Below are positions 1-64,000 of a stretch of 64,000 nucleotides of DNA, piece by piece. Numbering within the stretch: position 1 is the stretch's first letter; the number at the start of each line of letters is the position of its first letter. Below the pieces are notes generated by a model that did not search any database, had not been told where the DNA came from, and was given only the letters and a program-made list of their open reading frames with translations. The position numbers and the translations under genes were made by a program. Source of the stretch: a virus. Its lineage: Duplodnaviria > Heunggongvirae > Uroviricota > Caudoviricetes. The stretch is taken from positions 55,392-119,391 of the IMG/VR virus record IMGVR_UViG_3300036771_000024; one strand, 5' to 3'.

Positions 1-1
1 A

Positions 2-1243
2 CCCGGGCCTGTCCCTGCGATATCGGTCCTGGCTGGTATCCCCACCGCGACAGGTACGTCACCGGCCCCGTCCATCCAGACGGGCCTGACTGTCAATGCC
101 GGGATCCCCACCGCTACCGGTGCGGCACCGGGACCTGTTGTCGCTGAGGCTGTCAAACCTGGCATTCCCACGGCTACGGGCAGCGCCGCCGCGATTGTCG
201 CTGAGGCTGTCCTGGCGGGCATACCTACTGCTACGGGTAGCGCACCTGCACCGCAGATCCTGACGGGGCTGACCGTCAACGCCGGGATCCCGACTGCTAC
301 GGGTGCAGCATCACAGCCGGTGGTCGCTGATGCGGTAATTCCTGGCATACCTACTGCTACGGGCAGCGCCGCCGGGTTCGTGAACATCCAGGCTAAGCCT
401 GGTATCCCCACGGCTACGGGTACGGCACCGCAGCCAACGGTGGCTGAGGCTATCCTAGCCGGGATCCCGGTCGCTACCGGGGTAGCACCGCAACCAGGGA
501 TCGTCACCGGCCTAGTCATCACCGCTCCTCCTGTCACGGCGGCAGGCTCAGCATCTGCCATAGCGAACATCCAGCCGATCGCTGGCGCACCGGTAGCCAC
601 GGGCACGCCAGCGCAGCCGGTTGCTGCACCGTCGGCATTCGCTGGTGCTCCCACCGCTACCGGTTCAGCAGCAGCAGTAGCGAACATACGCCCCGTGGCT
701 GGTGCACCCACAGCTACAGGCGCAGCCGCGGCGACCGTCTCGATCTTCGTCAACGCGGCCATACCTGTCGCTACGGGTACGTCACCGCAGCCGGGGATCG
801 TCACCGGGCTCGTCATCAACGCACCCCCGGTCACCGCGTCGGGCCTGGTATCGCAGCCGGTCATAGCAGAGGTTATATTCGCCGGGATACCTGCCGCAAC
901 GGGCAGCGCACCACCGGTTACGCGTGGGGTCGGTGCAGGGATACCGACCGCTACCGGGTTTGCACCGCAGGCGAAGATAGCCGAGTCGGTGTTCGCTCTG
1001 GTTGCGGTCGCTGCGGGCGTGGCACCGGATGCCCAGGCGGTATCGGTCCTGCCGCATGTCACCGCCCGTTCCACGTCTTCGGTGGATGCGAAGGTGAATT
1101 CCACGTCAGCAGCGGATGACCCGCGTGAGGCCAGTAGTGCTGTCGGAGGGCGGGGTTCCACCTCGTCAGCTGACAGCTCGAAGGGCGGCGCGGGTTCACC
1201 GCTGGTGACAGGGGCACGTGATAGCGTTTCATCAGTGACGTAG
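2..1243 (+). CDS. 5'-partial structural protein made of >=16 tandem ~20-aa repeats (consensus xAGIPTATGxAPQPxxAEAV) ending in an S/T-rich C-terminal tail; possible capsid/decoration-type protein
   Basis: Frame open from window edge (first in-frame start codon at 320 but no upstream stop); 60-nt DNA periodicity visible from nt 1 to ~1000; C-terminal 60 aa ~40% Ser/Thr; lies immediately upstream of head-tail connector gene. Confidence 0.55.
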   Translation, partial: PGPVPAISVLAGIPTATGTSPAPSIQTGLTVNAGIPTATGAAPGPVVAEAVKPGIPTATGSAAAIVAEAVLAGIPTATGSAPAPQILTGLTVNAGIPTATGAASQPVVADAVIPGIPTATGSAAGFVNIQAKPGIPTATGTAPQPTVAEAILAGIPVATGVAPQPGIVTGLVITAPPVTAAGSASAIANIQPIAGAPVATGTPAQPVAAPSAFAGAPTATGSAAAVANIRPVAGAPTATGAAAATVSIFVNAAIPVATGTSPQPGIVTGLVINAPPVTASGLVSQPVIAEVIFAGIPAATGSAPPVTRGVGAGIPTATGFAPQAKIAESVFALVAVAAGVAPDAQAVSVLPHVTARSTSSVDAKVNSTSAADDPREASSAVGGRGSTSSADSSKGGAGSPLVTGARDSVSSVT

Positions 1244-1258
1244 AAAGGGAGGGTCGCG

Positions 1259-2209
1259 GTGTCGAGTACCGTCTTCTACGACAACGCCAACGAATTCGCG
1301 ACCCTCACTGTCACATTCAACGTGCTGACCATACCCACCGATCCGACCGCAGTTTCATGTCTTGTCACTGACCCAGCGGGCGGGCAGGTTACTCACACGT
1401 TCGGTGGTGCTGCCCCCGCTGACGTGACCAAGGTCAGCACCGGCAAGTACAAGCTGGATATAGCGTGCTCACCGTCGATCACCGGGGTTGAGGGCCTGTG
1501 GTCCTACGCATGGGTAGGGACCGGGGCGGCAGCCGACGTGCAGCCCGGGACGTGGCGTGTCCTCGCGCTGGACCAGCCCCGGTGGTACGTGGGACCCGAG
1601 GAGCTGAAGGACCGCATCGGCCAGACGGACAGCACAACCGACTCGGTCCTCGCGTCGGTGTGCCTGGCCACCTCGCGGTGGATCGACCGGTACTGCGGGC
1701 GTCACTTCTTCCGCACGACCGACGTGCGGACCTACCAGCCGACCAACATCGCGCTGCTGGTCACCGATGACATCGTGTCGGTCACCAGCCTGAAGGTCGA
1801 TGTTGACGGTGACGGCGTGTTCGAGACCACGTGGACTCAGGGCACCAACTATCAGCTCCGCGTCGGATGGGGCCAGTACAACACGGGTGAGTACAACCAG
1901 CTCGCGTCGGGTGAGCAGAAGCCGTTCACGCAGGTTCAGGTGATCGGCTCAACGAACTTCTTCCCGTTCATCTGGCCGTTCGTCCACATGGACCGGGTGC
2001 AGATCAGCGGGGTGTTCGGCTGGCCCCAGGTCCCCCCGGTGGTGACGCAGGCTGCACTGCTGATCGCTGCTGACTGGTTCAAGATGAAAGACGCACCGTG
2101 GGGTGTGGCGGGTATCTCCGACCTGGGGATCATCCGGGTCCAGTCGAACCCGTGGATCAGCGAGCAGCTCCGCCCGTATTGCCGGGCACGCGGAAAGGTC
2201 GGGGTGTGA
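1259..2209 (+). CDS. head-tail connector/adaptor protein (gp6-like domain) with N-terminal beta-rich extension
   Basis: GTG start with AAGGGAGG RBS; central segment ELKDRIGQTDSTTDSVLASVCLATSRWIDRYCGRHF and C-terminal AALLIAADWF resemble phage gp6-like head-tail connector family. Confidence 0.5.
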   Translation: MSSTVFYDNANEFATLTVTFNVLTIPTDPTAVSCLVTDPAGGQVTHTFGGAAPADVTKVSTGKYKLDIACSPSITGVEGLWSYAWVGTGAAADVQPGTWRVLALDQPRWYVGPEELKDRIGQTDSTTDSVLASVCLATSRWIDRYCGRHFFRTTDVRTYQPTNIALLVTDDIVSVTSLKVDVDGDGVFETTWTQGTNYQLRVGWGQYNTGEYNQLASGEQKPFTQVQVIGSTNFFPFIWPFVHMDRVQISGVFGWPQVPPVVTQAALLIAADWFKMKDAPWGVAGISDLGIIRVQSNPWISEQLRPYCRARGKVGV

Positions 2210-2424
2210 AACCTGCTACGCGCGGTGTGCTGACCACGCAGAACTCACCGGCGATCGTCGCTGTCATATTCGGCTTCCCGGGCGGGCGGCGGGGCGGCCG
2301 GGGCCGGTGATCAGTGGCCGGGAAGCGGTGCACGTTCTACGCGAACGGCGTGCACCACTTCGTGTTCTACGGGAAGAAATACGCGCAATGCCGGTGCGGG
2401 CACAAACTGAAAAGGGTGTGAACC

Positions 2425-2835
2425 GTGGCTGACATCAACGCGATAGCCACCGCCATGGCGAACCGTATCGCCACGACCGGGGTGAAAGCCCTCCCGTACG
2501 CACCCGGTGCGATCGTCCCCCCGGCTGTGGTGGTGATACCGGACCGGCCTGCGATCCTGTACGGGCAGACGATGGACGGGGAAGTCAACCTGAACTTCCT
2601 CGCGATCGTGGTCCTGTCAGCGGCGAACGACACGACCGGCCAGCTCAACCTGAACAACTTCGTGGCCTCGTCGGGTGCCCAGTCGGTCAACGCGGCGATC
2701 CAGGGTGACCCGTCACTCGCGGGGACGGTGGAATTCGCTATCGTCCTCCAGGTCGGCACGTACGGCCTGATCGAATACGCAGGCCAGCAGTACATCGGGG
2801 CTTCGTTCCTCATCCAGTGCGGGGCGCACCTGTGA
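2425..2835 (+). CDS. hypothetical virion protein (head-tail joining / tail terminator-like position)
   Basis: 136-aa ORF, synteny between connector and tail genes; no motif recognised. Confidence 0.35.
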   Translation: MADINAIATAMANRIATTGVKALPYAPGAIVPPAVVVIPDRPAILYGQTMDGEVNLNFLAIVVLSAANDTTGQLNLNNFVASSGAQSVNAAIQGDPSLAGTVEFAIVLQVGTYGLIEYAGQQYIGASFLIQCGAHL

Positions 2836-3599
2836 AAATAGCGATCATCGGTTACCTGGGTATCGTCGGCCAGGCACAGGCACGCATGTTCACCGGGCAT
2901 GACCTGGTGCGCCGCGACACAGCAGACGGTTCTGCCCGCGCTGATCTCACGGGATGCGATTTCGCGGTGGTGTGCGTGGGCACCCCGTCAGGCGACGGGG
3001 GTTACGCCGACCTGACCTTCCTGGACGAAGCGATATCATCCCTGCCTGAATCGCTGCCCATCCTGATCCGTTCCACTGTCCCGCCTGGCACAACCGTCAG
3101 GGTCAGCGCTGCACGCAGCGGTATCACAGCGTGCGCACCGGAGTTCCTGACCGAACGTAAAGGCGGCGCGTGGCCGGACAGCACCGACGTGCCGTTCCTG
3201 ATCCTGGGCGGAGACACCGGAGGGCTGGGTTTCTTCCGGCCCCGCCTGGCCATGGTGTTCCCCGGTGAGATCATCGAATGCGCCCCGACCGCAGCCGAGC
3301 TGGTCAAGTACACCGCGAACCTGTACCAGGCCACCCGGGTCACGTTCGTGAACGAGATGGCCCGGATATGCGAGGCACGCGGGGTGGACTGGGAACAGGT
3401 CCGTGCAGCATGGCTGGCCGACTCACGGGTGGACCCGCAGTACACGGCCATGGAAGGTTTCCCGCCCGGGTTCGGCGGCCGGTGCTGGCCAAAGGATCTC
3501 GAAGCCCTGATCACAGCGGCCCGGAGCTGCGGGTATGAGGCTTCGTTCCTGGTCGCGGTCCGTGAGGCAAACCAGCGTTTCACAGCGGAGGTCGAATGA
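2832..3599 (+). CDS. UDP-glucose/GDP-mannose dehydrogenase family protein, C-terminally truncated form
   Basis: N-terminal Rossmann KIAIIGYLGIVG; APEFLTERKG (cf. NPEFLREG); catalytic-Cys motif GFGGRCWPKD (cf. GGSCFPKD); ~255 aa so lacks typical C-terminal UDP-sugar domain; start GTG overlaps upstream stop. Confidence 0.6.
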   Translation: MKIAIIGYLGIVGQAQARMFTGHDLVRRDTADGSARADLTGCDFAVVCVGTPSGDGGYADLTFLDEAISSLPESLPILIRSTVPPGTTVRVSAARSGITACAPEFLTERKGGAWPDSTDVPFLILGGDTGGLGFFRPRLAMVFPGEIIECAPTAAELVKYTANLYQATRVTFVNEMARICEARGVDWEQVRAAWLADSRVDPQYTAMEGFPPGFGGRCWPKDLEALITAARSCGYEASFLVAVREANQRFTAEVE

Positions 3600-4657
3600 G
3601 GGTTCTTGTTGTCCACCCGGGGCCGAACTTCTCGGTCGCTGACGTACACAACGGGTGGGTAGACGCATTGCAGGGGCTGGGCTGCGAGGTTGCCTCGTTC
3701 AACACAGACGACCGGATCCAGTTCTACGCGCATTCGCTGATAGACACCGGTGAGGTCGATGAGGAAGGCCACCCGCTGGTCCGCCGGGCGATGAGCAACG
3801 ATGACGCGTTCCGAGCTGGCATGCAGGGCCTGTCCCACGCGTGTTTCACGATGTGGCCGGACGTGGTGGTCTTCGTGTCGGGGTTCTTCGTGACCGCCGG
3901 TATCTTGCAGCTGCTCCAGTCGAGGCGGATGAAGGTGGTGCTGCTGGCCACCGAGTCCCCGTACCAGGAGAAGATGCAGCTGGAACGGGCGCAGTGCACC
4001 GACGTGACGCTGCTGAACGACCCGGTGAACATCGAGCAGTACCGGGACATGGGGATCGTCGCCGAGTACGCACCGCACGCCTACCGCCCGTCGGTCCACT
4101 ACCCGCACGGACCGGGGGACGTGTGGAAACCCGAGCTGGAAGCGGACCTGTCGTTCATAGGGACGGGGTTCAAGTCGCGGGTGGAGTTCTTCGAGCGGAT
4201 GAACCTGCGTGGCCTGGACGTGCTCCTGGGCGGCTGCTGGGTGGACGTACCGGAGGAATCGATCCTGAACCAGTACCTGGGTCACGGGCCCGACGTGTGC
4301 GTCGACAACACCGAGACCGCTGAGATCTACCGGCACGCGAAAGCTGGCATCAACTTCTACCGGCGTGAGTATGACGACGCTGATGACGACGCGGTCCAGC
4401 CGTACGCGATGGGTCCCCGTGAGGTGGAGATGGCCGCGTGCGGCCTGTTCTACCTTCGTGACCCCCGCCCCGAAGGCGACCAGCTACTTCCCATGCTTCC
4501 CACGTTCTCCGGCCCCGAGGATGCCGGTGAGCAGCTCCGCTGGTGGATCAGCCACGACAAGGAGCGGGAAGCAGCAGCCGCGGCAGCGCGGGAGGCAGTA
4601 TCTAACCGCACGTTCGATGAGAACGCGCGGCGGTTGCTGAAGCTGCTGGACTCATAA
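3596..4657 (+). CDS. GT-B fold glycosyltransferase (GT1/GT4-like)
   Basis: C-terminal half has nucleotide-sugar binding signature incl. E-x7-E-like PREVEMAACG and typical GT4 C-terminal helix; translationally coupled (ATGA) to dehydrogenase gene. Confidence 0.5.
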   Translation: MRVLVVHPGPNFSVADVHNGWVDALQGLGCEVASFNTDDRIQFYAHSLIDTGEVDEEGHPLVRRAMSNDDAFRAGMQGLSHACFTMWPDVVVFVSGFFVTAGILQLLQSRRMKVVLLATESPYQEKMQLERAQCTDVTLLNDPVNIEQYRDMGIVAEYAPHAYRPSVHYPHGPGDVWKPELEADLSFIGTGFKSRVEFFERMNLRGLDVLLGGCWVDVPEESILNQYLGHGPDVCVDNTETAEIYRHAKAGINFYRREYDDADDDAVQPYAMGPREVEMAACGLFYLRDPRPEGDQLLPMLPTFSGPEDAGEQLRWWISHDKEREAAAAAAREAVSNRTFDENARRLLKLLDS

Positions 4658-4752
4658 TTGAATAGTGTCACCGAGGCCGTAGCCACCTCACGAGGTGCGG
4701 ACGGAGCCGGTTCTTTCACAGATCCGTCCCGTAATAGTAAGGAGCACCTACT

Positions 4753-5187
4753 GTGAGTAGGATCCACGGCCGGAACGGGATCGCGTACATCGCGGTCCAG
4801 TCCGGTGCTGCGGCCTCGCCGATGGCATTTCTCACCGACTGGTCGATTAACTTCGTCGTGAACAAGGTCGACGTTACCGCGATGGGTGACCCCAACCTGA
4901 TCTGGGTCGCCGGTCTCCCTGACGCATCCGGTGACTTCTCCGGGTTTTACGACACCGCGACCGCGCAGACGTACGTCGCGGCTACTGACGGCCTGCCGCG
5001 TAACATGTACCTGTACCCGAGCACGCTGGGCCAGCAGGGTGCTAACCCTGGCCAGTACTTCTTCGGTACGATCCTCCCCGACTACAGCGTGACCGGTGGT
5101 GTCTCGGCCGCCGTGTCGCTGAAGTCGACATGGAACGCCGCCTCGCCTATTATCCGCTACCCGAACGTGGGTATTCCGGGCACCTAA
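4753..5187 (+). CDS. putative major tail (tube) protein
   Basis: 144-aa ORF with AAGGAG RBS located just upstream of chaperone/TMP genes; assignment by synteny only. Confidence 0.4.
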   Translation: MSRIHGRNGIAYIAVQSGAAASPMAFLTDWSINFVVNKVDVTAMGDPNLIWVAGLPDASGDFSGFYDTATAQTYVAATDGLPRNMYLYPSTLGQQGANPGQYFFGTILPDYSVTGGVSAAVSLKSTWNAASPIIRYPNVGIPGT

Positions 5188-5285
5188 TCTCATGGTGCTG
5201 GACAGCGGTGTGGGCCCGACGACGGCGGAGGTCACGTAACAGGCGGGCCTCACACCGGCAGTACCAGCATGAGGAGATGTGCTAA

Positions 5286-5852
5286 ATGGCAGATGACGTG
5301 CGCGCCGAAGTCGAGATCGCTGCGACCCAGGTGCAGGCGTCCACAGACCGGGAACTGTCCGGCGAGGTCATCAACCATGACAGGGTGGTGACTCTCGCCG
5401 GGCAGGACTTCCGGGTCGCGGAGAAGGTCGGGCTCATGCCGTTGCTGAAGTTCAGCCACGCGGCTGAGCTGCGCGCAAACGACTCCCGCGCGTATGTGGC
5501 GATGTACGAGATCCTCCGCGACGTGATCATGGAGGCCGAGGAGCCGTGCGGTGAATGCGCGGCCTGCAAGGAAGCCGGGGACGACCCGACAGCACGCGAC
5601 TGCATATACGCAGACGAAGGTGACTGGGGTAAGTTCCAGGAACACGCCGTCACCTGCAAATGCGAGGCGGAAGAACTATTCGACGTGGTAGAGCAGGCGA
5701 TCAAGGTGATCTCAGCCCGCCCTACCGGGTCGCCATCCAGCTCTGCGGATGGGTCGCGGCGCACTTCGCGGAACTCGACGGCAGGCAACTCCGCCAAACG
5801 GGGCGCGGCCTCGAAACCCTCACCCCGCGGCAGGCGTGCAACCTCGCGCTGA
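5286..5852 (+). CDS. tail assembly chaperone (G-like)
   Basis: VGLMPLLKFSHAAEL motif typical of actinophage tail assembly chaperones; protein-like sequence degrades after ~aa 145 (ARPTGSPSSS...) where overlapping -1 frame becomes protein-like. Confidence 0.5.
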   Translation: MADDVRAEVEIAATQVQASTDRELSGEVINHDRVVTLAGQDFRVAEKVGLMPLLKFSHAAELRANDSRAYVAMYEILRDVIMEAEEPCGECAACKEAGDDPTARDCIYADEGDWGKFQEHAVTCKCEAEELFDVVEQAIKVISARPTGSPSSSADGSRRTSRNSTAGNSAKRGAASKPSPRGRRATSR

Positions 5853-5998
5853 CGTGCATGACGGAAAGCATGGAAGAGGAGCAGCACGAGGAATTCATGG
5901 AGGAACTGTACGCCAGGGATTCGGCTGAGAACACAGCGAAGCAGCAGCTCCGCGAGCACATGGAAGCCGCTGGCATCCAGTGGGACGAGGAGATCTGA
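5660..5998 (+). CDS. tail assembly chaperone C-terminal extension reached by probable -1 programmed frameshift (G-T fusion)
   Basis: Overlaps 5286..5852 in -1 frame; its own N-terminal ~20 aa are junk-like while downstream (VAIQLCGWVAAHFAELDG...) is protein-like; shift expected ~5715-5735. Confidence 0.4.
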   Translation: MRGGRTIRRGRAGDQGDLSPPYRVAIQLCGWVAAHFAELDGRQLRQTGRGLETLTPRQACNLALTCMTESMEEEQHEEFMEELYARDSAENTAKQQLREHMEAAGIQWDEEI

Positions 5999-6447
5999 TG
6001 GCGGGTGTTGAGGTTATCAGGTTCCGGTTCAACGAGGCTGAGGTGCAGGCGTTCCTGAACGACCCGGACGGCCCGGTTGCGCACCTGATGCGCGAGCTGG
6101 GCCTGGAAGCGGAAGGTTTCGCCCGGGCTAAGGTCCGCAAGCGCGCGTCCCCGTCCCCGGGTAAGAGCGGCCGGCCGGGCACGTCCGCACCACCGGGCAG
6201 CACAGCAGCGTCGATCGATTCGGCGTTGCACGCGAACGGGTTCCGCATCCCGTGGGCCGAGGTGTCCGCGGACATGGTGGGCTTGTTCCTCGAAAAAGGC
6301 ACCAGGCCGCACCCCATCGACTCGTACGGGCCATGGTCGCTGTCGAACTACGGGACCGGGTATTTCGGGTATCACGTGAACCACCCGGGTACCCGGCCTT
6401 ATCCATTTCTGACGACTGCCCTGTGGGCTTTGCAGGGTCAGGTCTGA
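5998..6447 (+). CDS. hypothetical protein between chaperones and tape measure
   Basis: ATG at 5998 overlapping stop of frameshift ORF; 149 aa; no motif. Confidence 0.4.
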   Translation: MAGVEVIRFRFNEAEVQAFLNDPDGPVAHLMRELGLEAEGFARAKVRKRASPSPGKSGRPGTSAPPGSTAASIDSALHANGFRIPWAEVSADMVGLFLEKGTRPHPIDSYGPWSLSNYGTGYFGYHVNHPGTRPYPFLTTALWALQGQV

Positions 6448-6464
6448 GCTAGGGGAGTGATGCT

Positions 6465-9400
6465 GTGGCGCGTCGGCTAGGTGAGGCGTTCGTCTCCATC
6501 GAAGCCGACGCGTCTCTTTTCCGTCCCACGGCTATAGCCGGGATGAAGAAGGCGCTCGCCGGCGTGACCGGGAACATCAAGATCACCGCTGACATGGACC
6601 CGAAGAGGGCCGAGCAGGGGATCGCGGCGCTGAAGCTGCGGATGGAGGCGCTGTCGCAGATCCTGGCGAAGCTGCGCGCCAGCGTGGACACGAAGTCGGC
6701 TGAGGCGTCGGTCGTGAAGCTGCAAGCGGACCTGCACGGCCTCGCTAAGAGCGTCAGCAAGATCACGTTCCAGCCGGACACGCGGAAGCTGGACGCCGCC
6801 ATCGCCAAGGCGCAGACCGAGCTTCGCGGGCTCATGAAGGACCTGAGCAAGGTCACGCTCCAGGCGGACACCACGAAGCTGGACACGGCCATCGCCAAGA
6901 GCAAGGCCCTGCTCCGCTCGCTGGAACGGCAGGCGTCCGAGTTGCAGCTCGACGCGGATGTCACCAAGATCGACTCGAAGATAGCGAACCTGAATAAGGA
7001 AACCGCTGTCATCAACAAGGCCCTGGGGAAGATGAAGGCCGATGTTGACATCGACAAGGCACTGTACCGCCTGTACGCGATCGAAGCTGAGATCAAGCTG
7101 CTCAACTCCGACGCGAAGAAGATCGAGCTTATCGCGAAAACCAACGCGATCAACGTCCAGATCGCCGGAGTCCTGAAGCACATCGATGACCTGGGGAAGG
7201 AGAAGGCTGACCTCGCCGCGAACACCACGATCATCAAGGCGCAGATCGCTGATGTGCACGCGCGTATCGCGGCGCTCTCACAGGAGAAGATCGACCTCAC
7301 CGCGAATATCGACACGAGCGTCCTGCTGAACGCCGAGCAGAGGATGCTCGGCCTGGAAGCTGCCACGTCGAAGATGGCGGGGACCACGAAGGACGCCACG
7401 AAGGCGTCCGCGGGGCTCCAGGGAATATGGACGGGCGGCTGGCTCCGCGGTGCCATCCTGGGTGTCGGCATCTGGCACATCGCGCTTGACGGCCTGCTGG
7501 AAATCATCATCATCGTGACCGCCTCGCTGATCGCCCTGGCTGCGGGCGCGGCTGGCCTGGCCGAGTCCGCCAGGAACATCGCCACGCAGATGAACAGCGT
7601 GCGGACGGCATCATCAGCTCTCGGGCAGAACATCCAGCCGCTGACCGGCAAGCTGGACAACCTGATGAAGTCGATGGCATCCCGGTCGATCGAGATTTTC
7701 GGTGGCGGCCTGAACCTGATCAAGAACCAGGCAGGAGGGGTCCTGTCCCGGATCGAGCCGGTTGTCAGCCTGTTCGACACGTGGGTCGCGAAGATCGACA
7801 TATGGGCTGCGCACAACCGTGACTTCGGCGCGGCTATCAACTCGGGCCGCCAGTTCCTGGAGCAGCTCGGCAAGATCATCGGTATCCTGACGAACGCTAT
7901 CTCGAACCTGCTCCAGAAAGACCCGGGGATCGCGCATTTCCTCCTCGACTTCGTCCAGGGGGCGGTGCTCCTGCTGGACGCGTTCAGTAAGCTGCCGAGG
8001 CCGATCGTGGAGGCCACCCTGGCGATCCACGGGGCATACCTGTGGCTGAGGCTGCTCGTCGCGCTGCCGATCCTGGCGTTCGCGAAGTCGCTGGGGATCC
8101 TGTCAGCTAAGCAGCTCGAATCAGCTGGTACCGCGCTGAAATTCAGTAATGTCGTGAAGTTCCTGGCCACCAACCCGTTCGGGTGGGCGACGGTAGCCGC
8201 GATCACGGTCGGGCTGCTGGCCTGGCAGCTCACCCAGGCGACCGGTGCGGCTAAGAGCTTCATCGGCTCGCTGGAAACAGGGCTGGCTAACGCCAGTGCC
8301 AGTCAGGCGATCAGCCAGATCAGCATTGACATCGGGCTGCTCAACGCGCAGATCGACCGGGTCCCGGCTCGTGTCGGCAACCTGGAACTATCGGTTGTCG
8401 GTTTCGCGTCGAAGGCTGGTACTTCTTTCAACAATGTCAGCCACGACCTGAACAAGGGAGACATCAACGGCGCGCTGACCGACATTGCCCGCACCGCTTA
8501 CAACGCGGTGCGGGCTTTCTTCGGGTTCCAGTCCGTGGGCCCGCAGATCAAGCAGACCCAGAACGACGTGGGGAAATTCCGCGAGGAGATCGTCCACCTG
8601 TCTGCTGAGCAGACACGCCTGTTCCACACGACCGGGACGCTGGTCACGGGGCAGAACGACCTGCACCTCGGCACCTTGTCTGTCTCGCAGGCGTTCGCCC
8701 TGATGGACCTGGCGGGGGTGAAAGCATCCGACAGTATAGATGTGCAGTACCAGAAGGTCAAGAACCTCGTCACCGGGTACAACGCCCTGTCCATCCGCGG
8801 CGGTATCCTGAAGAACTCCGTCAACGCGATCACGTTCGCCGCGCTCCAGCAGCAGGAGAAAGTCGGGCAGCTCAACTCGGCGTGGGACACGTTCTTCCAG
8901 ACGGTCACCGGTGGCGCATCCGGGTTCCTCTCATTCGCGACGCAGACCATCGGCCTGTACTCCACGCTGACCACCAACGGTGTCAAGCTGGCGTCCAGCA
9001 ACGGGAAGGTCCACGCCAGCCTGTCGGGTCTCGCAGCCGGGGCTCAGGACACAACCATCTCCATGACGGGGCTGAACCTCGCGTCGATCAACGCCAGGCA
9101 GACGTTCCTCCAGTCCGCTGGCGCGGCCAACACGCAGATCGACAACCTGACCCTGCTGGCGAACGCAGCCGGGCTTGGCCAGAAGGGCACCGACCTGCTC
9201 ACCCGGGCGACGCAGGACATGGTGGCGTCGCTGCTGCCCGCGACCGGTAAGTCCCAGGAACTGACCGACGCGCTGTTCGTCCTGGCGCAGCGTGGCGGCT
9301 ACCAGGGTGCGAACAGTTTCAAGGCCCTGTCGCAGTGGGTGAGTAAAACCAAGAACCCCATGCAGGATCTGGATAAGATCACTTCCACGCTGACGACCGA

Positions 9401-11966
9401 CGCGTCGAACCTGACCGACGACGTGAAAAACCTGTCGGTCGCGCTGGGGCAGAACCTGAACGACGCGATGTCGCAGGCTATCCTCCAGGCCACCGGCGGT
9501 CAGCAGGCGTTCGATGATTTCGCCAACGCGATGCTGAACACCAGGACTAACAGCGCGGCGCAGCAGAAGGCCGCCCTGGAGCTAGGTAATCAGCTCCTCG
9601 CGCTGACGGGGAACACGAAGGATGCGCACAAGGAATTCGACGCGTTCGCCATCCAGATGGGAATCAGCCGCGAGGATGCCGACAAGCTGTGGAGTGAGAT
9701 AGCGGGCAAGCTCACCCCGACGCTGGCCGAGCAGGCGACCAAGACCCTGCCGAACCTGAAGAACGCGTTCACCGACTGGGCGAAGAACGGCCTGAACTTC
9801 GGCAAGACGAAAGCCCATGACCTGTGGAACGAGATCACCACCAAGCTGGGCCCGAAGCTGGACGGCCTGGGTAACCTGGCTGCCGGTCCCGTCAAGCAGA
9901 AGTTCATCGACTGGGCGATCCACGGCCTGGGCCTGACACGGCAGCAGGCGATCAACCTGTGGAAAGAAGTGGACACCCTCCAGCAGCACATCGACGCGCT
10001 GCACGGCAAGGCTGTTGTCGTGGCCATGCGGGGTGACGGCTCGTACGTGATCCGCGGTACCAACCTCCAGTCCGCACCGGGGACAGGCGGGCCGAACGCG
10101 ATCTCCCGTGGCGCAGCCGAAGGCTGGTACGTCTCCGGTGGCACCCCGGGCAAGGACAGCGTTGCGGCGATGCTGATGCCAGGCGAGCTGGTCGTCCCCA
10201 CGAACATGGTCAACGCCGGGGTAGTCGACCACCTCCGCGGCAAGCTACCCGGGTTCGCTGGTGGCGGTGTCGCAGGCACCACGCCTAACCTGCATAAGAA
10301 CCCGCAGTTCGTTGACGGCATGTACTCGACGTTCAACAAGACGATGACCGCTGCGATGGTCTCGGCGATGCACGCATCACTGCGGGCGTCGGAGATAGCA
10401 GCGCTCGCAGCGGCGAAGGCTGCGGCTGCGGCTGCGGCCAAAGCATCCGCGGGTGTCCCTGGCGCGCTAGGAGGCCCGACCTCAGCGTCCGCGTCGCAGG
10501 CGCAGTCTTATGCGAGCGGCCGGCTCGGTGCGTACGGGTGGAGTGCCGGGCAGATGAGGCCGCTGATCCTGCTGTGGAACCAGGAGTCAGGCTGGAACCG
10601 GTTCGCCCGCAACCCTGGCAGCGGCGCGTACGGAATCCCGCAGGCACTCCCGCCCGGGAAGATGGGCTCGGCAGCTAACCCGCCCACCTCATCAGCAGCA
10701 GCGCAGATCAACTGGGGCCTGGGTTACATCAGGTCCGTCTACGGTTCACCGGCCGGTGCGTGGGCACACGAAATTGCCCACAACTGGTACGCGAAGGGTG
10801 GTCTCGTTCCCGGTTATGCTACTGGCGGGCTGGCCTCGAACCAGGCTGGTGAGCGCGCTAAGTACTTCGGTCTGACACATTCGGTCGCGATGGACCTGGC
10901 GCACGCCAAGACCGGCTCTTACACGTCCGGTCACCGTAAGACAATCATCAACGAGCTGGGCACGCTGGCGAAACGGCAGAAAACCGAGCTGTCAGCCTAC
11001 GGTGCTGCTGCCCGTCTGTCTAACGCCGCTAACCTGGGGCACCTTGCAGCCGCAGCGCATGCCGAGCAGCGCACAGCCTCAGACCAGGCGCTCACCCACG
11101 TGCACCCCGGGTGGGCGAAGGACCTGCGCATGTACCTGGGGCGGCTGGCAGCTACTAAGCCCTCGGCCAGCGGTGGAGGCGGAGGCAGCGGCGGAGGTGG
11201 AGGCGGGGGTAGCAGCGGCGGGAGCGGACCGGGTTACCCGGCGTGGAACCCGCCGAAGGTAACAGGAAGCGGTGGTGTCGCCGGGCTGCAAGCCAAGCTG
11301 AAGGACGTGGAACACCACGAGGGCCTGGACTACCTGGGTCTGCGTCACGCGTTTTTCGCCGGGCCGAAGAAATACCTGGACAAGACCACGCTGAGCGAAC
11401 TGGAGACGCTCCGGCAGCGGCAGGCCGCGTCGCAGACCGTGTTCTCGCTGCTGAACCGCAGCGCTGCTAACGTGTCCGACGTTAACCTCGCCAAGCTGGC
11501 CACGGTAGTCAAGGCGGAGGCAACGACGGTGACAGACAAGGCGCTGAACAGGCTCCCCGGAGGGCACCCCGGGTGGGCTCACGGATTGTGGCACTGGCTG
11601 GAGCAGCTCGGCGGGTTCGGCAAGGCCGGGGTGGCACCCTTCCTGCCCGGCGTCACCCACACGTTCGGCGGGGATGTCGGTAACACGATCGCCGAGTTCC
11701 TATCCTCGGTGATCAGCCCGCTGGGCCTGGCAGACGGCGGCATGGTCAGGTCGTATGACAAGGGCGGGTGGATGCCACCGGGACTGTCCATGTCGTACAA
11801 CGGCACGGGCAGGCCCGAACCTGTCGGCTCCCCGTCTAACGTGGTTGTCACGTTGCAGATCGACGCGGGCAGCAGTAACGCCGACCAGTTCCTCGCGGCG
11901 ATGATCAAGAAGTACGTGAAGGTAAGCGGTGGAGGTAACGTGCAGAAGGCTTTCGGGGCGCACTGA
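6465..11966 (+). CDS. tape measure protein
   Basis: 1833 aa, long coiled-coil-like N-terminal region, TM segments (aa ~320-370), Gly-rich linker SGGGGGSGGGGGGGSSGGSG, embedded region ESGWNRFARNPGSGAYGIPQALP resembling peptidoglycan-hydrolase motifs seen in actinophage TMPs; GGAG RBS. Confidence 0.9.
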   Translation: MARRLGEAFVSIEADASLFRPTAIAGMKKALAGVTGNIKITADMDPKRAEQGIAALKLRMEALSQILAKLRASVDTKSAEASVVKLQADLHGLAKSVSKITFQPDTRKLDAAIAKAQTELRGLMKDLSKVTLQADTTKLDTAIAKSKALLRSLERQASELQLDADVTKIDSKIANLNKETAVINKALGKMKADVDIDKALYRLYAIEAEIKLLNSDAKKIELIAKTNAINVQIAGVLKHIDDLGKEKADLAANTTIIKAQIADVHARIAALSQEKIDLTANIDTSVLLNAEQRMLGLEAATSKMAGTTKDATKASAGLQGIWTGGWLRGAILGVGIWHIALDGLLEIIIIVTASLIALAAGAAGLAESARNIATQMNSVRTASSALGQNIQPLTGKLDNLMKSMASRSIEIFGGGLNLIKNQAGGVLSRIEPVVSLFDTWVAKIDIWAAHNRDFGAAINSGRQFLEQLGKIIGILTNAISNLLQKDPGIAHFLLDFVQGAVLLLDAFSKLPRPIVEATLAIHGAYLWLRLLVALPILAFAKSLGILSAKQLESAGTALKFSNVVKFLATNPFGWATVAAITVGLLAWQLTQATGAAKSFIGSLETGLANASASQAISQISIDIGLLNAQIDRVPARVGNLELSVVGFASKAGTSFNNVSHDLNKGDINGALTDIARTAYNAVRAFFGFQSVGPQIKQTQNDVGKFREEIVHLSAEQTRLFHTTGTLVTGQNDLHLGTLSVSQAFALMDLAGVKASDSIDVQYQKVKNLVTGYNALSIRGGILKNSVNAITFAALQQQEKVGQLNSAWDTFFQTVTGGASGFLSFATQTIGLYSTLTTNGVKLASSNGKVHASLSGLAAGAQDTTISMTGLNLASINARQTFLQSAGAANTQIDNLTLLANAAGLGQKGTDLLTRATQDMVASLLPATGKSQELTDALFVLAQRGGYQGANSFKALSQWVSKTKNPMQDLDKITSTLTTDASNLTDDVKNLSVALGQNLNDAMSQAILQATGGQQAFDDFANAMLNTRTNSAAQQKAALELGNQLLALTGNTKDAHKEFDAFAIQMGISREDADKLWSEIAGKLTPTLAEQATKTLPNLKNAFTDWAKNGLNFGKTKAHDLWNEITTKLGPKLDGLGNLAAGPVKQKFIDWAIHGLGLTRQQAINLWKEVDTLQQHIDALHGKAVVVAMRGDGSYVIRGTNLQSAPGTGGPNAISRGAAEGWYVSGGTPGKDSVAAMLMPGELVVPTNMVNAGVVDHLRGKLPGFAGGGVAGTTPNLHKNPQFVDGMYSTFNKTMTAAMVSAMHASLRASEIAALAAAKAAAAAAAKASAGVPGALGGPTSASASQAQSYASGRLGAYGWSAGQMRPLILLWNQESGWNRFARNPGSGAYGIPQALPPGKMGSAANPPTSSAAAQINWGLGYIRSVYGSPAGAWAHEIAHNWYAKGGLVPGYATGGLASNQAGERAKYFGLTHSVAMDLAHAKTGSYTSGHRKTIINELGTLAKRQKTELSAYGAAARLSNAANLGHLAAAAHAEQRTASDQALTHVHPGWAKDLRMYLGRLAATKPSASGGGGGSGGGGGGGSSGGSGPGYPAWNPPKVTGSGGVAGLQAKLKDVEHHEGLDYLGLRHAFFAGPKKYLDKTTLSELETLRQRQAASQTVFSLLNRSAANVSDVNLAKLATVVKAEATTVTDKALNRLPGGHPGWAHGLWHWLEQLGGFGKAGVAPFLPGVTHTFGGDVGNTIAEFLSSVISPLGLADGGMVRSYDKGGWMPPGLSMSYNGTGRPEPVGSPSNVVVTLQIDAGSSNADQFLAAMIKKYVKVSGGGNVQKAFGAH

Positions 11967-14900
11967 TGGTTAACGCCCCCGCTCAGCTCGCAACAGCGAC
12001 CGGCCTGGGTGTTCAGCCTGGTATCGGGACCGGGCTGAACGCCAACGCGCAGCTTGCCTCTGCGCTGGGTGCGGCCGGGCTGCCCGCCACTAATGCCACG
12101 TCGCTGACGTTCCCCGCGAAGAACCTTCAGGCCCGGGTGGACCTGCTGCTGAACGGGGTGTGGACTGACATCACCCCGTTCGTGTACCAGCGGACCGGTA
12201 TCAACATCACGAACATGGGCCGGACCGACTGGAATTCCACCATCCAGGCCGCCCAGCTGACCATCACGGTGAACAACCGTGACGGCAGGTTCACGCCGAA
12301 ACTAGCCGCGGGCGCATATTTCCCGAATATAGTGAGGAACACGCAGATACGCGTGTTCCTCACCGTCACCTCGGTCACGGGTGTTTCTTATGCTGGGTTC
12401 CGGTTCTACGGTGAAGTCACCGAGTGGCCGGTCAACTGGGACGCCTCGCAGCGTGACATCGCCGTTGACATCGTGGCGTCGGGTATCTGGCGCAGGCTGT
12501 CGCAGCTCCAGACCTCTCTCGGGTCTGCGTACCGCAGGTTCAAGGTTAACACGACCGCTGCGACCGGGATGCGGTCCTACTGGCCCATGGAAGACGGCAC
12601 CGGGTCAGGCCAGATCGTCCCCTACGGGTCCGTCGCGGGCACGCAGAACGCCACCCAGCAGTTCGTGTCAGGCCAGGCGGGTCTCTCGTTCGCTTCGGTC
12701 GGCGCGTTCCACGGCAGCGATGACCTCGTGGGCCTGAACGGCGCGCTGATCACCGCTACCGTCCCCGCTGGCGGCACCCCGACGAACAACGTGACCCGGT
12801 TCGCGTTCTCCATCCCGCAGGCGGGTGACTCTGCCGCTGCCGGGGGGAACTGGAACCTGGTCGAGATCGACTCGGCCGGTACGGTCGCCAGGTTCGAGGT
12901 GTACGTGACCGGGACGACGAAGCTGATCATGCAGCTCCGTAACTCCGGTGGTGCCCTGCTCGCCCAGGGGACCACGAGTACGCTGGTGAACGGCACCCCG
13001 TACCTGGCTTCGTGTGAGCTGACCCCCTCCGGGGGTACGATCAACTTCGCGTTCCGCATCATCCAGCAGGGCGCTTCGGGTATCACCGAATCCATGACCG
13101 GTTCGCTGACCGGGACCATCGGGCAGATCAGCAAAGTGGTCGTGTCCCGCGCGTTCCAGCTGTCCGACACCGGGTTCGGGCACCTGTCCGTCGCATACGG
13201 TGCGCCCACGTCCCTGGTGCAGGAAGCGTACGTGCTGAACGGGTACCTGGGTGAGTTTGCTCTCGACCGGTTCAAAAGGCTGTGCGGTGAGCTGGGCATC
13301 ACTGCCAGCACGATCGGTTCGTCCGCGTCGTCAGCACCCATGGGCCCCCAGGTTGACGACACGTTCGCGAACGTGATGCAGTCGATCGAAGACACCGACT
13401 GCGGGCTGCTGTACGAGCTGCGTGACCAGTTCGGCCTCGGGTACCGGACCAACGCGTCGATGGCGAACCAGCAGATCCAGTTCACCCTGGACTACTCAGC
13501 GAAAACCATCGACCCGAGCCTGGCACCGTCGTACGACGACCAGCTCACCAAGAACAACGTCACGATCAGCAACTGGTCGGGATACACGCAGCAGGCGATC
13601 CTGACGGCGGGTCCCATGAGCGTGCTGAACCCGCCCAGCGGCATCGGCAACGGGTACAACTACACCCGGTCCGTGAACGCGGCGAACGACAATCAGGTAC
13701 CGGGGATAGCGAATTTCATCCTGAACGTGGGATCGGTCGATGAGATCCGGTTCCCGGTCGTGACCGTGAAGATGATCCGGTCGCAGCTCGCGAATAACTA
13801 CTCGGCTATCCCCAACGCTGACATCGGGGACTACTTCCAGATCACGAACCCCCCGTCGTTCCTGACCACCACGGTGATCCGGCAGCTGATGTGGGGGTAC
13901 GCGGAGACGCTGAACGCCCGGGAGTGGACGTTCCAGTTCAACACGGTCCCCGAGACACCATGGGAAGTCGGGTTCTCCCCGGGTACGATCCAGACCGCTC
14001 AGATCCCGGGTGGCAGCCCCGTCTCCTCGCAGGCGCAGGGTTCGCTGGGCCTGGCTAGCCTGATCGCGAACGGGTCCCTCACACCGGCGATGCTGTCCAA
14101 CGGGATCACCGTCCACACCCTGGGCGGGAACGCGATCACGATCTCCGCATCAGCCCCGGTAGCACCCAACGTTAACGACATCTGGATCGCGTCTGCGACG
14201 GGCCTGATCAGCCAGTGGAACGGGTCCGCGTGGATACCGTTCAAGTTCGACGCGTCCCAGACGATCATCGCGGGAACGATCGTCACCGCGAACATCGCCG
14301 CCTCGGCTATCACGTCGTCCCTGATCGCCGCTGGTACGGTTGTCGCCGGGATCGTGGACGCGACACAGGTGAAAGCAGCCGAGTATGACGCGTTCAACAC
14401 TACCGGCCAGTTCTTCGCCTACGACACGTCCACCCCCACCACGGGGCACCTGACCACCTCTATCGCCGGGGGTTCCGGCACTGACACGGCCAGCAACGCC
14501 TTCCCCAAGGGGCTGATGTCGCAGCAGCTCACCCTGGTTAACCAGGGCAGCGTCCCGTCTGCCTTCTCGGGTGCCTCGGTGCTGTACACGTCGTCATCCG
14601 ACCGGCTGCGTTATCTCAGCTCCTCCGGTAACGACCTGGTTCTCGACAGGTCCGTGCTGGAAAACACCACCCATTCGATGAACACCCAGACCCTCGCGAC
14701 GATCATGTCCGGCACCCTGAGCTACCTGGCGAACGAAGGACAGGTCGGGTCCGAGTATGAAGTCGAGATCGACGGGACGTTCACGTCGCCCAGCGGTCAC
14801 ACGGCTGTATACAACCACAGTTTCTTCATCGACGGGGCGGGCACCGGGATCAACAACGTCACGTACGGCGCTGTGTTCACATCGGCCCTGCTGACGATCG

Positions 14901-15208
14901 CCTACCACCTCCGGTGGACCCTGACTGTCAACACGACCGGGGCGGGCGGCTCATGCAACATCGAGGCTTCCGGTGGTGCGTCCATCCAGTTCGACAACGG
15001 CGTCCAGTTCAACCTGGGAAACTCCTCCCCTGTCCGCAGCGGTGGCGGTGGCGGGCAGGGTGCGGTCGCGATCAACCAGATCAGCACCGGTGTCGCTTTC
15101 GACACGACCGCGAACCACAGCTTGGCGATCTACGGTAACTGGGGTGCGACCACCGGCACCGGGCACAGCGCCATCACGTACCGCACCAAGAAAACACGGA
15201 GGAACTAA
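11966..15208 (+). CDS. minor tail protein (distal tail/baseplate-type, 1080 aa)
   Basis: ATG overlaps TMP stop (TGATG); large protein immediately after TMP; Gly-rich patch near C-terminus. Confidence 0.7.
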   Translation: MVNAPAQLATATGLGVQPGIGTGLNANAQLASALGAAGLPATNATSLTFPAKNLQARVDLLLNGVWTDITPFVYQRTGINITNMGRTDWNSTIQAAQLTITVNNRDGRFTPKLAAGAYFPNIVRNTQIRVFLTVTSVTGVSYAGFRFYGEVTEWPVNWDASQRDIAVDIVASGIWRRLSQLQTSLGSAYRRFKVNTTAATGMRSYWPMEDGTGSGQIVPYGSVAGTQNATQQFVSGQAGLSFASVGAFHGSDDLVGLNGALITATVPAGGTPTNNVTRFAFSIPQAGDSAAAGGNWNLVEIDSAGTVARFEVYVTGTTKLIMQLRNSGGALLAQGTTSTLVNGTPYLASCELTPSGGTINFAFRIIQQGASGITESMTGSLTGTIGQISKVVVSRAFQLSDTGFGHLSVAYGAPTSLVQEAYVLNGYLGEFALDRFKRLCGELGITASTIGSSASSAPMGPQVDDTFANVMQSIEDTDCGLLYELRDQFGLGYRTNASMANQQIQFTLDYSAKTIDPSLAPSYDDQLTKNNVTISNWSGYTQQAILTAGPMSVLNPPSGIGNGYNYTRSVNAANDNQVPGIANFILNVGSVDEIRFPVVTVKMIRSQLANNYSAIPNADIGDYFQITNPPSFLTTTVIRQLMWGYAETLNAREWTFQFNTVPETPWEVGFSPGTIQTAQIPGGSPVSSQAQGSLGLASLIANGSLTPAMLSNGITVHTLGGNAITISASAPVAPNVNDIWIASATGLISQWNGSAWIPFKFDASQTIIAGTIVTANIAASAITSSLIAAGTVVAGIVDATQVKAAEYDAFNTTGQFFAYDTSTPTTGHLTTSIAGGSGTDTASNAFPKGLMSQQLTLVNQGSVPSAFSGASVLYTSSSDRLRYLSSSGNDLVLDRSVLENTTHSMNTQTLATIMSGTLSYLANEGQVGSEYEVEIDGTFTSPSGHTAVYNHSFFIDGAGTGINNVTYGAVFTSALLTIAYHLRWTLTVNTTGAGGSCNIEASGGASIQFDNGVQFNLGNSSPVRSGGGGGQGAVAINQISTGVAFDTTANHSLAIYGNWGATTGTGHSAITYRTKKTRRN

Positions 15209-15210
15209 CC

Positions 15211-15849
15211 GTGGACGAGGTTGTCGTCGCCTACCTGCACGGCGACACGGTAAAAGCGGAATTCGCCCAGTCGCTGCTGATCATGTGCCTGGAAACGGAC
15301 GTGCCGGTCACCTCGGTGGTGGCGGTCTCGTCCGGGCCGAACCTTTCCGCGGGCCGCAACATGATCTGCCGCCTGTTTCTGACACAGCATGAATCACAGT
15401 GGCTGTTCATGTGCGACACCGACATGGTTTTCCCCTCTGACACCCTGGACCGGCTGATAGCAGCAGCGGACCCCGTTGAACGGCCCGTCCTCGGTGGGTT
15501 CTGCCAGCGGCTCACCCTGCAAGGCCAGCCCAGCCCGACCTTGTTCCAGTTCGTGTCAGGCAGGGACGGTGCGGTGTATCCCGTGACCTACCCTCGGTGG
15601 CCCGACAACGCCGTGTTCCGGGTGGAGGGGACGGGTGCTGCGTGCCTGCTCATCCACCGGTCCGTGCTAGAGGCCGTTGAGAAGAACACGGGGGACCGGT
15701 CAGCCCCTTGGTTCCGTGAGAGTGACTGCGCCCCGGGTCTGCTGCTCGGTGAGGACCTGACGTTCTGCCTGCGGTGCGCCTCGGCGGGCATCCCCGTGCA
15801 CGTCCACACCGGGATCAGGGTGGGGCACGTGAAGAAACAGATCATCTAG
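15211..15849 (+). CDS. GT2-family glycosyltransferase
   Basis: GT-A signatures: CDTDM (DxD-like), GEDLTFCLRCASAGIPV; 212 aa; directly follows minor tail gene. Confidence 0.6.
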   Translation: MDEVVVAYLHGDTVKAEFAQSLLIMCLETDVPVTSVVAVSSGPNLSAGRNMICRLFLTQHESQWLFMCDTDMVFPSDTLDRLIAAADPVERPVLGGFCQRLTLQGQPSPTLFQFVSGRDGAVYPVTYPRWPDNAVFRVEGTGAACLLIHRSVLEAVEKNTGDRSAPWFRESDCAPGLLLGEDLTFCLRCASAGIPVHVHTGIRVGHVKKQII

Positions 15850-15857
15850 GAGGCAAC

Positions 15858-16196
15858 ATGCCTGTAGGCGCAGTGATTGGCAGCAGTCAGGTAGACAATA
15901 TCCTCAGCGCACTCGCCGTGCAGCTCCGCGACTCATGCCGCCAGATTTACAACCTGAACCTCGCGGTCAACGGGCAGGCGACCGGGCTCGCGTACCTGGT
16001 ATCCATCGGGTACAGTAACGTGGCGAACCCGGCGAACCCGGGTGGTATCAGCGACGCGCAGCTAGCCCTGAACATGATCGCCGTGCTGAACACGATGGCG
16101 GGCTTGTACTTCGGGACCGCGACGCAGGCGACGACTTTCAATTTCGACCAGCAGCTCTCCCAGCTCTGGGCTGGCCGTGTAGCATCCGGGTTCTGA
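15858..16196 (+). CDS. hypothetical protein
   Basis: ATG with GGAGG RBS; 113 aa. Confidence 0.5.
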   Translation: MPVGAVIGSSQVDNILSALAVQLRDSCRQIYNLNLAVNGQATGLAYLVSIGYSNVANPANPGGISDAQLALNMIAVLNTMAGLYFGTATQATTFNFDQQLSQLWAGRVASGF

Positions 16197-16198
16197 TC

Positions 16199-16729
16199 TT
16201 GGACGTGGTGACGATCATCACGACGGCAGCCGCGTTCATCGGTGCATGCGTCGGCGTGTCCGCGTACTTCTGGACACGTTCCGAGGCCGCCAGGCAGCGA
16301 CGTGAATCAGACGCGAAACAAGACGAGATAGGCCAGTCGGCGCTGAGGATCGCCACCGAGACTCAGGCCAAGGTGGACCGGGAGGTGCCCCGGCTATGGA
16401 ATGCGATAGCAGAACAGCAACATCACACTGGGATCCTGGAAACCAAGATGGAGGTTTTCTGGAGGAATATGGCGGTCGACGTGGCTAACGTGCTGCACAG
16501 CCCGCATGAGGGGTGGCGCGGGTTGGATATACTGCTAGAGAAGTTCCGCGACGAGACCATCACGGATACCGAGATGAGCGATCTGACCGCGATGCTGCGG
16601 ATGATCGTGGACGGCTCGTTCGCGGAGCTGATGACGGTCTCGCGCGCCGACCAGGTAGCCGCGTCGCTGCTGCTACGAGCTATCGAAGTGACACGGGGGA
16701 CCGTTAATGCCGGAACAGGCCAAGAGTGA
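16199..16729 (+). CDS. membrane protein (N-terminal TM helix)
   Basis: 176 aa; hydrophobic IITTAAAFIGACVGVSAYFW segment. Confidence 0.45.
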   Translation: MDVVTIITTAAAFIGACVGVSAYFWTRSEAARQRRESDAKQDEIGQSALRIATETQAKVDREVPRLWNAIAEQQHHTGILETKMEVFWRNMAVDVANVLHSPHEGWRGLDILLEKFRDETITDTEMSDLTAMLRMIVDGSFAELMTVSRADQVAASLLLRAIEVTRGTVNAGTGQE

Positions 16730-17090
16730 ACTACAGCACATCGTTGACGAGATCACAGGGTACCGCCGGCGCACCCGCGTCTATTACATCGCCGTCAGTT
16801 TCGTCGCTGTCCTGGCCATCGCCATCGGTGTTCTCGTGTTCTTCCTGAACAGGCACGACAACACCACGCAGAACGCCATATCCGAGCAGATCCACCAGTC
16901 CCAGCTGGATAACTGCGCCACGGCCAACAGGAACCGGATCAAGGACGAGCAGCTGTGGAGGACTTTCATCAAACTGGTCGCACCCCACCCGGACGCGAAC
17001 GCCCGGGCGATCGAAGCGCAGTTCTTCCCCATCCTGCACGCTAAGGACACCCCGGTGAACTGCGTGAAGGTTTACCCGCCGCTAAAGTGA
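16707..17090 (+). CDS. membrane protein (single TM)
   Basis: 127 aa; YYIAVSFVAVLAIAIGVLVFFL TM segment. Confidence 0.45.
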   Translation: MPEQAKSELQHIVDEITGYRRRTRVYYIAVSFVAVLAIAIGVLVFFLNRHDNTTQNAISEQIHQSQLDNCATANRNRIKDEQLWRTFIKLVAPHPDANARAIEAQFFPILHAKDTPVNCVKVYPPLK

Positions 17091-17097
17091 GGTTACG

Positions 17098-17373
17098 ATG
17101 GCCGCTCCGGTCGAACGGAAAGTCCAGGCATCCACGGGTATCGCCGCAGTATCAGGAATGGTGCTGTGGGTGCTGGGGAAGTACGTGTTCAAGGGGGTCG
17201 TGCCTGACGTGCTCGCATCATGGGTGTACGTCCTGGTCCCCGGCGTGCTGACATTCGTGGCGGGTTACTTCACGAAGCACACCTCCCGCCCCGGACCACC
17301 TGCCGCCCTGCCGATGACGGTCACGTACAGCGGTGTTGTCCCGCCCACGACCAGCACGGGGAGCACGCCATGA
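17098..17373 (+). CDS. holin-like small membrane protein (2 TM)
   Basis: 91 aa, two hydrophobic helices, position just upstream of putative lysin. Confidence 0.4.
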   Translation: MAAPVERKVQASTGIAAVSGMVLWVLGKYVFKGVVPDVLASWVYVLVPGVLTFVAGYFTKHTSRPGPPAALPMTVTYSGVVPPTTSTGSTP

Positions 17374-17903
17374 CGGACAAGGTACGCCCCGGCACGGTCC
17401 TGTGCGTCCGGTCGTCCGGTTTCGCCGGTTTCATGATCCGGTTCGGGTCAGCGTTCCGTGACAAGCCCAACTTGCAGAACCACGTCGCTGTCGCCCACCA
17501 CACCGACGAGCATGGCACCCTGTGGTGCATCGAGGGACGCCCCGGCGGGGTCGGGTGGCGTGACGCCACCACGTACATGCAGTCACCGTGGACCCTGACG
17601 AACGCCGGGCAGCCGTTCACCGACGCTCAGGGCCTGCTGATAGCGAAGAATATGGAGGCCCTGCTCGGCACCAAGTACGACTGGGATTCTATCGCCGCTG
17701 ACGCCCTGTCGGACCTGGGGATGCACCTGCCGGGGTGGGATTCCAAGTGGAAGGGCCTCGTCGCCGGTCAGGTCGTTTGCTCGTCGGCTGCGTCGTACTC
17801 ATACGGTAAGGCGTCCGTGGCTCACCCTGCCGGGGACCGTGGCACCCAGCCGTCCGACTGGTCCCAGTGGATCCTCACGAAAAGCTGGGAGAAACAAGCC
17901 TAG
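17370..17903 (+). CDS. putative endolysin-type cysteine peptidase
   Basis: ATG overlapping upstream stop; Cys (VLCVRSSGF) followed by His cluster (VAVAHH) suggestive of papain-like/CHAP fold; followed by terminator. Confidence 0.3.
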   Translation: MTDKVRPGTVLCVRSSGFAGFMIRFGSAFRDKPNLQNHVAVAHHTDEHGTLWCIEGRPGGVGWRDATTYMQSPWTLTNAGQPFTDAQGLLIAKNMEALLGTKYDWDSIAADALSDLGMHLPGWDSKWKGLVAGQVVCSSAASYSYGKASVAHPAGDRGTQPSDWSQWILTKSWEKQA

Positions 17904-17914
17904 TTACCGGACAG

Positions 17915-17953
17915 TAGACCGCCCCGCAGGCTCCCTGCGGGGCGGTTTTTTCA
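17915..17953 (+). terminator. rho-independent terminator
   Basis: CCGCCCCGCAGG-CTC-CCTGCGGGGCGG hairpin followed by TTTTTT. Confidence 0.65.
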
Positions 17954-18112
17954 TGCCCGTCCTGAGCCGCCGTGATTCACATACACCCTCTGACCAGGCT
18001 GATTCACGGCCTATCGGGTGAATCGCAAAGACTCATAACGAACTGATGACAGCAACTAGACAGCCGTAGTACGTTTCGCTTCGGGAACCCTACTCCAAGG
18101 AGGAATCCCCGA

Positions 18113-18949
18113 GTGAAACGGAAACTGACGTGCGCGTTCACGCTCGCCGTCACCATCTTCTCGGTGGTTACCCTGACCACCGCGTTTTACACGCCGCCAG
18201 CGGCAGCAGCCCCGGCCAGGCCAGTCCCGGTCGTAGCGGCTAAAGCCCCGGTGACACCCCTGCTTGCCGTGGCGCTGGCCGCATCCAGGTACCTGGTCCG
18301 CTCAGGTGACAGCCTGTCAGTCATCGCTGTCCGGTACTGCGGGCACGCGAACGACTGGACCGGTATCTACGAGCAGAACAGGCACAGCATCGGGTCGAAC
18401 CCGAACCTGATCCTGCCAGGACAGGTTCTCTCTATCGGCCGGTGCACAGACCCGCCGAAGCTGCTCCGCCTGGGCAGCGTCCAGCCGCACCCCCACGTGG
18501 CCCCTCACGCCACCCTGCACCGCGCTGCCAGCGGCAAGGTATGGAAAGTGACGTACGGGTACCCGTACAAGTGCGGTGACGGAGACAACGACGGGTGGGA
18601 CGTGGCCTGCACGGCACGCACCGCCCTGCCAGTACGCCACCAGGGCAGCACCAGGCAGGTCTACCACGCCACGTACAGCGGTTCAGGGGTGTACTCCTAC
18701 GGTGGCCTGGAGGCGCTGTGGGTGTCCGCTGGGGGACCAGCGTGGGCGGCAGCGCACGCAGCGTCGATCGCTGAATGCGAATCCGGCGGGAACGTCGGCG
18801 CGCACAACCCGTCCGGTGCTACCGGCCTGTGGCAGATCCTCGGAGCTGTCGTGGGCGGGAGCCTGTACAACCCGTACGTGAACGCCGCTAACGCCGTGTC
18901 GAAGTTCAGGGCCAGCGGTGACACGTTCGCTCAGTGGGTGTGCCAGTGA
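18113..18949 (+). CDS. secreted LysM-domain protein with C-terminal Rpf-like lytic transglycosylase domain
   Basis: Signal peptide; LysM (YLVRSGDSLSVIAVRY...ILPGQVLSI); AECESGGNVGAHNPSGATGLWQI matches Rpf/transglycosylase-like catalytic Glu motif; AAGGAGGA RBS after 160-nt intergenic. Confidence 0.7.
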   Translation: MKRKLTCAFTLAVTIFSVVTLTTAFYTPPAAAAPARPVPVVAAKAPVTPLLAVALAASRYLVRSGDSLSVIAVRYCGHANDWTGIYEQNRHSIGSNPNLILPGQVLSIGRCTDPPKLLRLGSVQPHPHVAPHATLHRAASGKVWKVTYGYPYKCGDGDNDGWDVACTARTALPVRHQGSTRQVYHATYSGSGVYSYGGLEALWVSAGGPAWAAAHAASIAECESGGNVGAHNPSGATGLWQILGAVVGGSLYNPYVNAANAVSKFRASGDTFAQWVCQ

Positions 18950-18960
18950 TACGCCGGGTT

Positions 18961-19449
18961 ATGATTACCGGTAAGCGGCTGCGCCGCGCAGGCGCTCTCA
19001 TCCTGATCACAGCGGGCCTGTGCACGGCACCCGCTGTCATGGCGACGCCCGCGGCGCATGCCGCTGTAATCGCCCCTGCTGTCACCGGGAACACTGTCGG
19101 TGACAGGGTGCTGAATCGTGCGATAACCAGGGCAGGCGACTGGTACTCGTACGGGTCCTCTGGTCCCGCGTTTTTCGACTGCTCCGGCCTGGTGTACTGG
19201 GCTGCCGGGCAGCTCGGGATCAGCCTTCCCAGGACCACGTACGGGATGCTGGCCGGGTCTGCGCATCTCTACCGGATTCCCCTGTCATCAATCCGGCGGG
19301 GTGACCTCGTGTTCTACGGGTCAGGTCATGTGGAAATCAACACGGCCTGGTCGCACACCTCGTTCGGTGCGCACCACTCTGGGACCCGCGTGGGCTGGCA
19401 GTCATGGTCGGTGTACTATCATCCGACCGAGGCGATGCGGCTTCGCTGA
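18961..19449 (+). CDS. secreted NlpC/P60 family peptidase
   Basis: Signal peptide (alt. GTG start 18934); DCSGLVYWAAGQLGI (catalytic Cys), GDLVFYGSGHVEI (His). Confidence 0.7.
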   Translation: MITGKRLRRAGALILITAGLCTAPAVMATPAAHAAVIAPAVTGNTVGDRVLNRAITRAGDWYSYGSSGPAFFDCSGLVYWAAGQLGISLPRTTYGMLAGSAHLYRIPLSSIRRGDLVFYGSGHVEINTAWSHTSFGAHHSGTRVGWQSWSVYYHPTEAMRLR

Positions 19450-19467
19450 GCCCGTTATCGCAGCAAA

Positions 19468-19508
19468 GAACCCCCCGCCCATCACTGGGCGGGGGGTTCT
19501 TTCGGGTG
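19468..19508. terminator. bidirectional rho-independent terminator between convergent genes
   Basis: AAAGAACCCCCCGCCC-atcact-GGGCGGGGGGTTCTTT: A-run/hairpin/T-run. Confidence 0.65.
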
Positions 19509-19574
19509 CAGGGCCCGGCAGGAACCAGAACATTACTGCACTGGTTATCTGTCAGTGCCTAGTGTACGTCAGCC

Positions 19575-20690
19575 CTACGGGAGAGACCAGGCTTGGTTCC
19601 TCTGACCGTTGAACGGGTAGACGATAACCTTCGCACCGTTACTGGTATTGAACGCGGCGTCGTCCAGAACCCGGCCACCGTCGAAGGCGGTCGGGAACCG
19701 GTAGTAAACGCCGCAGTGGCAGGCACCGGCACCGTGAACCGGGGTGATGGTCTGCCTCGGAGCGGCAGCACACACGCCCAGCACCACGCGGCCGGTCCCG
19801 TTGGGAGCGGTCACGCACCAGTGATCGTTGGCAGCCAGCTTCATCTGGTAGGTCCCGCTGTTACCGATCGGGACCAGCTTCCACTGCTGGTTGTTGTTTC
19901 CGTTGCACCGCCAGATTTCCAGCGGATTGAACGCTGCCAGGTGACCGCCAGTGTTGTCCAGGCAGGACACGCTGTGGTTGGAGAACGTGGATACCTGACC
20001 AGGGCCGATCACAGGCGGAGGCGGCGGGGTCGTGACGCAGACCTTGCCGGTGATGTTCCCGTCACCGACACTGTTTCCGTCATTGTTGGAACTGGAATCG
20101 ACCCATGTTTCGCATCCGCTGGTGTCGTAGGTCCAGCTGTAAGCACCGTCCTGGACGGTACCGAAACTCGTACTAGCCGGGAAAGCCTGCTTATACCAGT
20201 TTTCCGTTGAATGGAACCCGGTACCTGTTGAGACACCGTGGTCGTCCTCACTTGCCGGTACGAGCGAACTGTCCGGCGCGTTATCTGAGAAGACATGCTG
20301 CGTGTAGCCACCTGAGAAGTTACCCGTAACGGCGGGCGACGTGATACTCAGGGCCGCTCCCACGTGCGGGCTGTTCACGTTCGGGGCACCAGCGCCCGGA
20401 CGAGTGGTGAACGTCCCGTGGTCGCTGAGCGTCACGGCGTAACAGGAATCTCCTGCCGGTGTCACAGGACCGCAGTTCGTGTCCGTGGCATCCACGTTGA
20501 CAGTCAGCGTGCGGGTGAACGTGTCATCCGCCCAGATTGCGGGTGTGCCGTGACCACCGTCGGGCCTGTTGCTAACAGCGGTAGAAGCGCTTGTCGCAGC
20601 CGAGGCTGCTGACGTAGATAGCGACAGCACCCCCAGCGCTACGCCTGCGGCTGCCAGTACCGGCGCAGCCGCATGCCTGAATTTGAACAT
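19575..20690 (-). CDS. secreted protein with C-terminal ricin-B-type lectin domain
   Basis: Signal peptide; C-terminal repeats with QxW motifs (NNNQQWKL, RNQAWSL), conserved Cys pairs; Ser/Thr/Pro-rich linker PPPPPV. Confidence 0.6.
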   Translation of the reverse strand: MFKFRHAAAPVLAAAGVALGVLSLSTSAASAATSASTAVSNRPDGGHGTPAIWADDTFTRTLTVNVDATDTNCGPVTPAGDSCYAVTLSDHGTFTTRPGAGAPNVNSPHVGAALSITSPAVTGNFSGGYTQHVFSDNAPDSSLVPASEDDHGVSTGTGFHSTENWYKQAFPASTSFGTVQDGAYSWTYDTSGCETWVDSSSNNDGNSVGDGNITGKVCVTTPPPPPVIGPGQVSTFSNHSVSCLDNTGGHLAAFNPLEIWRCNGNNNQQWKLVPIGNSGTYQMKLAANDHWCVTAPNGTGRVVLGVCAAAPRQTITPVHGAGACHCGVYYRFPTAFDGGRVLDDAAFNTSNGAKVIVYPFNGQRNQAWSLP

Positions 20691-20754
20691 TCATGTTCCT
20701 TTCAGAGAGTTTACCCACGCCACGGTACACCCGTGGTACAGAAATGGCCACAGC

Positions 20755-20925
20755 AGCCTGGTCACGGAAGTGTCTCCTCCTGTAGTTTCTCTTTGTACAG
20801 TTCGAGGAACCGGCAGAGCTGCTCGGCCAGTTTCGTGACCTGACCTTGGAGTTCACCTACCGCCATCCAGAGCTGGACCACGTCCTGCTTGGTCGCCAGC
20901 TCGGATGGCTCAGGTGGTATCAGGC
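20755..20925 (-). CDS. small hypothetical protein (55 aa)
   Basis: ATG immediately follows stop of upstream gene (TGAATG); protein-like sequence. Confidence 0.25.
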
Positions 20926-21209
20926 TCATTCAGCAGGCGCTCCTTCCGTATCCGCCTGCGCTCACCGCAGTAGTCCGTGTTGGCCTTGGTGCACTCGTCG
21001 CAGTGGCACCCCCAGTTGGAGTACCCGCCCGGGGTGCCGTGCGGGACCAGGGTGGGGTCTTTCACGCCCCGGGCAGTCCTGGCCCTGCGCTGCGCGTTAC
21101 CCCGGGCTGTGTTCGCCGCCTTGCAGGTCTTGCACCGGCACCCGTACCGCATGTACCCCTGCACGTTGTGGACGGGTGACGGGCGTCCGTCAGTAACCGT
21201 TGCCGACAC
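20910..21209 (-). CDS. Cys-rich protein with tandem GY-x2-GC(R/H)C-x2-C motifs (putative zinc-binding DNA-binding protein)
   Basis: QGYMRYGCRCKTCKAAN and PGGYSNWGCHCDECTKAN repeats; basic inter-repeat region. Confidence 0.4.
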   Translation of the reverse strand: MSATVTDGRPSPVHNVQGYMRYGCRCKTCKAANTARGNAQRRARTARGVKDPTLVPHGTPGGYSNWGCHCDECTKANTDYCGERRRIRKERLLNEPDTT

Positions 21210-22068
21210 GATTCTCCCGGTACAGCCACTCGATGCGGATCAGCGCAGCCTGGATCTCACGGGCCCGGTCAGCGAACTGCTTCCGGGTCATCACGCCACG
21301 GTCACCCGCCAGGATGGCACGCTCAGCAGCGAGCACGTCGCCACGTGCGCATCCCAGGCGGTCCCACGGGGTCCTGGGGACGACCGGGGGGATGTTCACC
21401 ATTTTGCCGGTCAGGATGGTCCGCTCAGCGGCGGCTTCCTTCACTGCCACGTCCACGCGGCGGATCTCACCGGTTTCGATCTTCCGCATCGTGTCCGGTG
21501 CTTCGCTGATCCGTGCTTCATCGAACCGTTCGAGGGTCCGGGGGGTGATCTGCCGGCCGAGGCGTTTCGCTGCGAGATTCGCCCACGGGGCAGCACCCGG
21601 TGGCATCGAACCGTCAGCGTCCGGTATGCGGGGCCCAGCCTCAGCCTTGGCTGCCTTGATGAATCCGAAACGGTCGGCTGCGAGCGCGATCTGGGGGATG
21701 GTCAGGTGGCGTCGTGCCGCGTTAGCGGACCACACGAACGCGCGGGCGTCAGCCTCGGTCCCGTTGAAGTTCTTGAGCTGGACGGGGACGCCGAGTGTGG
21801 CGGCTACGGCGAGCCGGTTCCTGCCGTCGAGGACCATGTCCTCGAACATGACGAGGGGTTCGTTGACGCCGTGTTCTTTGATGTCGTCGTAGAGGCGGTC
21901 CAGGTCACCGAGGGCGATCAGGGGGATGAGCCGGGCGAAGGGGTGAACGGTGAGTTCTCGTTCATCGACGGTGCCGTCACCGTCTACGAGGACCTTCACG
22001 GAGTCGTCTTCCCCGCTGGTCAGCCTGGTGGCTGCCTGGCGGTGCTGGGTGTCAAGTGTCTCTTCCAT
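21190..22068 (-). CDS. ParB-like nuclease domain protein
   Basis: N-terminal ParB/Srx-type domain (HPFARLIPL...DGRNRLAVAATLG); start ATG chosen at MEETL. Confidence 0.55.
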   Translation of the reverse strand: MEETLDTQHRQAATRLTSGEDDSVKVLVDGDGTVDERELTVHPFARLIPLIALGDLDRLYDDIKEHGVNEPLVMFEDMVLDGRNRLAVAATLGVPVQLKNFNGTEADARAFVWSANAARRHLTIPQIALAADRFGFIKAAKAEAGPRIPDADGSMPPGAAPWANLAAKRLGRQITPRTLERFDEARISEAPDTMRKIETGEIRRVDVAVKEAAAERTILTGKMVNIPPVVPRTPWDRLGCARGDVLAAERAILAGDRGVMTRKQFADRAREIQAALIRIEWLYRENRVGNGY

Positions 22069-22384
22069 TGTCCTTCTACTGTAGCACACAATACCTGCTG
22101 TGTGCCAGGGGAGCTGCCCACGACCCTGGGCTCGGTGAGGCTTGCGCCCTCTGGCTGGCAGGCCCTCAGCCTGTCTGCTCCCCTGGCACGTATATAGTAC
22201 ACGGACATTTGCCTGTGCGCTCCGTCGTCAGGCACGAGCTACGCTGCCCCTTACGCTTCCCCACGTCGATGATGTCGTGCTCAACCATGGGATGTGTGCA
22301 GGTACAGGGGGTCATCCACAGCCTGACCTTGACGAGTACGTCAGGGCCTCCCTCGCACCGCTGAGGGTCAACCATATGCTCCAG

Positions 22385-22446
22385 CCAAAAACAAAAAAGG
22401 CATGGCCCCGAACCCTTGCGGGTCGCCCTGGGGCCATGCCAAAATT
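22385..22446 (-). terminator. strong hairpin with T-run on minus strand
   Basis: GGCATGGCCCC-21 nt-GGGGCCATGCC, 11-bp stem; plus-strand A-run CCAAAAACAAAAAAGG upstream = T-run for minus-strand transcript. Confidence 0.4.
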
Positions 22447-22762
22447 GGGGCTTGTTCTCTCCGCGGAGACAATGATACCAAGCAAGACGCGGCGCGCACA
22501 ACGCCCCGGGTCCTGTTTTTCGTGCCTGCACCAGCTCGAGGTGTCAGCGCCGAGACCGTGGCTCCGCTCTAACCTCAGCTTCGCTGAGGGAGAAGGTCAA
22601 GGTCAAGACCCTCCGTAGCAACCTTGGCTTCGCCAAGGTCACTACGGCTCGTAACAGGCGGACCTGTAGGATTCCGGTACGGTGACCAGGCTGGACCAGG
22701 GGACCAACGTACATGAGACACGTGTGGTTGACAGCATACCCTGACAGGCTTACATTCTAGAT

Positions 22763-23680
22763 ATGCCAGAACTATCACCCGGCCGGCCTGCCATGAGGCA
22801 GATCATGGAAATGCTCGAAGAGGCAGGCAGCGACGGTCTCTACGCCACCGAGATCGCGAAGCGTTTCGCCGAGCAAGTACCCGGTAAGACGTACCAGTGG
22901 ACAAACGGCCTCCTAGCCCGGGCTAAGTGCGACGGCAGGGCGCGCCGCACCCCGCACCGCCAGCTACCGCCCGGTTTCACCGATAAGCGGATGCGCTCGT
23001 TCCGCTGGTTCATTACCGATAAGGGCCTGAAGTACCTGCGGCCGATCCCGATACCGGATATCGCGACGCTGGATGAGGCACCGAACCCGAAGCGGATCCT
23101 GGAGATCCTCAAGGACGCCGGGGCTGAGGGGATGCGTGCCCCGGACATCGCGCGGAACTTCCATGTGCCCCCGGTGTACATGCAGTCGATGGCGCACCTG
23201 CGGGACGAGTCGCGGGTGCTCCAGCGGAAGATGACGTGGACGAACCAGATCCTGGACCGGTTCAAGCGGAACGGGTACGCCCGCAAGGGCGGTAAGGAAA
23301 TGTCACCGCACTACCACAACGTCCCCGCGTACCGGTGGTTCATCACGCCGGAGGGGGTTTCTTACCTGGCTGACGGGCTGGATGAGGGCCGCAGGCAGAT
23401 GCGGCGTGACCGTGAGGCAGCCGAGGACGCCCGCCTGGCGGCGCACCGGAAGCACCTGAATGACCTGCTGACGCAGGCGTACGTGGAGAACGACCCGGCG
23501 ACCACGACGGCGTGCGAACGGGAACGAGTGATGCGGAAGCTGCGCGAAGAGGGCTGCACGCTACAGGACATCGGTGATGTCTTCGGTATCACCCGGGAAC
23601 GGGTCCGCCAGGTCATCCATGGTGTCAACGTGAACCCGTGCCAGTGCGAGAAATGCGCGATGTTCGACGGGCCGTGGTGA
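22763..23680 (+). CDS. DNA-binding regulator with two winged-helix-like repeats and C-terminal sigma-70 region-4-like HTH
   Basis: Repeats ILEMLEEAGSDGLYATEIAKRF / ILEILKDAGAEGMRAPDIARNF; C-terminal EGCTLQDIGDVFGITRERVRQVI. Confidence 0.5.
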   Translation: MPELSPGRPAMRQIMEMLEEAGSDGLYATEIAKRFAEQVPGKTYQWTNGLLARAKCDGRARRTPHRQLPPGFTDKRMRSFRWFITDKGLKYLRPIPIPDIATLDEAPNPKRILEILKDAGAEGMRAPDIARNFHVPPVYMQSMAHLRDESRVLQRKMTWTNQILDRFKRNGYARKGGKEMSPHYHNVPAYRWFITPEGVSYLADGLDEGRRQMRRDREAAEDARLAAHRKHLNDLLTQAYVENDPATTTACERERVMRKLREEGCTLQDIGDVFGITRERVRQVIHGVNVNPCQCEKCAMFDGPW

Positions 23681-23683
23681 GCC

Positions 23684-24040
23684 GTGACGAACTGCTTCCA
23701 CTGCGGTGACGACGGTCATCTGGCCCGTGAGTGCCCCCGGAACAAGACCACGACGCAGGCACCGCCTCCGTCCACGAAGATGCGGGGCGTGCCGACCACG
23801 TGGTGCTCGTACTGCGACGAGGCGACCAGGCTGGTAGAGCTGGAACATTCGGTGGAACGCTGCCCCAACTGCCACCCGCTGAGATTTCACGCCCTGGCGC
23901 AGTCCCGCAAGTGCCCGACATGTAACCAGACCGTGTACGAGTGGGATCACGCACCGTGCGGGTGCCACGCCCGCCCTGGCCTGCCCCTGCCGCGCCCTGC
24001 TACGAAGGGCCGCCCCGATTCCACGAGGACGGCCACGTGA
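23684..24040 (+). CDS. CCHC zinc-knuckle protein
   Basis: N-terminal CFHCGDDGHLARECP = C-x2-C-x4-H-x4-C knuckle; further CxxC pairs; GTG start overlapping upstream stop. Confidence 0.45.
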   Translation: MTNCFHCGDDGHLARECPRNKTTTQAPPPSTKMRGVPTTWCSYCDEATRLVELEHSVERCPNCHPLRFHALAQSRKCPTCNQTVYEWDHAPCGCHARPGLPLPRPATKGRPDSTRTAT

Positions 24041-24324
24041 AACCACGCTGCGGGGCTGAGATGCACGCGTATGAAGCTGTATGGGGGGCACTGCTCGACC
24101 CTGTGCTCTGCGGTAGGCCCGAAGGTCACGTCGGCAGGCACCGGTCGGAGCAGGCAATCCGTAAAGAACGTGACCGTGGCCGCCGGAAATGGGCTGAGTA
24201 CAGCAGGCTGCGCAGGCAGCGTGCGGCACAGGAACGGATGCGTGCCGAGCTGGTCGCCGCAGTGGAGGCGTCAGCGAAACACGCTAAGGACATGGCGATG
24301 CGCACACGCGAGGTGAACTGGTGA
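24037..24324 (+). CDS. hypothetical protein
   Basis: GTG at 24037; basic/coiled C-terminal region. Confidence 0.3.
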   Translation: MKPRCGAEMHAYEAVWGALLDPVLCGRPEGHVGRHRSEQAIRKERDRGRRKWAEYSRLRRQRAAQERMRAELVAAVEASAKHAKDMAMRTREVNW

Positions 24325-24400
24325 GCATGACCAAGATGTGCGGCGTGTGCGGCAAGGTCTTCTGGGTCAGGCAAGGACACAAATGCAAGGGACGACCGAA

Positions 24401-24577
24401 ATGATCACCGTGACGTACCCCTGGTGGGCGTTCTTCTTGTTCTTCTTCTTCATAGTGCCAGTTATCCGCCTCGCCGATTACACCGGCGAGAAGCTGGGTC
24501 ACTGGTCATACCGCACGTGGCACGATTGGAGGGAAAGCCGTGAACCTGGACGAGGACGCCCTGATAGCAGCCGCTGA
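24401..24577 (+). CDS. small membrane peptide (58 aa)
   Basis: WWAFFLFFFFIVPVI hydrophobic segment. Confidence 0.3.
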   Translation: MITVTYPWWAFFLFFFFIVPVIRLADYTGEKLGHWSYRTWHDWRESREPGRGRPDSSR

Positions 24578-24965
24578 CCTGGTAGGCCGCACGGGCGCTA
24601 AGGGTTTCGAGATCGGATTCGTGCACGATGACGTACCGGTTGAGGAGGCTGCCTGGTACGCGCACGCCCAGTATCAGGGTGCGCGTATCACCGAGGAAGG
24701 GCACACCGGCCCCGTGCAGGCGGCTGAGGCGCTGGCCCGCCGCCTGCTCGAAGGAGGCAAGTGTACTAAGTGCGGCGGTTTGGTCGCGCTGTCCAGCCGC
24801 GGCGCGGTCGTCTACCCGGGTTCTAAGCTGAGCGACGGTACTCCGTGGGGAGTTCCCGAGGCCCGGGCTGCACGTCAGTGCCGGTGGACTCGAATGGGCG
24901 ATAGGTGGGTCGCTGGATGCCTCCGCACGCTGCGCACATCCACCGGCCCTGACGGCGGACGATGA
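24540..24965 (+). CDS. hypothetical protein
   Basis: 141 aa; KCTKCGG zinc-ribbon-like motif. Confidence 0.35.
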   Translation: MNLDEDALIAAADLVGRTGAKGFEIGFVHDDVPVEEAAWYAHAQYQGARITEEGHTGPVQAAEALARRLLEGGKCTKCGGLVALSSRGAVVYPGSKLSDGTPWGVPEARAARQCRWTRMGDRWVAGCLRTLRTSTGPDGGR

Positions 24966-25248
24966 GGTTCCCGCGGACCACGTAGTGGCCGCAGGAAACA
25001 ACGGAAGACTTACGCGCCTTCCGCACGCACACTTCCTTCACGGTACTCATGAGTAGCATTATACCTTCACGTAAGGGTTGAAACGTGGACAGCAAGGAAC
25101 GGAAACTGCTCAGGAAAGTGAACAAGGCCGCATCGGCGCTCAGGAAAGCGCTCAGGACAGGCAAGACCCCCGCTGAATGCAACCGGCTCGCAGAGGAGCT
25201 AGCCAGGGCGCAGCGCGAGCTGGCGAACTACCAGCTGCTGAACCCGTG

Positions 25249-25935
25249 ATGATCCCCCCGCCGCACCTGATGGTGCGGGTCAGCCGCAACGACGACCCCC
25301 AGACGTGGATCGACACAGGCAAGCGCCTGGCCGTGAAAATGATGGACACGGCGGGCGGGTGGTCGCAGCGACCGGTCCGGGACATACTGGACTGGGGTTG
25401 CGGCCCTGGTCGTGTCTCGTCGCAGATCACCGAGAATTACCCGCCCGGCATCACGGTGTACGGGTGCGACGTGGACGCCGAGGCGATCGGATGGGCCGCT
25501 GAGCATGTTACCGGCCAGTACGCCGTGTCGTCCCTGTCACCACCCCTGCCGTACGAGGATCAGTCGTTTGATGCTGTGCTGGCAGCCTCTGTGTTCACGC
25601 ACCTGCCACGCAGGATGCAACGGGTATGGCTGAGAGAGCTGGCCAGGGTCCTGCGCCCTGGTGGCGTCCTGGTCGCCTCGGTGCACGGCCAGGCAGCAGC
25701 CGAGTCGTTCGGGGTGACGGACCTGGCAGGCATCCAGGACCACTACCTGGACGAGAGCCTCAACGGGATAGCACCGGACGGGTACTACCGGGCTGTGCTG
25801 CAAACAGAGCAATACACGCGCAGCGCATGGTCGGACCGGTTCGTGATCGTCGCATACGAAGAGGCAGCCCTGGACCTGCACGATATGGTGGTGCTGAGGC
25901 CACGGTGCGCCACCCCGGAGCCCGCTAAGCGCTAG
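25249..25935 (+). CDS. class I SAM-dependent methyltransferase
   Basis: Motif I ILDWGCGPGRV, acidic loop VYGCDVD, motif FDAVLAASVFTHL, LRPGGVLVAS. Confidence 0.65.
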   Translation: MIPPPHLMVRVSRNDDPQTWIDTGKRLAVKMMDTAGGWSQRPVRDILDWGCGPGRVSSQITENYPPGITVYGCDVDAEAIGWAAEHVTGQYAVSSLSPPLPYEDQSFDAVLAASVFTHLPRRMQRVWLRELARVLRPGGVLVASVHGQAAAESFGVTDLAGIQDHYLDESLNGIAPDGYYRAVLQTEQYTRSAWSDRFVIVAYEEAALDLHDMVVLRPRCATPEPAKR

Positions 25936-26014
25936 CTTTTACCCTGCCATTTGAAACCAGGTCCGGGGCGCACTCCCGTAGAGCACTGACGCACCGCCCT
26001 TCTATCATAGGGGC

Positions 26015-26335
26015 GTGACCCTCACCGACGCACAGATCAGGGAACGGGACTGTGACCGGTGCGCCCGCTGCGGCGGTGTCAAAGGCGGCCTGCACATTCA
26101 CCACCGGTGGATGCGCTCAGCAGGAACCGACGAGTCAGGCTGCAACCGGGTGACGCTGTGTTCGTACTGTCACAACTACGTCCACGCGCACCCTGGCTCG
26201 GCCATCGATGACGGGTGGCTCGTCGGACGGTACGGTGACCCGGCCGAGGTCGAGATCCAGCATGCGATGTGGCCCACGTGGCCCATCCTGCTGGAACCGG
26301 AGGGTGGCATCACCCCTGTCATAGCCGAAGAATAA
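26015..26335 (+). CDS. HNH endonuclease
   Basis: CxxC...LHIHH...CSYCHNYVH zinc/HNH motif. Confidence 0.6.
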   Translation: MTLTDAQIRERDCDRCARCGGVKGGLHIHHRWMRSAGTDESGCNRVTLCSYCHNYVHAHPGSAIDDGWLVGRYGDPAEVEIQHAMWPTWPILLEPEGGITPVIAEE

Positions 26336-26378
26336 TCCTGTTGGCGTAGCGCCCTGTCCTAGCGTAGTATTACCTGTT

Positions 26379-27155
26379 ATGGCTACATACCTGCACCAGC
26401 TCATCGCCGTGCAAAGAGGCGTGGACGAAGAGACCGCCAAGACGCTCGGTGCCGTGAAGCACCTGCTCGCAGTCGGTGGTGACCAGGACCCTCTGACCGG
26501 CCTGTCCAGGGTGTACGAAGCACGCTCTGATGACCCCGCAGAAGAGTTGCCCGCGCAGTCCCGCAAGGTGCAGATCACCGCAGCCGAGCTGACCGGCAAG
26601 GTGGCGTCTGCGCTGGACCGCCTGTTCAACCTCAAGTTCACCCGTGAAGAGGGGAACTGCAACGCCCGCGCGGACGTGGTAGTGGACGGTCACGTCATCC
26701 TGACGGGTGTCCCGGTCGGGTTCCTGATGTTCATGGAGGCGCAGGTCGGGCAGATCATCGGCCTGATCGACCAGATCCCCACGCTGAACCCCGCTGACGA
26801 CTGGTCTGACACCGCACCGGGCCTGCGTGAGGGCGTATGGGCGTCCGCACCACGAAAGACAGCTGTGCCCAAGCGCATGCCGCAGGTGCAGGTGCTGTCT
26901 CCCGCTCAGGTGATCGACGGGCAGAAGTTCGACCCGCAGGTCCGCCCCTACGAGACCGAGGTCACCGTGGGCTGGTGGACCACGGTCAAGTACTCGGGCC
27001 AGATGGACCCGAAGGTGCAGCAGGACATGCGCGCCCGCGCCGTCAAGGTGCAGGACGCGGTGCGTAAGGCACGCGAGGCAGCGAACCGGCTGGAAGTCAC
27101 CGACGTACAGGCCACGCCCCTGCTGGAGTACATCTTCGGTGATGTGGTAGCGTGA
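26379..27155 (+). CDS. hypothetical protein
   Basis: 258 aa, protein-like, no motif. Confidence 0.5.
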   Translation: MATYLHQLIAVQRGVDEETAKTLGAVKHLLAVGGDQDPLTGLSRVYEARSDDPAEELPAQSRKVQITAAELTGKVASALDRLFNLKFTREEGNCNARADVVVDGHVILTGVPVGFLMFMEAQVGQIIGLIDQIPTLNPADDWSDTAPGLREGVWASAPRKTAVPKRMPQVQVLSPAQVIDGQKFDPQVRPYETEVTVGWWTTVKYSGQMDPKVQQDMRARAVKVQDAVRKAREAANRLEVTDVQATPLLEYIFGDVVA

Positions 27156-27624
27156 CCCGTAGGGTGACAATTTCTGGTGGATTGTCTGCGGGTGTTCGTG
27201 GCCGGGGCTGACGATGTAACAGTCGTCACCCCGGCTGCGGGCGTAGAAGAGGCATACGACATCCTCGTAGACGGGGGTGTCGCACCCCAGAAAGCCGCTG
27301 ACCTGGCCGTGGGTTTCGCCCGGATCGGCCCGCCGGGGCCAGAGTGGGCGCGGAGCCACGAAGAAATGTACCCCGTGTTCCAGGCGCGGAAGTTCCTCCG
27401 CCTGCGGGCGAGCCTTACGTGAAAAAGAACTGTAGGAACAGGGGGCAGGGCCTGTACTGTGCCTGTTTCTGCCTGAAATGCTCAGCCTGCCACCATTGCA
27501 AACGACACTGGCGTGGCTGTCACGCAGGCTGCTCACCAGCGCCACGTGTCAGCGGGAAGATCAAAGGTAAATGGGTATAGTGCCTGCCCGTCCACCCGGA
27601 TGTGGCACCAGCCAGCCGTACGTA

Positions 27625-27668
27625 CCTGCGGAATCGAACCGCGCACACAGAGTCGAACTGTGCGGGCA
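27625..27668 (-). other. two tRNA T-arm-like fragments (GGTTCGATTCC, GTTCGACTC) on minus strand
   Basis: Plus-strand CGGAATCGAACCGCG and GAGTCGAACTGTGC; no complementary acceptor stem found. Confidence 0.25.
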
Positions 27669-27796
27669 GGCAGAATCTATGCTACGTTAGACGTAGAGCA
27701 CAGCTTCCTCGTCGTCATTGTCTTCATGGTCATCATCGTTGTTATGCTCCAGCTTCCTCATCATCACCGCACCTGCCAGGACTGTACCCGGTAGGC

Positions 27797-27831
27797 ACCG
27801 TAGGTCGCGGGTTCGACACCCGCCCCCGCCT
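27797..27831 (+). tRNA. tRNA 3'-half-like element: anticodon-stem 3' strand ACCGT, variable AGGTC, T-arm GCGGG-TTCGACA-CCCGC, acceptor 3' strand CCCCGCC, discriminator T
   Basis: Read directly; pairs perfectly with the 5'-half at 27921. Confidence 0.35.
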
Positions 27832-27920
27832 CGAAAGTAAAACCGCAGGACAGTTGCTACCGCGTTCCTGCGGGCCGGGCGCTGAAAATAAGACGCCAGG
27901 CTAGAGCGGTAGCGCACCAT

Positions 27921-27957
27921 GGCGGGGTAGCTCAGTGGCAGAGCGACGGTAGTCACA
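27921..27957 (+). tRNA. tRNA 5'-half-like element: acceptor GGCGGGG, TA, D-arm GCTC-AGTGGCA-GAGC, G, anticodon-stem 5' strand ACGGT
   Basis: Canonical tRNA 5' sequence; no matching 3' half downstream; complementary 3' half lies 89 nt UPSTREAM. Confidence 0.35.
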
Positions 27958-28010
27958 AGAACCCGGGGCGGGACACCGGGCAGGGATAGGGCGGCTTACA
28001 TGTCGTTAGT

Positions 28011-28071
28011 GGGGCAGGATGCCCCGCTCACCTTGGGAGTGAGATTGCAGGTTCGAGTCCTGTCAACGCTG
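28011..28071 (+). tRNA. tRNA-like element (D-arm GGGG-CAGGATG-CCCC, anticodon arm CTCAC-CTTGGGA-GTGAG with TGG anticodon, T-arm GCAGG-TTCGAGT-CCTGT) with poor acceptor pairing
   Basis: Arms read from sequence; acceptor stem only 4/7 pairs, variable loop 3 nt; possible degenerate/pseudo-tRNA. Confidence 0.2.
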
Positions 28072-28115
28072 TTACAGGCGTTGTGGCGTAAATGGTAAAC
28101 GCACACGACAATCAA

Positions 28116-28149
28116 GGGGGCCTAGCTCAGGGTTAGTAGCTAGGCCCCC
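28116..28149 (-). terminator. perfect 12-bp hairpin (GGGGGCCTAGCT-N10-AGCTAGGCCCCC); 5' arm mimics a tRNA acceptor+D-arm start; likely terminator of minus-strand operon
   Basis: Read from sequence; lies 200 nt downstream of minus-strand gene end at 28355. Confidence 0.4.
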
Positions 28150-28354
28150 GTCGTGCGTCCAGGTTCAGACAGGGTAGATGGTGAGCTTCACCCCCGTGCG
28201 TCCTTCGGCTGCTTCCATGGCGCGTGCTGCGGGGTGCAGGTGCCGGCCGCAGGCACGCTGCTGATCCACCCTGCGGTCCCCCACGGCGATCCACCACTGC
28301 GCATAGCAGGGGCACGGGTCACCGGTGCGGTCTTCGATGCTCTCGCACTTAGCC

Positions 28355-28846
28355 CTATCCACGCCTCACATCCTCTTTACGGAGAGGGACAGGGACGACT
28401 TCACCGGAGAGCCTGGACCACTTGCCGATCCACTCGTCGTGCTCCCCTTCCGCGTCCATGGCCGTGGCGTACAAGTGCAGCAGCCAGTCAGGCGCGTAGT
28501 TCTTCCCGGTCGTGGTGAGGTAAGCGGGCCGGTCGGGTCCTGACCGCCCGCGGATGTGGTTCTTGTCCACCCAGTCGCGGAGCTTCGCCATGCGCTCACG
28601 GCCCACCATGAGGCTCTTGGGCTCAGCGGCAGGCTTCGACGGCTTCGTGGGTGCGCTCCCGGGTGCGTGCCCGGCGCGTATCCACGGTTCGAGGAACTCG
28701 CGTAGCTCCCGGGCGTGTTCCTCGGTGAGGTCGAGTTCCCGCTTCTTGCCGTCGATCGACACGAACACGGTCTCGTCAGCGGGGACCCGCTTGCCGGTCT
28801 CCGCGAAGGTGAGGTCATCCGACAGGACGATTTGCAGTTCCTTCAT
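28355..28846 (-). CDS. lsr2: Lsr2-like nucleoid-associated protein with C-terminal extension
   Basis: N-terminal dimerisation-domain-like DETVFVSIDGKKRELDLTEEHARELREFLEPWIRAGH; central RERMAKLRDWVDKNHIRGRSGPDR resembles Lsr2 DNA-binding RGR motif. Confidence 0.55.
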   Translation of the reverse strand: MKELQIVLSDDLTFAETGKRVPADETVFVSIDGKKRELDLTEEHARELREFLEPWIRAGHAPGSAPTKPSKPAAEPKSLMVGRERMAKLRDWVDKNHIRGRSGPDRPAYLTTTGKNYAPDWLLHLYATAMDAEGEHDEWIGKWSRLSGEVVPVPLRKEDVRRG

Positions 28847-29106
28847 GCTGGCAGCAGCTCCTCGAACAGATGCCACACCAGGGGCTCTATGATCGCCGTG
28901 CCACGGTACTCCGCATCATCAGGGACCTGATGACCGGTACCGAACACGCGCAGGCGGGCCGGGTGCGGTTCCCCGACACCGGAGAGCGCCCAGAAATGCA
29001 GGGGTGATACCTGACCGAAATGGGCAGCGACGTGGACGATCGGGCCGGTGAGCTGGACCTCGTGCCACTCGTCATCGACGGGGACCTCGTAGCGGAAGAC
29101 CTTCAT
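28843..29106 (-). CDS. hypothetical protein
   Basis: 87 aa; stop/start overlap with neighbours (operon). Confidence 0.45.
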   Translation of the reverse strand: MKVFRYEVPVDDEWHEVQLTGPIVHVAAHFGQVSPLHFWALSGVGEPHPARLRVFGTGHQVPDDAEYRGTAIIEPLVWHLFEELLPA

Positions 29107-29480
29107 GCGTTCGCCCCGTTCTTCCGGGCTGCGTCACGCACATACGGGGCCTGACGCCGGCCGAGTTCCGCTACGTAGTCGGCCTTGGTGAGCCCGGCAC
29201 CCTTGGGGGCGAGGTACTCGTCGTCGTACTTGTAGCGGTATTTCGCACCGGACAGGATGCCACCGCGGAGGGTGGTCCTGGTGCGCTGCGTCCCGCAGTC
29301 GGGACAGGTGTAGGTGAGCTGGTACACGCCTTGCCTGACCGGCCTGGATGTGACGCCCTTGGGGAGGGGCCCGACACGCATCTTCGGGAAGTCGTGCCGG
29401 TCACCTTTGCATGATGCGATCCCGTCTGAGATCGTGTTCAGGTGTTCGTCACCGGTCATGTAGACCTTGACTGTTGCCAC
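29103..29480 (-). CDS. hypothetical zinc-ribbon protein
   Basis: CPDCG...C motif; 125 aa. Confidence 0.45.
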   Translation of the reverse strand: MATVKVYMTGDEHLNTISDGIASCKGDRHDFPKMRVGPLPKGVTSRPVRQGVYQLTYTCPDCGTQRTRTTLRGGILSGAKYRYKYDDEYLAPKGAGLTKADYVAELGRRQAPYVRDAARKNGANA

Positions 29481-29591
29481 TGGTAGGTCTCTTCCTAGTA
29501 GGAGAGTGCTTGTCCTTCCAGTGTAGCACTATGTCCTAACCCAGTAAACCGTCCCATGTACCCTCTACGTCTCATAGGGTATGATTGAAGC

Positions 29592-30179
29592 ATGACACAG
29601 CCAGAGAACTCCTGCCTAGACGACAGCCAGTCTCCGACTGTGCACATAGAGTCAGCAGGTGGCAGGCACGGGGGCGGGGTCATGGTAGACCCCGAGCGCA
29701 TGTCAGCAGCACGCAAAAGCGCCATGCTGGAACGCGCCGAGCTATCCGACCTGTCCAAGATACTCGAACTATCCAGGATCGCCGCTGCTAACAACGTCAG
29801 CACCAGCGGCGAGCGGGGAGTACCCGAGCTGCGGGCACTGCTCGCAGCCGCAGGGGTCCAGCTCGGCGGTAAGCGCATCGGGATCTCCCGTGACGAGCTG
29901 GCGAAACTGGAAACTGGCGGGCGGAAACGCCCGAGGATCACAACGCTCAGGAAATTTCTCGACACAGTAAACTACGCCAGGGCCCAAAGGGACAAGCCAC
30001 CGATCGACGTGGAAGACCTACAGGTGCCCGGCGAGGTCCTTATCCCCGAGACACGCGAGCCGGACCCGTGGGAGCCCGGCGCTGATGAGCGGGAAGCGAT
30101 CGACGCGTACCAGGAAGCCTCCAACGATATTTACTACGCAATGAAAGGACAACCAGAGGACGCAGAGGCAGGTATATGA
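29592..30179 (+). CDS. hypothetical protein, possible HTH regulator, divergent from Lsr2 operon
   Basis: 195 aa; helix-rich segment SAARKSAMLERAELSDLSKILELSRIAAANNV. Confidence 0.4.
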   Translation: MTQPENSCLDDSQSPTVHIESAGGRHGGGVMVDPERMSAARKSAMLERAELSDLSKILELSRIAAANNVSTSGERGVPELRALLAAAGVQLGGKRIGISRDELAKLETGGRKRPRITTLRKFLDTVNYARAQRDKPPIDVEDLQVPGEVLIPETREPDPWEPGADEREAIDAYQEASNDIYYAMKGQPEDAEAGI

Positions 30180-30658
30180 CGACAATGCCATCCCCTGTAG
30201 ATCTGCGTATCTGGCTGCTGTCCCGCACCCTGGGCTGGTCCGGCCGGAAAGTCGCGGGTGAGGTCGGCGTCAGCCAGCCCACCGTGGTCCGCACCCTGGA
30301 ACGGCTCGATAAGGAACCCCCTACCGAGCAGGAAATCAATGATTTCGTGAACGTCTCAGCGACCCCGCCACGCGGGCTCCCGGCGATCACCGGGAAGATC
30401 AAGGCCGCGAAACGGCCCAGCCTGCCAGGGAGATGGATCTTCCACGCCTGCGCTGTGCTGGTCACCCTCGCCGTGGTCGCTATCATGGCCGGTTTCGCCG
30501 TCAAGCTGCTGAGCCCGGCTCAGGCACAGGTACCAGCGTCAGGCCAGATCGCATGCGTGCGGTTCGCGCCTGACGGGAGCATCGCCGGGTTCGGCTCACT
30601 GAACCACGGCACCTGCCCGCGCGGCCAGTTCGCTGTCACGATCGTGCAGAACCCGTAA
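30176..30658 (+). CDS. membrane-anchored HTH protein (N-terminal HTH, single TM, C-terminal extracytoplasmic domain)
   Basis: HTH GWSGRKVAGEVGVSQPTVVRTLERL; TM IFHACAVLVTLAVVAIMAGFAV. Confidence 0.5.
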   Translation: MTTMPSPVDLRIWLLSRTLGWSGRKVAGEVGVSQPTVVRTLERLDKEPPTEQEINDFVNVSATPPRGLPAITGKIKAAKRPSLPGRWIFHACAVLVTLAVVAIMAGFAVKLLSPAQAQVPASGQIACVRFAPDGSIAGFGSLNHGTCPRGQFAVTIVQNP

Positions 30659-30780
30659 GAAAACAAGCGGCCCCAGGAAGGGATAACACAAGGGTGTCAT
30701 AGGCTGTCACAGCACTCCCCCGAAGGCCAAGGGGATGAAGAGTGGCTAAGCCCTTGTGAAGGGAAGACAAAAAGTCTCAC

Positions 30781-30804
30781 GCGGGTTCGACCCCCGCCCG
30801 CCGC
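30781..30804 (+). other. second tRNA 3'-end-like fragment (GCGGG-TTCGACC-CCCGC-CCGCCGC)
   Basis: Similar to fragment at 27807-27830; located in intergenic upstream of 30845 gene. Confidence 0.25.
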
Positions 30805-30844
30805 ACGAACAGGTTACCGGACTAATCAAAGGAATCATTAACCC

Positions 30845-31147
30845 ATGAGCGACTGGGAAGAGTTCACCGCCTGGCACCGTGAGCATACAGTCAAGGCGAT
30901 GTCCGACTCCGCGTACGTCATGTCCCTGGTCCCCAGGGCCGAAGAGGTAGACGTGAAGTTCGCGGTCGAGCTGGGACTGGCGATCATGCTGGACAAGCCC
31001 ATCGTGGCGGTTGTCCAGCCGGGCGTGCCGGTCCCCCCTGGACTGCGGAAGGTAGCTGAGGCTGTCATCACGGCCGACCTTGACACCGAAGAGGGCAAGG
31101 AGCACACAGCCAGGATGCTCAAATTGTTCATGGCTGACCACACGTGA
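30845..31147 (+). CDS. hypothetical protein
   Basis: 100 aa. Confidence 0.45.
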   Translation: MSDWEEFTAWHREHTVKAMSDSAYVMSLVPRAEEVDVKFAVELGLAIMLDKPIVAVVQPGVPVPPGLRKVAEAVITADLDTEEGKEHTARMLKLFMADHT

Positions 31148-31260
31148 GAGGGAAGAAAGGGGTCAAGTGCTGCGGGCGGTGGAACCAGCCCTGCCGTTGC
31201 CCCTCACCCTGCACCCGCTATCACGGCGGGCCATGCAGGTGCCCGAACTGCGCGTGCAGC

Positions 31261-31488
31261 TTACAGCCAGTCCCCGTCACGGTCGAACATGATCGTGGTG
31301 TGAATCGTGCAGTCTGCCTGGGGCGGGCCGTCGTACTGCCAGTCGAACCAGGGGCGGCACTGGCAGATCATCGGGGCGAACCGCACCATCTGCTGCCGTT
31401 CTTCCAGGTGGTAGTCGTTGAGTGCTTTGATGTACCGGCGCACGTCAGCGTTCAGTGGCACGCTGTCCCACTCTGGGTCTTGCCTCAC
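31261..31488 (-). CDS. hypothetical protein
   Basis: 75 aa protein-like; competes with overlapping plus-strand Cys-rich ORF 31144.. Confidence 0.35.
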   Translation of the reverse strand: MRQDPEWDSVPLNADVRRYIKALNDYHLEERQQMVRFAPMICQCRPWFDWQYDGPPQADCTIHTTIMFDRDGDWL

Positions 31489-31514
31489 TTGACTCCTATG
31501 GTATGATTGTATGT

Positions 31515-31754
31515 ATGAAGATAACAGAACAGAAGGTTCCTGGTCGTATCGATCTTGAGAGGGTCACGATCAACCTCATCCCGCGAGCCTCAGACGCTCT
31601 CCACGAGGGTGTGGAGATGACAGGGGACAGCAAGACCGACTTCATCAACCGTGCCATACAGGCATTCTCCTGGCTGCAAGAGGTCATTCACAGCGGCGGC
31701 ACTGTCCTGGTCCGAGACGAAAAAGGCGAAACGTCCCAGATCCTGTTCCTGTAA
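31515..31754 (+). CDS. ribbon-helix-helix (CopG/Arc-type) DNA-binding protein
   Basis: RVTINLIPRASDALHEGVEMTGDSKTDFINRAIQAF = beta-strand + two helices; high GC3 in this frame; AT-rich upstream region. Confidence 0.45.
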   Translation: MKITEQKVPGRIDLERVTINLIPRASDALHEGVEMTGDSKTDFINRAIQAFSWLQEVIHSGGTVLVRDEKGETSQILFL

Positions 31755-32735
31755 ATCCTTCTTCGGTGCCAGCAGCTCCAGCTTGACGCTGCTGCTGGGG
31801 GTGAGTGGCGGCTGCGCCCCGTTACGGGCGTAGTCCGCCCGCACCTGGTCGCTGTCCAGGTTCTTCCGGTTGCTGACAGTCCACCGTAGCACCTTCGGGT
31901 ACCCGTCAAGCTGAACCTCGGCCTTACCCTCAGTGTTCGGCCGCAACCCGTCCAGCGCACCCTTAGCCAGGGCCTCTTCTTCCTTCGCATCCTTGATGCG
32001 GGCACGTGCCACCTCGAGGCGGAGCGCCCACTGGACCGCGTCAGTGTCATCGACCAGCAGCACCGACCGCTCATCCCGGTCGATCACGTGCCCGTCCCAG
32101 CACCGGTTGAAGAACGGGCAGTGCTTACACACCGCCGAGTCCGGGGCGTAGTCACGGGCGAGCCATTCCAGGGGTGTCTCCCGCACCGAGGTCAGCCACT
32201 GCATCGCCTCACGGGTAGCCTCGTAGTCGAACGGGCCCTCCCACAGCCACGAGTTACCCGAGTCACGCACCAGGTAGTCGATCTGCACGGTGTGCACGGG
32301 CCGGTCGGTCAGGATCAGCGCCGCCGCATACGTCATGACCTGCCACAGGTGACGGCGGGGCGGGCCGTTGAGCTGGTAGTTCGCGAGCTGCGCATCATAG
32401 CCGATGGTCTTGATGTCCCGCAGGATCCCGTCCACGTACAGGTCCGGGTGACCCAGCAAGCCCCCGAATTTCACTTCCTCGTTGATCACAGAATTCGCGG
32501 GGATGATACCTGCGTCACGCATCATCCGCAACGCCACGTCAGCGGTGTCATGCACCGCCGTGCCGATCACAGCCTGCACGGACCCGCTGGGCTTCTCCGG
32601 CGGGTAGCCGTGCAGCTTGTACCCCGCCTGGCGTCGGCACCCACCCAGGTCGCTCATGCCAAGTCCCTTTTGCTTGGACCTGGGACGCTCCCAGTCAGCC
32701 TTGAGTAGCAGCTCAGCGGTCGAAGGGAGCTTCAT
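31590..32735 (-). CDS. PD-(D/E)xK exonuclease, Cas4/RecB-like with 4-Cys cluster
   Basis: Motifs HPDLYVDGILRDIKT (D...E/DxK) and C-terminal CKHCPFFNRCW Fe-S-type cysteines; 3' end overlaps RHH gene antisense (extent uncertain). Confidence 0.6.
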   Translation of the reverse strand: MKLPSTAELLLKADWERPRSKQKGLGMSDLGGCRRQAGYKLHGYPPEKPSGSVQAVIGTAVHDTADVALRMMRDAGIIPANSVINEEVKFGGLLGHPDLYVDGILRDIKTIGYDAQLANYQLNGPPRRHLWQVMTYAAALILTDRPVHTVQIDYLVRDSGNSWLWEGPFDYEATREAMQWLTSVRETPLEWLARDYAPDSAVCKHCPFFNRCWDGHVIDRDERSVLLVDDTDAVQWALRLEVARARIKDAKEEEALAKGALDGLRPNTEGKAEVQLDGYPKVLRWTVSNRKNLDSDQVRADYARNGAQPPLTPSSSVKLELLAPKKDLQEQDLGRFAFFVSDQDSAAAVNDLLQPGECLYGTVDEVGLAVPCHLHTLVESV

Positions 32736-32813
32736 CACGGCTTCTCTTTCCACGCATGATCGACGTACTCGTCTGGCCACTTGAACCATTTACCGCAACG
32801 AGGGCACTGTCTC

Positions 32814-32984
32814 ATGGGTGTCCCAGTTCTTCCGCTGGCACATTCAGGGGCGCACCGGTGTCGGAGTGCAGACGGTAGTCATCCAGCGCGTCATCCAGGG
32901 CACGCCAGGCTTCGTCTTCGTACTGGTCACGCCAGCTTCTCAGCCACGCTTCTACCTCGTCGCCACGTCTCGGCTGGAACATTA
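32814..32984 (-). CDS. small acidic hypothetical protein (56 aa)
   Basis: Protein-like ORF MFQPRRGDEVEAWLRSWRDQYEDEAW... below ORF-track size cutoff. Confidence 0.3.
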
Positions 32985-33194
32985 CTCACCTACCTGCGGT
33001 CCGCACGCAGCGCACACGTCCCACGTGGTCCCGGTCGCATCGACGTGCAGCTCATCCTTCTCGAACCGGCCGTAGCAGATGCAGCACATCACCCGGCCGT
33101 CAGGGCAGACCGGCCCGGCGTGCCGCTGGGAGCAGCACAACCGGACCGGCTGGTAGCAGCACAGGTCGAGGGGGATCTCGTTAGTCCTTGTCAT
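32982..33194 (-). CDS. Cys-rich small protein (zinc-binding)
   Basis: CCYQP..CCSQRH..CPDG..CCICYG..CAACG. Confidence 0.4.
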   Translation of the reverse strand: MTRTNEIPLDLCCYQPVRLCCSQRHAGPVCPDGRVMCCICYGRFEKDELHVDATGTTWDVCAACGPQVGE

Positions 33195-34335
33195 ACCACG
33201 AGTCTGCTTCTTCGTCGGCAGCTTTCATCGCGTCACGTTCAGCAGCAGCGAGCTGCGTCAGCGCTGCCCGCCGGGCACCCACCGTGGAACCCGTGTCCTT
33301 GACCGCGCGGGTGATCACGTCGTGCGCGATCAGCACCTCGGCCTTGGACAGGTCGGTCAGGGTGGTCACGTCCCGGTGGACCAGCGCGGACACCAGGTCA
33401 TTCTGGGCGTCACCGTGAAAACCGCACCTGCGGAGAAGCTGGGACAAGTCGTCGTAACCAGGCGGAGCGGGCCGCTCTGGTTCAGGCTCGCCAGCAGGGC
33501 TTGGAGCATCAGATTCTGGTACAGGCCCGTCGTCTTCGCCATGATGGGTTTCCTTCCCGTCCTGCCAGGCGTCCATGTGCTCCTGAGTGGCCTTGGTTTG
33601 CGCGTCCAGGCCAGATAGCTGATCCTTGACGTTATCCACGACCTCAGCCCGGTATGCACCTTGATAAGGGGCGGGCTGACCAGAATCAGGGCCGGGATAG
33701 GTCGGGGGCTGGGCTGGTGCGGGCCCGGAGGGTGCGGCCGGCCCCTCAGCGTCACCGATACCGGCAATGTCGAACCCGTAGATGACCTCGGGTGCGCCGA
33801 TACCGGCGGCCCGTGCGACAGCACGCCACTGGAGCATGTCCCTGCGGTACTGCTCCCACGGGAGAGGATTGCCGCTCTGCGACCGGGCTAGCAGCTTCCC
33901 GTCTTTGACGGTGACGAGACGTGCCATCTTCGCGTCTTCGAGGTTGAACTCGCCGACGTACTCGACCTCGTGTTTCTCGTCGCCGCGGGTGATGATGCAC
34001 TTGCACCAGTCATCGCCACGCTCAAACTTGACCCGGTGCCCGGCCTTGCGGATCAGGGCCAGGAGAAGCTGGCCCCGCAGGCCCGGCGTTCCGTTGGGCA
34101 GGACGTAGATACCACGGGTCGCCTGCGTCCAGGTGAGACCCAGTTCCTGGCCGAGCATCATCGTGACGAGGCAGTTCTGGGGTGAGCCGCGCAGAGCGCC
34201 GGGCACCATGGATGACTGCGCGAGGACCTGCGCGATGGCCCACGCCTGGGCCATGTTCTTGAGAGGCCCGTCGAGCGCTACCTCCAGTAGCTCAGGACGA
34301 GAGGCTACGATACCACTGCCTGGTGGGGTGTTCAC
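33181..34335 (-). CDS. recT: RecT-family single-strand annealing protein with long acidic/Pro-rich C-terminal tail
   Basis: N-terminal NMAQAWAIAQVLAQSSMVP...GSPQNCLVTMMLGQELGL and central region typical of RecT; paired with exonuclease. Confidence 0.6.
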   Translation of the reverse strand: MNTPPGSGIVASRPELLEVALDGPLKNMAQAWAIAQVLAQSSMVPGALRGSPQNCLVTMMLGQELGLTWTQATRGIYVLPNGTPGLRGQLLLALIRKAGHRVKFERGDDWCKCIITRGDEKHEVEYVGEFNLEDAKMARLVTVKDGKLLARSQSGNPLPWEQYRRDMLQWRAVARAAGIGAPEVIYGFDIAGIGDAEGPAAPSGPAPAQPPTYPGPDSGQPAPYQGAYRAEVVDNVKDQLSGLDAQTKATQEHMDAWQDGKETHHGEDDGPVPESDAPSPAGEPEPERPAPPGYDDLSQLLRRCGFHGDAQNDLVSALVHRDVTTLTDLSKAEVLIAHDVITRAVKDTGSTVGARRAALTQLAAAERDAMKAADEEADSWYDKD

Positions 34336-34660
34336 GTCGTCGTGTTCCCTTCGGGTGACAGAACAGGTGAACCCTCATTGTACCACGCACGTAATTTCAG
34401 GGTAGCAGCCTGTCCTAGCTGACCCTGACCATGGTAGCGTGGGGGTGTGACATTCAGGAGGCTCCAGGATGTTCAAAACCCGCAACGAGGACCGCAACAA
34501 GACAGTCGGACATGGAACCAGACAACCCAGAAACTCCCGTGGTAAGCCGGCTACTGTCAGCCATCTCCGACGTGTATCCCGAGGTCAAGGCGAGACTACC
34601 AAGGAACTCGCGAAACTCGCCAAGCGCAGGCACAGAGCAAGACGATGAGGAGCATGACTG

Positions 34661-34930
34661 ATGGGGTTTGACCGCAAGTACGGCAAGGTCACCACTGAGC
34701 ACGGCGAGATCCCGGATGACGAACCGGTCATCGTGTTCCGCGCCCGCGACAAGCTGGTCCCGGCGATGCTCACCACGTACATACAGCTATGCGAGCAGGC
34801 AGGGAGCCCAGCCCGGCACATCGACCTGGTAGAGGGCAGCAAGCGGCAGATCGTGGAGTGGCAGCGGGACAACAAGGACCAGGTCCGGAAACCGGACTCT
34901 GAGCGCAGCCGCGCATGGATGAAGGAGTAG
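34661..34930 (+). CDS. hypothetical protein
   Basis: 89 aa. Confidence 0.45.
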   Translation: MGFDRKYGKVTTEHGEIPDDEPVIVFRARDKLVPAMLTTYIQLCEQAGSPARHIDLVEGSKRQIVEWQRDNKDQVRKPDSERSRAWMKE

Positions 34931-34932
34931 GC

Positions 34933-35808
34933 ATGACGATCCTGCTACCTGACGTGTCAGAATTCCAGACCGGGAACAGCGCACCCGACTGGGCTGGCAT
35001 CAAGAGCAAGAACGGCGGTGCGGGCATCATCCGGGTCGGGTACGGGGACGCGCACCTGGACCACATGTTCGTGAACAATTACACCGCGCTGAAGAAGAAC
35101 GGGTACAGGTTCATGGGCCTGTATCAGTACCTCGTCGCCGGGCAGGACGTGGCGTCGCAGGCAGCTAAGTTCTGCGAGTGGGTCGGCCCGAAGAGTGCTG
35201 TCGCACCGGGCACCGTGTTCATCCTCGACCTGGAAGAGGGCAACGGCGACCAGTCCGGGCGCGCCCTCACCTGGCTCAACATGGTCGACGGTCACTACGG
35301 GCTCAACTCGAAGCCGCTGAACGAGCGGTCCTGGCTGTACTCGTACGGCTCGTTCGTGACCAGCCATAACCTCGGCGCTATCTTCGCGTCGCAGCGGCAC
35401 ACGTGGATCGCCGCCTACCAGGCAACCCCGCCCCCCATCGGGCACACCCTGTGGCAGTCCACCGACGGCAAGACCGGTGCGAACATCACGAACTGGCCGG
35501 GCTGCGGCCGGTGTGACACGTCGCAGCATAACGGGAACCTCGCCAGCCTGTCCCTGGACGCATGGCCGGCGACGGTGCAACCGAATCCTCCGGGCACGTT
35601 CCACGGTGAATACGTGGGCGCGGGCATGTTCAGCCTCGCTGACATCGCGAAGAAACTGGGCCAGCCCACGAACACGCTACTGCGGATGACGGCGGTCCAC
35701 TACGGTGCGTACGACCCGGTCCTCGCCACGTATATCAACGACGTGATGACGGGTAAGAAGCCGTCCACCGCGCCGGTCCCCAAGGGAGCGAAAATCTGGT
35801 GCAACTAA
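34933..35808 (+). CDS. GH25 muramidase (endolysin)
   Basis: N-terminal LPDVSEFQ signature of glycoside hydrolase family 25; C-terminal extra domain. Confidence 0.65.
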   Translation: MTILLPDVSEFQTGNSAPDWAGIKSKNGGAGIIRVGYGDAHLDHMFVNNYTALKKNGYRFMGLYQYLVAGQDVASQAAKFCEWVGPKSAVAPGTVFILDLEEGNGDQSGRALTWLNMVDGHYGLNSKPLNERSWLYSYGSFVTSHNLGAIFASQRHTWIAAYQATPPPIGHTLWQSTDGKTGANITNWPGCGRCDTSQHNGNLASLSLDAWPATVQPNPPGTFHGEYVGAGMFSLADIAKKLGQPTNTLLRMTAVHYGAYDPVLATYINDVMTGKKPSTAPVPKGAKIWCN

Positions 35809-36095
35809 TGCCCGTCCACGCCGATGCTCACCCGCTCTCCGGCCAGGTAGTCACCATCAGCAACGGCGTCGAAGACCCCGCGCAGTCCGCCGTGAAACCC
35901 GGTGCCAAGTACAAGATCGAAGACTGGTGGGACCGCGTGTCGGGCCGCCGCTGGGGTGAAGCGGACGGCAACCCTGCCTGCCTGCACTACGCGATGCGGG
36001 CCGCGGCGAACATGATCCCGCCCGACGACGAGGTCCTGTACGGGAAGATCGACGGGTCCGGGCATCTCGTCCACGTGTCAGAGATCGACTGGTGA
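35808..36095 (+). CDS. hypothetical protein
   Basis: ATG overlaps lysin stop (TAATG). Confidence 0.4.
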   Translation: MPVHADAHPLSGQVVTISNGVEDPAQSAVKPGAKYKIEDWWDRVSGRRWGEADGNPACLHYAMRAAANMIPPDDEVLYGKIDGSGHLVHVSEIDW

Positions 36096-36436
36096 GCTGG
36101 AGCGAACTGGTGAGCAGGATGCGGTACCAGGGCGGGTGGCTGCTCTACGGCGGGAACCTCGGCACGATCGCCGCCGAAGTGCTGGACGCTGACATTTCCG
36201 TGCAGATGAGCAGGATAGACGTGAGCAGCTTCAGCAGCCCGCTGGCACACAGCATACGAGGGCCTGTGAGCTGCACGTTCACCGCCCAGCTGTACGAGGA
36301 AATGGAATGGGACAGGGGCCGCACCGGCACGCAGCGGCCCCACATGGCTGCGCTGCTGGCCCTGGCCCGTAAGCACCCGGAAGAATACGAGGACCTGCGG
36401 GAACGCGAAGATGTCCTGAAAGCACTAGGAGGGTGA
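36092..36436 (+). CDS. hypothetical protein
   Basis: 114 aa. Confidence 0.45.
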   Translation: MSWSELVSRMRYQGGWLLYGGNLGTIAAEVLDADISVQMSRIDVSSFSSPLAHSIRGPVSCTFTAQLYEEMEWDRGRTGTQRPHMAALLALARKHPEEYEDLREREDVLKALGG

Positions 36437-36439
36437 AGT

Positions 36440-36664
36440 ATGAGCCGGGTGCGGCTCACCAGGCAGCAGCGGCGGGCCGCCATGCACCTGTCAGCGTTGA
36501 AGAAGGACGAGTACACGGGGCTGTGGTGCTGCTGGGTGTGCGCCCGGCCCATGGACCCGGTGCTGTACGACAACGGGTTCGCGTCCCATCCGGACTGCGA
36601 CCCCGGTGAGATATCCGAAAGGTTCCCGCCGGAGACAGAACCTGCATGGCTGCGGCTAGCATAG
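36440..36664 (+). CDS. hypothetical protein
   Basis: 74 aa. Confidence 0.4.
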   Translation: MSRVRLTRQQRRAAMHLSALKKDEYTGLWCCWVCARPMDPVLYDNGFASHPDCDPGEISERFPPETEPAWLRLA

Positions 36665-37440
36665 ACCCCGTGATAGCAGCGCTCGCAGTCCACGCGCACC
36701 CGGCCGTGACAGCGCTCGTGATCCACGCGCACCCAGTGATGGCGGCTCTCGTGATCCACGCGCACCCGGCCGTGGCAGCCGCAGCACGTCATGGCGCGCG
36801 CATGCTGATACGCCAGATCGCCGGCTGGTTCGCTGCTGTCCTGACACGCAAACCCTCCGTCACCGTGGTCACCCCGACGTGGGAACGGCGCAGCCTGCTG
36901 ACCCGCCGGTGCATCCCGTCCGTACGGGGGCAGACATACCGTGGCCCTGTGAGCCACGTCATCGTGTCAGACGGGCCCGATGAGGGCCTGGCCGGGGTGG
37001 ATGGGGTGAAGTTCCTGCCCGCGCACGTCCTGGAACAGAACAGGGGGCTGACCGCACGCAGGCACGGCGCTGAACTGGCTGACGGGGAACTGATCGCGTA
37101 CCTCGATGATGATAACGCGTGGCGGCCAGACCACCTCGAAAGGCTGGTCTCCGCTCTGGTCAGGAGCGGTGCTGACTTCGCGTACTCCCGTGCGCTATGC
37201 CATGACAGCGGCCGGACCTGGACGATCGGGCAGTCAGCACCCGTGTTCGGGCAGATCGACACGTCCGTGATCGTGCACCGCCGTGAACTCCTCGGCCTGT
37301 CAACATGGGAGGCGTCCACGGGACCAGCCGACTGGTCGCTGGTGTCCCGGTGGGTCGCTGCCGGTGCGACGTGGGCGCACGTGCCGCACGTGACAATGGA
37401 CTACTATCATCCTGCTGGAGCAGATCATGCAGCCGTTTAA
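36646..37440 (+). CDS. GT2-family glycosyltransferase (start uncertain; ATG at 36802 is alternative)
   Basis: VVTPTWERRSLLTRRCIPSVRGQTY (GT-A N-terminus), YLDDDNAW (DxD), catalytic-base region. Confidence 0.55.
   Translation: MAAASIDPVIAALAVHAHPAVTALVIHAHPVMAALVIHAHPAVAAAARHGARMLIRQIAGWFAAVLTRKPSVTVVTPTWERRSLLTRRCIPSVRGQTYRGPVSHVIVSDGPDEGLAGVDGVKFLPAHVLEQNRGLTARRHGAELADGELIAYLDDDNAWRPDHLERLVSALVRSGADFAYSRALCHDSGRTWTIGQSAPVFGQIDTSVIVHRRELLGLSTWEASTGPADWSLVSRWVAAGATWAHVPHVTMDYYHPAGADHAAV
36664..36770 (+). repeat. 3 tandem copies of a 33-bp unit (GCGCTCG-Y-GRTCCACGCGCACCC-RG-YGRTGRCAG)
   Basis: Read directly; encodes HAHPAVTALVI x3 if translated. Confidence 0.7.
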
Positions 37441-37789
37441 GAGCGTCGAGGAAATAGCAGAATCACTAGGGGTCCTGGATCACGGGCCCGGTGAGTATGA
37501 TTCGATGCGGGAACGGATCGTCCCGATGATCAGCGACTCCGTGAAACGCACGCAGCTGCTGGGCCTGGACCTGATCGGGTGGGACATGATGGTCGTACCG
37601 ATGGCCAACGCGATGCTCATCGGTGTCGCCGTGGCGGTGCGGGGATACGACCTGACGGGGCCCGGTAAGGAACTGATGCAGTTCCGCCCGTTCTCCACGT
37701 GGAAGCCAAGCCAGGAAGAAGTGGACCAGACAGTCGCCGCTATCGTCACGGGCCTGCGGGAGGCACGAGCACAGCAGAAGCAGCGGTGA
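37427..37789 (+). CDS. hypothetical protein
   Basis: 120 aa. Confidence 0.45.
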   Translation: MQPFKSVEEIAESLGVLDHGPGEYDSMRERIVPMISDSVKRTQLLGLDLIGWDMMVVPMANAMLIGVAVAVRGYDLTGPGKELMQFRPFSTWKPSQEEVDQTVAAIVTGLREARAQQKQR

Positions 37790-37980
37790 GCGAAAGGGTG
37801 CAGATCCAGTGCACCTACCCGAACTTCGAGCGCGCCTACCAGTGGGCCGACACGGTGGATGCTTACCGCAGGGAAGACGGGACCGCATGGTTCCGTGTCC
37901 GGTACACCGATGGTGAAGAGTTCGACCTGCCCGCCGGCCGGTTCCTGTGGACCTACGAGTTCAGGACACTAGCCTCTTAG
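37786..37980 (+). CDS. hypothetical protein
   Basis: GTG start; 64 aa. Confidence 0.3.
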   Translation: MSERVQIQCTYPNFERAYQWADTVDAYRREDGTAWFRVRYTDGEEFDLPAGRFLWTYEFRTLAS

Positions 37981-38025
37981 CTGCTACACTCCTGGTCATT
38001 AGCTGCGGCCGGGAGGGCGCGTTAC

Positions 38026-38709
38026 GTGAGAGACCTGTCTGCTGCTTGCGCGGAGCTGACCGACCAGCTCAAGATCTTCGGCGACCCGGAGATAACACAG
38101 GACCGTGCAGACGGCGGGCTCCCCACGGTCGGGTGGATGGTCGTAGACCAGGATATAGAACCAGGACTGGGCCGGGCCGGGGTCCCCGCCACCCGCACAC
38201 CAGGGAACACGGCGGCTCTGAACGCGCAGCTCGACGCGCACGAAATGGTCCGCCGCCTGGAAGCTGCGCTGCGGCTGGCAGTAGCCGGGCATGCGGGCAG
38301 GGCCCGGGGAGGTTCGGACGGGAACACGGCGGCAGCCCTGAAAGCGATCCAGAATCTGGGTGCGGCGCTGCCGCAGGAGGTGAGGGATGCACGGGGGAAA
38401 CTGGTGTGGCCGTGCCAGGAACTCGCGGCCCGCGTGGTGGAACGGGCAGCGTCAGTGATCGGGCAGCTCCCAGCGGTCGATGAGGTCCCCAAATGGACGA
38501 AGATACGACCGGGGCCGGGCGGTCTTCCGCCCCGCTGCCCCAACTGTGAAACGTACAGCCTGCGCGTGGCGCTGGCCTCGGGTGTGGTGGTTTGCGTGTT
38601 CCCCGACTGCGAGGACCTGGACGGGAGGCATCCGCCCCAGGCCCGGATGGACATCAGCAGGATAGACGGCAGGCCCGTCCTGGTGTGGCGTGATGGCCTC
38701 GTCCAGTAA
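38026..38709 (+). CDS. hypothetical protein with C-terminal zinc ribbon
   Basis: CPNCETYSL...CVFPDC. Confidence 0.45.
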   Translation: MRDLSAACAELTDQLKIFGDPEITQDRADGGLPTVGWMVVDQDIEPGLGRAGVPATRTPGNTAALNAQLDAHEMVRRLEAALRLAVAGHAGRARGGSDGNTAAALKAIQNLGAALPQEVRDARGKLVWPCQELAARVVERAASVIGQLPAVDEVPKWTKIRPGPGGLPPRCPNCETYSLRVALASGVVVCVFPDCEDLDGRHPPQARMDISRIDGRPVLVWRDGLVQ

Positions 38710-38917
38710 CGGGCGTACCGGTCTGACAGCCAGGGAGATAGCGGACCTGCTCGACCCGCCTGTCACCACCCGGCAGGTCATGTGCATCGTGCAGCTACTC
38801 GGCCTGAAACCCTGCGGGTACCGCAGGTCAGGCCAGCGTGGCAGGCCAGCCGCCCTGTACGAGCCCGCAGCGGTCATGAAAGTACACGCTGCGCTCGTCC
38901 CGTATCTGCCGGGTTGA
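38690..38917 (+). CDS. small HTH DNA-binding protein (excisionase/MerR-like fold)
   Basis: LTAREIADLLDPPVTTRQVMCIV. Confidence 0.35.
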   Translation: MMASSSNGRTGLTAREIADLLDPPVTTRQVMCIVQLLGLKPCGYRRSGQRGRPAALYEPAAVMKVHAALVPYLPG

Positions 38918-38972
38918 AGCACCCGCGTTCGCGCACCGGGCACCGGGCCCGGTGCGCGAACGTGGAAGCTCC

Positions 38973-39878
38973 TTACTTATTGATCTGGAGGCCGCTGGAC
39001 TGGCCCGGGAAGCACCCCATGGGAGATTCCTTGTTGATCTCCACGTCCTTGAGGCACTGGGCGACCAGCTCGTTGACGGTCGGGTTCCCCAGGTTCTTGT
39101 ACGCCGTGGCGTTGGCCGTGTTGACCTTCTCGTTCTCCGTGGCGATCGTCGCGTTGGTGTACGCGGTCTGGATCTTGATCAGGTTGTTCTCGATCGCCGT
39201 GCTGTAGGTGATACGCGGCAGGTACACGGCGATCACGTTGACCTGGCCGCCGATGTCGGTCCGCATGGTCCGCAGGATGTCCGGACCGAACGCGGTGAAC
39301 TGGCTGGTGTTGGCGTTGCTGTTCACGGTGTTCTTGTAATCCGTGATCGGGTCGTAGTCACCGAGCTGGTTATTAACCACGACCTCCAGCTCCCGTACGA
39401 CCAGCGCGTTCTGGATTGCGTTCATGAGATCGCTGCGGTTCGCGTAGTCGGAGAACAGCGAACCTGCTGCACCAGACTTCACCCGGTACTGGATGGTGAC
39501 CTTCGCGCACGCGGGCTGCTGACCCCCGATACGGATGGGCAGCTCACCGCCGCACTGCGCGGTCCCTGGCAGCTGGCTCCCGTTCTCGAACGTGACCGTC
39601 TGTATGGTCTGGTCGATGATCGCCAGGTGCAGGAACGGGTTCCACGTCTCGTGCGCACCGGAGTTGTAGAACCCCTTCCCCACATGACCCAGTGACACCG
39701 GGACACCGACCGACTTGGCCGGGACCGATTTGATCCCGGACACGGCGAACGCACCGAACCCCAGCAGGGCACACAGGACCGCGCTCGCTGCGTACGCGGG
39801 TTTGTAATCGGAGGCCAGCAACGCGGCCCCGATGAGGATCAGCATGACCACCCACAGGATGATCGCTACGACAAACAT
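38973..39878 (-). CDS. SPFH/band-7-like membrane protein
   Basis: N-terminal TM helix; core resembles stomatin/prohibitin/HflK fold (…VTFENGSQLP…IRIGG…VTIQYRV…ALVVRELEVVVNNQLG…); slightly lower GC than surroundings. Confidence 0.45.
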   Translation of the reverse strand: MFVVAIILWVVMLILIGAALLASDYKPAYAASAVLCALLGFGAFAVSGIKSVPAKSVGVPVSLGHVGKGFYNSGAHETWNPFLHLAIIDQTIQTVTFENGSQLPGTAQCGGELPIRIGGQQPACAKVTIQYRVKSGAAGSLFSDYANRSDLMNAIQNALVVRELEVVVNNQLGDYDPITDYKNTVNSNANTSQFTAFGPDILRTMRTDIGGQVNVIAVYLPRITYSTAIENNLIKIQTAYTNATIATENEKVNTANATAYKNLGNPTVNELVAQCLKDVEINKESPMGCFPGQSSGLQINK

Positions 39879-40101
39879 CTAACTCTTCTCCTTCTTCCAG
39901 GTGGTCTAGCTGATCATCCGCCTTCACCTGGTCGACCCGGCGGATGAAATCTTCCAGCTCAGCCTGACTGGCGAGCTGATGTTTCCTCGCTGCTAGCTCC
40001 CTGCGGCGTCTGGCACGCGGCAGGGCCACCATGAGGAACCCCACCACGGCGGCGAGACCCAGGATGGCAGCGAGGACGCTGACGATGAGGTACTCGATCA
40101 T
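39544..40101 (-). CDS. small membrane protein; only first ~75 aa protein-like, 3' end unresolved (ORF runs into SPFH gene in another frame)
   Basis: MIEYLIVSVLAAILGLAAVVGFLMVAL TM; no stop before SPFH start. Confidence 0.25.
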   Translation of the reverse strand: MIEYLIVSVLAAILGLAAVVGFLMVALPRARRRRELAARKHQLASQAELEDFIRRVDQVKADDQLDHLEEGEELDVCRSDHPVGGHADPHRGRVAGLRLQTRVRSERGPVCPAGVRCVRRVRDQIGPGQVGRCPGVTGSCGEGVLQLRCARDVEPVPAPGDHRPDHTDGHVREREPAARDRAVRR

Positions 40102-40607
40102 CAGGATGCTGACGCGGCCGGGTCCGGGTCAGGTACAACCTCGGGCTCACCCCTGCCGCCCCACTTGCAGTACGGGCACCACGGATACAGCCGCCGGTGC
40201 GTGTGCGTCATGGTGAACGTGACGCCGATCAGCAGGAACGCGACCACGTTGATCGCGTAAGCCCACCAGTGGTGACCGCCGACCCATGGCCCGGCGAAGA
40301 ACCACACGATAATCGCGAACGTCAGGATCTTGACGACCCGCATGTGGTGGTACAGGCGCAGGAACCGGTCCCAACGGGTCACTGCCTTCTGCGGGTCCAG
40401 CGGGGTAGCAGCGATGCACCGTTCGCACAGCCGCTCCTCGTGGTAGGAGAAGTCGAGGATGACGGTCGCGAACCAGAGGATCCACACACCGGACACCACC
40501 CACGAAAAGACCCCGTTGTCACCACCCGGCCTCCCGGCCGCGTTGTAGAACACGATCAGCGCGACAGCGGGTATCATGACGCGGATGCTGTAATGACCGG
40601 CCCACAT
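40101..40607 (-). CDS. polytopic membrane protein
   Basis: 4-5 hydrophobic helices. Confidence 0.45.
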   Translation of the reverse strand: MWAGHYSIRVMIPAVALIVFYNAAGRPGGDNGVFSWVVSGVWILWFATVILDFSYHEERLCERCIAATPLDPQKAVTRWDRFLRLYHHMRVVKILTFAIIVWFFAGPWVGGHHWWAYAINVVAFLLIGVTFTMTHTHRRLYPWCPYCKWGGRGEPEVVPDPDPAASAS

Positions 40608-40810
40608 CAGGAACCTGTTATCGTGCCGCGGCCCCTCCTGAACAGCCACGGCTACCACCTCCCTGCCGGGTCGGTCTTGCGGTGACACTGCGTGCATTTC
40701 CTGCGCTTGCAGTGCACGATCCTGACGGTCACGCCACTCTGGCCCCCGGTCTTGACCTTGCAGTGCGGACCGCAGTCCTTTGTCAGCACTGGATCTTTCA
40801 CGACTACCTC

Positions 40811-41320
40811 CTAACGCTGGCGGCGGTTCCGCCGCCGCTCAGCTCTCGCCGCCCGTTCCTGGCGCTTACGCTGAGCGGTGACCCGCCGCTTCTCAGCCTT
40901 ATCGCGCTTCTCACGGGCCTTACGTTCCTTCTCCTGCTTGCGCTGCTGCTGCTGCCGCGTGCGGAGGGTAGCGGCAGTGGTCTCCTGCCGCTTACGCTCA
41001 GCGTCGTGCTCTCGCCGCGCTTCGCGTTCCTGCGCTTGCCTCGCCTGACGTTCGCGACGGTCCCGGTCCTTCTTCTCCCGGTCCTCACGCGCCTGCCTGG
41101 CATCCCGCTCGCGTTTCTCCTGCGCCTTCTTCTTGATCTCCTCGGCCTGCTCGACCAGCTCTTGCGCCCGTGCGTTTTTCGCACGCTGCCGGGTCAGCCG
41201 CTCAGCTACGCTCGTGGCACGTTCAGCCGCGTCGATCTGAGCGCGGAGCTTGTCACGCACGCTCGGGTTCAGCTCAATATCAAACGCACGCTGAAGCTTC
41301 CTGGTTCTCTTGCTGGGCAT
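40811..41320 (-). CDS. highly charged K/R/E-rich coiled-coil protein
   Basis: 169 aa, >50% charged residues. Confidence 0.45.
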   Translation of the reverse strand: MPSKRTRKLQRAFDIELNPSVRDKLRAQIDAAERATSVAERLTRQRAKNARAQELVEQAEEIKKKAQEKRERDARQAREDREKKDRDRRERQARQAQEREARREHDAERKRQETTAATLRTRQQQQRKQEKERKAREKRDKAEKRRVTAQRKRQERAARAERRRNRRQR

Positions 41321-41331
41321 AACGGTGCCTC

Positions 41332-41655
41332 CTAACCCCAGAACCCCTTGGCCTTACGCTCCGCTTTCTTCTGTGCTTTCTTTTCCCGCCGCTTATCACC
41401 CTTCGCGATTGCCTTAGCCTTGAACTTCTTACCGCTGGCCGCGTTCGGCGGGTTGAGCGCCAGGATCTTAGCCCGCTTAACGTCCCGGTCCTCTTGCTTC
41501 TTACGGGCCTTCTGCTCCTGTATCTCCTTCTTGCGAGCCTTGGCCTTCTTCGCCTGGATCTGGCTGGCGTCGCCTCGGTAGGTGCTTTTACGGGCCTTGA
41601 TCTTGTCGTTGACGACTTTCTCGATCGAGCCCTTGGATGGTCCGAAAATCCCCAC
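41332..41655 (-). CDS. lysine-rich basic protein (histone-tail-like)
   Basis: KKAKARKK, KKAQKKAERKAKG repeats. Confidence 0.45.
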   Translation of the reverse strand: MGIFGPSKGSIEKVVNDKIKARKSTYRGDASQIQAKKAKARKKEIQEQKARKKQEDRDVKRAKILALNPPNAASGKKFKAKAIAKGDKRREKKAQKKAERKAKGFWG

Positions 41656-41670
41656 GATCTTCTCCTTTCC

Positions 41671-42015
41671 CTAATCTTCGTCCTCGTCCTGGTCGCTGTC
41701 GGCCATGGTTTCCCGCTCGGCTACCGCCTCAGCGAGCAGAGTCTCGGCGTTCCGCGCGGCCTGCTTCATGATCTGGCGGGATGACATGACATGCATCTCA
41801 ATCAGGTGCGCCATGTCAGCCAGCATGAACCGCCGCAGCTCGTCAGCGGCACCATCGACGGTGATCTCATCGTCACGCAGCTTGCGGCGCAGCTCCTTCC
41901 GCAGTTCGTCGTATCGTTCCTCCGAGTCACCGGCAGGGTCCGCCTCGCGTATCTTCCGGGTCGCTTCACCGATGGAAGACCGGGCCAGCAGCTCCCTGAA
42001 TTCCTCAGTAGGCAT
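41671..42015 (-). CDS. acidic hypothetical protein
   Basis: C-terminal DSDQDEDED. Confidence 0.45.
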   Translation of the reverse strand: MPTEEFRELLARSSIGEATRKIREADPAGDSEERYDELRKELRRKLRDDEITVDGAADELRRFMLADMAHLIEMHVMSSRQIMKQAARNAETLLAEAVAERETMADSDQDEDED

Positions 42016-42024
42016 GGTCTTCTC

Positions 42025-42108
42025 CTAGCGGGGGAATTTGTGCCCGCAGTTCGGGCACTTCCGGTAGGCGGAGAGGATGAGCGCATGACACTCCGGGCAT
42101 TCTTTCAC
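42025..42108 (-). CDS. zinc-ribbon microprotein (27 aa)
   Basis: KECPECHALILSAYRKCPNCGHKFPR with AGGAGG RBS. Confidence 0.3.
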   Translation of the reverse strand: MKECPECHALILSAYRKCPNCGHKFPR

Positions 42109-42335
42109 TGTTCTTCCTCCTTGATTTCGTGGAGAGCATGCAACGTCACTCCCCTGTACCGGGCCACGATCCCCTGATGATCCAGGACTGACCTTGGCAC
42201 AGCCAGTATGGTCCGGTCCTCGTGGTCTGCGGCGCACTTCTCCGCCGCGGTTTCCTCAGCCTCGATCAGGTCGGTGAATACCTGCGGTAGTCCCTTGAAC
42301 ATGATGAACACCATGCGTTCGTCCTGACCTGCCAT
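42105..42335 (-). CDS. hypothetical protein
   Basis: 76 aa. Confidence 0.4.
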   Translation of the reverse strand: MAGQDERMVFIMFKGLPQVFTDLIEAEETAAEKCAADHEDRTILAVPRSVLDHQGIVARYRGVTLHALHEIKEEEQ

Positions 42336-42338
42336 GAT

Positions 42339-42695
42339 CTACCCCTTATCCTGATCGCAGTTGCACCCGTCGTAGTAGGTGGGGCAGTTCCAGGGGATAC
42401 GGTGATTCCCGGGCTGAGCAGCAGCGGCGTAGTGGTAGAGACACTTAACCGGGTCAGGATGGTGGGGGTCGCAGGTGCAGCCGCCGGTCTCACTCGTAGT
42501 GAGCTGGATGCCGTGGCTGACCTTGATGTCGATGAGGGATTTCAGGTAGCTAGCCCTGGCGCTGGTCAGCGCCCTGGTGCCAGCGGCTTCACGCCGGATG
42601 GTGTCCTGGCCCGTCCAGACTACGACCTGGTGGGCTAGCCGGAGCAGGTGCTCCAGCTCTGTGACGCTCAGCGTCTCGTCGGTGTCGTCTTTCAC
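42339..42695 (-). CDS. hypothetical protein with Cys/His-rich C-terminus
   Basis: GTG start at VKDDTDE; CTCDPHH...CLYH...CPTYYDGCNCD. Confidence 0.4.
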   Translation of the reverse strand: MKDDTDETLSVTELEHLLRLAHQVVVWTGQDTIRREAAGTRALTSARASYLKSLIDIKVSHGIQLTTSETGGCTCDPHHPDPVKCLYHYAAAAQPGNHRIPWNCPTYYDGCNCDQDKG

Positions 42696-42881
42696 GATTG
42701 CTTGTCCTTTCCTGGTCGTTCCCCGCCGACCCTCCCAGCTGTGAACAGGGAGGGGCGACGGCCAGCGACCAGCGCTGTGCCCCATGCCGCGGATCAGGTT
42801 CGCTGGCGGATATCACATCCAGCCGACCAGTCTCCCGCACGGTCTCGCATCGGTTGTCACTCGGGGCGAGCATCCCCCGGC

Positions 42882-43805
42882 TTAATGTGGTGCTGCCGGG
42901 CCTACCAGGTTGAGCCACGCCCCGCCACCAGCGAACGCCAGCGTGAAGAACGCGACGATGAGCAGGACCCGTATGAGCCACGGGTTCCTCTTCGTCAGGG
43001 CGGGCCTGTTCTTCATCAGCCACCGGACACGCAGCCGGTGTGCTGGCGTACCGATCACATGGCCCTGGCTCAGCGTCAGGATCGATTCGGACTGGAGCTT
43101 CGCCGCGGACCGCTCAGCGAAGAACCACTGGATATCATCAGCGATCCTCTGGATGAAGAACTTGGCGGCCAGGCCACCGAGGATCCCCATGATGATGGTG
43201 ATCCACGTGCCCGCCTGGATCCACCCGTTGATCTCAGACGCCCACACACCCCAGTCCGCCGGGACCTTCCAGCCGTGCTGCATGAGCCACGGCAGCTTCC
43301 ACGCCAGCACGCCCACCAGGCTGATGGGGATGAGCGCTGCACCGATCGCCAGCGGTATAGATGTCAGGTAACCCCTGACCCCCGGGTTGTCATCGACCGG
43401 GTACTTGGGCTTCGTGAACAGCAGCGTCACGATGATGGTCGCGATCAGGGCGATACCCACGTCCCTGATATCGTGCCGCATCGTGATCCACCACAGCGGC
43501 TCACCCTGATGGGCCGCGTCGTAGATCCCGAGGTGGAACAGGTTGGAGATATGCGGCGGGAGCCGATCCCACGGGTCGGTCAGGCTGATGACGTTGTGAT
43601 GCCAGTTCGCCTTGTCGTAGTAGATCGGGTACCGGAGCTGGAACGTTACGAAGTACGCGAAGCTGACCGCCCACTTGACGATGTGGGAGATCACCGGTGT
43701 CCAGAACACCAGTGATTCCAGGCCCAGCCATGAGATCAGCTTGATCTGGGGAATGTCCAGCCGTGCCCGTTTCGGTCTGGGCGTGTCGACCGGTACCGCT
43801 GTCAT
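42882..43805 (-). CDS. polytopic membrane protein
   Basis: 307 aa, >=6 TM helices. Confidence 0.5.
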   Translation of the reverse strand: MTAVPVDTPRPKRARLDIPQIKLISWLGLESLVFWTPVISHIVKWAVSFAYFVTFQLRYPIYYDKANWHHNVISLTDPWDRLPPHISNLFHLGIYDAAHQGEPLWWITMRHDIRDVGIALIATIIVTLLFTKPKYPVDDNPGVRGYLTSIPLAIGAALIPISLVGVLAWKLPWLMQHGWKVPADWGVWASEINGWIQAGTWITIIMGILGGLAAKFFIQRIADDIQWFFAERSAAKLQSESILTLSQGHVIGTPAHRLRVRWLMKNRPALTKRNPWLIRVLLIVAFFTLAFAGGGAWLNLVGPAAPH

Positions 43806-44020
43806 GACGGCACCGTCGATTCGACCGTGACCACGCAGGATTCACCGGTTGGTTCATCCTCGTCATCCTCTGCGTACTCACGGGGGAACGTGATGATGTA
43901 CTTGTTTTCGCTGATCTGGGTCAGCTTGGCGTCCGGTCCGCTCAGTTCATCCCAGAACCCGGACCCGGAGTGGGCCTCGGCGTCGATCTGCTCAGCGACG
44001 CGCTGCGCGAAGCTGGTCAT
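43802..44020 (-). CDS. hypothetical acidic protein
   Basis: 72 aa. Confidence 0.4.
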   Translation of the reverse strand: MTSFAQRVAEQIDAEAHSGSGFWDELSGPDAKLTQISENKYIITFPREYAEDDEDEPTGESCVVTVESTVPS

Positions 44021-44502
44021 GACGACGACTTAGCCGCTGGCGGGGTCGGGACCGGTACGGTGATATGCGGTGTCGCCGATGAGGTCACGCCCGGTATGGA
44101 CGGCTGACCCTTCCCCACGCCCTGTGCGCCCTGCGCGAGGGCGTACGTGGCGATTCCGTCGATCCACGCGGTCTGAGCCGGGCCCTTCTTGGCTGCCTTC
44201 AGCGTGAAGGTGTGCACGCCGTAGTTCACGATCTTCTTGCCGTCGCCACTAGGGAACGTGTCCTGCATGGCTTTCTTCGCTGACGCGTACGGGTGCGCAG
44301 CGGTGAAGTCCTTCTTGAGGTTGGCGAGCAGCTGCGCCTCCAGCTTGGCCTTGTCCTGCTGGTAGGCAGGGTTCGCCGCCAGCGAACTAGCCGCTGCACG
44401 GGCTGACGCTGACGCAGCCCCGGGTGAGGATGACGAGCACCCGGCACCCGCTAGTGCCGCAGCGACGATCACCGCTGCTGCTAGCCCTGTTCTTGCATGC
44501 AT
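44017..44502 (-). CDS. lipoprotein
   Basis: Signal peptide with lipobox LAGAGC. Confidence 0.5.
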   Translation of the reverse strand: MHARTGLAAAVIVAAALAGAGCSSSSPGAASASARAAASSLAANPAYQQDKAKLEAQLLANLKKDFTAAHPYASAKKAMQDTFPSGDGKKIVNYGVHTFTLKAAKKGPAQTAWIDGIATYALAQGAQGVGKGQPSIPGVTSSATPHITVPVPTPPAAKSSS

Positions 44503-45039
44503 GACATTCTCCTTCTGTCGTGGAACGTGGCCGTTCCCCGCGCACCCTCCCCGCGCATGCCGGGGAGGGGTCACGGCCAGCGGCCACGCCGCTGGCATCA
44601 GGCAGGACAGATCACCCTTGTGCCACGGGCTGTCCGGGTCGTGACTGGCGCACCGGACCTGCCTGCCTGAGCTGGTGCTACGACCAGGTGTCCTGCATCG
44701 GGTTCGATGAAGACAGCCTGGCTTCCAGGCCGCCGAGGAGCGGCCAGACGAACTTGTCGCTGGCGGCCATCACGGCCATCGTCTCACTGCCATGCGGATT
44801 GGTGTACGTCATGGTTTCTTCCCGTTCTGGTTGGGGTCAGGCTTCTTATGCTTACCGACGTACCCGGCCTTCTTTTTCTTCTTGTCGGCCTGACCGGGCT
44901 TCCGTCGTGGATCTTTACGCGGCGGCAGCGGAGGCATAAGCCTGTCCTTTCTGTGTGCGCACCGAGTATAACAATGGAACGTGTGCGCTGATCGTTCCCC
45001 GCAGCACCCCGTCCCCTGGGTGCCACGGCCAGCGATCAG

Positions 45040-45339
45040 TCACTCATCTGGCGCGAACTCACCAGTGCCGTTGACAAAATCCCGGCCACTGTCCGTGACC
45101 GGTTTCAGCGTCCCGATGTCCTGTTCCTCTCCCAGCAGCCGCGTGGCCGCCGCGTACGCTTCAGCGCTTGTCATCGATGAAGGACCCAGGTTGTGCAAGA
45201 GACCCGCTTCAACGGCAACAGCCAGGATTTTGCTGCGAACCTCCCCGTCTGGCAGGTCCCACGCCTTGTAAATCGCTCGTGACTGCGTGAACCACCAGTA
45301 GTCGGGTGCCTTGATGATCCCTGCATACTTCTCTTCCAA
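45040..45339 (-). CDS. hypothetical protein
   Basis: 99 aa. Confidence 0.4.
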   Translation of the reverse strand: MEEKYAGIIKAPDYWWFTQSRAIYKAWDLPDGEVRSKILAVAVEAGLLHNLGPSSMTSAEAYAAATRLLGEEQDIGTLKPVTDSGRDFVNGTGEFAPDE

Positions 45340-45351
45340 TGATCCTCTCTT

Positions 45352-45678
45352 CTATGGTTCCGGTCTCTCACCCTGCGGATCGGCGAACATGGGCAGGTCG
45401 TCAACATCATCGACGCCATCCGGGCAGTCAGCATCGTAGTACCTGCCCTGGTAGGCCAGCACGCAATGGTCAGAGGTGGGCCACACCGGGTACGAACCCT
45501 CGATCAGCTCGGCTGCACGCCCAGCCCACTGCGCGCAGTACCCGTCGTTGATGTCCCACACGAGCGGGTCATACCTTACGCCGTGTCCGATCGTCGGATA
45601 GAACCCGTCACGGCGCATCTCGGTCAGCAACTGTTCCGTTACCTGATCCAGGATGCGCCGGACTTCGGCTGGGGTCAT
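45352..45678 (-). CDS. hypothetical protein
   Basis: 108 aa. Confidence 0.4.
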   Translation of the reverse strand: MTPAEVRRILDQVTEQLLTEMRRDGFYPTIGHGVRYDPLVWDINDGYCAQWAGRAAELIEGSYPVWPTSDHCVLAYQGRYYDADCPDGVDDVDDLPMFADPQGERPEP

Positions 45679-45866
45679 TCATCCCCTTGATCTGTTCCAC
45701 CGGATTCCCCCCTGTTGCGGGAATCCAGCAGGCTGATAACCTCAGCGATGTCGTGCACGGGACAGTCCGGGTCCATGTCGAGGGCGGTCATGTCGTGATC
45801 CTCGAACACCCCGCTCAGCTCCGGTATCTCAACCTCGGTGCACGTGCACCCTTCTGGCTTGCTCAC
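45675..45866 (-). CDS. hypothetical acidic protein
   Basis: 63 aa. Confidence 0.35.
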   Translation of the reverse strand: MSKPEGCTCTEVEIPELSGVFEDHDMTALDMDPDCPVHDIAEVISLLDSRNRGESGGTDQGDE

Positions 45867-46075
45867 TTGTAGCTGGTCTTCCCGCGGTACCTGCGGGGCA
45901 TGCCCTTCGGGGGTGTGCCACGCAGCGGCGTGCCGCTATTACCGGACTTGGACCCGTAACCAGAGCGGGTCTTGTGGACCCGGTGCTTGTACTTCAGGTT
46001 CGGGCCGGACATCTCATACGCGTTCGGGTAGTCACGGCTGACTGCCCCTTCGTAAACGCTCGGTGGTGTTGTCAT
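45863..46075 (-). CDS. hypothetical basic protein
   Basis: 70 aa. Confidence 0.35.
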   Translation of the reverse strand: MTTPPSVYEGAVSRDYPNAYEMSGPNLKYKHRVHKTRSGYGSKSGNSGTPLRGTPPKGMPRRYRGKTSYK

Positions 46076-46242
46076 GGATCCTCCTCTATGTCACAGTCCC
46101 AGCAGCAGCAGACACACTCGATCCGGTCGTGTTCCGGGTCGGACCAGCGCCGCCGCAAGTGCCGGAACTGACGTAGGTAGCCGTAGTTCCTGCCCAGCAG
46201 GAGCCAGTAACGGACTCTGCCGACCGTAGCTGCCGGGTCCAT
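46072..46242 (-). CDS. Cys-rich small protein
   Basis: CVCCCWDCD. Confidence 0.3.
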   Translation of the reverse strand: MDPAATVGRVRYWLLLGRNYGYLRQFRHLRRRWSDPEHDRIECVCCCWDCDIEEDP

Positions 46243-46377
46243 TACCAGACCATCAGGATCGACAGGCCCGTCACCGAGTACGCCCACCAGTCGAAGATCC
46301 CGACGATGACGACCATCGTGAACAGGAAGCCCACGAAGAACGCCACGAGCATCGTGGCCTCGGTGTCGGTGATCTTC

Positions 46378-46527
46378 TTAATCACTCTCCACCTCCCTCG
46401 GTGAACGACGCCGCTGGTACGCGGCGCTGTCGTGAACGTTGATCTGGATGCACAGCCAGTGGTCCCCGAACCAGTGCATGGGCTGTTCACACACCGGGCA
46501 GAACTCCTGTTCCATGGGACGGTCCAT
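46378..46527 (-). CDS. zinc-ribbon microprotein, paralog A (CPVCEQPMHWFGDHWLC)
   Basis: 49 aa; tandem paralog of next ORF. Confidence 0.4.
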   Translation of the reverse strand: MDRPMEQEFCPVCEQPMHWFGDHWLCIQINVHDSAAYQRRRSPREVESD

Positions 46528-46671
46528 CTAATTTTTCCGTTTCTGTTTCAGGCTGCGCCTGATGGCCAGCTGGTGAGCCTTAACGTTCACGCATACCCAG
46601 TGGTCACCGAACCAGGTCATCGGCTGGCGGCACACCGGGCATGACTGTTTGCGTCTCGGCTGTGGTGGCAT
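46528..46671 (-). CDS. zinc-ribbon microprotein, paralog B (CPVCRQPMTWFGDHWVC)
   Basis: 47 aa; shares CPVC-QPM-WFGDHW-C motif with 46378..46527. Confidence 0.4.
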   Translation of the reverse strand: MPPQPRRKQSCPVCRQPMTWFGDHWVCVNVKAHQLAIRRSLKQKRKN

Positions 46672-46698
46672 CTTAACTCCCTTCTTCCGGTAGCGTCA

Positions 46699-46992
46699 TC
46701 AGGCCCGTAGCCGTCTCCACCACGGTTCCCTCCTGCGGAGCCTGCGCTCGACCGCCCGGTTGAGCTGCCTCCACACCCGTGGCGTGAGCAGAACCGGGCC
46801 GGTCAGGGGACCCCTTTCGTGATGCTCCTGGTACTCGATCCAGACACCCGGTTCCTTGTCAGGCTTGCTGCTGTCGTAGAAGACAGGCCCGACCCGGACG
46901 CACAACGCCTGCGGGATCTCCCCGTCAGAAGCGGCCTCGACCGCGTGTACTTCCGGGCCGAACCCGTCGTCATCCAGGTAACAGTCGCTCAC
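46699..46992 (-). CDS. hypothetical protein
   Basis: 97 aa. Confidence 0.4.
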   Translation of the reverse strand: MSDCYLDDDGFGPEVHAVEAASDGEIPQALCVRVGPVFYDSSKPDKEPGVWIEYQEHHERGPLTGPVLLTPRVWRQLNRAVERRLRRREPWWRRLRA

Positions 46993-47309
46993 GGGACCGC
47001 TACCGCGTAGGCGATCTCACTGGGGAGGGTGCCTTTCCGCATCTTCGCCGCGGTCACGCCCGCACCGACCAGCTCCATGCCCTCCGCTGTCAGCAACGGG
47101 AACACCCCGCTGGACCCGGGCATCTGCACGGTGTCGAACCCGCCGATCATGGTGACAACCATAGGCCCGGTGTCGACCGCGAGCTTGAAATCGGTGAGCA
47201 GCTCACCCTCGACTGACAGCCGGTAGTGGACCCCTTCGACCGCGCCGATCCTGCGCAGCTCCTGGATCGCGCCGCTGAGACTCCCGTATCCTGCTGGGTG
47301 CTGTGTCAC
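46989..47309 (-). CDS. hypothetical protein
   Basis: 106 aa. Confidence 0.4.
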   Translation of the reverse strand: MTQHPAGYGSLSGAIQELRRIGAVEGVHYRLSVEGELLTDFKLAVDTGPMVVTMIGGFDTVQMPGSSGVFPLLTAEGMELVGAGVTAAKMRKGTLPSEIAYAVAVP

Positions 47310-47573
47310 TTCTTCTTCCTCTTCAGGTCCTTGATGAGCCTGGCGGTCTTCTTGTCCCGCTTCCGCTTGGCACGCGCGGTCTTGCGTGCCAGTTTTTCCA
47401 TGCGCTTCCGCGCCTTGTCCTGGAGCTTGCGTCGCTTCTCTTCTTCGCTGGCCATATCAGCCACCTCCTCCGTGTTGCTTCCGCATGTGCGCGGGCAGCT
47501 TGGACTTCAGTATCCGTATCCCGCACCTGGGACAGTAGACAAACCTCTTCCGTGTCGGCATGCAGCAACCTCA

Positions 47574-47720
47574 CTTCTTCTTCTTCGGTTCGTACTTGGC
47601 CTGCTCATCCGGTGGCAGCTTCCCGAACCCCGGTCTGCGCCGTTTCTGCGCATGACTGCACGTCGGGTGGTGCGCCTTGCCTTTCTTCGCCCCGCATTCA
47701 GGGCACGGCCACGTCGGCAT
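47574..47720 (-). CDS. basic zinc-ribbon microprotein, paralog 1 (MPTWPCPECGAKKGKAHH)
   Basis: 48 aa; paralog of 47945..48151. Confidence 0.35.
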
Positions 47721-47944
47721 GATCACCCCTCATGGTTGCCTGACCTCAGCCAGCCCTCGCGCCCACCAGCCAGCGCACCGGCCCGTCTTGTAATCCAGGC
47801 ACTAGTCACGGTGGCAGCGGGGGCACCCCAGCATCACGATGTTCTTGATGCTGGTCATCACCGTGAGAGAAACCACCCGGCAGGTGGGGCAGAGACCTGC
47901 TTGCAGGGCGAGCCCCCACAGGATCCAGTTCGCCTCACCGGGCC

Positions 47945-48151
47945 TCATCGCTTCGGCCGCTTACCCATGGCTTTCCTGCACCGCGAGCAGCGCAGGTACT
48001 GCACGTTCCCGCCGGTCTTGTATGCGACCGGGTTGCACTTGTGGTCCGCGCGTTTCGTCGCACGCCAGCGCGTTCGCTGCGCCTTCCTGCACGTGGTCTT
48101 GTGCGCATGTCCCTTCTTCGCCCCGCAATAGGGGCACGGCCACGTCGGCAT
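47945..48151 (-). CDS. basic zinc-ribbon protein, paralog 2 (MPTWPCPYCGAKKGHAHK)
   Basis: 68 aa; identical first 6 residues and conserved CPxCGAKKG with 47574..47720. Confidence 0.4.
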   Translation of the reverse strand: MPTWPCPYCGAKKGHAHKTTCRKAQRTRWRATKRADHKCNPVAYKTGGNVQYLRCSRCRKAMGKRPKR

Positions 48152-48377
48152 AACTCCGCGCTGCTGCGGTAAGGGTCGGCAGGGGTAGCCTGCGTGGGCA
48201 GGCCGCGAATGTCAGTCTGCCCAGACCTCCCGGCCGGCGGTTCTAGCGCAACCTGGAGGATGACGACCCCGTGTGGATCGTAACACTCCATGTCCTCCTC
48301 ATTGGGAGCGTCTTGCAGCCTGACCCTGACGCCTGGGGCGATCTCGGTCCAGTCGCCACTGATGCTGTATGAGATAG

Positions 48378-48590
48378 TCACTGCCCCACCTGGTCCATGA
48401 TGTGACGGATCGAGGCGAATAGGTTCGGCGCGATGAAGATCTCCAGCGACCCGTTGTCGGTGTAGGCGACGATGTGCACCCGGTCGTCCTCACGGGCGAT
48501 ATCGTAGGCACCGCTGTCGTCGTACGCCTCCTCGCCGTTGGCTAGTGTGCCTTCACCGAGGTGGATGATCTCGTTCTTCGTGAAGCTCAA
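48378..48590 (-). CDS. hypothetical acidic protein
   Basis: 70 aa. Confidence 0.4.
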   Translation of the reverse strand: MSFTKNEIIHLGEGTLANGEEAYDDSGAYDIAREDDRVHIVAYTDNGSLEIFIAPNLFASIRHIMDQVGQ

Positions 48591-49322
48591 CGTTCCTCCT
48601 GTTATCCTGTTCTTGTGGCGGTTAAGTCAGCTACCAGCGGCCCGATGGGCCGGGGCGGGCACAGATGGAAGCAGCTGTGCCGCGCCGTCTACCAGACGTA
48701 CGGCCCCATCTGCTGGATCTGTGATCACCCCATACCTGGCGGCGTGGACGGCGGCCAGGTTGATCATGTCATAGCTCAATGTGAACGTCCAGATCTGGCG
48801 TTCATGCTGGAGAACCTGCGCCCCATCCACGGTGGGCGGCAGCGCTGCCCCGACTGCGGGCACCGCTGCAACCAGGTCCGCCAAGCACGGCCAGTCGAAT
48901 ATGCACGCAGAAAAGTGCGGACACCAGTACCAGGTTTCACCCCGGCACCGGTGCCCGCACAACTGCCTGGCAGGGACTGGTTACCTGCCACGTTCAATCT
49001 CTATGGTCCTGCCGTCCGCCAGTTCCGCCCTGAACCCGTAGCCCGGTGGCAGGACCGACGCTATCCGCATCACTTCTGCTACCGTCACGAACTTCGGCAA
49101 GGGAATAGGGTCCGCGTTGAGGTAGACCGGTGGTGCGGCAGTCTTGCTGGCCAGGTCGTTCCGCAGCAGCTGCATCTGGTATTCATGGTCGTTCTGCGCC
49201 AGGCGCATGCTCCGCTTGTGATCCAGCACCATCCTGGTCGCTATCAGGACCGTGAACAGCGTGAAGATGACCGCGAGCAGCACGATCATGTGATTGTCCC
49301 CTTCATGTGTTCTGGCTGGTGA
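48561..49322 (+). CDS. HNH endonuclease (3' extent uncertain; overlaps minus-strand ORFs)
   Basis: VDHVIAQCERPDLAFMLENLRPIHGG...CPDCGHRCN HNH motif in first ~120 aa. Confidence 0.4.
   Translation: MDDLVLREAQRSSCYPVLVAVKSATSGPMGRGGHRWKQLCRAVYQTYGPICWICDHPIPGGVDGGQVDHVIAQCERPDLAFMLENLRPIHGGRQRCPDCGHRCNQVRQARPVEYARRKVRTPVPGFTPAPVPAQLPGRDWLPATFNLYGPAVRQFRPEPVARWQDRRYPHHFCYRHELRQGNRVRVEVDRWCGSLAGQVVPQQLHLVFMVVLRQAHAPLVIQHHPGRYQDREQREDDREQHDHVIVPFMCSGW
48981..49289 (-). CDS. small membrane protein
   Basis: N-terminal TM IVLLAVIFTLFTVLIA. Confidence 0.35.
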   Translation of the reverse strand: MIVLLAVIFTLFTVLIATRMVLDHKRSMRLAQNDHEYQMQLLRNDLASKTAAPPVYLNADPIPLPKFVTVAEVMRIASVLPPGYGFRAELADGRTIEIERGR

Positions 49323-49696
49323 CAGTCGGGATCACCGCAGCTGCGGCGTGCTGCCGCTGCCTGTAGGGATACAGGTAGTTCTGCGATTTCCAGCACATCC
49401 ATGGCCTCCCGCACGGCGGTGTGGAGGTCATCGAAATCCTGGTTGGTGAACTGCGCTGGCCCATTCATGGACACGCGTATCTCATGGGGCCGGACCACGA
49501 CCAGGACCTGGCTGCCCTTCAGCACCCGGATCTCCACCCGCGGGTCCGCACCGCCGATCTTCTTCGCACGCCACGTCGCAGCGTCCGCGTCGGACATATT
49601 CGGCACGTACACACCGGGTGGCGCACCATCAGCGGAGATGGATCGCCACTCGTCAAGCGGCATCTTCCGTGGCGGCTTATTCCAGTTCAGTATCAT
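49286..49696 (-). CDS. hypothetical protein
   Basis: 136 aa. Confidence 0.4.
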   Translation of the reverse strand: MILNWNKPPRKMPLDEWRSISADGAPPGVYVPNMSDADAATWRAKKIGGADPRVEIRVLKGSQVLVVVRPHEIRVSMNGPAQFTNQDFDDLHTAVREAMDVLEIAELPVSLQAAAARRSCGDPDCHQPEHMKGTIT

Positions 49697-49704
49697 CGTT
49701 CTCC

Positions 49705-50139
49705 TTACTCTGCCATCGGGGGCTCGTCAAGCACACCCGAGTACGCCTTGTCGCCCCGCCACGTGGCTTCCTGGCCCATGTACACCGCGAAGTGCACCTC
49801 GTGCGGGCCTTTCAGCCCGCACCTGGTCCTCGACTGGTGCCCGGGACCGTGCCTGATCTCAGCGTGACACGGCTGGCCGTGGTTACCTGCGTAAAGGGTG
49901 TGCCCGCAGCCACGGCAGTAGGTTTTGTTCGCGTCTGGTGTCCAGAATGTGTGCTCCGGTGGGTCGGTGAGCACCGCGTCCGCTACAGCCTGCGCATACG
50001 GCCTGCCAGGCATGGCAGGACCGCGCATCGCTGCGAACTCCAGCCAGTTCGCCACCTGGTACCGCAGCTCGTTACCGTCCCTGTCACAGCCCCGGAGGAT
50101 CTGCGCTGCGTCACGCAGGCTCGTGTTAATCTCCGGCAT
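49705..50139 (-). CDS. hypothetical protein with CxxC/His cluster
   Basis: CRGCGH...CH. Confidence 0.4.
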   Translation of the reverse strand: MPEINTSLRDAAQILRGCDRDGNELRYQVANWLEFAAMRGPAMPGRPYAQAVADAVLTDPPEHTFWTPDANKTYCRGCGHTLYAGNHGQPCHAEIRHGPGHQSRTRCGLKGPHEVHFAVYMGQEATWRGDKAYSGVLDEPPMAE

Positions 50140-50315
50140 GACCCATCACCCCGTCACCTTCGTTTACTTCTCCGTCCACGGGACATGTCCTCTCTCTATT
50201 GCCTCCGTGCAGAGGCGTCCGTAATCAGGGTCGCCTGGTTCCCACCCGCCGCAGTTACAGCAGGCTTCGTACCCGCCCGTCCTGATGTGCTGGGGGCAGA
50301 CGTAGAACCCTGCGG

Positions 50316-50525
50316 TCATACTTCCACCATCCGGTACACGGTCCAGGGGCGGGCTGCGGTCAGCTCGCCGTCTACCACGAGGTAGCCGTTGAACTGGCTG
50401 TTCGCATACTCCGCCGCGGACACCGCTGACTGTTCGTCACTGAATACCTGGGGTTGTTCTTCCGGGGTCTCACCGAAACGGTAGTCGCTGGTGAGGAAGA
50501 ACGACCCGTCAAAAACCACGTACAT
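50316..50525 (-). CDS. hypothetical protein
   Basis: 69 aa. Confidence 0.4.
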   Translation of the reverse strand: MYVVFDGSFFLTSDYRFGETPEEQPQVFSDEQSAVSAAEYANSQFNGYLVVDGELTAARPWTVYRMVEV

Positions 50526-50694
50526 AACCGGCCGTCCTCATCACCTGGCGGACCTCATCCAGGGTGATCTTCGGCCTCGCTGTGCCCGCATACTGCACGA
50601 CACGTTCAGCCAGCGTCTCCGTCCCGTGGAATTCGGGTGGCTCAGCCTCAGCGAGCCGGACCATTGCAAGGATGTACTGCTCGCGGCTGGTCAT
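50509..50694 (-). CDS. hypothetical protein
   Basis: 61 aa. Confidence 0.35.
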   Translation of the reverse strand: MTSREQYILAMVRLAEAEPPEFHGTETLAERVVQYAGTARPKITLDEVRQVMRTAGYVRGF

Positions 50695-50939
50695 AGCTCG
50701 TCTTCCACCTCAGCAATGAGCTGGTCGAGGGACTTGTTACCCTGGATCAGCGCGAGGATGTCACGTGCTGGCAGCTGTATGTCAGCGGGACGCACAGGCA
50801 CCGGGAGTCGCTCCGCTAGTTTCGCGGCACGGAACCCGATGTAAAACAAGATCCCCTCGGTTGCCTGCGTTGCCCGGTGGCTGTCACCAGCATGACACGC
50901 ATGCTGGTCGTCACAGTGCGGGCATTTAGTCAGAGCCAT
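50691..50939 (-). CDS. hypothetical protein with N-terminal CPHC..C.H motif
   Basis: Start at MALTKCPHCDDQHACHAG with GAGGA RBS. Confidence 0.4.
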   Translation of the reverse strand: MALTKCPHCDDQHACHAGDSHRATQATEGILFYIGFRAAKLAERLPVPVRPADIQLPARDILALIQGNKSLDQLIAEVEDEL

Positions 50940-51392
50940 ATGCGGGTCCTCGTTTCTTACTAGGTGGAGGTACCACAAGAACGTGAAGAGGTTCTCGTAC
51001 CGGGCCAGCCGACACCGGATGTGATGCGTGAAGCGCACGGCTTGCCTTCCTCGGCGTCTGCTGCTGCGATCAGGCTGGTGCCCAGCTTGCGTGCCTGCGC
51101 CGGGTCCATGCTGGTGCGGAGCACCATCAGGAACCCGGCCCGTGTGATGAGCGTGATGGTGTCGCCGATACGCACAACCAGCGGGCGGTGTCTCATGTCC
51201 ACCACAGCACGCTCCGGACGGGTGCGGCCAGGATCTCCACCCAGCCCCGGCCGTCATCACGGCCGAAATGCAGGATCTCCCAGTCTTCTTCCTCATACAT
51301 GCGCACGTCAGCACGGCCATCACGAAGACGCGTGCTGACAACGGCTGTTTTCGTATTACCATCGGTGAACTTGATGGTGATGCTCTTGCTGC

Positions 51393-51632
51393 TCACTGTT
51401 CCACCCGGTGACTGTCTACGATCTTCCGCAGCTGCCGGATCATGATCCTGCGTCGCAGCCCGGTCCCGAACGGTCGGATGGCGGTGAAGATGATACCGAC
51501 ACCGAAGAACACCCACCCGTACCAGTAGCCGTGGATGAGACTGCCGATGCCGTACCCGAGGGTCGCGGCTGCTACCGGTATGTGCAGAGGGAAACGCTCC
51601 GCACGGTCGAGGATCTTATTGACATACTTCAT
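51393..51632 (-). CDS. small membrane protein
   Basis: Two hydrophobic helices. Confidence 0.4.
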   Translation of the reverse strand: MKYVNKILDRAERFPLHIPVAAATLGYGIGSLIHGYWYGWVFFGVGIIFTAIRPFGTGLRRRIMIRQLRKIVDSHRVEQ

Positions 51633-51634
51633 GG

Positions 51635-52621
51635 TTACCTGCTTAGTTTGTAGAGTAGGTCGGATGCCCTGAACGGCATCCCTGACGGGTCCTTGATGTA
51701 CGGGGGGATCCACGTCTCGGTACGCCCGTCAGCGAATGTGCCGCCGTGCGGTGCAGCCCTGGGGTGACCCCGGACAAGCCACGCGCACGTCCAGTCCACC
51801 TTGCGTGGCGGGCCGGTGTCACTCCGCTCGGATCGCCGGAGCTGCACCACGTGGACCTGCTGGAACTTCAGGTTCTGCGCACGCCTGCGCGTGCCACGGT
51901 CCACCTGTTCCGGGTCAGTGGAGACAATCTTCATCCCCATCAGGATCCACAGCATGTGGATCATGTGATGGTCAGGCAGCTCGGTGCGGATGTTATGCCC
52001 GACCGGGACCGTGTTCTGCCCCATCATGTGCAGCGGGCGAGGGTACACACCCGGGTCGTCGCAGTACCCCCACTTGCGGATACGCACACCCGGCGTGGCA
52101 CTGTTCAGCATCGCGCCACCGAAGTTACCGATGCGTACAGGCAGCTCAGGGACCGCAGCCCACGAGAACGCGTGCATCAGCTGCGGCGGGCGGTCACCGT
52201 CATCGACTGACGGGCGGGGGATTGGCTTGTCCAGCCACGCGAACCCCCACGGTGCGGGCAGGTCACGCTGTTCCATCTGACCCAGGTTCGGCGTGTTCAC
52301 CGTCAGGCCAGCGGCCACGTCGACCATCTCCGCTGTCACCTGGTATGTCGTCGCAGCGAACAGGTCCGTGGAGAACGAGTCAATCCATGGGTCCAGGTCC
52401 GACAGCCTCCGCGCCGGGTGGAGGTGACTAGCAGCCCAGGCCGGGTCTGTCTCAAGATCCTTATGTGCATACGCGGTCATGGTGCGGCGCAGCATCGGTT
52501 CCGGTTTAGTGAAAGACCGTTGCAGGTCCGCGTGCAGGTCCAGCACTTCACGTGCAGTCTTGTGCCGGACCTGCACCACCGTCTGACCCTCATACCGTGA
52601 CGGCAGAAGATCGTCACTCAC
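51635..52621 (-). CDS. hypothetical protein (328 aa)
   Basis: Long protein-like ORF; no motif recognised. Confidence 0.5.
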   Translation of the reverse strand: MSDDLLPSRYEGQTVVQVRHKTAREVLDLHADLQRSFTKPEPMLRRTMTAYAHKDLETDPAWAASHLHPARRLSDLDPWIDSFSTDLFAATTYQVTAEMVDVAAGLTVNTPNLGQMEQRDLPAPWGFAWLDKPIPRPSVDDGDRPPQLMHAFSWAAVPELPVRIGNFGGAMLNSATPGVRIRKWGYCDDPGVYPRPLHMMGQNTVPVGHNIRTELPDHHMIHMLWILMGMKIVSTDPEQVDRGTRRRAQNLKFQQVHVVQLRRSERSDTGPPRKVDWTCAWLVRGHPRAAPHGGTFADGRTETWIPPYIKDPSGMPFRASDLLYKLSR

Positions 52622-52779
52622 AATTTCTCTAGCCTCTTAACGTCGCGTTTGATGTTCTTGCACCGGGGCCACGTACATTTCGAGTAGGTGATCCTGACGA
52701 TCCACCCGCCCATCTTCCGCATCTCCGAATGGTCGAACTTGTGCTGATGCTTGTGTTTCGGCTTCGGGTGCGGCGGCAT
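52618..52779 (-). CDS. small basic protein
   Basis: MPPHPKPKHKHQHKF... Confidence 0.35.
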   Translation of the reverse strand: MPPHPKPKHKHQHKFDHSEMRKMGGWIVRITYSKCTWPRCKNIKRDVKRLEKL

Positions 52780-53067
52780 TATCGTCGCCAGAAGAAAGCC
52801 AGGACCATGACGACCACGAAGATGATGATGGCCCACTTGGCGTCACTATTGGCCGAGTAACCGGTTTGGACCGCTTCATACATTGGCGTTGCTCCTTACT
52901 TGTGGATATTGAGGCTAGGCAGGTGTGCGCTGGTGTTCCCGAAAATCAGGATCATCAAGTGATGCCACCCGTCCACCCACAAGTTGTGGGCAACAAACGG
53001 GCTTATCAGCGCGATGAGCACGATGACGATCAGGATCCTCTTGATCAGCGTGCCAAGAGCTTGCATT

Positions 53068-53370
53068 TCATTCCTCCTCCCTGTTCAGGTTGTCGCGGCG
53101 GTCCGCCCATTCTCTGAGCCTGATGGCTACGTCCTGGTCTTCTTCACGGGGTGCACCGCAGCCCTCCTCGAGGTGTTCCACGATCGAGTAGGCCACAGCC
53201 ACAACCTCGTCGTCCCAGGCTGTTTCCAGGTCCTCAGCGCAGCCACCGTGGCCGAGCGCTTCAAGGTCCAGCGCAAGGCGGTACCTCTCTGATTCCGACG
53301 ATTCCCCCCTGTTCGCGGATTCCCCCCTGGTTGGAGATTCAGGCACTCGGGTCCTTCTTGCGTAGCACAT
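53068..53370 (-). CDS. hypothetical acidic protein
   Basis: 100 aa. Confidence 0.4.
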   Translation of the reverse strand: MCYARRTRVPESPTRGESANRGESSESERYRLALDLEALGHGGCAEDLETAWDDEVVAVAYSIVEHLEEGCGAPREEDQDVAIRLREWADRRDNLNREEE

Positions 53371-53707
53371 CGGCGAGCTGCCGCAGGGCGGTCAGCTCCT
53401 GTTCTTCGGCGCTGCGCGACCAGTTACCCTCAACCTCAGCCTGCGCTGCATCCACAGCGGTCAGGGCCGCGGCGATTTCCGCTGGCCGGTTCATCTCACG
53501 TTGCATACCGGTGAGGACCATGCTGATCAGCGTCGCATTGGGCGCGATTTCCAGGGATTTACCCATGATCGCCATGGCACCGTAGATGCCGTACTCCACT
53601 GTCAGGCCGGTCAGCACACCGACCAGCTGGGAGAATTTATCGCTTGTCTCCGCGTACAGCTGGTCCAGCTCCGCCTCGACACCGGGAGGCAGGTCCGGTC
53701 CGTTCAT
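53339..53707 (-). CDS. hypothetical protein
   Basis: 122 aa. Confidence 0.4.
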   Translation of the reverse strand: MNGPDLPPGVEAELDQLYAETSDKFSQLVGVLTGLTVEYGIYGAMAIMGKSLEIAPNATLISMVLTGMQREMNRPAEIAAALTAVDAAQAEVEGNWSRSAEEQELTALRQLADVLRKKDPSA

Positions 53708-53985
53708 ATCAGGTTGCTCCTCACTGGTGCGTCTACAACGGGCCTGCTGAGGGTCCGGCCCGTATCGGGACCCGAGATGGGGTTCGTGATGATGTCACGG
53801 GCCATCTCCGCTGCTTCATCAGCTGTTTCAGCTACCATGTAGCAGACGAACTGGTCCATGACCTGACCGCCGACCTGAACGTCGACGTTCGTGTCACAGT
53901 TCTTGTGCTGCCCCTCGAACACCGCCGACACGTACAGGGTGTCCCCGGCCTGATTGATCAGGCCGGAGACGGTCCACGTGCTCAT
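53704..53985 (-). CDS. hypothetical protein
   Basis: 93 aa. Confidence 0.4.
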   Translation of the reverse strand: MSTWTVSGLINQAGDTLYVSAVFEGQHKNCDTNVDVQVGGQVMDQFVCYMVAETADEAAEMARDIITNPISGPDTGRTLSRPVVDAPVRSNLI

Positions 53986-54130
53986 GGCTCCTTGATCACC
54001 TCATCATCCTCAGCGTTGTAGTCACAGTGGCGGCAGTCACCGTTCTCGTCCACGCTGTGACCGAGCCGGTTACAGCCGAATATGGGATGGTCCGGGTTGA
54101 AACGGAACACATCCGCCTGCTTCCACCTCA

Positions 54131-54331
54131 TCAGTTCATCCCGGCGTCGATATCCCCTATAGGACCGTTGAACCGCTGGAGCTGCGCGATGCGCTCACCG
54201 GCGAGGGTGAGATCGATCGTGCTCACATCATGGTCGCCCCTGAGATCGATCAGGTCATCCGGGTTCAGCTCAACCGTCACGCGGTCGTTCTCGTGAGTGA
54301 CGGTGACCTTCATCGTTACCTCTTCAGGCAT
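54131..54331 (-). CDS. hypothetical protein
   Basis: 66 aa. Confidence 0.35.
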   Translation of the reverse strand: MPEEVTMKVTVTHENDRVTVELNPDDLIDLRGDHDVSTIDLTLAGERIAQLQRFNGPIGDIDAGMN

Positions 54332-54611
54332 TCTTGTTTTCCTCTCTTGCCTTGCGTGCTAGCTGGCAGATGAACGGGCCGCTCACACCGACCATCAGCC
54401 CCAGGTCGTTCAGGTTATGACCTGTCAGTGTCATCAGCAGCGCGACCTGCGCCCGGCGTGCGGAGAGGGCTTGTTCTTCCCGTCGCATTCCTGCGAGTTC
54501 CGCGGCCTGCTGACGCGCCATCTCGGTCCGGCGCGCCCGGTGTTTCAGCTTCAGCTCGTCCATCTCATCTGTGAGACCCAGGAACTGGGCGGCTAGCGTG
54601 TGGGCGTTCAT
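54324..54611 (-). CDS. putative HTH protein
   Basis: C-terminal LNDLGLMVGVSGPFICQLARKA. Confidence 0.4.
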   Translation of the reverse strand: MNAHTLAAQFLGLTDEMDELKLKHRARRTEMARQQAAELAGMRREEQALSARRAQVALLMTLTGHNLNDLGLMVGVSGPFICQLARKAREENKNA

Positions 54612-55033
54612 GTGGTTTTCACCTTCTTCAGCAGCGGGAACAGGTCATCGCCCAGCTCATTTTCGACCTGCCACCATTTCGTTGTCTGCTTACGGATGTA
54701 CTTGCCTTGCATCACCTGGTAATACTCGCGAGCCTGCGTGTCACCGGGTGCTTGCAGGGATATGACCCGCACTGACCAAGCGTTCCAGCGGTGCCAGTCG
54801 TCCCGCACTTCCTTAGGTACCGGACCTCGGTCTTTCACCTTGAACCCGCGTCGCCGTCCCCACACGCGTAGCGTCTCGTTGGAGGGGAACAGGCGGAACA
54901 TGACCTGACCCGGGCGGGCAGGCGGTATGACACTGCCCTTCTCGCCGGGTATGTTGTGCCGGGCACGTTTCGGCCGGGCACGGCCACCAGCGGTGCTGGT
55001 GGCCGTGCTCAGCGTGGCAGGAACCTCGGTCAT
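54608..55033 (-). CDS. protein with Lsr2-like C-terminal DNA-binding-domain motif
   Basis: ETLRVWGRRRGFKVKDRGPVPKEVRDDWHRWNAW resembles Lsr2 DNA-binding domain (IREWARRNG..STRGRIP). Confidence 0.4.
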   Translation of the reverse strand: MTEVPATLSTATSTAGGRARPKRARHNIPGEKGSVIPPARPGQVMFRLFPSNETLRVWGRRRGFKVKDRGPVPKEVRDDWHRWNAWSVRVISLQAPGDTQAREYYQVMQGKYIRKQTTKWWQVENELGDDLFPLLKKVKTT

Positions 55034-55509
55034 GGCGCTTCGTGACGACCGGGAACGGGTTCTTTACCGCCCGGAACCCAGTCCTCCACGCCACGCCGGA
55101 ACGCAGCGGTCTCAGCTGCCTGGATTCCCCGCTCCTGGTGGAGCTGGTCCAGCGTCATCCTGCGCTGCGCGACTGCGGGGCGAACCTTGCGGAGCTGGTT
55201 CCTGACTCGCCGCATGGCCTCGTGTTCCTGGCGTGCCGACCCGTCCTCGATCAGGACCCGCGCGGTGTGCTGGAGTGAATTCCCCAGGTTCACCAGGGCC
55301 CGGCCTATGGCCAGGTCCGTGGCGAGCACATCGTCGCGTACGTCTTTCGGTTCGCGTTTCGCCGAACCAGTCGCCTGGTCCTGGATGATCTGCCCGCCGA
55401 TGGTCTGCATGACCTCGGCGTGGGCGACGGTGGCATGCCGGTCGTTGATCACGAGCACGTTGACCATTAGTCTGTGCGGTGACCGGTGGATACGTTGTTT
55501 CTTCTTCAC
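55030..55509 (-). CDS. hypothetical protein
   Basis: 159 aa. Confidence 0.45.
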   Translation of the reverse strand: MKKKQRIHRSPHRLMVNVLVINDRHATVAHAEVMQTIGGQIIQDQATGSAKREPKDVRDDVLATDLAIGRALVNLGNSLQHTARVLIEDGSARQEHEAMRRVRNQLRKVRPAVAQRRMTLDQLHQERGIQAAETAAFRRGVEDWVPGGKEPVPGRHEAP

Positions 55510-55706
55510 TTACTGGGTCTCCTCGGTTTCCGTGGGTGGTTCAGCACAATGACGCAGGTCGGTGAGATGATCTTCAACCGGTTCCGGTCATTGCCAGCGA
55601 GGAACAACGCCAGGTCCTCGGCGAGCGGGTGCAGTTTGATTATCTGCACAGGCCCGCTGAGCGCGGCGATCCTCTTCGCTTTCGCGTGTGACACACGTGA
55701 CGCCAC
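55506..55706 (-). CDS. hypothetical protein (start moved to GTG downstream of dyad motif)
   Basis: ORF-track N-terminus is encoded by the conserved regulatory motif; GAAGGA RBS precedes GTG. Confidence 0.35.
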   Translation of the reverse strand: MASRVSHAKAKRIAALSGPVQIIKLHPLAEDLALFLAGNDRNRLKIISPTCVIVLNHPRKPRRPSK

Positions 55707-55717
55707 TACATATCCTT

Positions 55718-55740
55718 CCTGCTTGTCTCCTGGCAAGCAG
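55718..55740 (-). promoter_or_regulatory. conserved dyad motif copy 5 (minus strand: CTGCTTGCCAGGAGACAAGCAG) 7 nt upstream of RBS
   Basis: Read from sequence. Confidence 0.5.
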
Positions 55741-55804
55741 AGCGGCCACATTCCCCCCACTGGCGGAAATCCGGGGAATGCGACCGCTCCTCCTGGCAGG
55801 AACC

Positions 55805-56290
55805 TTAGCGGTCCCGGTCCGGCTTGACATTCCGGTTCCGGTCCTTTGACCGGCGCTGGTCACGCTCGTACTGGCCGATGTTGTCCCACGACACCCCGGC
55901 GCAGCATGCCGTGACGATCGCTGCGATACAGATCGCGATCCCGATGACGAGGAACGCCGCGGTCAGCGCGTTGGAGAAGCTGTCACCGCTGTGTGCCAGC
56001 GCGGTGGAGGGTACAGCTGCGATGAATGCCCCGGCCAGGAACATACCGATGGTGACGGGCACCCACCGTTCGGGGATACCCCAGTCTCGCCTCTGCTGCG
56101 GCATCGGCGGCAGTGGCATACCGGACAGGGTGGAGTTGAGGATGCTCAGGCTGCGTGCTTCCATGAGCTGGGCGCGGAGCTGGTCCGCTTCGGCGCGGTT
56201 CTGGATGTACCCTTCCGCGAACAGGTAGTTCAGGTGGTCGAGGTATCGCTGACGGTCCGTATCGGACGCCCGCGTGACTTCACTTCCCAT
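55805..56290 (-). CDS. DUF1707-like membrane protein
   Basis: N-terminal RASDTDRQRYLDHLNYLFAEGYI (DUF1707/SHOCT-like) + two TM helices. Confidence 0.5.
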   Translation of the reverse strand: MGSEVTRASDTDRQRYLDHLNYLFAEGYIQNRAEADQLRAQLMEARSLSILNSTLSGMPLPPMPQQRRDWGIPERWVPVTIGMFLAGAFIAAVPSTALAHSGDSFSNALTAAFLVIGIAICIAAIVTACCAGVSWDNIGQYERDQRRSKDRNRNVKPDRDR

Positions 56291-56300
56291 AGTTCTCCTT

Positions 56301-57422
56301 CTAGGTGAGGGAAGCTGCGAGCGCAGCGACCCGTGGGAGCTGCTGGTACATGGCGAGCTGAGCAGCGGGGAACCTCGACTGGATCGGTACGAGACCCTCC
56401 GTCAGTCCCGCTGCGGTACCGATCTTGTACACGGTGGGGAGGCCGTCGATGGTGTCACCTTCGTTGGATTTCGCGACGGACATGCCGCCCACCCTGACGA
56501 TGAACTCTGCCGAGACCATGCAGGGCGCGGCACGGAACCCGGTTGCCATGATCACCAGGTCATACGCCAGCCCGTTGACCATCGCTGTGCCGCCCAGCGG
56601 GATCATGCTCCCGCGGACCGGGTACGGCCGGATAACCGACCTCTCGCTTTCGAGACTCTGAGGGAAATGCCGGGCTAGACCCGAGAACCGCGCATGGTAA
56701 AGCTGAGCCCACGTGTTCTTCGATACCGGCATCCGGTCGCCCCCGTACCAGTGGATCTCGTACGGTGGAGTGGCAGGTGCGTCGATGCCCTGCCCGAGCA
56801 TGTACGCGGCGCATTGTGCTGCGGTGTCCCCGCCACCCACCAGCGCGATCCGCTTGTTGTGCAGCTCGCGGGGCGGTTTCACCATGAAGTCATACCCGGA
56901 CATGACTGCCTTGCAGCCGCTGTAGTCGTTCCTGGGGATGAGTCCGCCAGCGAACAGGATCCGCTTCGCGGTTCCCAGGTTGGCCCCGTCTGCCCGGAGA
57001 ACCTGACCGGAACGCCTGAAGATGATCCCGGTGACACCGGTGTACACCTCGGCGTACTCGGCTAGCGTCTTAGCGATGGTGTTACGCATGTCCGTCGAGT
57101 GCGGGTACTCGTACGCTCCCACATCACGTACCTGGTACTCCGAGTTGGGAATCCAGTTCAGGTCATCGATCCGCGACCCGGACATCACCCGGCTCGGCCC
57201 GGGTGAGCGGATCGATTCCAGACCCGCCCAGTTCTGCGAGTTCATCTCGAACCCGAGCAGCTGGGCGAACATCCCGCCCGTTGCGAGGTTCTGCTCGAAC
57301 ACGAGCGGTGGTGCGAACCCCGCGGCGCGGCGGGTTGCGCAGTAGGCTGCGGCTGCTGGCCCAGACCCGAGGATGACCTCTCGTCCCCGGACGCTGATGC
57401 TATCGGGCAGCGTGCGTGCCAT
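56301..57422 (-). CDS. FAD/NAD(P)-binding oxidoreductase (flavoprotein monooxygenase/pyridine-nucleotide-disulfide oxidoreductase-like)
   Basis: Two Rossmann dinucleotide motifs: VILGSGPAAAAYC and IALVGGGDTAAQCAAY; start ATG at MARTLPD. Confidence 0.55.
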   Translation of the reverse strand: MARTLPDSISVRGREVILGSGPAAAAYCATRRAAGFAPPLVFEQNLATGGMFAQLLGFEMNSQNWAGLESIRSPGPSRVMSGSRIDDLNWIPNSEYQVRDVGAYEYPHSTDMRNTIAKTLAEYAEVYTGVTGIIFRRSGQVLRADGANLGTAKRILFAGGLIPRNDYSGCKAVMSGYDFMVKPPRELHNKRIALVGGGDTAAQCAAYMLGQGIDAPATPPYEIHWYGGDRMPVSKNTWAQLYHARFSGLARHFPQSLESERSVIRPYPVRGSMIPLGGTAMVNGLAYDLVIMATGFRAAPCMVSAEFIVRVGGMSVAKSNEGDTIDGLPTVYKIGTAAGLTEGLVPIQSRFPAAQLAMYQQLPRVAALAASLT

Positions 57423-57498
57423 GTTGTTCTCCTTCCGGTACTTTTTTCCTCTTCTGAGCAGAACGATGGGCATGGCCCCCTCCTTCTGCGTTGTATCG

Positions 57499-57520
57499 GC
57501 ACTTGCCTCCTGGCAAGCAG
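57499..57520 (-). promoter_or_regulatory. conserved dyad motif copy 1 (minus: CTGCTTGCCAGGAGGCAAGTG) ~55 nt upstream of oxidoreductase GTG/ATG, preceded by GC hairpin 57521-57560
   Basis: Read from sequence. Confidence 0.5.
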
Positions 57521-57570
57521 AAGCCGCCCGCACCCATCGGGGCGCGGACGGCTTCCTCCTGGCAGGATGC

Positions 57571-57834
57571 TCAGGATGCGGGCACTTCCGGTGCCCTGCG
57601 CTGCGCCACGTTCTGCGGTGGCATCGCAGCAGCGGCCTTGGTCATCGCGTCAGCAGCGGCACGCCACACGGGTGCCTTGTACCCGTCCGCTGCGCGGGCG
57701 AATTCCAGTGACGAGATGACCTTCTCGTACGGGACACCAGCCCGGAGCGCGACCAGGACCGCGTCGATCAGCTGGTTCGCCGGTGCGGTATCGGGGTCGC
57801 GCTTCTTGGTTTCCTTCGGTTCTCCAGCAGCCAT
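57571..57834 (-). CDS. hypothetical protein
   Basis: 87 aa. Confidence 0.4.
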   Translation of the reverse strand: MAAGEPKETKKRDPDTAPANQLIDAVLVALRAGVPYEKVISSLEFARAADGYKAPVWRAAADAMTKAAAAMPPQNVAQRRAPEVPAS

Positions 57835-57846
57835 CGCTGGTTCCTC

Positions 57847-58092
57847 CTACTCGACTTGTTCTACCTTGATGACGGTGGACGTGATGATCTCACGTCCGGG
57901 GAATCTGGGATCCATCAGCGGATACCAGATGTACAGCGGGTAACCTTCACCCGCCAGGCCAACCTCTGCGAACACGCCCCTTTCTGTCACGGTCGGGCCG
58001 GACCAGGGTGTGGCCTCTGTCCGCTCCCAGGTTTTCGCGTCGTAGTCGACGCGGTACACAGACCCGGTGAGCGTCGTGACCTTGACGATCAC
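57847..58092 (-). CDS. hypothetical protein
   Basis: GTG start overlapping upstream stop; C-terminal part of ORF-track 57847..58353. Confidence 0.35.
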   Translation of the reverse strand: MIVKVTTLTGSVYRVDYDAKTWERTEATPWSGPTVTERGVFAEVGLAGEGYPLYIWYPLMDPRFPGREIITSTVIKVEQVE

Positions 58093-58592
58093 GAGACCGA
58101 AGCTGGATCCGTTTCCGGGTCCTCGATCAGCGCGTCCAGGATGCGGATCAGCCGCAGCCGTTCCCGGATGGGACTGAACACGTACTTCGCCTGATCCGTG
58201 GTGAGCCCCATCCTGCCGCCCACCCACGTTTCCATCTGCTGCCACGTACCGTCCGGGAAGACGATCGTCGCACCGTCGATGAACGAACCCGGCGGTGCGG
58301 ACAGAACCGCACCCCACCCGCAGGCACACGCGGTGCTGCCGCACATCGGCCACGCCGCTTCCATGTCGGACGGTTCCGCGTTCATCGGCTTGTCCGCGTA
58401 CTGGCGGATCAGGTCGATGGGGATCTGCCCCCTGTGGCAGTTGATCTCGTCGGGGGTGAGCCAGTAGTTCCCGAGCCAGCGTTCCTGGTCGTGCCGGTCC
58501 GGGTTGTTCACCAGGATGTCCCGCACGCCAGCTATCAGGTCCCGCCCCTCAAGCACGGGCGCGACCGCTGCTGCGTGCGCGGTCTCAGTCAT
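58089..58592 (-). CDS. hypothetical protein
   Basis: 167 aa; AAGGGAG RBS. Confidence 0.5.
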   Translation of the reverse strand: MTETAHAAAVAPVLEGRDLIAGVRDILVNNPDRHDQERWLGNYWLTPDEINCHRGQIPIDLIRQYADKPMNAEPSDMEAAWPMCGSTACACGWGAVLSAPPGSFIDGATIVFPDGTWQQMETWVGGRMGLTTDQAKYVFSPIRERLRLIRILDALIEDPETDPASVS

Positions 58593-58605
58593 GGTGTCTC
58601 CCTTC

Positions 58606-58627
58606 TGCTTGTCTCTCTGGCAAGCGC
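58606..58627 (-). promoter_or_regulatory. conserved dyad motif copy 2 (minus: CGCTTGCCAGAGAGACAAGCAG) directly upstream of RBS AAGGGAG; preceded by terminator hairpin 58631-58663 + TTTTG
   Basis: Read from sequence. Confidence 0.55.
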
Positions 58628-58718
58628 AAAACCGCCCCCGCCCATCGTGCGGGCGGGGGCGGCATGCGCACGTCAGGATCCAGTGGTCAGGATCGTGATA
58701 TTGCCGTGCTGGTCCCTG

Positions 58719-58958
58719 CTACCTGGCGCGCCGGGCGCGACCTCCGTCGGTGAAGCCGACCTGGTAGATCAGCTCCATCCCGAACCCGATCACGGCGATG
58801 GGCTCGTCGTTCTCCATCTGCTGACGGATGTACTCCCTCAGCTTGTCCTGGATCAGGTCCAGGAAGACGGGGACCGCTTCGGAGTCGAACGACTCCTCCG
58901 ACGGGGGCATCGCCATGATGTCCTCGGGGCTGACCTCCGTGTCGGTGTCTGATGCCAT
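58719..58958 (-). CDS. hypothetical acidic protein
   Basis: 79 aa. Confidence 0.4.
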   Translation of the reverse strand: MASDTDTEVSPEDIMAMPPSEESFDSEAVPVFLDLIQDKLREYIRQQMENDEPIAVIGFGMELIYQVGFTDGGRARRAR

Positions 58959-58970
58959 GACTGGTTCTCC

Positions 58971-60548
58971 TTACTGCGCCGTGACGGCGCTGTTGTCGGG
59001 CTTCTTGGTGAAGTCGATCCGGTAGCCCTCTTCGCTGGACACCATGGTCCCCTTGGTGGCGAGGATGGCGTTAGCGGCGGCCTGCTGGATCTGCACGTCG
59101 ATCGTGGTGAGGTCGTGATCGCCGTGGTGCGCGTTCTCCATGAGTTCCAGGTGGGACTTCATGCCGAGAGCAGCGTCGACCAGGTCCGCGGTGTGGATCT
59201 GGCTGGGCTTGCCCTCGTTCCTGCTGATGGAATACCGCACGGCCCGCTGAGCGGCCTCAGCAGCGAACGCGGGCAGGAACCCCTCGTACGCCGCTGCGAC
59301 CTGGGTGAAGTTGATCTCCTCGGCGAGGTTCTCGCCGACGAGGACCTTGACGAGCCTTTCGTACCCGTCAGCGTCCAGGGAGCCGACCGGGATCACCGCG
59401 TCGAGCCTTCCCGGGCGGATGACGGACTTGTCGAGCTTCCCGGCGAAGTTCGACGTGAACCCGGCCATGACCTCGGCACCCTTGGCCTGGACCCCGTCGA
59501 GCAGGTCCAGGACCTTCGCGATGGCCTTGCGGCCCTCGACCTGGGAGATACCTGCGGAGGCGATCACGTCGAGGTCTTCGACCCAGACGACCGCCGGTGC
59601 GTACATCTTCGCCGTGTTCAGCGCTGCGAACGGGTCGTCACCGGCCCTGACGAGGATGAACGTCCACCCGTGCTGCTCCGCGATCTGCGCGGTGAGCAGG
59701 CCCGCGAGGGTCTTACCGGTCCCGTTCGGGCCTTCGAGCAGCACGGCGCGCTTCAGCGGCAGGTCCGCGTCACGCATCGCCTCGGTGTACTGCATCGGGG
59801 CCCACAGGTTCACCTTGAGCTGCTCCAGCACCTCGGGCCGGTAGATGACCTTCCGCGGGTCGATCCCGCTGGTGTCCACGAACTGCGGCTCCTCGGGGTG
59901 AGCGGTGATCGCCTTCCCCTTGTAGATCGAAGCGGTTTGCAGTTCGTCGGTGATGACACTGAAGAACCCGTCGATCCGGGCCTTGTGCTTCTTCGGCGCG
60001 GTCACGGAGATCTGGAACACGACCCCGTACTCGTCGCTCATGGTCGCGCCGAGGATGAACGACGCGTTCAGGAGCGAGAAGTTGACCTTCCCCCACGGGA
60101 CTTGCAGGGTCTTGCCCCTGGGGCCGGCCGGGACGGACCTGTACTGCGGGGGCTGCTTACCGAAGATGCTGTACTGCGCCTTGCCGATGCCGGTGGTGCC
60201 GAACACCCGCTTCATTGCCCTGCTGAACGCAGCGGCTCCGTCTGCGGGCTTGAACGGGAACGTGCCGACGAACTCGTACTCCGCGTTCTGCTGCTCGTCC
60301 CATTCCTGGAGGAAATCGACAACCTCATCGATCTTCCCCTCCATCTGCTTCGGCAGGATGAACTGCGTCCCGTCGAACACGAGGCTGTCCTCGGTGACGT
60401 TCCTCTCACCGAGAGCATCCAGCTTTTCGAGCAGCGAAGCTGTGATCTTCTCCTGCTCCGTCATGGGACGGTTCGCCCGGGCCAGTGCCCGTTCGGCGGC
60501 GCGTTCCATCGACTTGTTACCGTTGGACCGTGTCCTGGTCGTAGCCAC
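58971..60548 (-). CDS. AAA+ family ATPase with ~280-aa N-terminal domain
   Basis: Walker A LLEGPNGTGKT, Walker B VVWVEDLD, sensor/Arg-finger region TSNFAGKLDKSVIRPGRLD (classic AAA clade); GTG start with GAAGGGAG RBS. Confidence 0.65.
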   Translation of the reverse strand: MATTRTRSNGNKSMERAAERALARANRPMTEQEKITASLLEKLDALGERNVTEDSLVFDGTQFILPKQMEGKIDEVVDFLQEWDEQQNAEYEFVGTFPFKPADGAAAFSRAMKRVFGTTGIGKAQYSIFGKQPPQYRSVPAGPRGKTLQVPWGKVNFSLLNASFILGATMSDEYGVVFQISVTAPKKHKARIDGFFSVITDELQTASIYKGKAITAHPEEPQFVDTSGIDPRKVIYRPEVLEQLKVNLWAPMQYTEAMRDADLPLKRAVLLEGPNGTGKTLAGLLTAQIAEQHGWTFILVRAGDDPFAALNTAKMYAPAVVWVEDLDVIASAGISQVEGRKAIAKVLDLLDGVQAKGAEVMAGFTSNFAGKLDKSVIRPGRLDAVIPVGSLDADGYERLVKVLVGENLAEEINFTQVAAAYEGFLPAFAAEAAQRAVRYSISRNEGKPSQIHTADLVDAALGMKSHLELMENAHHGDHDLTTIDVQIQQAAANAILATKGTMVSSEEGYRIDFTKKPDNSAVTAQ

Positions 60549-60572
60549 TTATGTGGCTCCCTTCGTTGGGTG

Positions 60573-60596
60573 CTTCTGCCTGCCTCTTGACAAGCG
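60573..60596 (-). promoter_or_regulatory. conserved dyad motif copy 3 (minus: CGCTTGTCAAGAGGCAGGCAGAAG) upstream of AAA ATPase gene; preceded by hairpin 60601-60627 + TTTAC
   Basis: Read from sequence. Confidence 0.5.
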
Positions 60597-60874
60597 TAAA
60601 CGCCCCGGGACCATGGGCCCCGGGGCGATGCGCATGACAGGATCCGGGTCATGCACCCTTGTTCGTGAGGTAATTGAAGCACTTCTTGCAGTACCCGCCG
60701 AGATTCAGCGCTCTTTTCTTTCCGCACCGTATACAGCGGTGCTTTTGCCTAGATCCCTTGCGTATCCCCATATCGGGTCCTCCTCGGCTTCCGCTTTCTT
60801 GCGTGTCTTGCGTTCGTCGTACAGGGCGTAGGCCACCGACGCGACCGACGCTATCGTGAATATGATGATGTAGA

Positions 60875-61090
60875 TCATGCGGCTGCGTCCACGGCCAGGT
60901 GGTGACCTGCCGCGGCGCACGCACACGTCCATGTCCCTTCCGGGTTTTCCTTGGTGCGCCTGGTGTACCCAGCGCGAGTACCCGGGCAGTTATGACCGAT
61001 GTCGTAGCACCGGTTCGGGTCACCGTCATGACCGGGGCCGCAGAAACCGCACGGTAGCGGTGGCGGTGGTGGTTCATCCGCTTTCTTCAC
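60875..61090 (-). CDS. Cys-rich small protein
   Basis: CGFCGPGHDGDPNRCYDIGHNCPG...CAC. Confidence 0.3.
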   Translation of the reverse strand: MKKADEPPPPPLPCGFCGPGHDGDPNRCYDIGHNCPGTRAGYTRRTKENPEGTWTCACAAAGHHLAVDAAA

Positions 61091-61129
61091 GATCCCGCCT
61101 CCTTCCTTCGGGGGATGCCGGGAGGGATC

Positions 61130-61330
61130 TCAGCGCACGCGGATGACTTCTGTCAGCTCCCATCCGTGCGGGTGTACCTCTTGACAGGCTTTCCACGCCG
61201 CGTGCTCGCTGGATTGCGCCCGCACCCATACCGTACGGTCGACTGGGCCTGAGTCGTTGTCACCAAGCTGCTCGTACAGGACCTTGTACAGGCCCATGTC
61301 AGCCGGGGGGATGCTGGCGACACCCATCAC
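61130..61330 (-). CDS. hypothetical protein
   Basis: 66 aa. Confidence 0.4.
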   Translation of the reverse strand: MMGVASIPPADMGLYKVLYEQLGDNDSGPVDRTVWVRAQSSEHAAWKACQEVHPHGWELTEVIRVR

Positions 61331-61989
61331 ACACCAGCAGGGTTCAGCTTGGCTGACACCTTCCCGACCAGAACCGTGCCCTGGTTGAGGTGCCGCGTGG
61401 CGGACGTGAAGTCGTCGGACTGCATGTCGGTGCCGGCCGCTGCGTACTGCCGCATCGCAGCGGAATACTCGGCTGTGCCGATCGGTGGCGGGGTGCCGGC
61501 CGCTGCGTTCGCGTCGCGTGTCAGCTGAGCACCATCCTGCTCGACCGCTGCGACATCCTGCGCGGACGCGTCCTGGCTGACGTTCGACACGTCAGTCTTC
61601 ACGGCCAGCAGGTTGTCATACCCGGGACCTGTGATCCACGTCAGCACCGAACCAGACCCGGTTGCAGCTTCTGGCGTGTTCGTGGTAGCCACGGCAGACG
61701 GCGTGTTACGCGGTGCCGGTGCCGTGGCCGCCTTGTGTCCGCCACCAGCCGCGAGGCTGATAGCGGTGATGCCGATGGCCACCACGACGGTACCGCCGAT
61801 GATGTTACGCGGCCTGTACCAGTGATGCACGGGCTGTACTACTGGCAGCCCGTCCGGGCTGGTGGTGGCTGGATCCCCTTCCTGGGGGTGCTGGCGGTGG
61901 TATTCGTCGCAGGCCGGGCACTGACCCGGCGGCTTGATGTCCCGCGTCATGTGGTTGTGCTGTGGGCGCGGCTGCTCTGGTGGTTGCAT
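61327..61989 (-). CDS. membrane-anchored protein (N-terminal CPACDEYH motif, one TM, extracytoplasmic domain)
   Basis: TM GGTVVVAIGITAISLAAGG; GAGGAGG RBS. Confidence 0.5.
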   Translation of the reverse strand: MQPPEQPRPQHNHMTRDIKPPGQCPACDEYHRQHPQEGDPATTSPDGLPVVQPVHHWYRPRNIIGGTVVVAIGITAISLAAGGGHKAATAPAPRNTPSAVATTNTPEAATGSGSVLTWITGPGYDNLLAVKTDVSNVSQDASAQDVAAVEQDGAQLTRDANAAAGTPPPIGTAEYSAAMRQYAAAGTDMQSDDFTSATRHLNQGTVLVGKVSAKLNPAGV

Positions 61990-62011
61990 GATTCCTCCTC
62001 ATGTTTTTGTG

Positions 62012-62032
62012 CGTTGCCTTCCCTGGCAAGCG
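62012..62032 (-). promoter_or_regulatory. conserved dyad motif copy 4 (minus: CGCTTGCCAGGGAAGGCAACG) 20 nt upstream of start at 61989; preceded by hairpin 62037-62062
   Basis: Read from sequence. Confidence 0.5.
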
Positions 62033-62078
62033 GGCCGTGCAGCACCATGCTGGGTGCTGCACCGCCCCCACGGCAGGG

Positions 62079-62618
62079 TCAGGTCCCGACGTACAGGTGG
62101 TGGGGCAGGATGTTCAGCGTGTACGTGTCGAAGAACGCATCCATGGACCCGGCGAGAGCACCGCAGTGCCAGTAGATGTGAGCTGCGAGGATCTCCCACA
62201 CGGAACCGCCGGTGGTCAGCGTAGCGGGCACACCCCGAGGTGGCGGTGCGTCCCACTGGTCGAATCGGCTGAGGACCGTCAGGGCCTTGACGACCGCCTG
62301 ACGGAACCGCAGCAGCAGCTCCTGCTTCCCGTAGTTCTCCCGCTCTACTGCCACCGCCTTGCTGAGCGGACCCGGGGCGGTGACAGAGGTCTCGTTGAAT
62401 ACGCGGTGGAAACCCTCGTCCAGCAATAGCGCACCGTCATCGAACCACGATGAGAACAGGTCAGCCACGCACGCGAGGTGCCCGACGGTCCAGGCTGCTG
62501 AGAACCCGTCCTGGTTCTCACGGAAGAACAAGCTGTCGGGCAGCGGTTCCATGGCGAGAATCAGCGTCTCACCGCTTCGCATGATCTGGCGGGTGACCAG
62601 ATCGTTGGGTGTGGTCAT
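62079..62618 (-). CDS. DinB/YfiT-like (mycothiol-dependent maleylpyruvate isomerase N-terminal domain-like) protein
   Basis: WTVGHLACVADLF and HIYWHCGALAGSMD His-containing helices typical of DinB_2 fold. Confidence 0.45.
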   Translation of the reverse strand: MTTPNDLVTRQIMRSGETLILAMEPLPDSLFFRENQDGFSAAWTVGHLACVADLFSSWFDDGALLLDEGFHRVFNETSVTAPGPLSKAVAVERENYGKQELLLRFRQAVVKALTVLSRFDQWDAPPPRGVPATLTTGGSVWEILAAHIYWHCGALAGSMDAFFDTYTLNILPHHLYVGT

Positions 62619-62764
62619 GATGATCTCCTATCCTGTGCATCTGACATGGCAGCCACGGTTGTGGTTGCCGCAGTGCTTACCCGCGCGGCACTTGAAATGC
62701 CACCACGTCTTGTATTCGCAGCGGCACGAACAGGACCGCAGCCTGCACCGCCGGTCGGCTGGCA

Positions 62765-63007
62765 TCAGGTCCCCTTATCTGGCGGGGTCCAGCCGGGTGG
62801 CATCAGGAACGCCTGCCACGTGTCGTTACGTGACTTCTTCCCCCACCTCGCCATCCGCGTGTACACGAAGATCCCCTCGATGCCGTTACGTTCAGCGGCT
62901 ATCTCAACGTGGACCATGTACCCTTCGAGCTGGGTGAGCTGGTCAAGCGGGAACGATACGATGAACGTGCCCTTGCGGGCCTCCACCGGGTCAATAGGTC
63001 CTATCAT
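62765..63007 (-). CDS. hypothetical protein
   Basis: 80 aa. Confidence 0.4.
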   Translation of the reverse strand: MIGPIDPVEARKGTFIVSFPLDQLTQLEGYMVHVEIAAERNGIEGIFVYTRMARWGKKSRNDTWQAFLMPPGWTPPDKGT

Positions 63008-63083
63008 TGCCCTGCCTTCTCAATGTGGTGCTGACATGCAACAGCGCCACCCACACTACGGGTGCGGGTGGCGCTGCAACAGG

Positions 63084-63509
63084 TCATACCTCGTGCTGGT
63101 CGGTGGTGAACTCCGCGTACACCTTCGCCGCGAACTCCATCACCGCGGGTATGGCGTCTTCGGGGGAACAGTCGTGCGCCTCGATCAGGTCCTTCACGAG
63201 GATCCGCGTGACGATCTCCACGAATCGCTCCAGGGAGCCTGCCTGCTCGACGGTGTACGCCAGCGCATCCCTGTACGCCTCGGGGGACATGAACGCAGCG
63301 GGCGGGTCGTCGTACGACAGGTGCCGCAGTTCACCGCCACCTTCGCCCAGCTGGACCATGAACCCGAAAGCCCTGGGTCCTCCCTCCGCACCGGGCAGTT
63401 CCTGCTGCTGACCGGGCCACGGCTCGAACTGGTGCGTACGCACCACGTTGCCGTCCTTGTCGAGCTTGATGAACGTTGACGGGATCCGCTGCTCGGGTTC
63501 GTCAGACAT
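63084..63509 (-). CDS. hypothetical acidic protein
   Basis: 141 aa. Confidence 0.45.
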   Translation of the reverse strand: MSDEPEQRIPSTFIKLDKDGNVVRTHQFEPWPGQQQELPGAEGGPRAFGFMVQLGEGGGELRHLSYDDPPAAFMSPEAYRDALAYTVEQAGSLERFVEIVTRILVKDLIEAHDCSPEDAIPAVMEFAAKVYAEFTTDQHEV

Positions 63510-63522
63510 GGTGGTGCTCCTT

Positions 63523-63945
63523 CTAGGGTGTGTAGATTACTTCGATGATCCCGGCGGGCTGGTTTTCCGTCGAGACGTGGCCGAGTTCCCGCCACCCGAG
63601 GTGCGTGGTGCGACGGTACACCTTGCCGTCCGCAGCTACCCCGATGGTGCCGGGCTTGTAGACCTGGCGGTGTTCCCGCATGTCCTTGATCAGGCGGTCG
63701 GGGGGGACCACGCCGATGCGGTTGTAGCTGGCCCTGATCTCACCGTAGGTGAACATCTCGGCTTCCTGCTTGAGCTGCTCGTCCACGTGCCGCATGACCG
63801 CGTCGGCCATGTCGAACGTGTACCGGTACGGGAACGTGATTTCCCCCGTGAATGCTGTCTCCTTGACTAGCGCCGCGAGAGCGTCACGGAGCTGGTTGCG
63901 GCTGATGAGCCTGTCACCACCGGGTGTGGACCGTACTTCGTCCAT
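63523..63945 (-). CDS. hypothetical protein
   Basis: 140 aa. Confidence 0.45.
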   Translation of the reverse strand: MDEVRSTPGGDRLISRNQLRDALAALVKETAFTGEITFPYRYTFDMADAVMRHVDEQLKQEAEMFTYGEIRASYNRIGVVPPDRLIKDMREHRQVYKPGTIGVAADGKVYRRTTHLGWRELGHVSTENQPAGIIEVIYTP

Positions 63946-64000
63946 GATTCCTTCCTTTCCTGGTGCTGGTGCTGGGGTGCGGCCCCGGGCTGGGACGGCC

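Follow-up and report, generated by a model that had tools for sequence, protein, structure and literature searches.

Accessory-gene cassettes of an uncultured actinobacterial phage are divided by five copies of a composite module ~75-90 bases long. The module is best read as a cis-acting RNA element, a 75-90-nt intercistronic punctuation on the coding (minus) strand, and not as a DNA operator, an interpretation we hold with moderate confidence. Strict sense orientation, G-U pairs, the stability of the sense fold, variable loop length and box-to-box distance, and the lack of orphan boxes all argue for RNA rather than for the site of a dimeric regulator.

Occurrence and architecture of the module

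An earlier note on this DNA, made from the sequence alone, had described a conserved dyad at five operon starts. Related sites were found at all five places (Table 1), but nowhere in the window (the whole 64-kb stretch analyzed) is the consensus CTGCTTGCC-N3-6-GGCAAGCAG matched letter for letter, and the motif is thus degenerate. A relaxed pattern run over both strands of the window returned these five sites only. The proposed recurrence could also be recovered from relatives alone: a covariance model trained on 40 module copies of related metagenomic phages, with the window sequence left out, gave exactly five full-length matches in the window, all on the minus strand between 55.7 and 62.1 kb (E 1e-20 to 3e-10), and its remaining matches there were bare hairpins with E of at least 0.003. 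The module is also conserved in related phages. Altogether ~48 distinct copies were collected from the window and 14 metagenomic loci of relatives, several of these loci deriving from one contig, and the AAA ATPase of the module-bearing relatives is 77-80% identical; since orthologues are numerous among the 48 copies, the p-values given below overstate independence. Folding energies of the five modules range from -40 to -54 kcal/mol (z-scores -3.3 to -6.0).

Table 1. Modules s1-s5 and their boxes. Positions refer to the window; forms A and B are described in the text; energies are in kcal/mol.
Feature	Position	Strand	Evidence	MFE structure	Context
Module s5 (whole)	62010..62082	-	Covariance model 44.2 bits, E 2e-10, full length	Form A, -47.3, z -3.9	Related site 62033-62011; DinB-like gene 62079..62618, stop TGA abuts up-box; 220-aa gene, start ATG 61989
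Module s4 (whole)	60574..60646	-	Covariance model 44.0 bits, E 3e-10	Hairpin + dyad hairpin (form B), -40, z -3.3	Related site 60597-60576; upstream of AAA+ ATPase gene 58971..60548, GTG start
Module s3 (whole)	58604..58682	-	Covariance model 61.9 bits, E 2e-15	Form A, -50.9, z -5.4	Related site 58627-58605; type II lower stem (GCGCA/UGCGC with UUUU); upstream of 167-aa gene, start ATG 58592
Module s2 (whole)	57497..57571	-	Covariance model 80.1 bits, E 1e-20	Longer flanks: form B, -53.6, z -6.0; slightly shorter stretch: form A, -52.9	Related site 57520-57499; 87-aa gene, stop 57571-57573, 3 nt ahead of up-box; oxidoreductase-like gene 56301..57473
Module s1 (whole)	55717..55805	-	Covariance model 64.3 bits, E 4e-16	Form A, -50.1, z -4.1	Related site 55740-55719; DUF1707 gene 55805..56290, stop TAA 3 nt ahead of up-box; 66-aa gene, start GTG 55706
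Up-box of s5, CCCTGCCGTG	62069..62078	-	Register search u_i:d_(11-i)		
Up-box of s4, TCCTGTCATG	60633..60642	-	Register search		
Up-box of s3, TCCTGACGTG	58669..58678	-	Register search		
Up-box of s2, TCCTGCCAGG	57558..57567	-	Register search		
Up-box of s1, TCCTGCCAGG	55792..55801	-	Register search		
s5 left box-loop-right arm, CTTGCC-AGGGAA-GGCAAC (form B, dyad of the earlier note)	62013..62030	-	5 contiguous pairs		
s4 left box-loop-right arm, CTTGTC-AAGA-GGCAGG	60579..60594	-	6 pairs, two G-U		
s3 left box-loop-right arm, CTTGCC-AGAGA-GACAAG	58608..58624	-	5/6 pairs, C-A mismatch beside loop		
s2 left box-loop-right arm, CTTGCC-AGGA-GGCAAG	57502..57517	-	6/6 pairs		
s1 left box-loop-right arm, CTTGCC-AGGA-GACAAG	55722..55737	-	5/6 pairs		

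The unit consists, in order, of a stop codon, an 'up-box' (TG)NA-TCCTGNC, a variable GC-rich stem-loop, a 'left box' (G)CTTGCCAG, a loop, a 'right arm', a leader and a start codon. The dyad's left half, (G)CTTGCCA, hardly varies, whereas its right half is kept only as GGCA plus a purine (right arm GGCAR), preceded by a purine loop of 4-7 nt, and the leader between right arm and start codon carries its own SD. The positional constraint is real, with the order hairpin, motif, SD and start codon kept at each of the five sites and the conserved box 26-52 nt before the start codons. Every hairpin is preceded by the up-box, TCCTG(C/A/T)C, a second conserved element that the earlier note had missed. 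By an ORF-based estimate, 26 of 48 copies have their up-box 0-3 nt after the stop codon, as do 11 of 19 counted against called genes; such adjacency is not universal, the gap being 62 nt at s4 and 40 nt at s3. There are no orphan boxes, the motif always being accompanied by hairpin and up-box. The start re-assignment proposed where ORF 55506..55760 overlaps the module was upheld: an independent gene call on the Logan contig (L003) likewise begins the 66-aa gene at this GTG, which has GGAAGGA 6 nt upstream. The boxes, together with the 'loop' AGGA and the SD-like AGGAGG, are conserved more strongly than a helix requires, and this excess could reflect an RNA- or DNA-binding protein.

Two mutually exclusive folds

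In form A, up-box UCCUGNC(AGG) and left box CUUGCCAGGA form a helix in fixed register across the variable GC-rich stem, giving a single hairpin of ~25-33 bp just past the stop codon of the upstream gene. RNAalifold, run on alignment A4 with no structure supplied, returned 21 pairs, 15 of them with compensatory changes, and paired up-box with left box. In the trimmed alignment, 81.9% of cells pair, compared to at most 53% with the partner slid, and the covariation score is 0.212 versus 0.128 in shuffles (none of 500 reached the observed value). The register u_i:d_(11-i) is kept in every copy, and the stretch between the aligned boxes varies from 15 to 51 nt. The lower stem switches blockwise between AGGAGGAA:UUCUGCUU, GCGCA:UGCGC, GCACG:CGUGC, GCAGA:UCUGC and GGAGG:CCUCC; the s3 orthologue L250:11909, with GCACG/CGUGC, carries two compensatory pairs. 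At s5, the up-box CCCUG pairs with CAGGG, a compensatory change from U-A to C-G common to the orthologues in L145 and L250. The outer helix (UCCUG:CAGGA, CCAG:CUUG) is near-invariant apart from this s5 lineage, and its pairing is therefore compatible with form A rather than proven by covariation. The 'CTG' that had been assigned to the left arm of the dyad is part of the form A stem.

Form B is the dyad of the earlier note, a small hairpin in which the left box pairs with the right arm GGCAR(G). A left box paired in this way cannot take part in the outer helix of form A, so that only one form can exist at a time. The two are nearly iso-energetic, as at s2, and the MFE structure alternates between them among copies. 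Form B has a mean of 4.46 contiguous pairs against 1.83 in shuffles, with 0/500 shuffles reaching the observed value; since the left arm is invariant, its support consists of this pairing excess and of one-sided changes. The left-box pairing of s4, CUUGUC:GGCAGG, depends on its two G-U pairs, and the top pairs of the s1-type dyad are not kept, as orthologues carry ACCAAG and GTCAAG.

RNA element or DNA operator

Every copy, whether in the window or in relatives, is on the coding strand, confirming the co-orientation with genes seen earlier. In 39 of 48 copies the sense strand gives the more stable fold (mean advantage over antisense 3.9 kcal/mol, p 2e-7), and covariance-model scores are 12-41 bits for antisense (only 40.7 bits at s2) versus 44-80 bits for sense. 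The copies contain 115 G-U pairs.

The dyad had originally been suggested to be a double-stranded DNA operator bound by a dimeric phage repressor or activator, for which stoperators and the inverted repeats of clusters O and EG would be analogues. The conserved inverted repeats of phiC31 would be a further analogue. The imperfect inverted repeat does have an invariant TGCC/GGCA core with sequence kept beyond structural need, several HTH proteins are encoded within the window, and the right ends of actinophage genomes often carry short intergenic inverted repeats (PMC4351075, PMC7302621). However, half-sites are 4 to 7 nt apart depending on the copy, the right half is degenerate (GGCA, GACA, ACCA or GTCA), and the outer bases of the left arm co-vary with the up-box, not with the right arm. 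The base that follows, opposite T (U in form B), is A in 21 copies and G in 21, a choice that is neutral only for RNA, where U-A and U-G both pair. Strict strand orientation and the sense-strand G-U bias also speak against an operator, as does the restriction to five sites, all fused to hairpin and up-box, while likely regulatory regions in the rest of the 64 kb have none. We consider an operator quite improbable.

Termination and initiation

A GC-rich stem-loop precedes each site as described before, but the T-run said often to follow it is present at only two of the five, at 58.6 kb (TTTT) and 60.6 kb (TTT). The hairpin tails (UUUUGCGC, UUUACGC or UUCUGCUU-like) are short or interrupted compared to a full U-tract, and a terminator scan flagged none of the five modules. 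The terminators and the five transcription units of the earlier note are putative. Nor did the suggestion hold that TTGCCA doubles as a -35 element: no copy has a -10-like hexamer 16-18 nt downstream, a promoter scan gave nothing on the minus strand at the modules, and they lack a sigma-70 -10 element.

The lack of a -10 weighs against another explanation, a terminator and promoter cassette of the PeSL type. In this scheme the hairpin ends the upstream transcript, and the sequence from left box to right arm (CTTGCCAG-N-GAGGCA-N-GCA) serves as a promoter specific to the phage. Either the host RNA polymerase, aided by a phage factor, or a so far unrecognized phage polymerase would use it, and transcripts would start just past the box with a short SD-containing leader. 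Such a promoter would account for the asymmetric, sequence-specific conservation over ~20 nt, including the 'loop', and for the fixed position before start codons; a 305-aa protein of the phage contains an HTH resembling sigma-70 region 4, and a stem-loop always precedes the box, as in the T4-type PeSLs that form recombination joints among small accessory genes (PMC2839356, PMC4122927). It leaves unexplained the up-box, its fixed register with the left box and the covariation, while the box contains a variable nucleotide (CCAG-N-GAGG) and a loop of variable length, does not occur by itself at the start of any transcription unit, and is accompanied by no polymerase-sized ORF outside the tail genes. 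We therefore regard this explanation as rather unlikely.

Proposed role and cassette exchange

As an RNA element, the module may act through its hairpin and imperfect U-rich tail (UUCUGCUU or UUUUGCGC) in transcription attenuation and/or processing, and the hairpin would also shield the upstream message at its 3' end. When a ribosome halts 0-3 nt ahead of the up-box, it would cover this box and leave the left box available for refolding into form B, and cleavage in the long helix could release the left box in the same way. Form B would then provide a structured 5' end on the message of the next cassette, ahead of its own SD. With such a 5' end and the hairpin, we propose, each cassette would be insulated and its expression set individually.

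The conserved boxes also act, as is partly shown by the data, as short homology joints for cassette swaps between phages. Of 36 blastn HSP ends, 14 fall within modules (+/- 30 nt), which make up 8.6% of the region (p 7e-7), and a 1.2-kb cassette interrupts an s1-type module in L145. A structure-specific recombination site like integron attC, in which the folded single strand is the recombinase substrate for cassette insertion and excision, would share the architecture of complementary conserved ends around a variable central hairpin, strand-specific and directly after the cassette ORF, and relatives indeed differ in cassette content with breakpoints at modules. Yet an integrase or recombinase domain is absent from the larger window ORFs scanned, and the breakpoints are scattered over the up-box, the hairpin loop, TTGCC and the region after the dyad. 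This scatter fits short-homology recombination better than one fixed crossover point, and the phage genes include a RecT-like annealase and an exonuclease; an attC-like site seems very improbable.

Comparison with known systems

The module is a variant of composite intergenic cassettes already known in other phages, and its closest analogues are the PeSLs of T4-type phages, the SAS/ESAS of cluster K and the RNase III sites of T7. The RNase III signals of T7 are long irregular intercistronic hairpins with an internal loop, repeated at many gene junctions with sequence common to the copies, and leave a 3' hairpin on the upstream message. The module resembles them in length (two helical turns or more), irregular shape, internal loop and recurrence at gene junctions with common sequence; we know of no T7 counterpart to its alternative 5' hairpin.

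Actinobacterial intrinsic terminators likewise place a GC-rich hairpin and a U-containing tail after a stop codon, but the tails of the module are interrupted (UUCUGCUU) or short (UUUU) and lie within a conserved paired box. Mycobacterial polymerase is reported to need a U-tract, with NusG helping at suboptimal terminators (Czyz et al. 2014, PMC3993855). Stoperators (cluster A) and the cluster O and EG inverted repeats (PMC4351075, PMC7302621) are, like the module, short conserved intergenic repeats of actinophage genomes, and stoperators are also oriented with transcription. However, stoperators are asymmetric 13-14-bp DNA sites in ~20-30 or more copies genome-wide, and the O and EG repeats are perfect palindromes with fixed spacing, those of cluster O lacking a preferred orientation and lying partly inside genes, whereas the module has five copies in 6.4 kb, always hairpin-fused, with variable spacing and RNA-type covariation.

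The earlier comparison with start-associated sequences, motifs in one orientation ahead of start codons, was apt. The SAS/ESAS of cluster K mycobacteriophages and cluster EF Microbacterium phages (PMC3203893, PMC7302621) are similarly family-specific, lie in one orientation ahead of some start codons in the non-structural right part of actinophage genomes, and contain AGGAG; the ESAS, like the module, has two conserved imperfect inverted repeats around a variable spacer, the left better conserved. The SAS, in contrast, occupies the RBS position, with 3-7 bp between it and the start codon, where the module has its box farther upstream and an SD of its own. In the ESAS, spacers measure 4-13 bp and RNA pairing was not supported according to the authors (PMC3203893, PMC7302621), whereas the spacer of the module is a 27-60-nt hairpin whose pairing is backed by compensatory changes.

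PeSLs (promoter-early stem-loops; Arbiol et al. 2010, PMC2839356; Comeau et al. 2014, PMC4122927) belong to phages of a different host phylum and are unrelated in sequence. They have a demonstrable sigma-70 -35/-10 promoter and a stem-loop that is a tested terminator, whereas the module lacks a -10 and has boxes on both sides of the stem-loop that pair with covariation, and an alternative hairpin. Nevertheless, both are small composites repeated between small accessory ORFs in a plastic genome region, with a stem-loop and conserved sequence just ahead of the SD of the next gene. Both coincide with boundaries of insertion, deletion and replacement between related phages, and for both, recombination between elements is the proposed means of shuffling.

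Five copies of one module on the coding strand

The literal consensus of the dyad motif that the earlier note had placed at five operon starts has no exact match in the window, but five related sites do lie on the minus strand where they had been placed, reading CTGCTTGCCAGGAGACAAGCAG, CTGCTTGCCAGGAGGCAAGTGC, GCGCTTGCCAGAGAGACAAGCAG, ACGCTTGTCAAGAGGCAGGCAG and CCGCTTGCCAGGGAAGGCAACGC. Every site is preceded by a GC-rich stem-loop and followed by a Shine-Dalgarno sequence (SD) and a start codon. A half-site search with one mismatch allowed was enriched (42 vs 19.8) yet uninformative. The sites are positionally constrained. A covariance model trained on 40 copies, all from relatives, matched the window at full length exactly five times (44-80 bits, E 3e-10 to 1e-20; s1 to s5 in the table), each time on the minus strand. 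The antisense strand at the same loci scored 12-41 bits, and the remaining matches in the 64 kb were bare hairpins with E >= 0.003. In independent gene calls on the matching Logan contig, intergenic gaps of 90-157 nt in the module stretch fall exactly on the five sites, and the first downstream gene also begins at 55706, in agreement with the start re-assignment suggested earlier.

A sixth copy at ~63.0 kb was rejected; its stem-loop (63041-63077, minus strand) is similar by eye, but the covariance model fits the hairpin part only (E 0.018). This very strong stem-loop lies right behind the TGA stop of a 141-aa open reading frame (ORF; 63084..63509) and ahead of an 80-aa ORF (62765..63007), and its flanks, TGACCTGTTGCA and CTGTTGCATGTCAGCAC, loosely resemble the module's up-box and left box (see below). 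The element could be a terminator and no more, or else a decayed or ancestral module. Two further GC-rich hairpins, at 19465-19502 and 38927-38961, have about equal covariance-model scores on both strands, resembling terminators that work in both directions where the coding strand switches; the 38.9-kb hairpin lies between the convergent genes 38690..38917 (+) and 38973..39878 (-).

Predicted folding as a single long hairpin

The order of hairpin, dyad, SD and start codon described in the earlier note was borne out, while the unit proved larger than was seen there: an alignment of the five intergenic regions revealed an extra conserved box, (A/G)(A/T)TCCTG(C/A/T)C, upstream of each hairpin. 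The layout in the relatives is (TG)NA-TCCTGCCAGGAGGA, an unrelated GC-rich hairpin, TTCTGCTTGCCAG(N)GAGGCAR, a 10-30-nt leader, and the SD and start. We refer to the conserved parts, from 5' to 3', as the up-box (TCCTGNC), the left box (CTTGCC) and the right arm (GGCAR). With the T of TCCTG numbered u2 and the first T of TTGCC numbered d1, the register u_i:d_(11-i), i = 2-16, is kept in every copy, scoring 10-12.5 of 15. Since this register is unchanged although the aligned boxes are separated by anything from 15 to 51 nt across copies, the whole module is predicted to be a single long hairpin, form A, with the up-box paired to the left box. RNAalifold, with no structure supplied, found the same pairing of the boxes among 21 pairs, 15 of which show compensatory changes. 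When the variable stem was left out of the alignment, 81.9% of cells paired, compared with at most 53% for slid partners, and the covariation of form A was above that of all 500 shuffles.

The stem portion adjoining the boxes switches in blocks (table), and by these block-wise compensatory changes the CTG or GCG previously assigned to the outer part of the left dyad arm belongs to the hairpin stem. The outer helix (UCCUG:CAGGA, CCAG:CUUG) hardly varies, with CCCUG:CAGGG in s5 and its orthologues as the sole clear compensatory event. A TG is kept 3-4 nt before TCCTG in most up-boxes, even in copies whose upstream gene ends elsewhere (TGAATCCTG, TGATTCCTG, TGGATCCTG), with examples at 7862-7870 and 10150-10160 of the related metagenomic loci L007 and L085, respectively. 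In the register of form A, this TG would face the CA of the right-arm GGCA and could add two pairs to the helix. A long-range pairing of the right arm with CCUGCC of the up-box had neither extension nor support and was dropped.

Module copies, stem blocks adjoining the boxes, tails following the stem, and genes referred to in the text
Feature	Coordinates	Strand	Stem block	Tail after stem or remark
s1	55717..55805	minus	AGGAGGAA:UUCUGCUU (most copies)	(C)UCUGCUU (CUCUGCUU)
s2	57497..57571	minus	AGGAGGAA:UUCUGCUU (most copies)	UUCUGCUU
s3	58604..58682	minus	GCGCA:UGCGC (also several relatives)	UUUUGCGC
s4	60574..60646	minus	GCGCA:UACGC (imperfect)	UUUACGC
s5	62010..62082	minus		CCCGCUUG; not U-rich, two U in eight
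Orthologue of s3 in related locus L250			GCACG:CGUGC	
Found among the module copies			GCAGA:UCUGC	
Found among the module copies			GGAGG:CCUCC	
AAA ATPase gene	58971-60548	minus		Start differs by source: 525 aa from GTG 60548 (Logan), 512 aa (JGI cluster representative P0001)
RecT-like single-strand annealing protein gene	33181-34335	minus		
Cas4/RecE-like PD-(D/E)XK exonuclease gene	31590-32789	minus		

A competing hairpin and the case for RNA

The left box CUUGCC is also complementary to the downstream GGCAR(G), which is the dyad of the earlier note and gives a small alternative hairpin, form B. Its contiguous pairs average 4.46, compared with 1.83 in shuffled tails, and none of 500 shuffles reached 4.46. 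Loop lengths of 4, 5, 6 and 7 nt occur (AGGA, AGNGA, AGGGAA and others); A and G each face the second U in 21 copies; and s1 orthologues have GA, AC or GT in place of the GG of GGCA. The variable loop, the equality of A and G, and the changes in the right arm suit an RNA hairpin, not a protein dyad of fixed spacing. Forms A and B use the same nucleotides and are mutually exclusive. The RNAfold optimum is split about evenly between the two forms across the copies; of the five window modules, s1, s3 and s5 are predicted to take form A, and s2 and s4 form B.

The dyad had been proposed as the operator of a dimeric protein, an interpretation that implies two equivalent half-sites at fixed spacing. 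The half-sites are in fact unequal and 4-7 nt apart, with a degenerate right half and A and G equally frequent at one position. All module copies lie on the coding strand, their folds contain 115 G-U pairs, the sense fold is better than the antisense fold by 3.9 kcal/mol on average, and is the better one in 39 of 48 copies (p 2e-7, for copies that are not independent), and no box occurs without a hairpin in the window or the relatives. A hairpin tolerates an exact register combined with a widely varying linear distance, which two cooperating DNA sites would not. Strand, G-U pairs, sense stability, register and the lack of lone boxes favour an RNA element over a double-stranded operator, and we regard a DNA operator as quite improbable. 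From sequence comparison, we conclude that this is an RNA module lying between cistrons, with two predicted folds that compete and a structure demonstrated by covariation, and the conserved dyad should not be annotated as an operator.

Promoter and terminator features

The suggestion that TTGCCA doubles as a -35 element did not hold up, as no copy has a -10-like hexamer (TANNNT) 16-18 nt downstream. A sigma-70 promoter reading of the module was likewise rejected, the consensus promoter scan giving no minus-strand site at any module. GC-rich hairpins, a feature of intrinsic terminators, are present at the modules, with the tails listed in the table. In a canonical intrinsic terminator, a U-tract of 7-9 nt would directly follow the stem; a terminator scan with a threshold of at least 5 T in 8 flagged none of the five module hairpins. 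Partial termination at these hairpins is possible, since the mycobacterial polymerase, reported to be U-tract-dependent, is aided by NusG at suboptimal U-tracts (PMC3993855). The hairpins should not be read as proven terminators, and the five proposed transcription units are likewise not established.

The phage and its relatives

The phage is of siphovirus type with a high GC content (~63%). On its plus strand, an ORF for a tape measure of 1,833 aa precedes a 1,080-aa ORF, which is read as a tail protein, and a long block of small genes occupies the minus strand from ~39 to 64 kb of the window. Just past the tail genes, on the opposite strand, lies a 371-aa ORF with a ricin-type beta-trefoil lectin domain (19575-20690, -), and a lone tRNA gene, tRNA-Pro (UGG), is found mid-window (28001-28072, +). 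A 305-aa protein (22763-23680, +) has a C-terminal HTH matching sigma-70 region 4 (Pfam E 6e-7; SigA region 4 structures weakly); no region 2 was found in it, and the protein is a candidate regulator. Two Lsr2-like proteins are encoded on the minus strand (28355-28876 and 54608-55033), one matching the dimerisation domain and the other, weakly, the DNA-binding domain; in the related locus L007, an Lsr2-like and a ParB-like gene adjoin the modules. The phage may not be temperate, because no integrase domain was found in the larger window ORFs scanned.

No near relative was present among 50,697 deposited phage genomes, and INPHARED phages gave no match in either near or distant search mode; the window's sole exact counterpart is a 26-kb Logan contig. 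The AAA ATPase is ~37% identical to homologues in McProf-like Mycobacteroides prophages and Gordonia phages, which are remote matches only. An IMG/VR search for relatives with a single window protein found nothing. Metagenomic relatives, on contigs of 50-104 kb, have AAA ATPases 77-80% identical to that of the window. An SD (GAAGGGAG) 8 nt upstream of GTG 60548 speaks for the longer form of the window's ATPase.

Approximately 48 distinct module copies were gathered from the window and its relatives, the latter represented by 14 metagenomic loci, several of which share a contig. Gapped two-box patterns were scanned over IMG/VR, metagenomes and 185,579 genomes; the matches, mostly due to chance, were filtered by hairpin energy, which separates true modules (-25 kcal/mol or lower) cleanly from chance matches (-23 or higher). 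In the IMG/VR and metagenome scans, a strong hairpin between the boxes occurred only in copies of this phage lineage. By the two-box scan, none of 185,579 species of bacteria and archaea, each represented by one genome, has the module, and it was not found in deposited phages. The more distant relatives L248 and L249 (AAA ATPase 60% identical) contain no modules and hence added no covariation. An exact 18-mer had two chance matches in IMG/VR, without hairpin or gene context. Rfam cmscan of 54000-64000 (E <= 5) gave only chance-level miRNA and snoRNA matches, far under gathering scores; the module matches no family.

Modules at stop codons and cassette boundaries

By an ORF-based estimate, 26 of the 48 copies have the upstream stop codon 0-3 nt ahead of TCCTG, and our own count over the called genes of four loci gives 11 of 19 (s1, s2 and s5 in the window); a terminating ribosome would therefore cover the up-box. 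In blastn comparisons of the window with relatives, 14 of 36 HSP ends fall within modules +/-30 nt, far in excess of expectation for 8.6% of the region (p 7e-7), and in some window-relative pairs the module is the sole conserved island. In the related locus L145, an s1-type module is split (7365-7470 and 8625-8745) by a 1.2-kb insert with its own module and gene; the left fragment retains the up-box and 5' arm, and in the right fragment a new up-box is joined to the 3' arm, left box and dyad of the original. The split copy is direct evidence that a cassette was inserted or deleted within a module. The RecT-like annealase and the Cas4/RecE-like exonuclease together make up a phage recombination pair, which could act on short homologies like those of the conserved boxes. 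Breakpoints at structured intergenic elements also raise the question of an attC-like recombination site. Integron attC sites involve a nearby tyrosine recombinase and a single fixed crossover point, whereas no recombinase domain was found in the scanned ORFs and the homology breakpoints lie at varied positions within the modules; we consider such a site highly improbable.

Proposed function and comparison with known systems

We infer that the module probably serves as RNA punctuation, acting in attenuation and/or processing, in end protection and as a switch set by terminating ribosomes or cleavage, with a role as a recombination joint as a by-product. A more elaborate version, a ribosome-sensing RNA switch doubling as a portable cassette linker, is offered with little confidence. 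On terminating at the stop codon, which is part of the foot of form A, a ribosome would open the up-box:left-box helix, and the left box, now free, would refold into form B; the choice of fold would then set whether the junction is cleaved or terminated, or the ribosome or transcript is passed to the next cassette. The SD-like AGGAGG found in both boxes might keep the released 30S subunit attached across the hairpin, a prokaryotic shunt. By way of the conserved ends, RecT-type recombination would be able to place any cassette at any junction without loss of its expression control. The diverged copies were enough for covariation to show an RNA structure with two competing folds, tied to stop codons and cassette boundaries. 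If confirmed, the punctuation module would provide a testable model for the insulation and individual tuning of accessory genes inside one long phage operon, an actinobacterial counterpart to PeSL-mediated modular shuffling, and a compact, portable expression-control part for high-GC hosts.

Conserved intergenic repeats are known in many actinophage clusters (stoperators, SAS/ESAS, cluster O and EG repeats), most of them without a mechanism. The cluster A stoperator has an asymmetric 13-14-bp consensus (GGTGGMTGTCAAG-like) with many copies genome-wide. The resemblance to stoperators drawn in the earlier note is not sustained, the module having an unrelated sequence, as was remarked there, and only five copies, confined to 55.7-62.1 kb. 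Stoperators and the cluster O/EG palindromes (PMC4351075, PMC7302621) differ from the module in symmetry, spacing, copy number and distribution. The nearest actinophage precedent is the SAS-ESAS of clusters K/EF (PMC3203893, PMC7302621), but the 13-bp SAS is in RBS position, 3-7 bp before the start, whereas the module's TTGCC lies 26-52 nt before it, with a separate SD after. The cluster K ESAS comprises two conserved imperfect inverted repeats with a 4-13-bp spacer, for which RNA pairing was considered and rejected by the authors (PMC3203893, PMC7302621); departures within the repeats do not speak for pairing. The module also has two conserved, partly complementary boxes, but they are 27-60 nt apart, the spacer forms a hairpin, and the pairing is backed by covariation.

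Closest in architecture and evolutionary role is the T4-type PeSL (PMC2839356, PMC4122927). As there, a stem-loop adjoins a conserved element between small accessory ORFs, and the modules are indel and replacement sites between related phages, as seen from the HSP ends and the split L145 module. The defining sigma-70 -35/-10 early promoter of the PeSL is, however, absent, and a PeSL-like terminator combined with a non-canonical promoter seems unlikely to us. For the RNA punctuation module that we prefer, T7 RNase III sites are the closest mechanistic model: form A is predicted to be an irregular intercistronic dsRNA of ~25-33 bp, and such a signal calls for at least about two helical turns. 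Among the conserved composite intergenic cassettes known from phage accessory regions, the module represents a new family by sequence and a new variant by structure.
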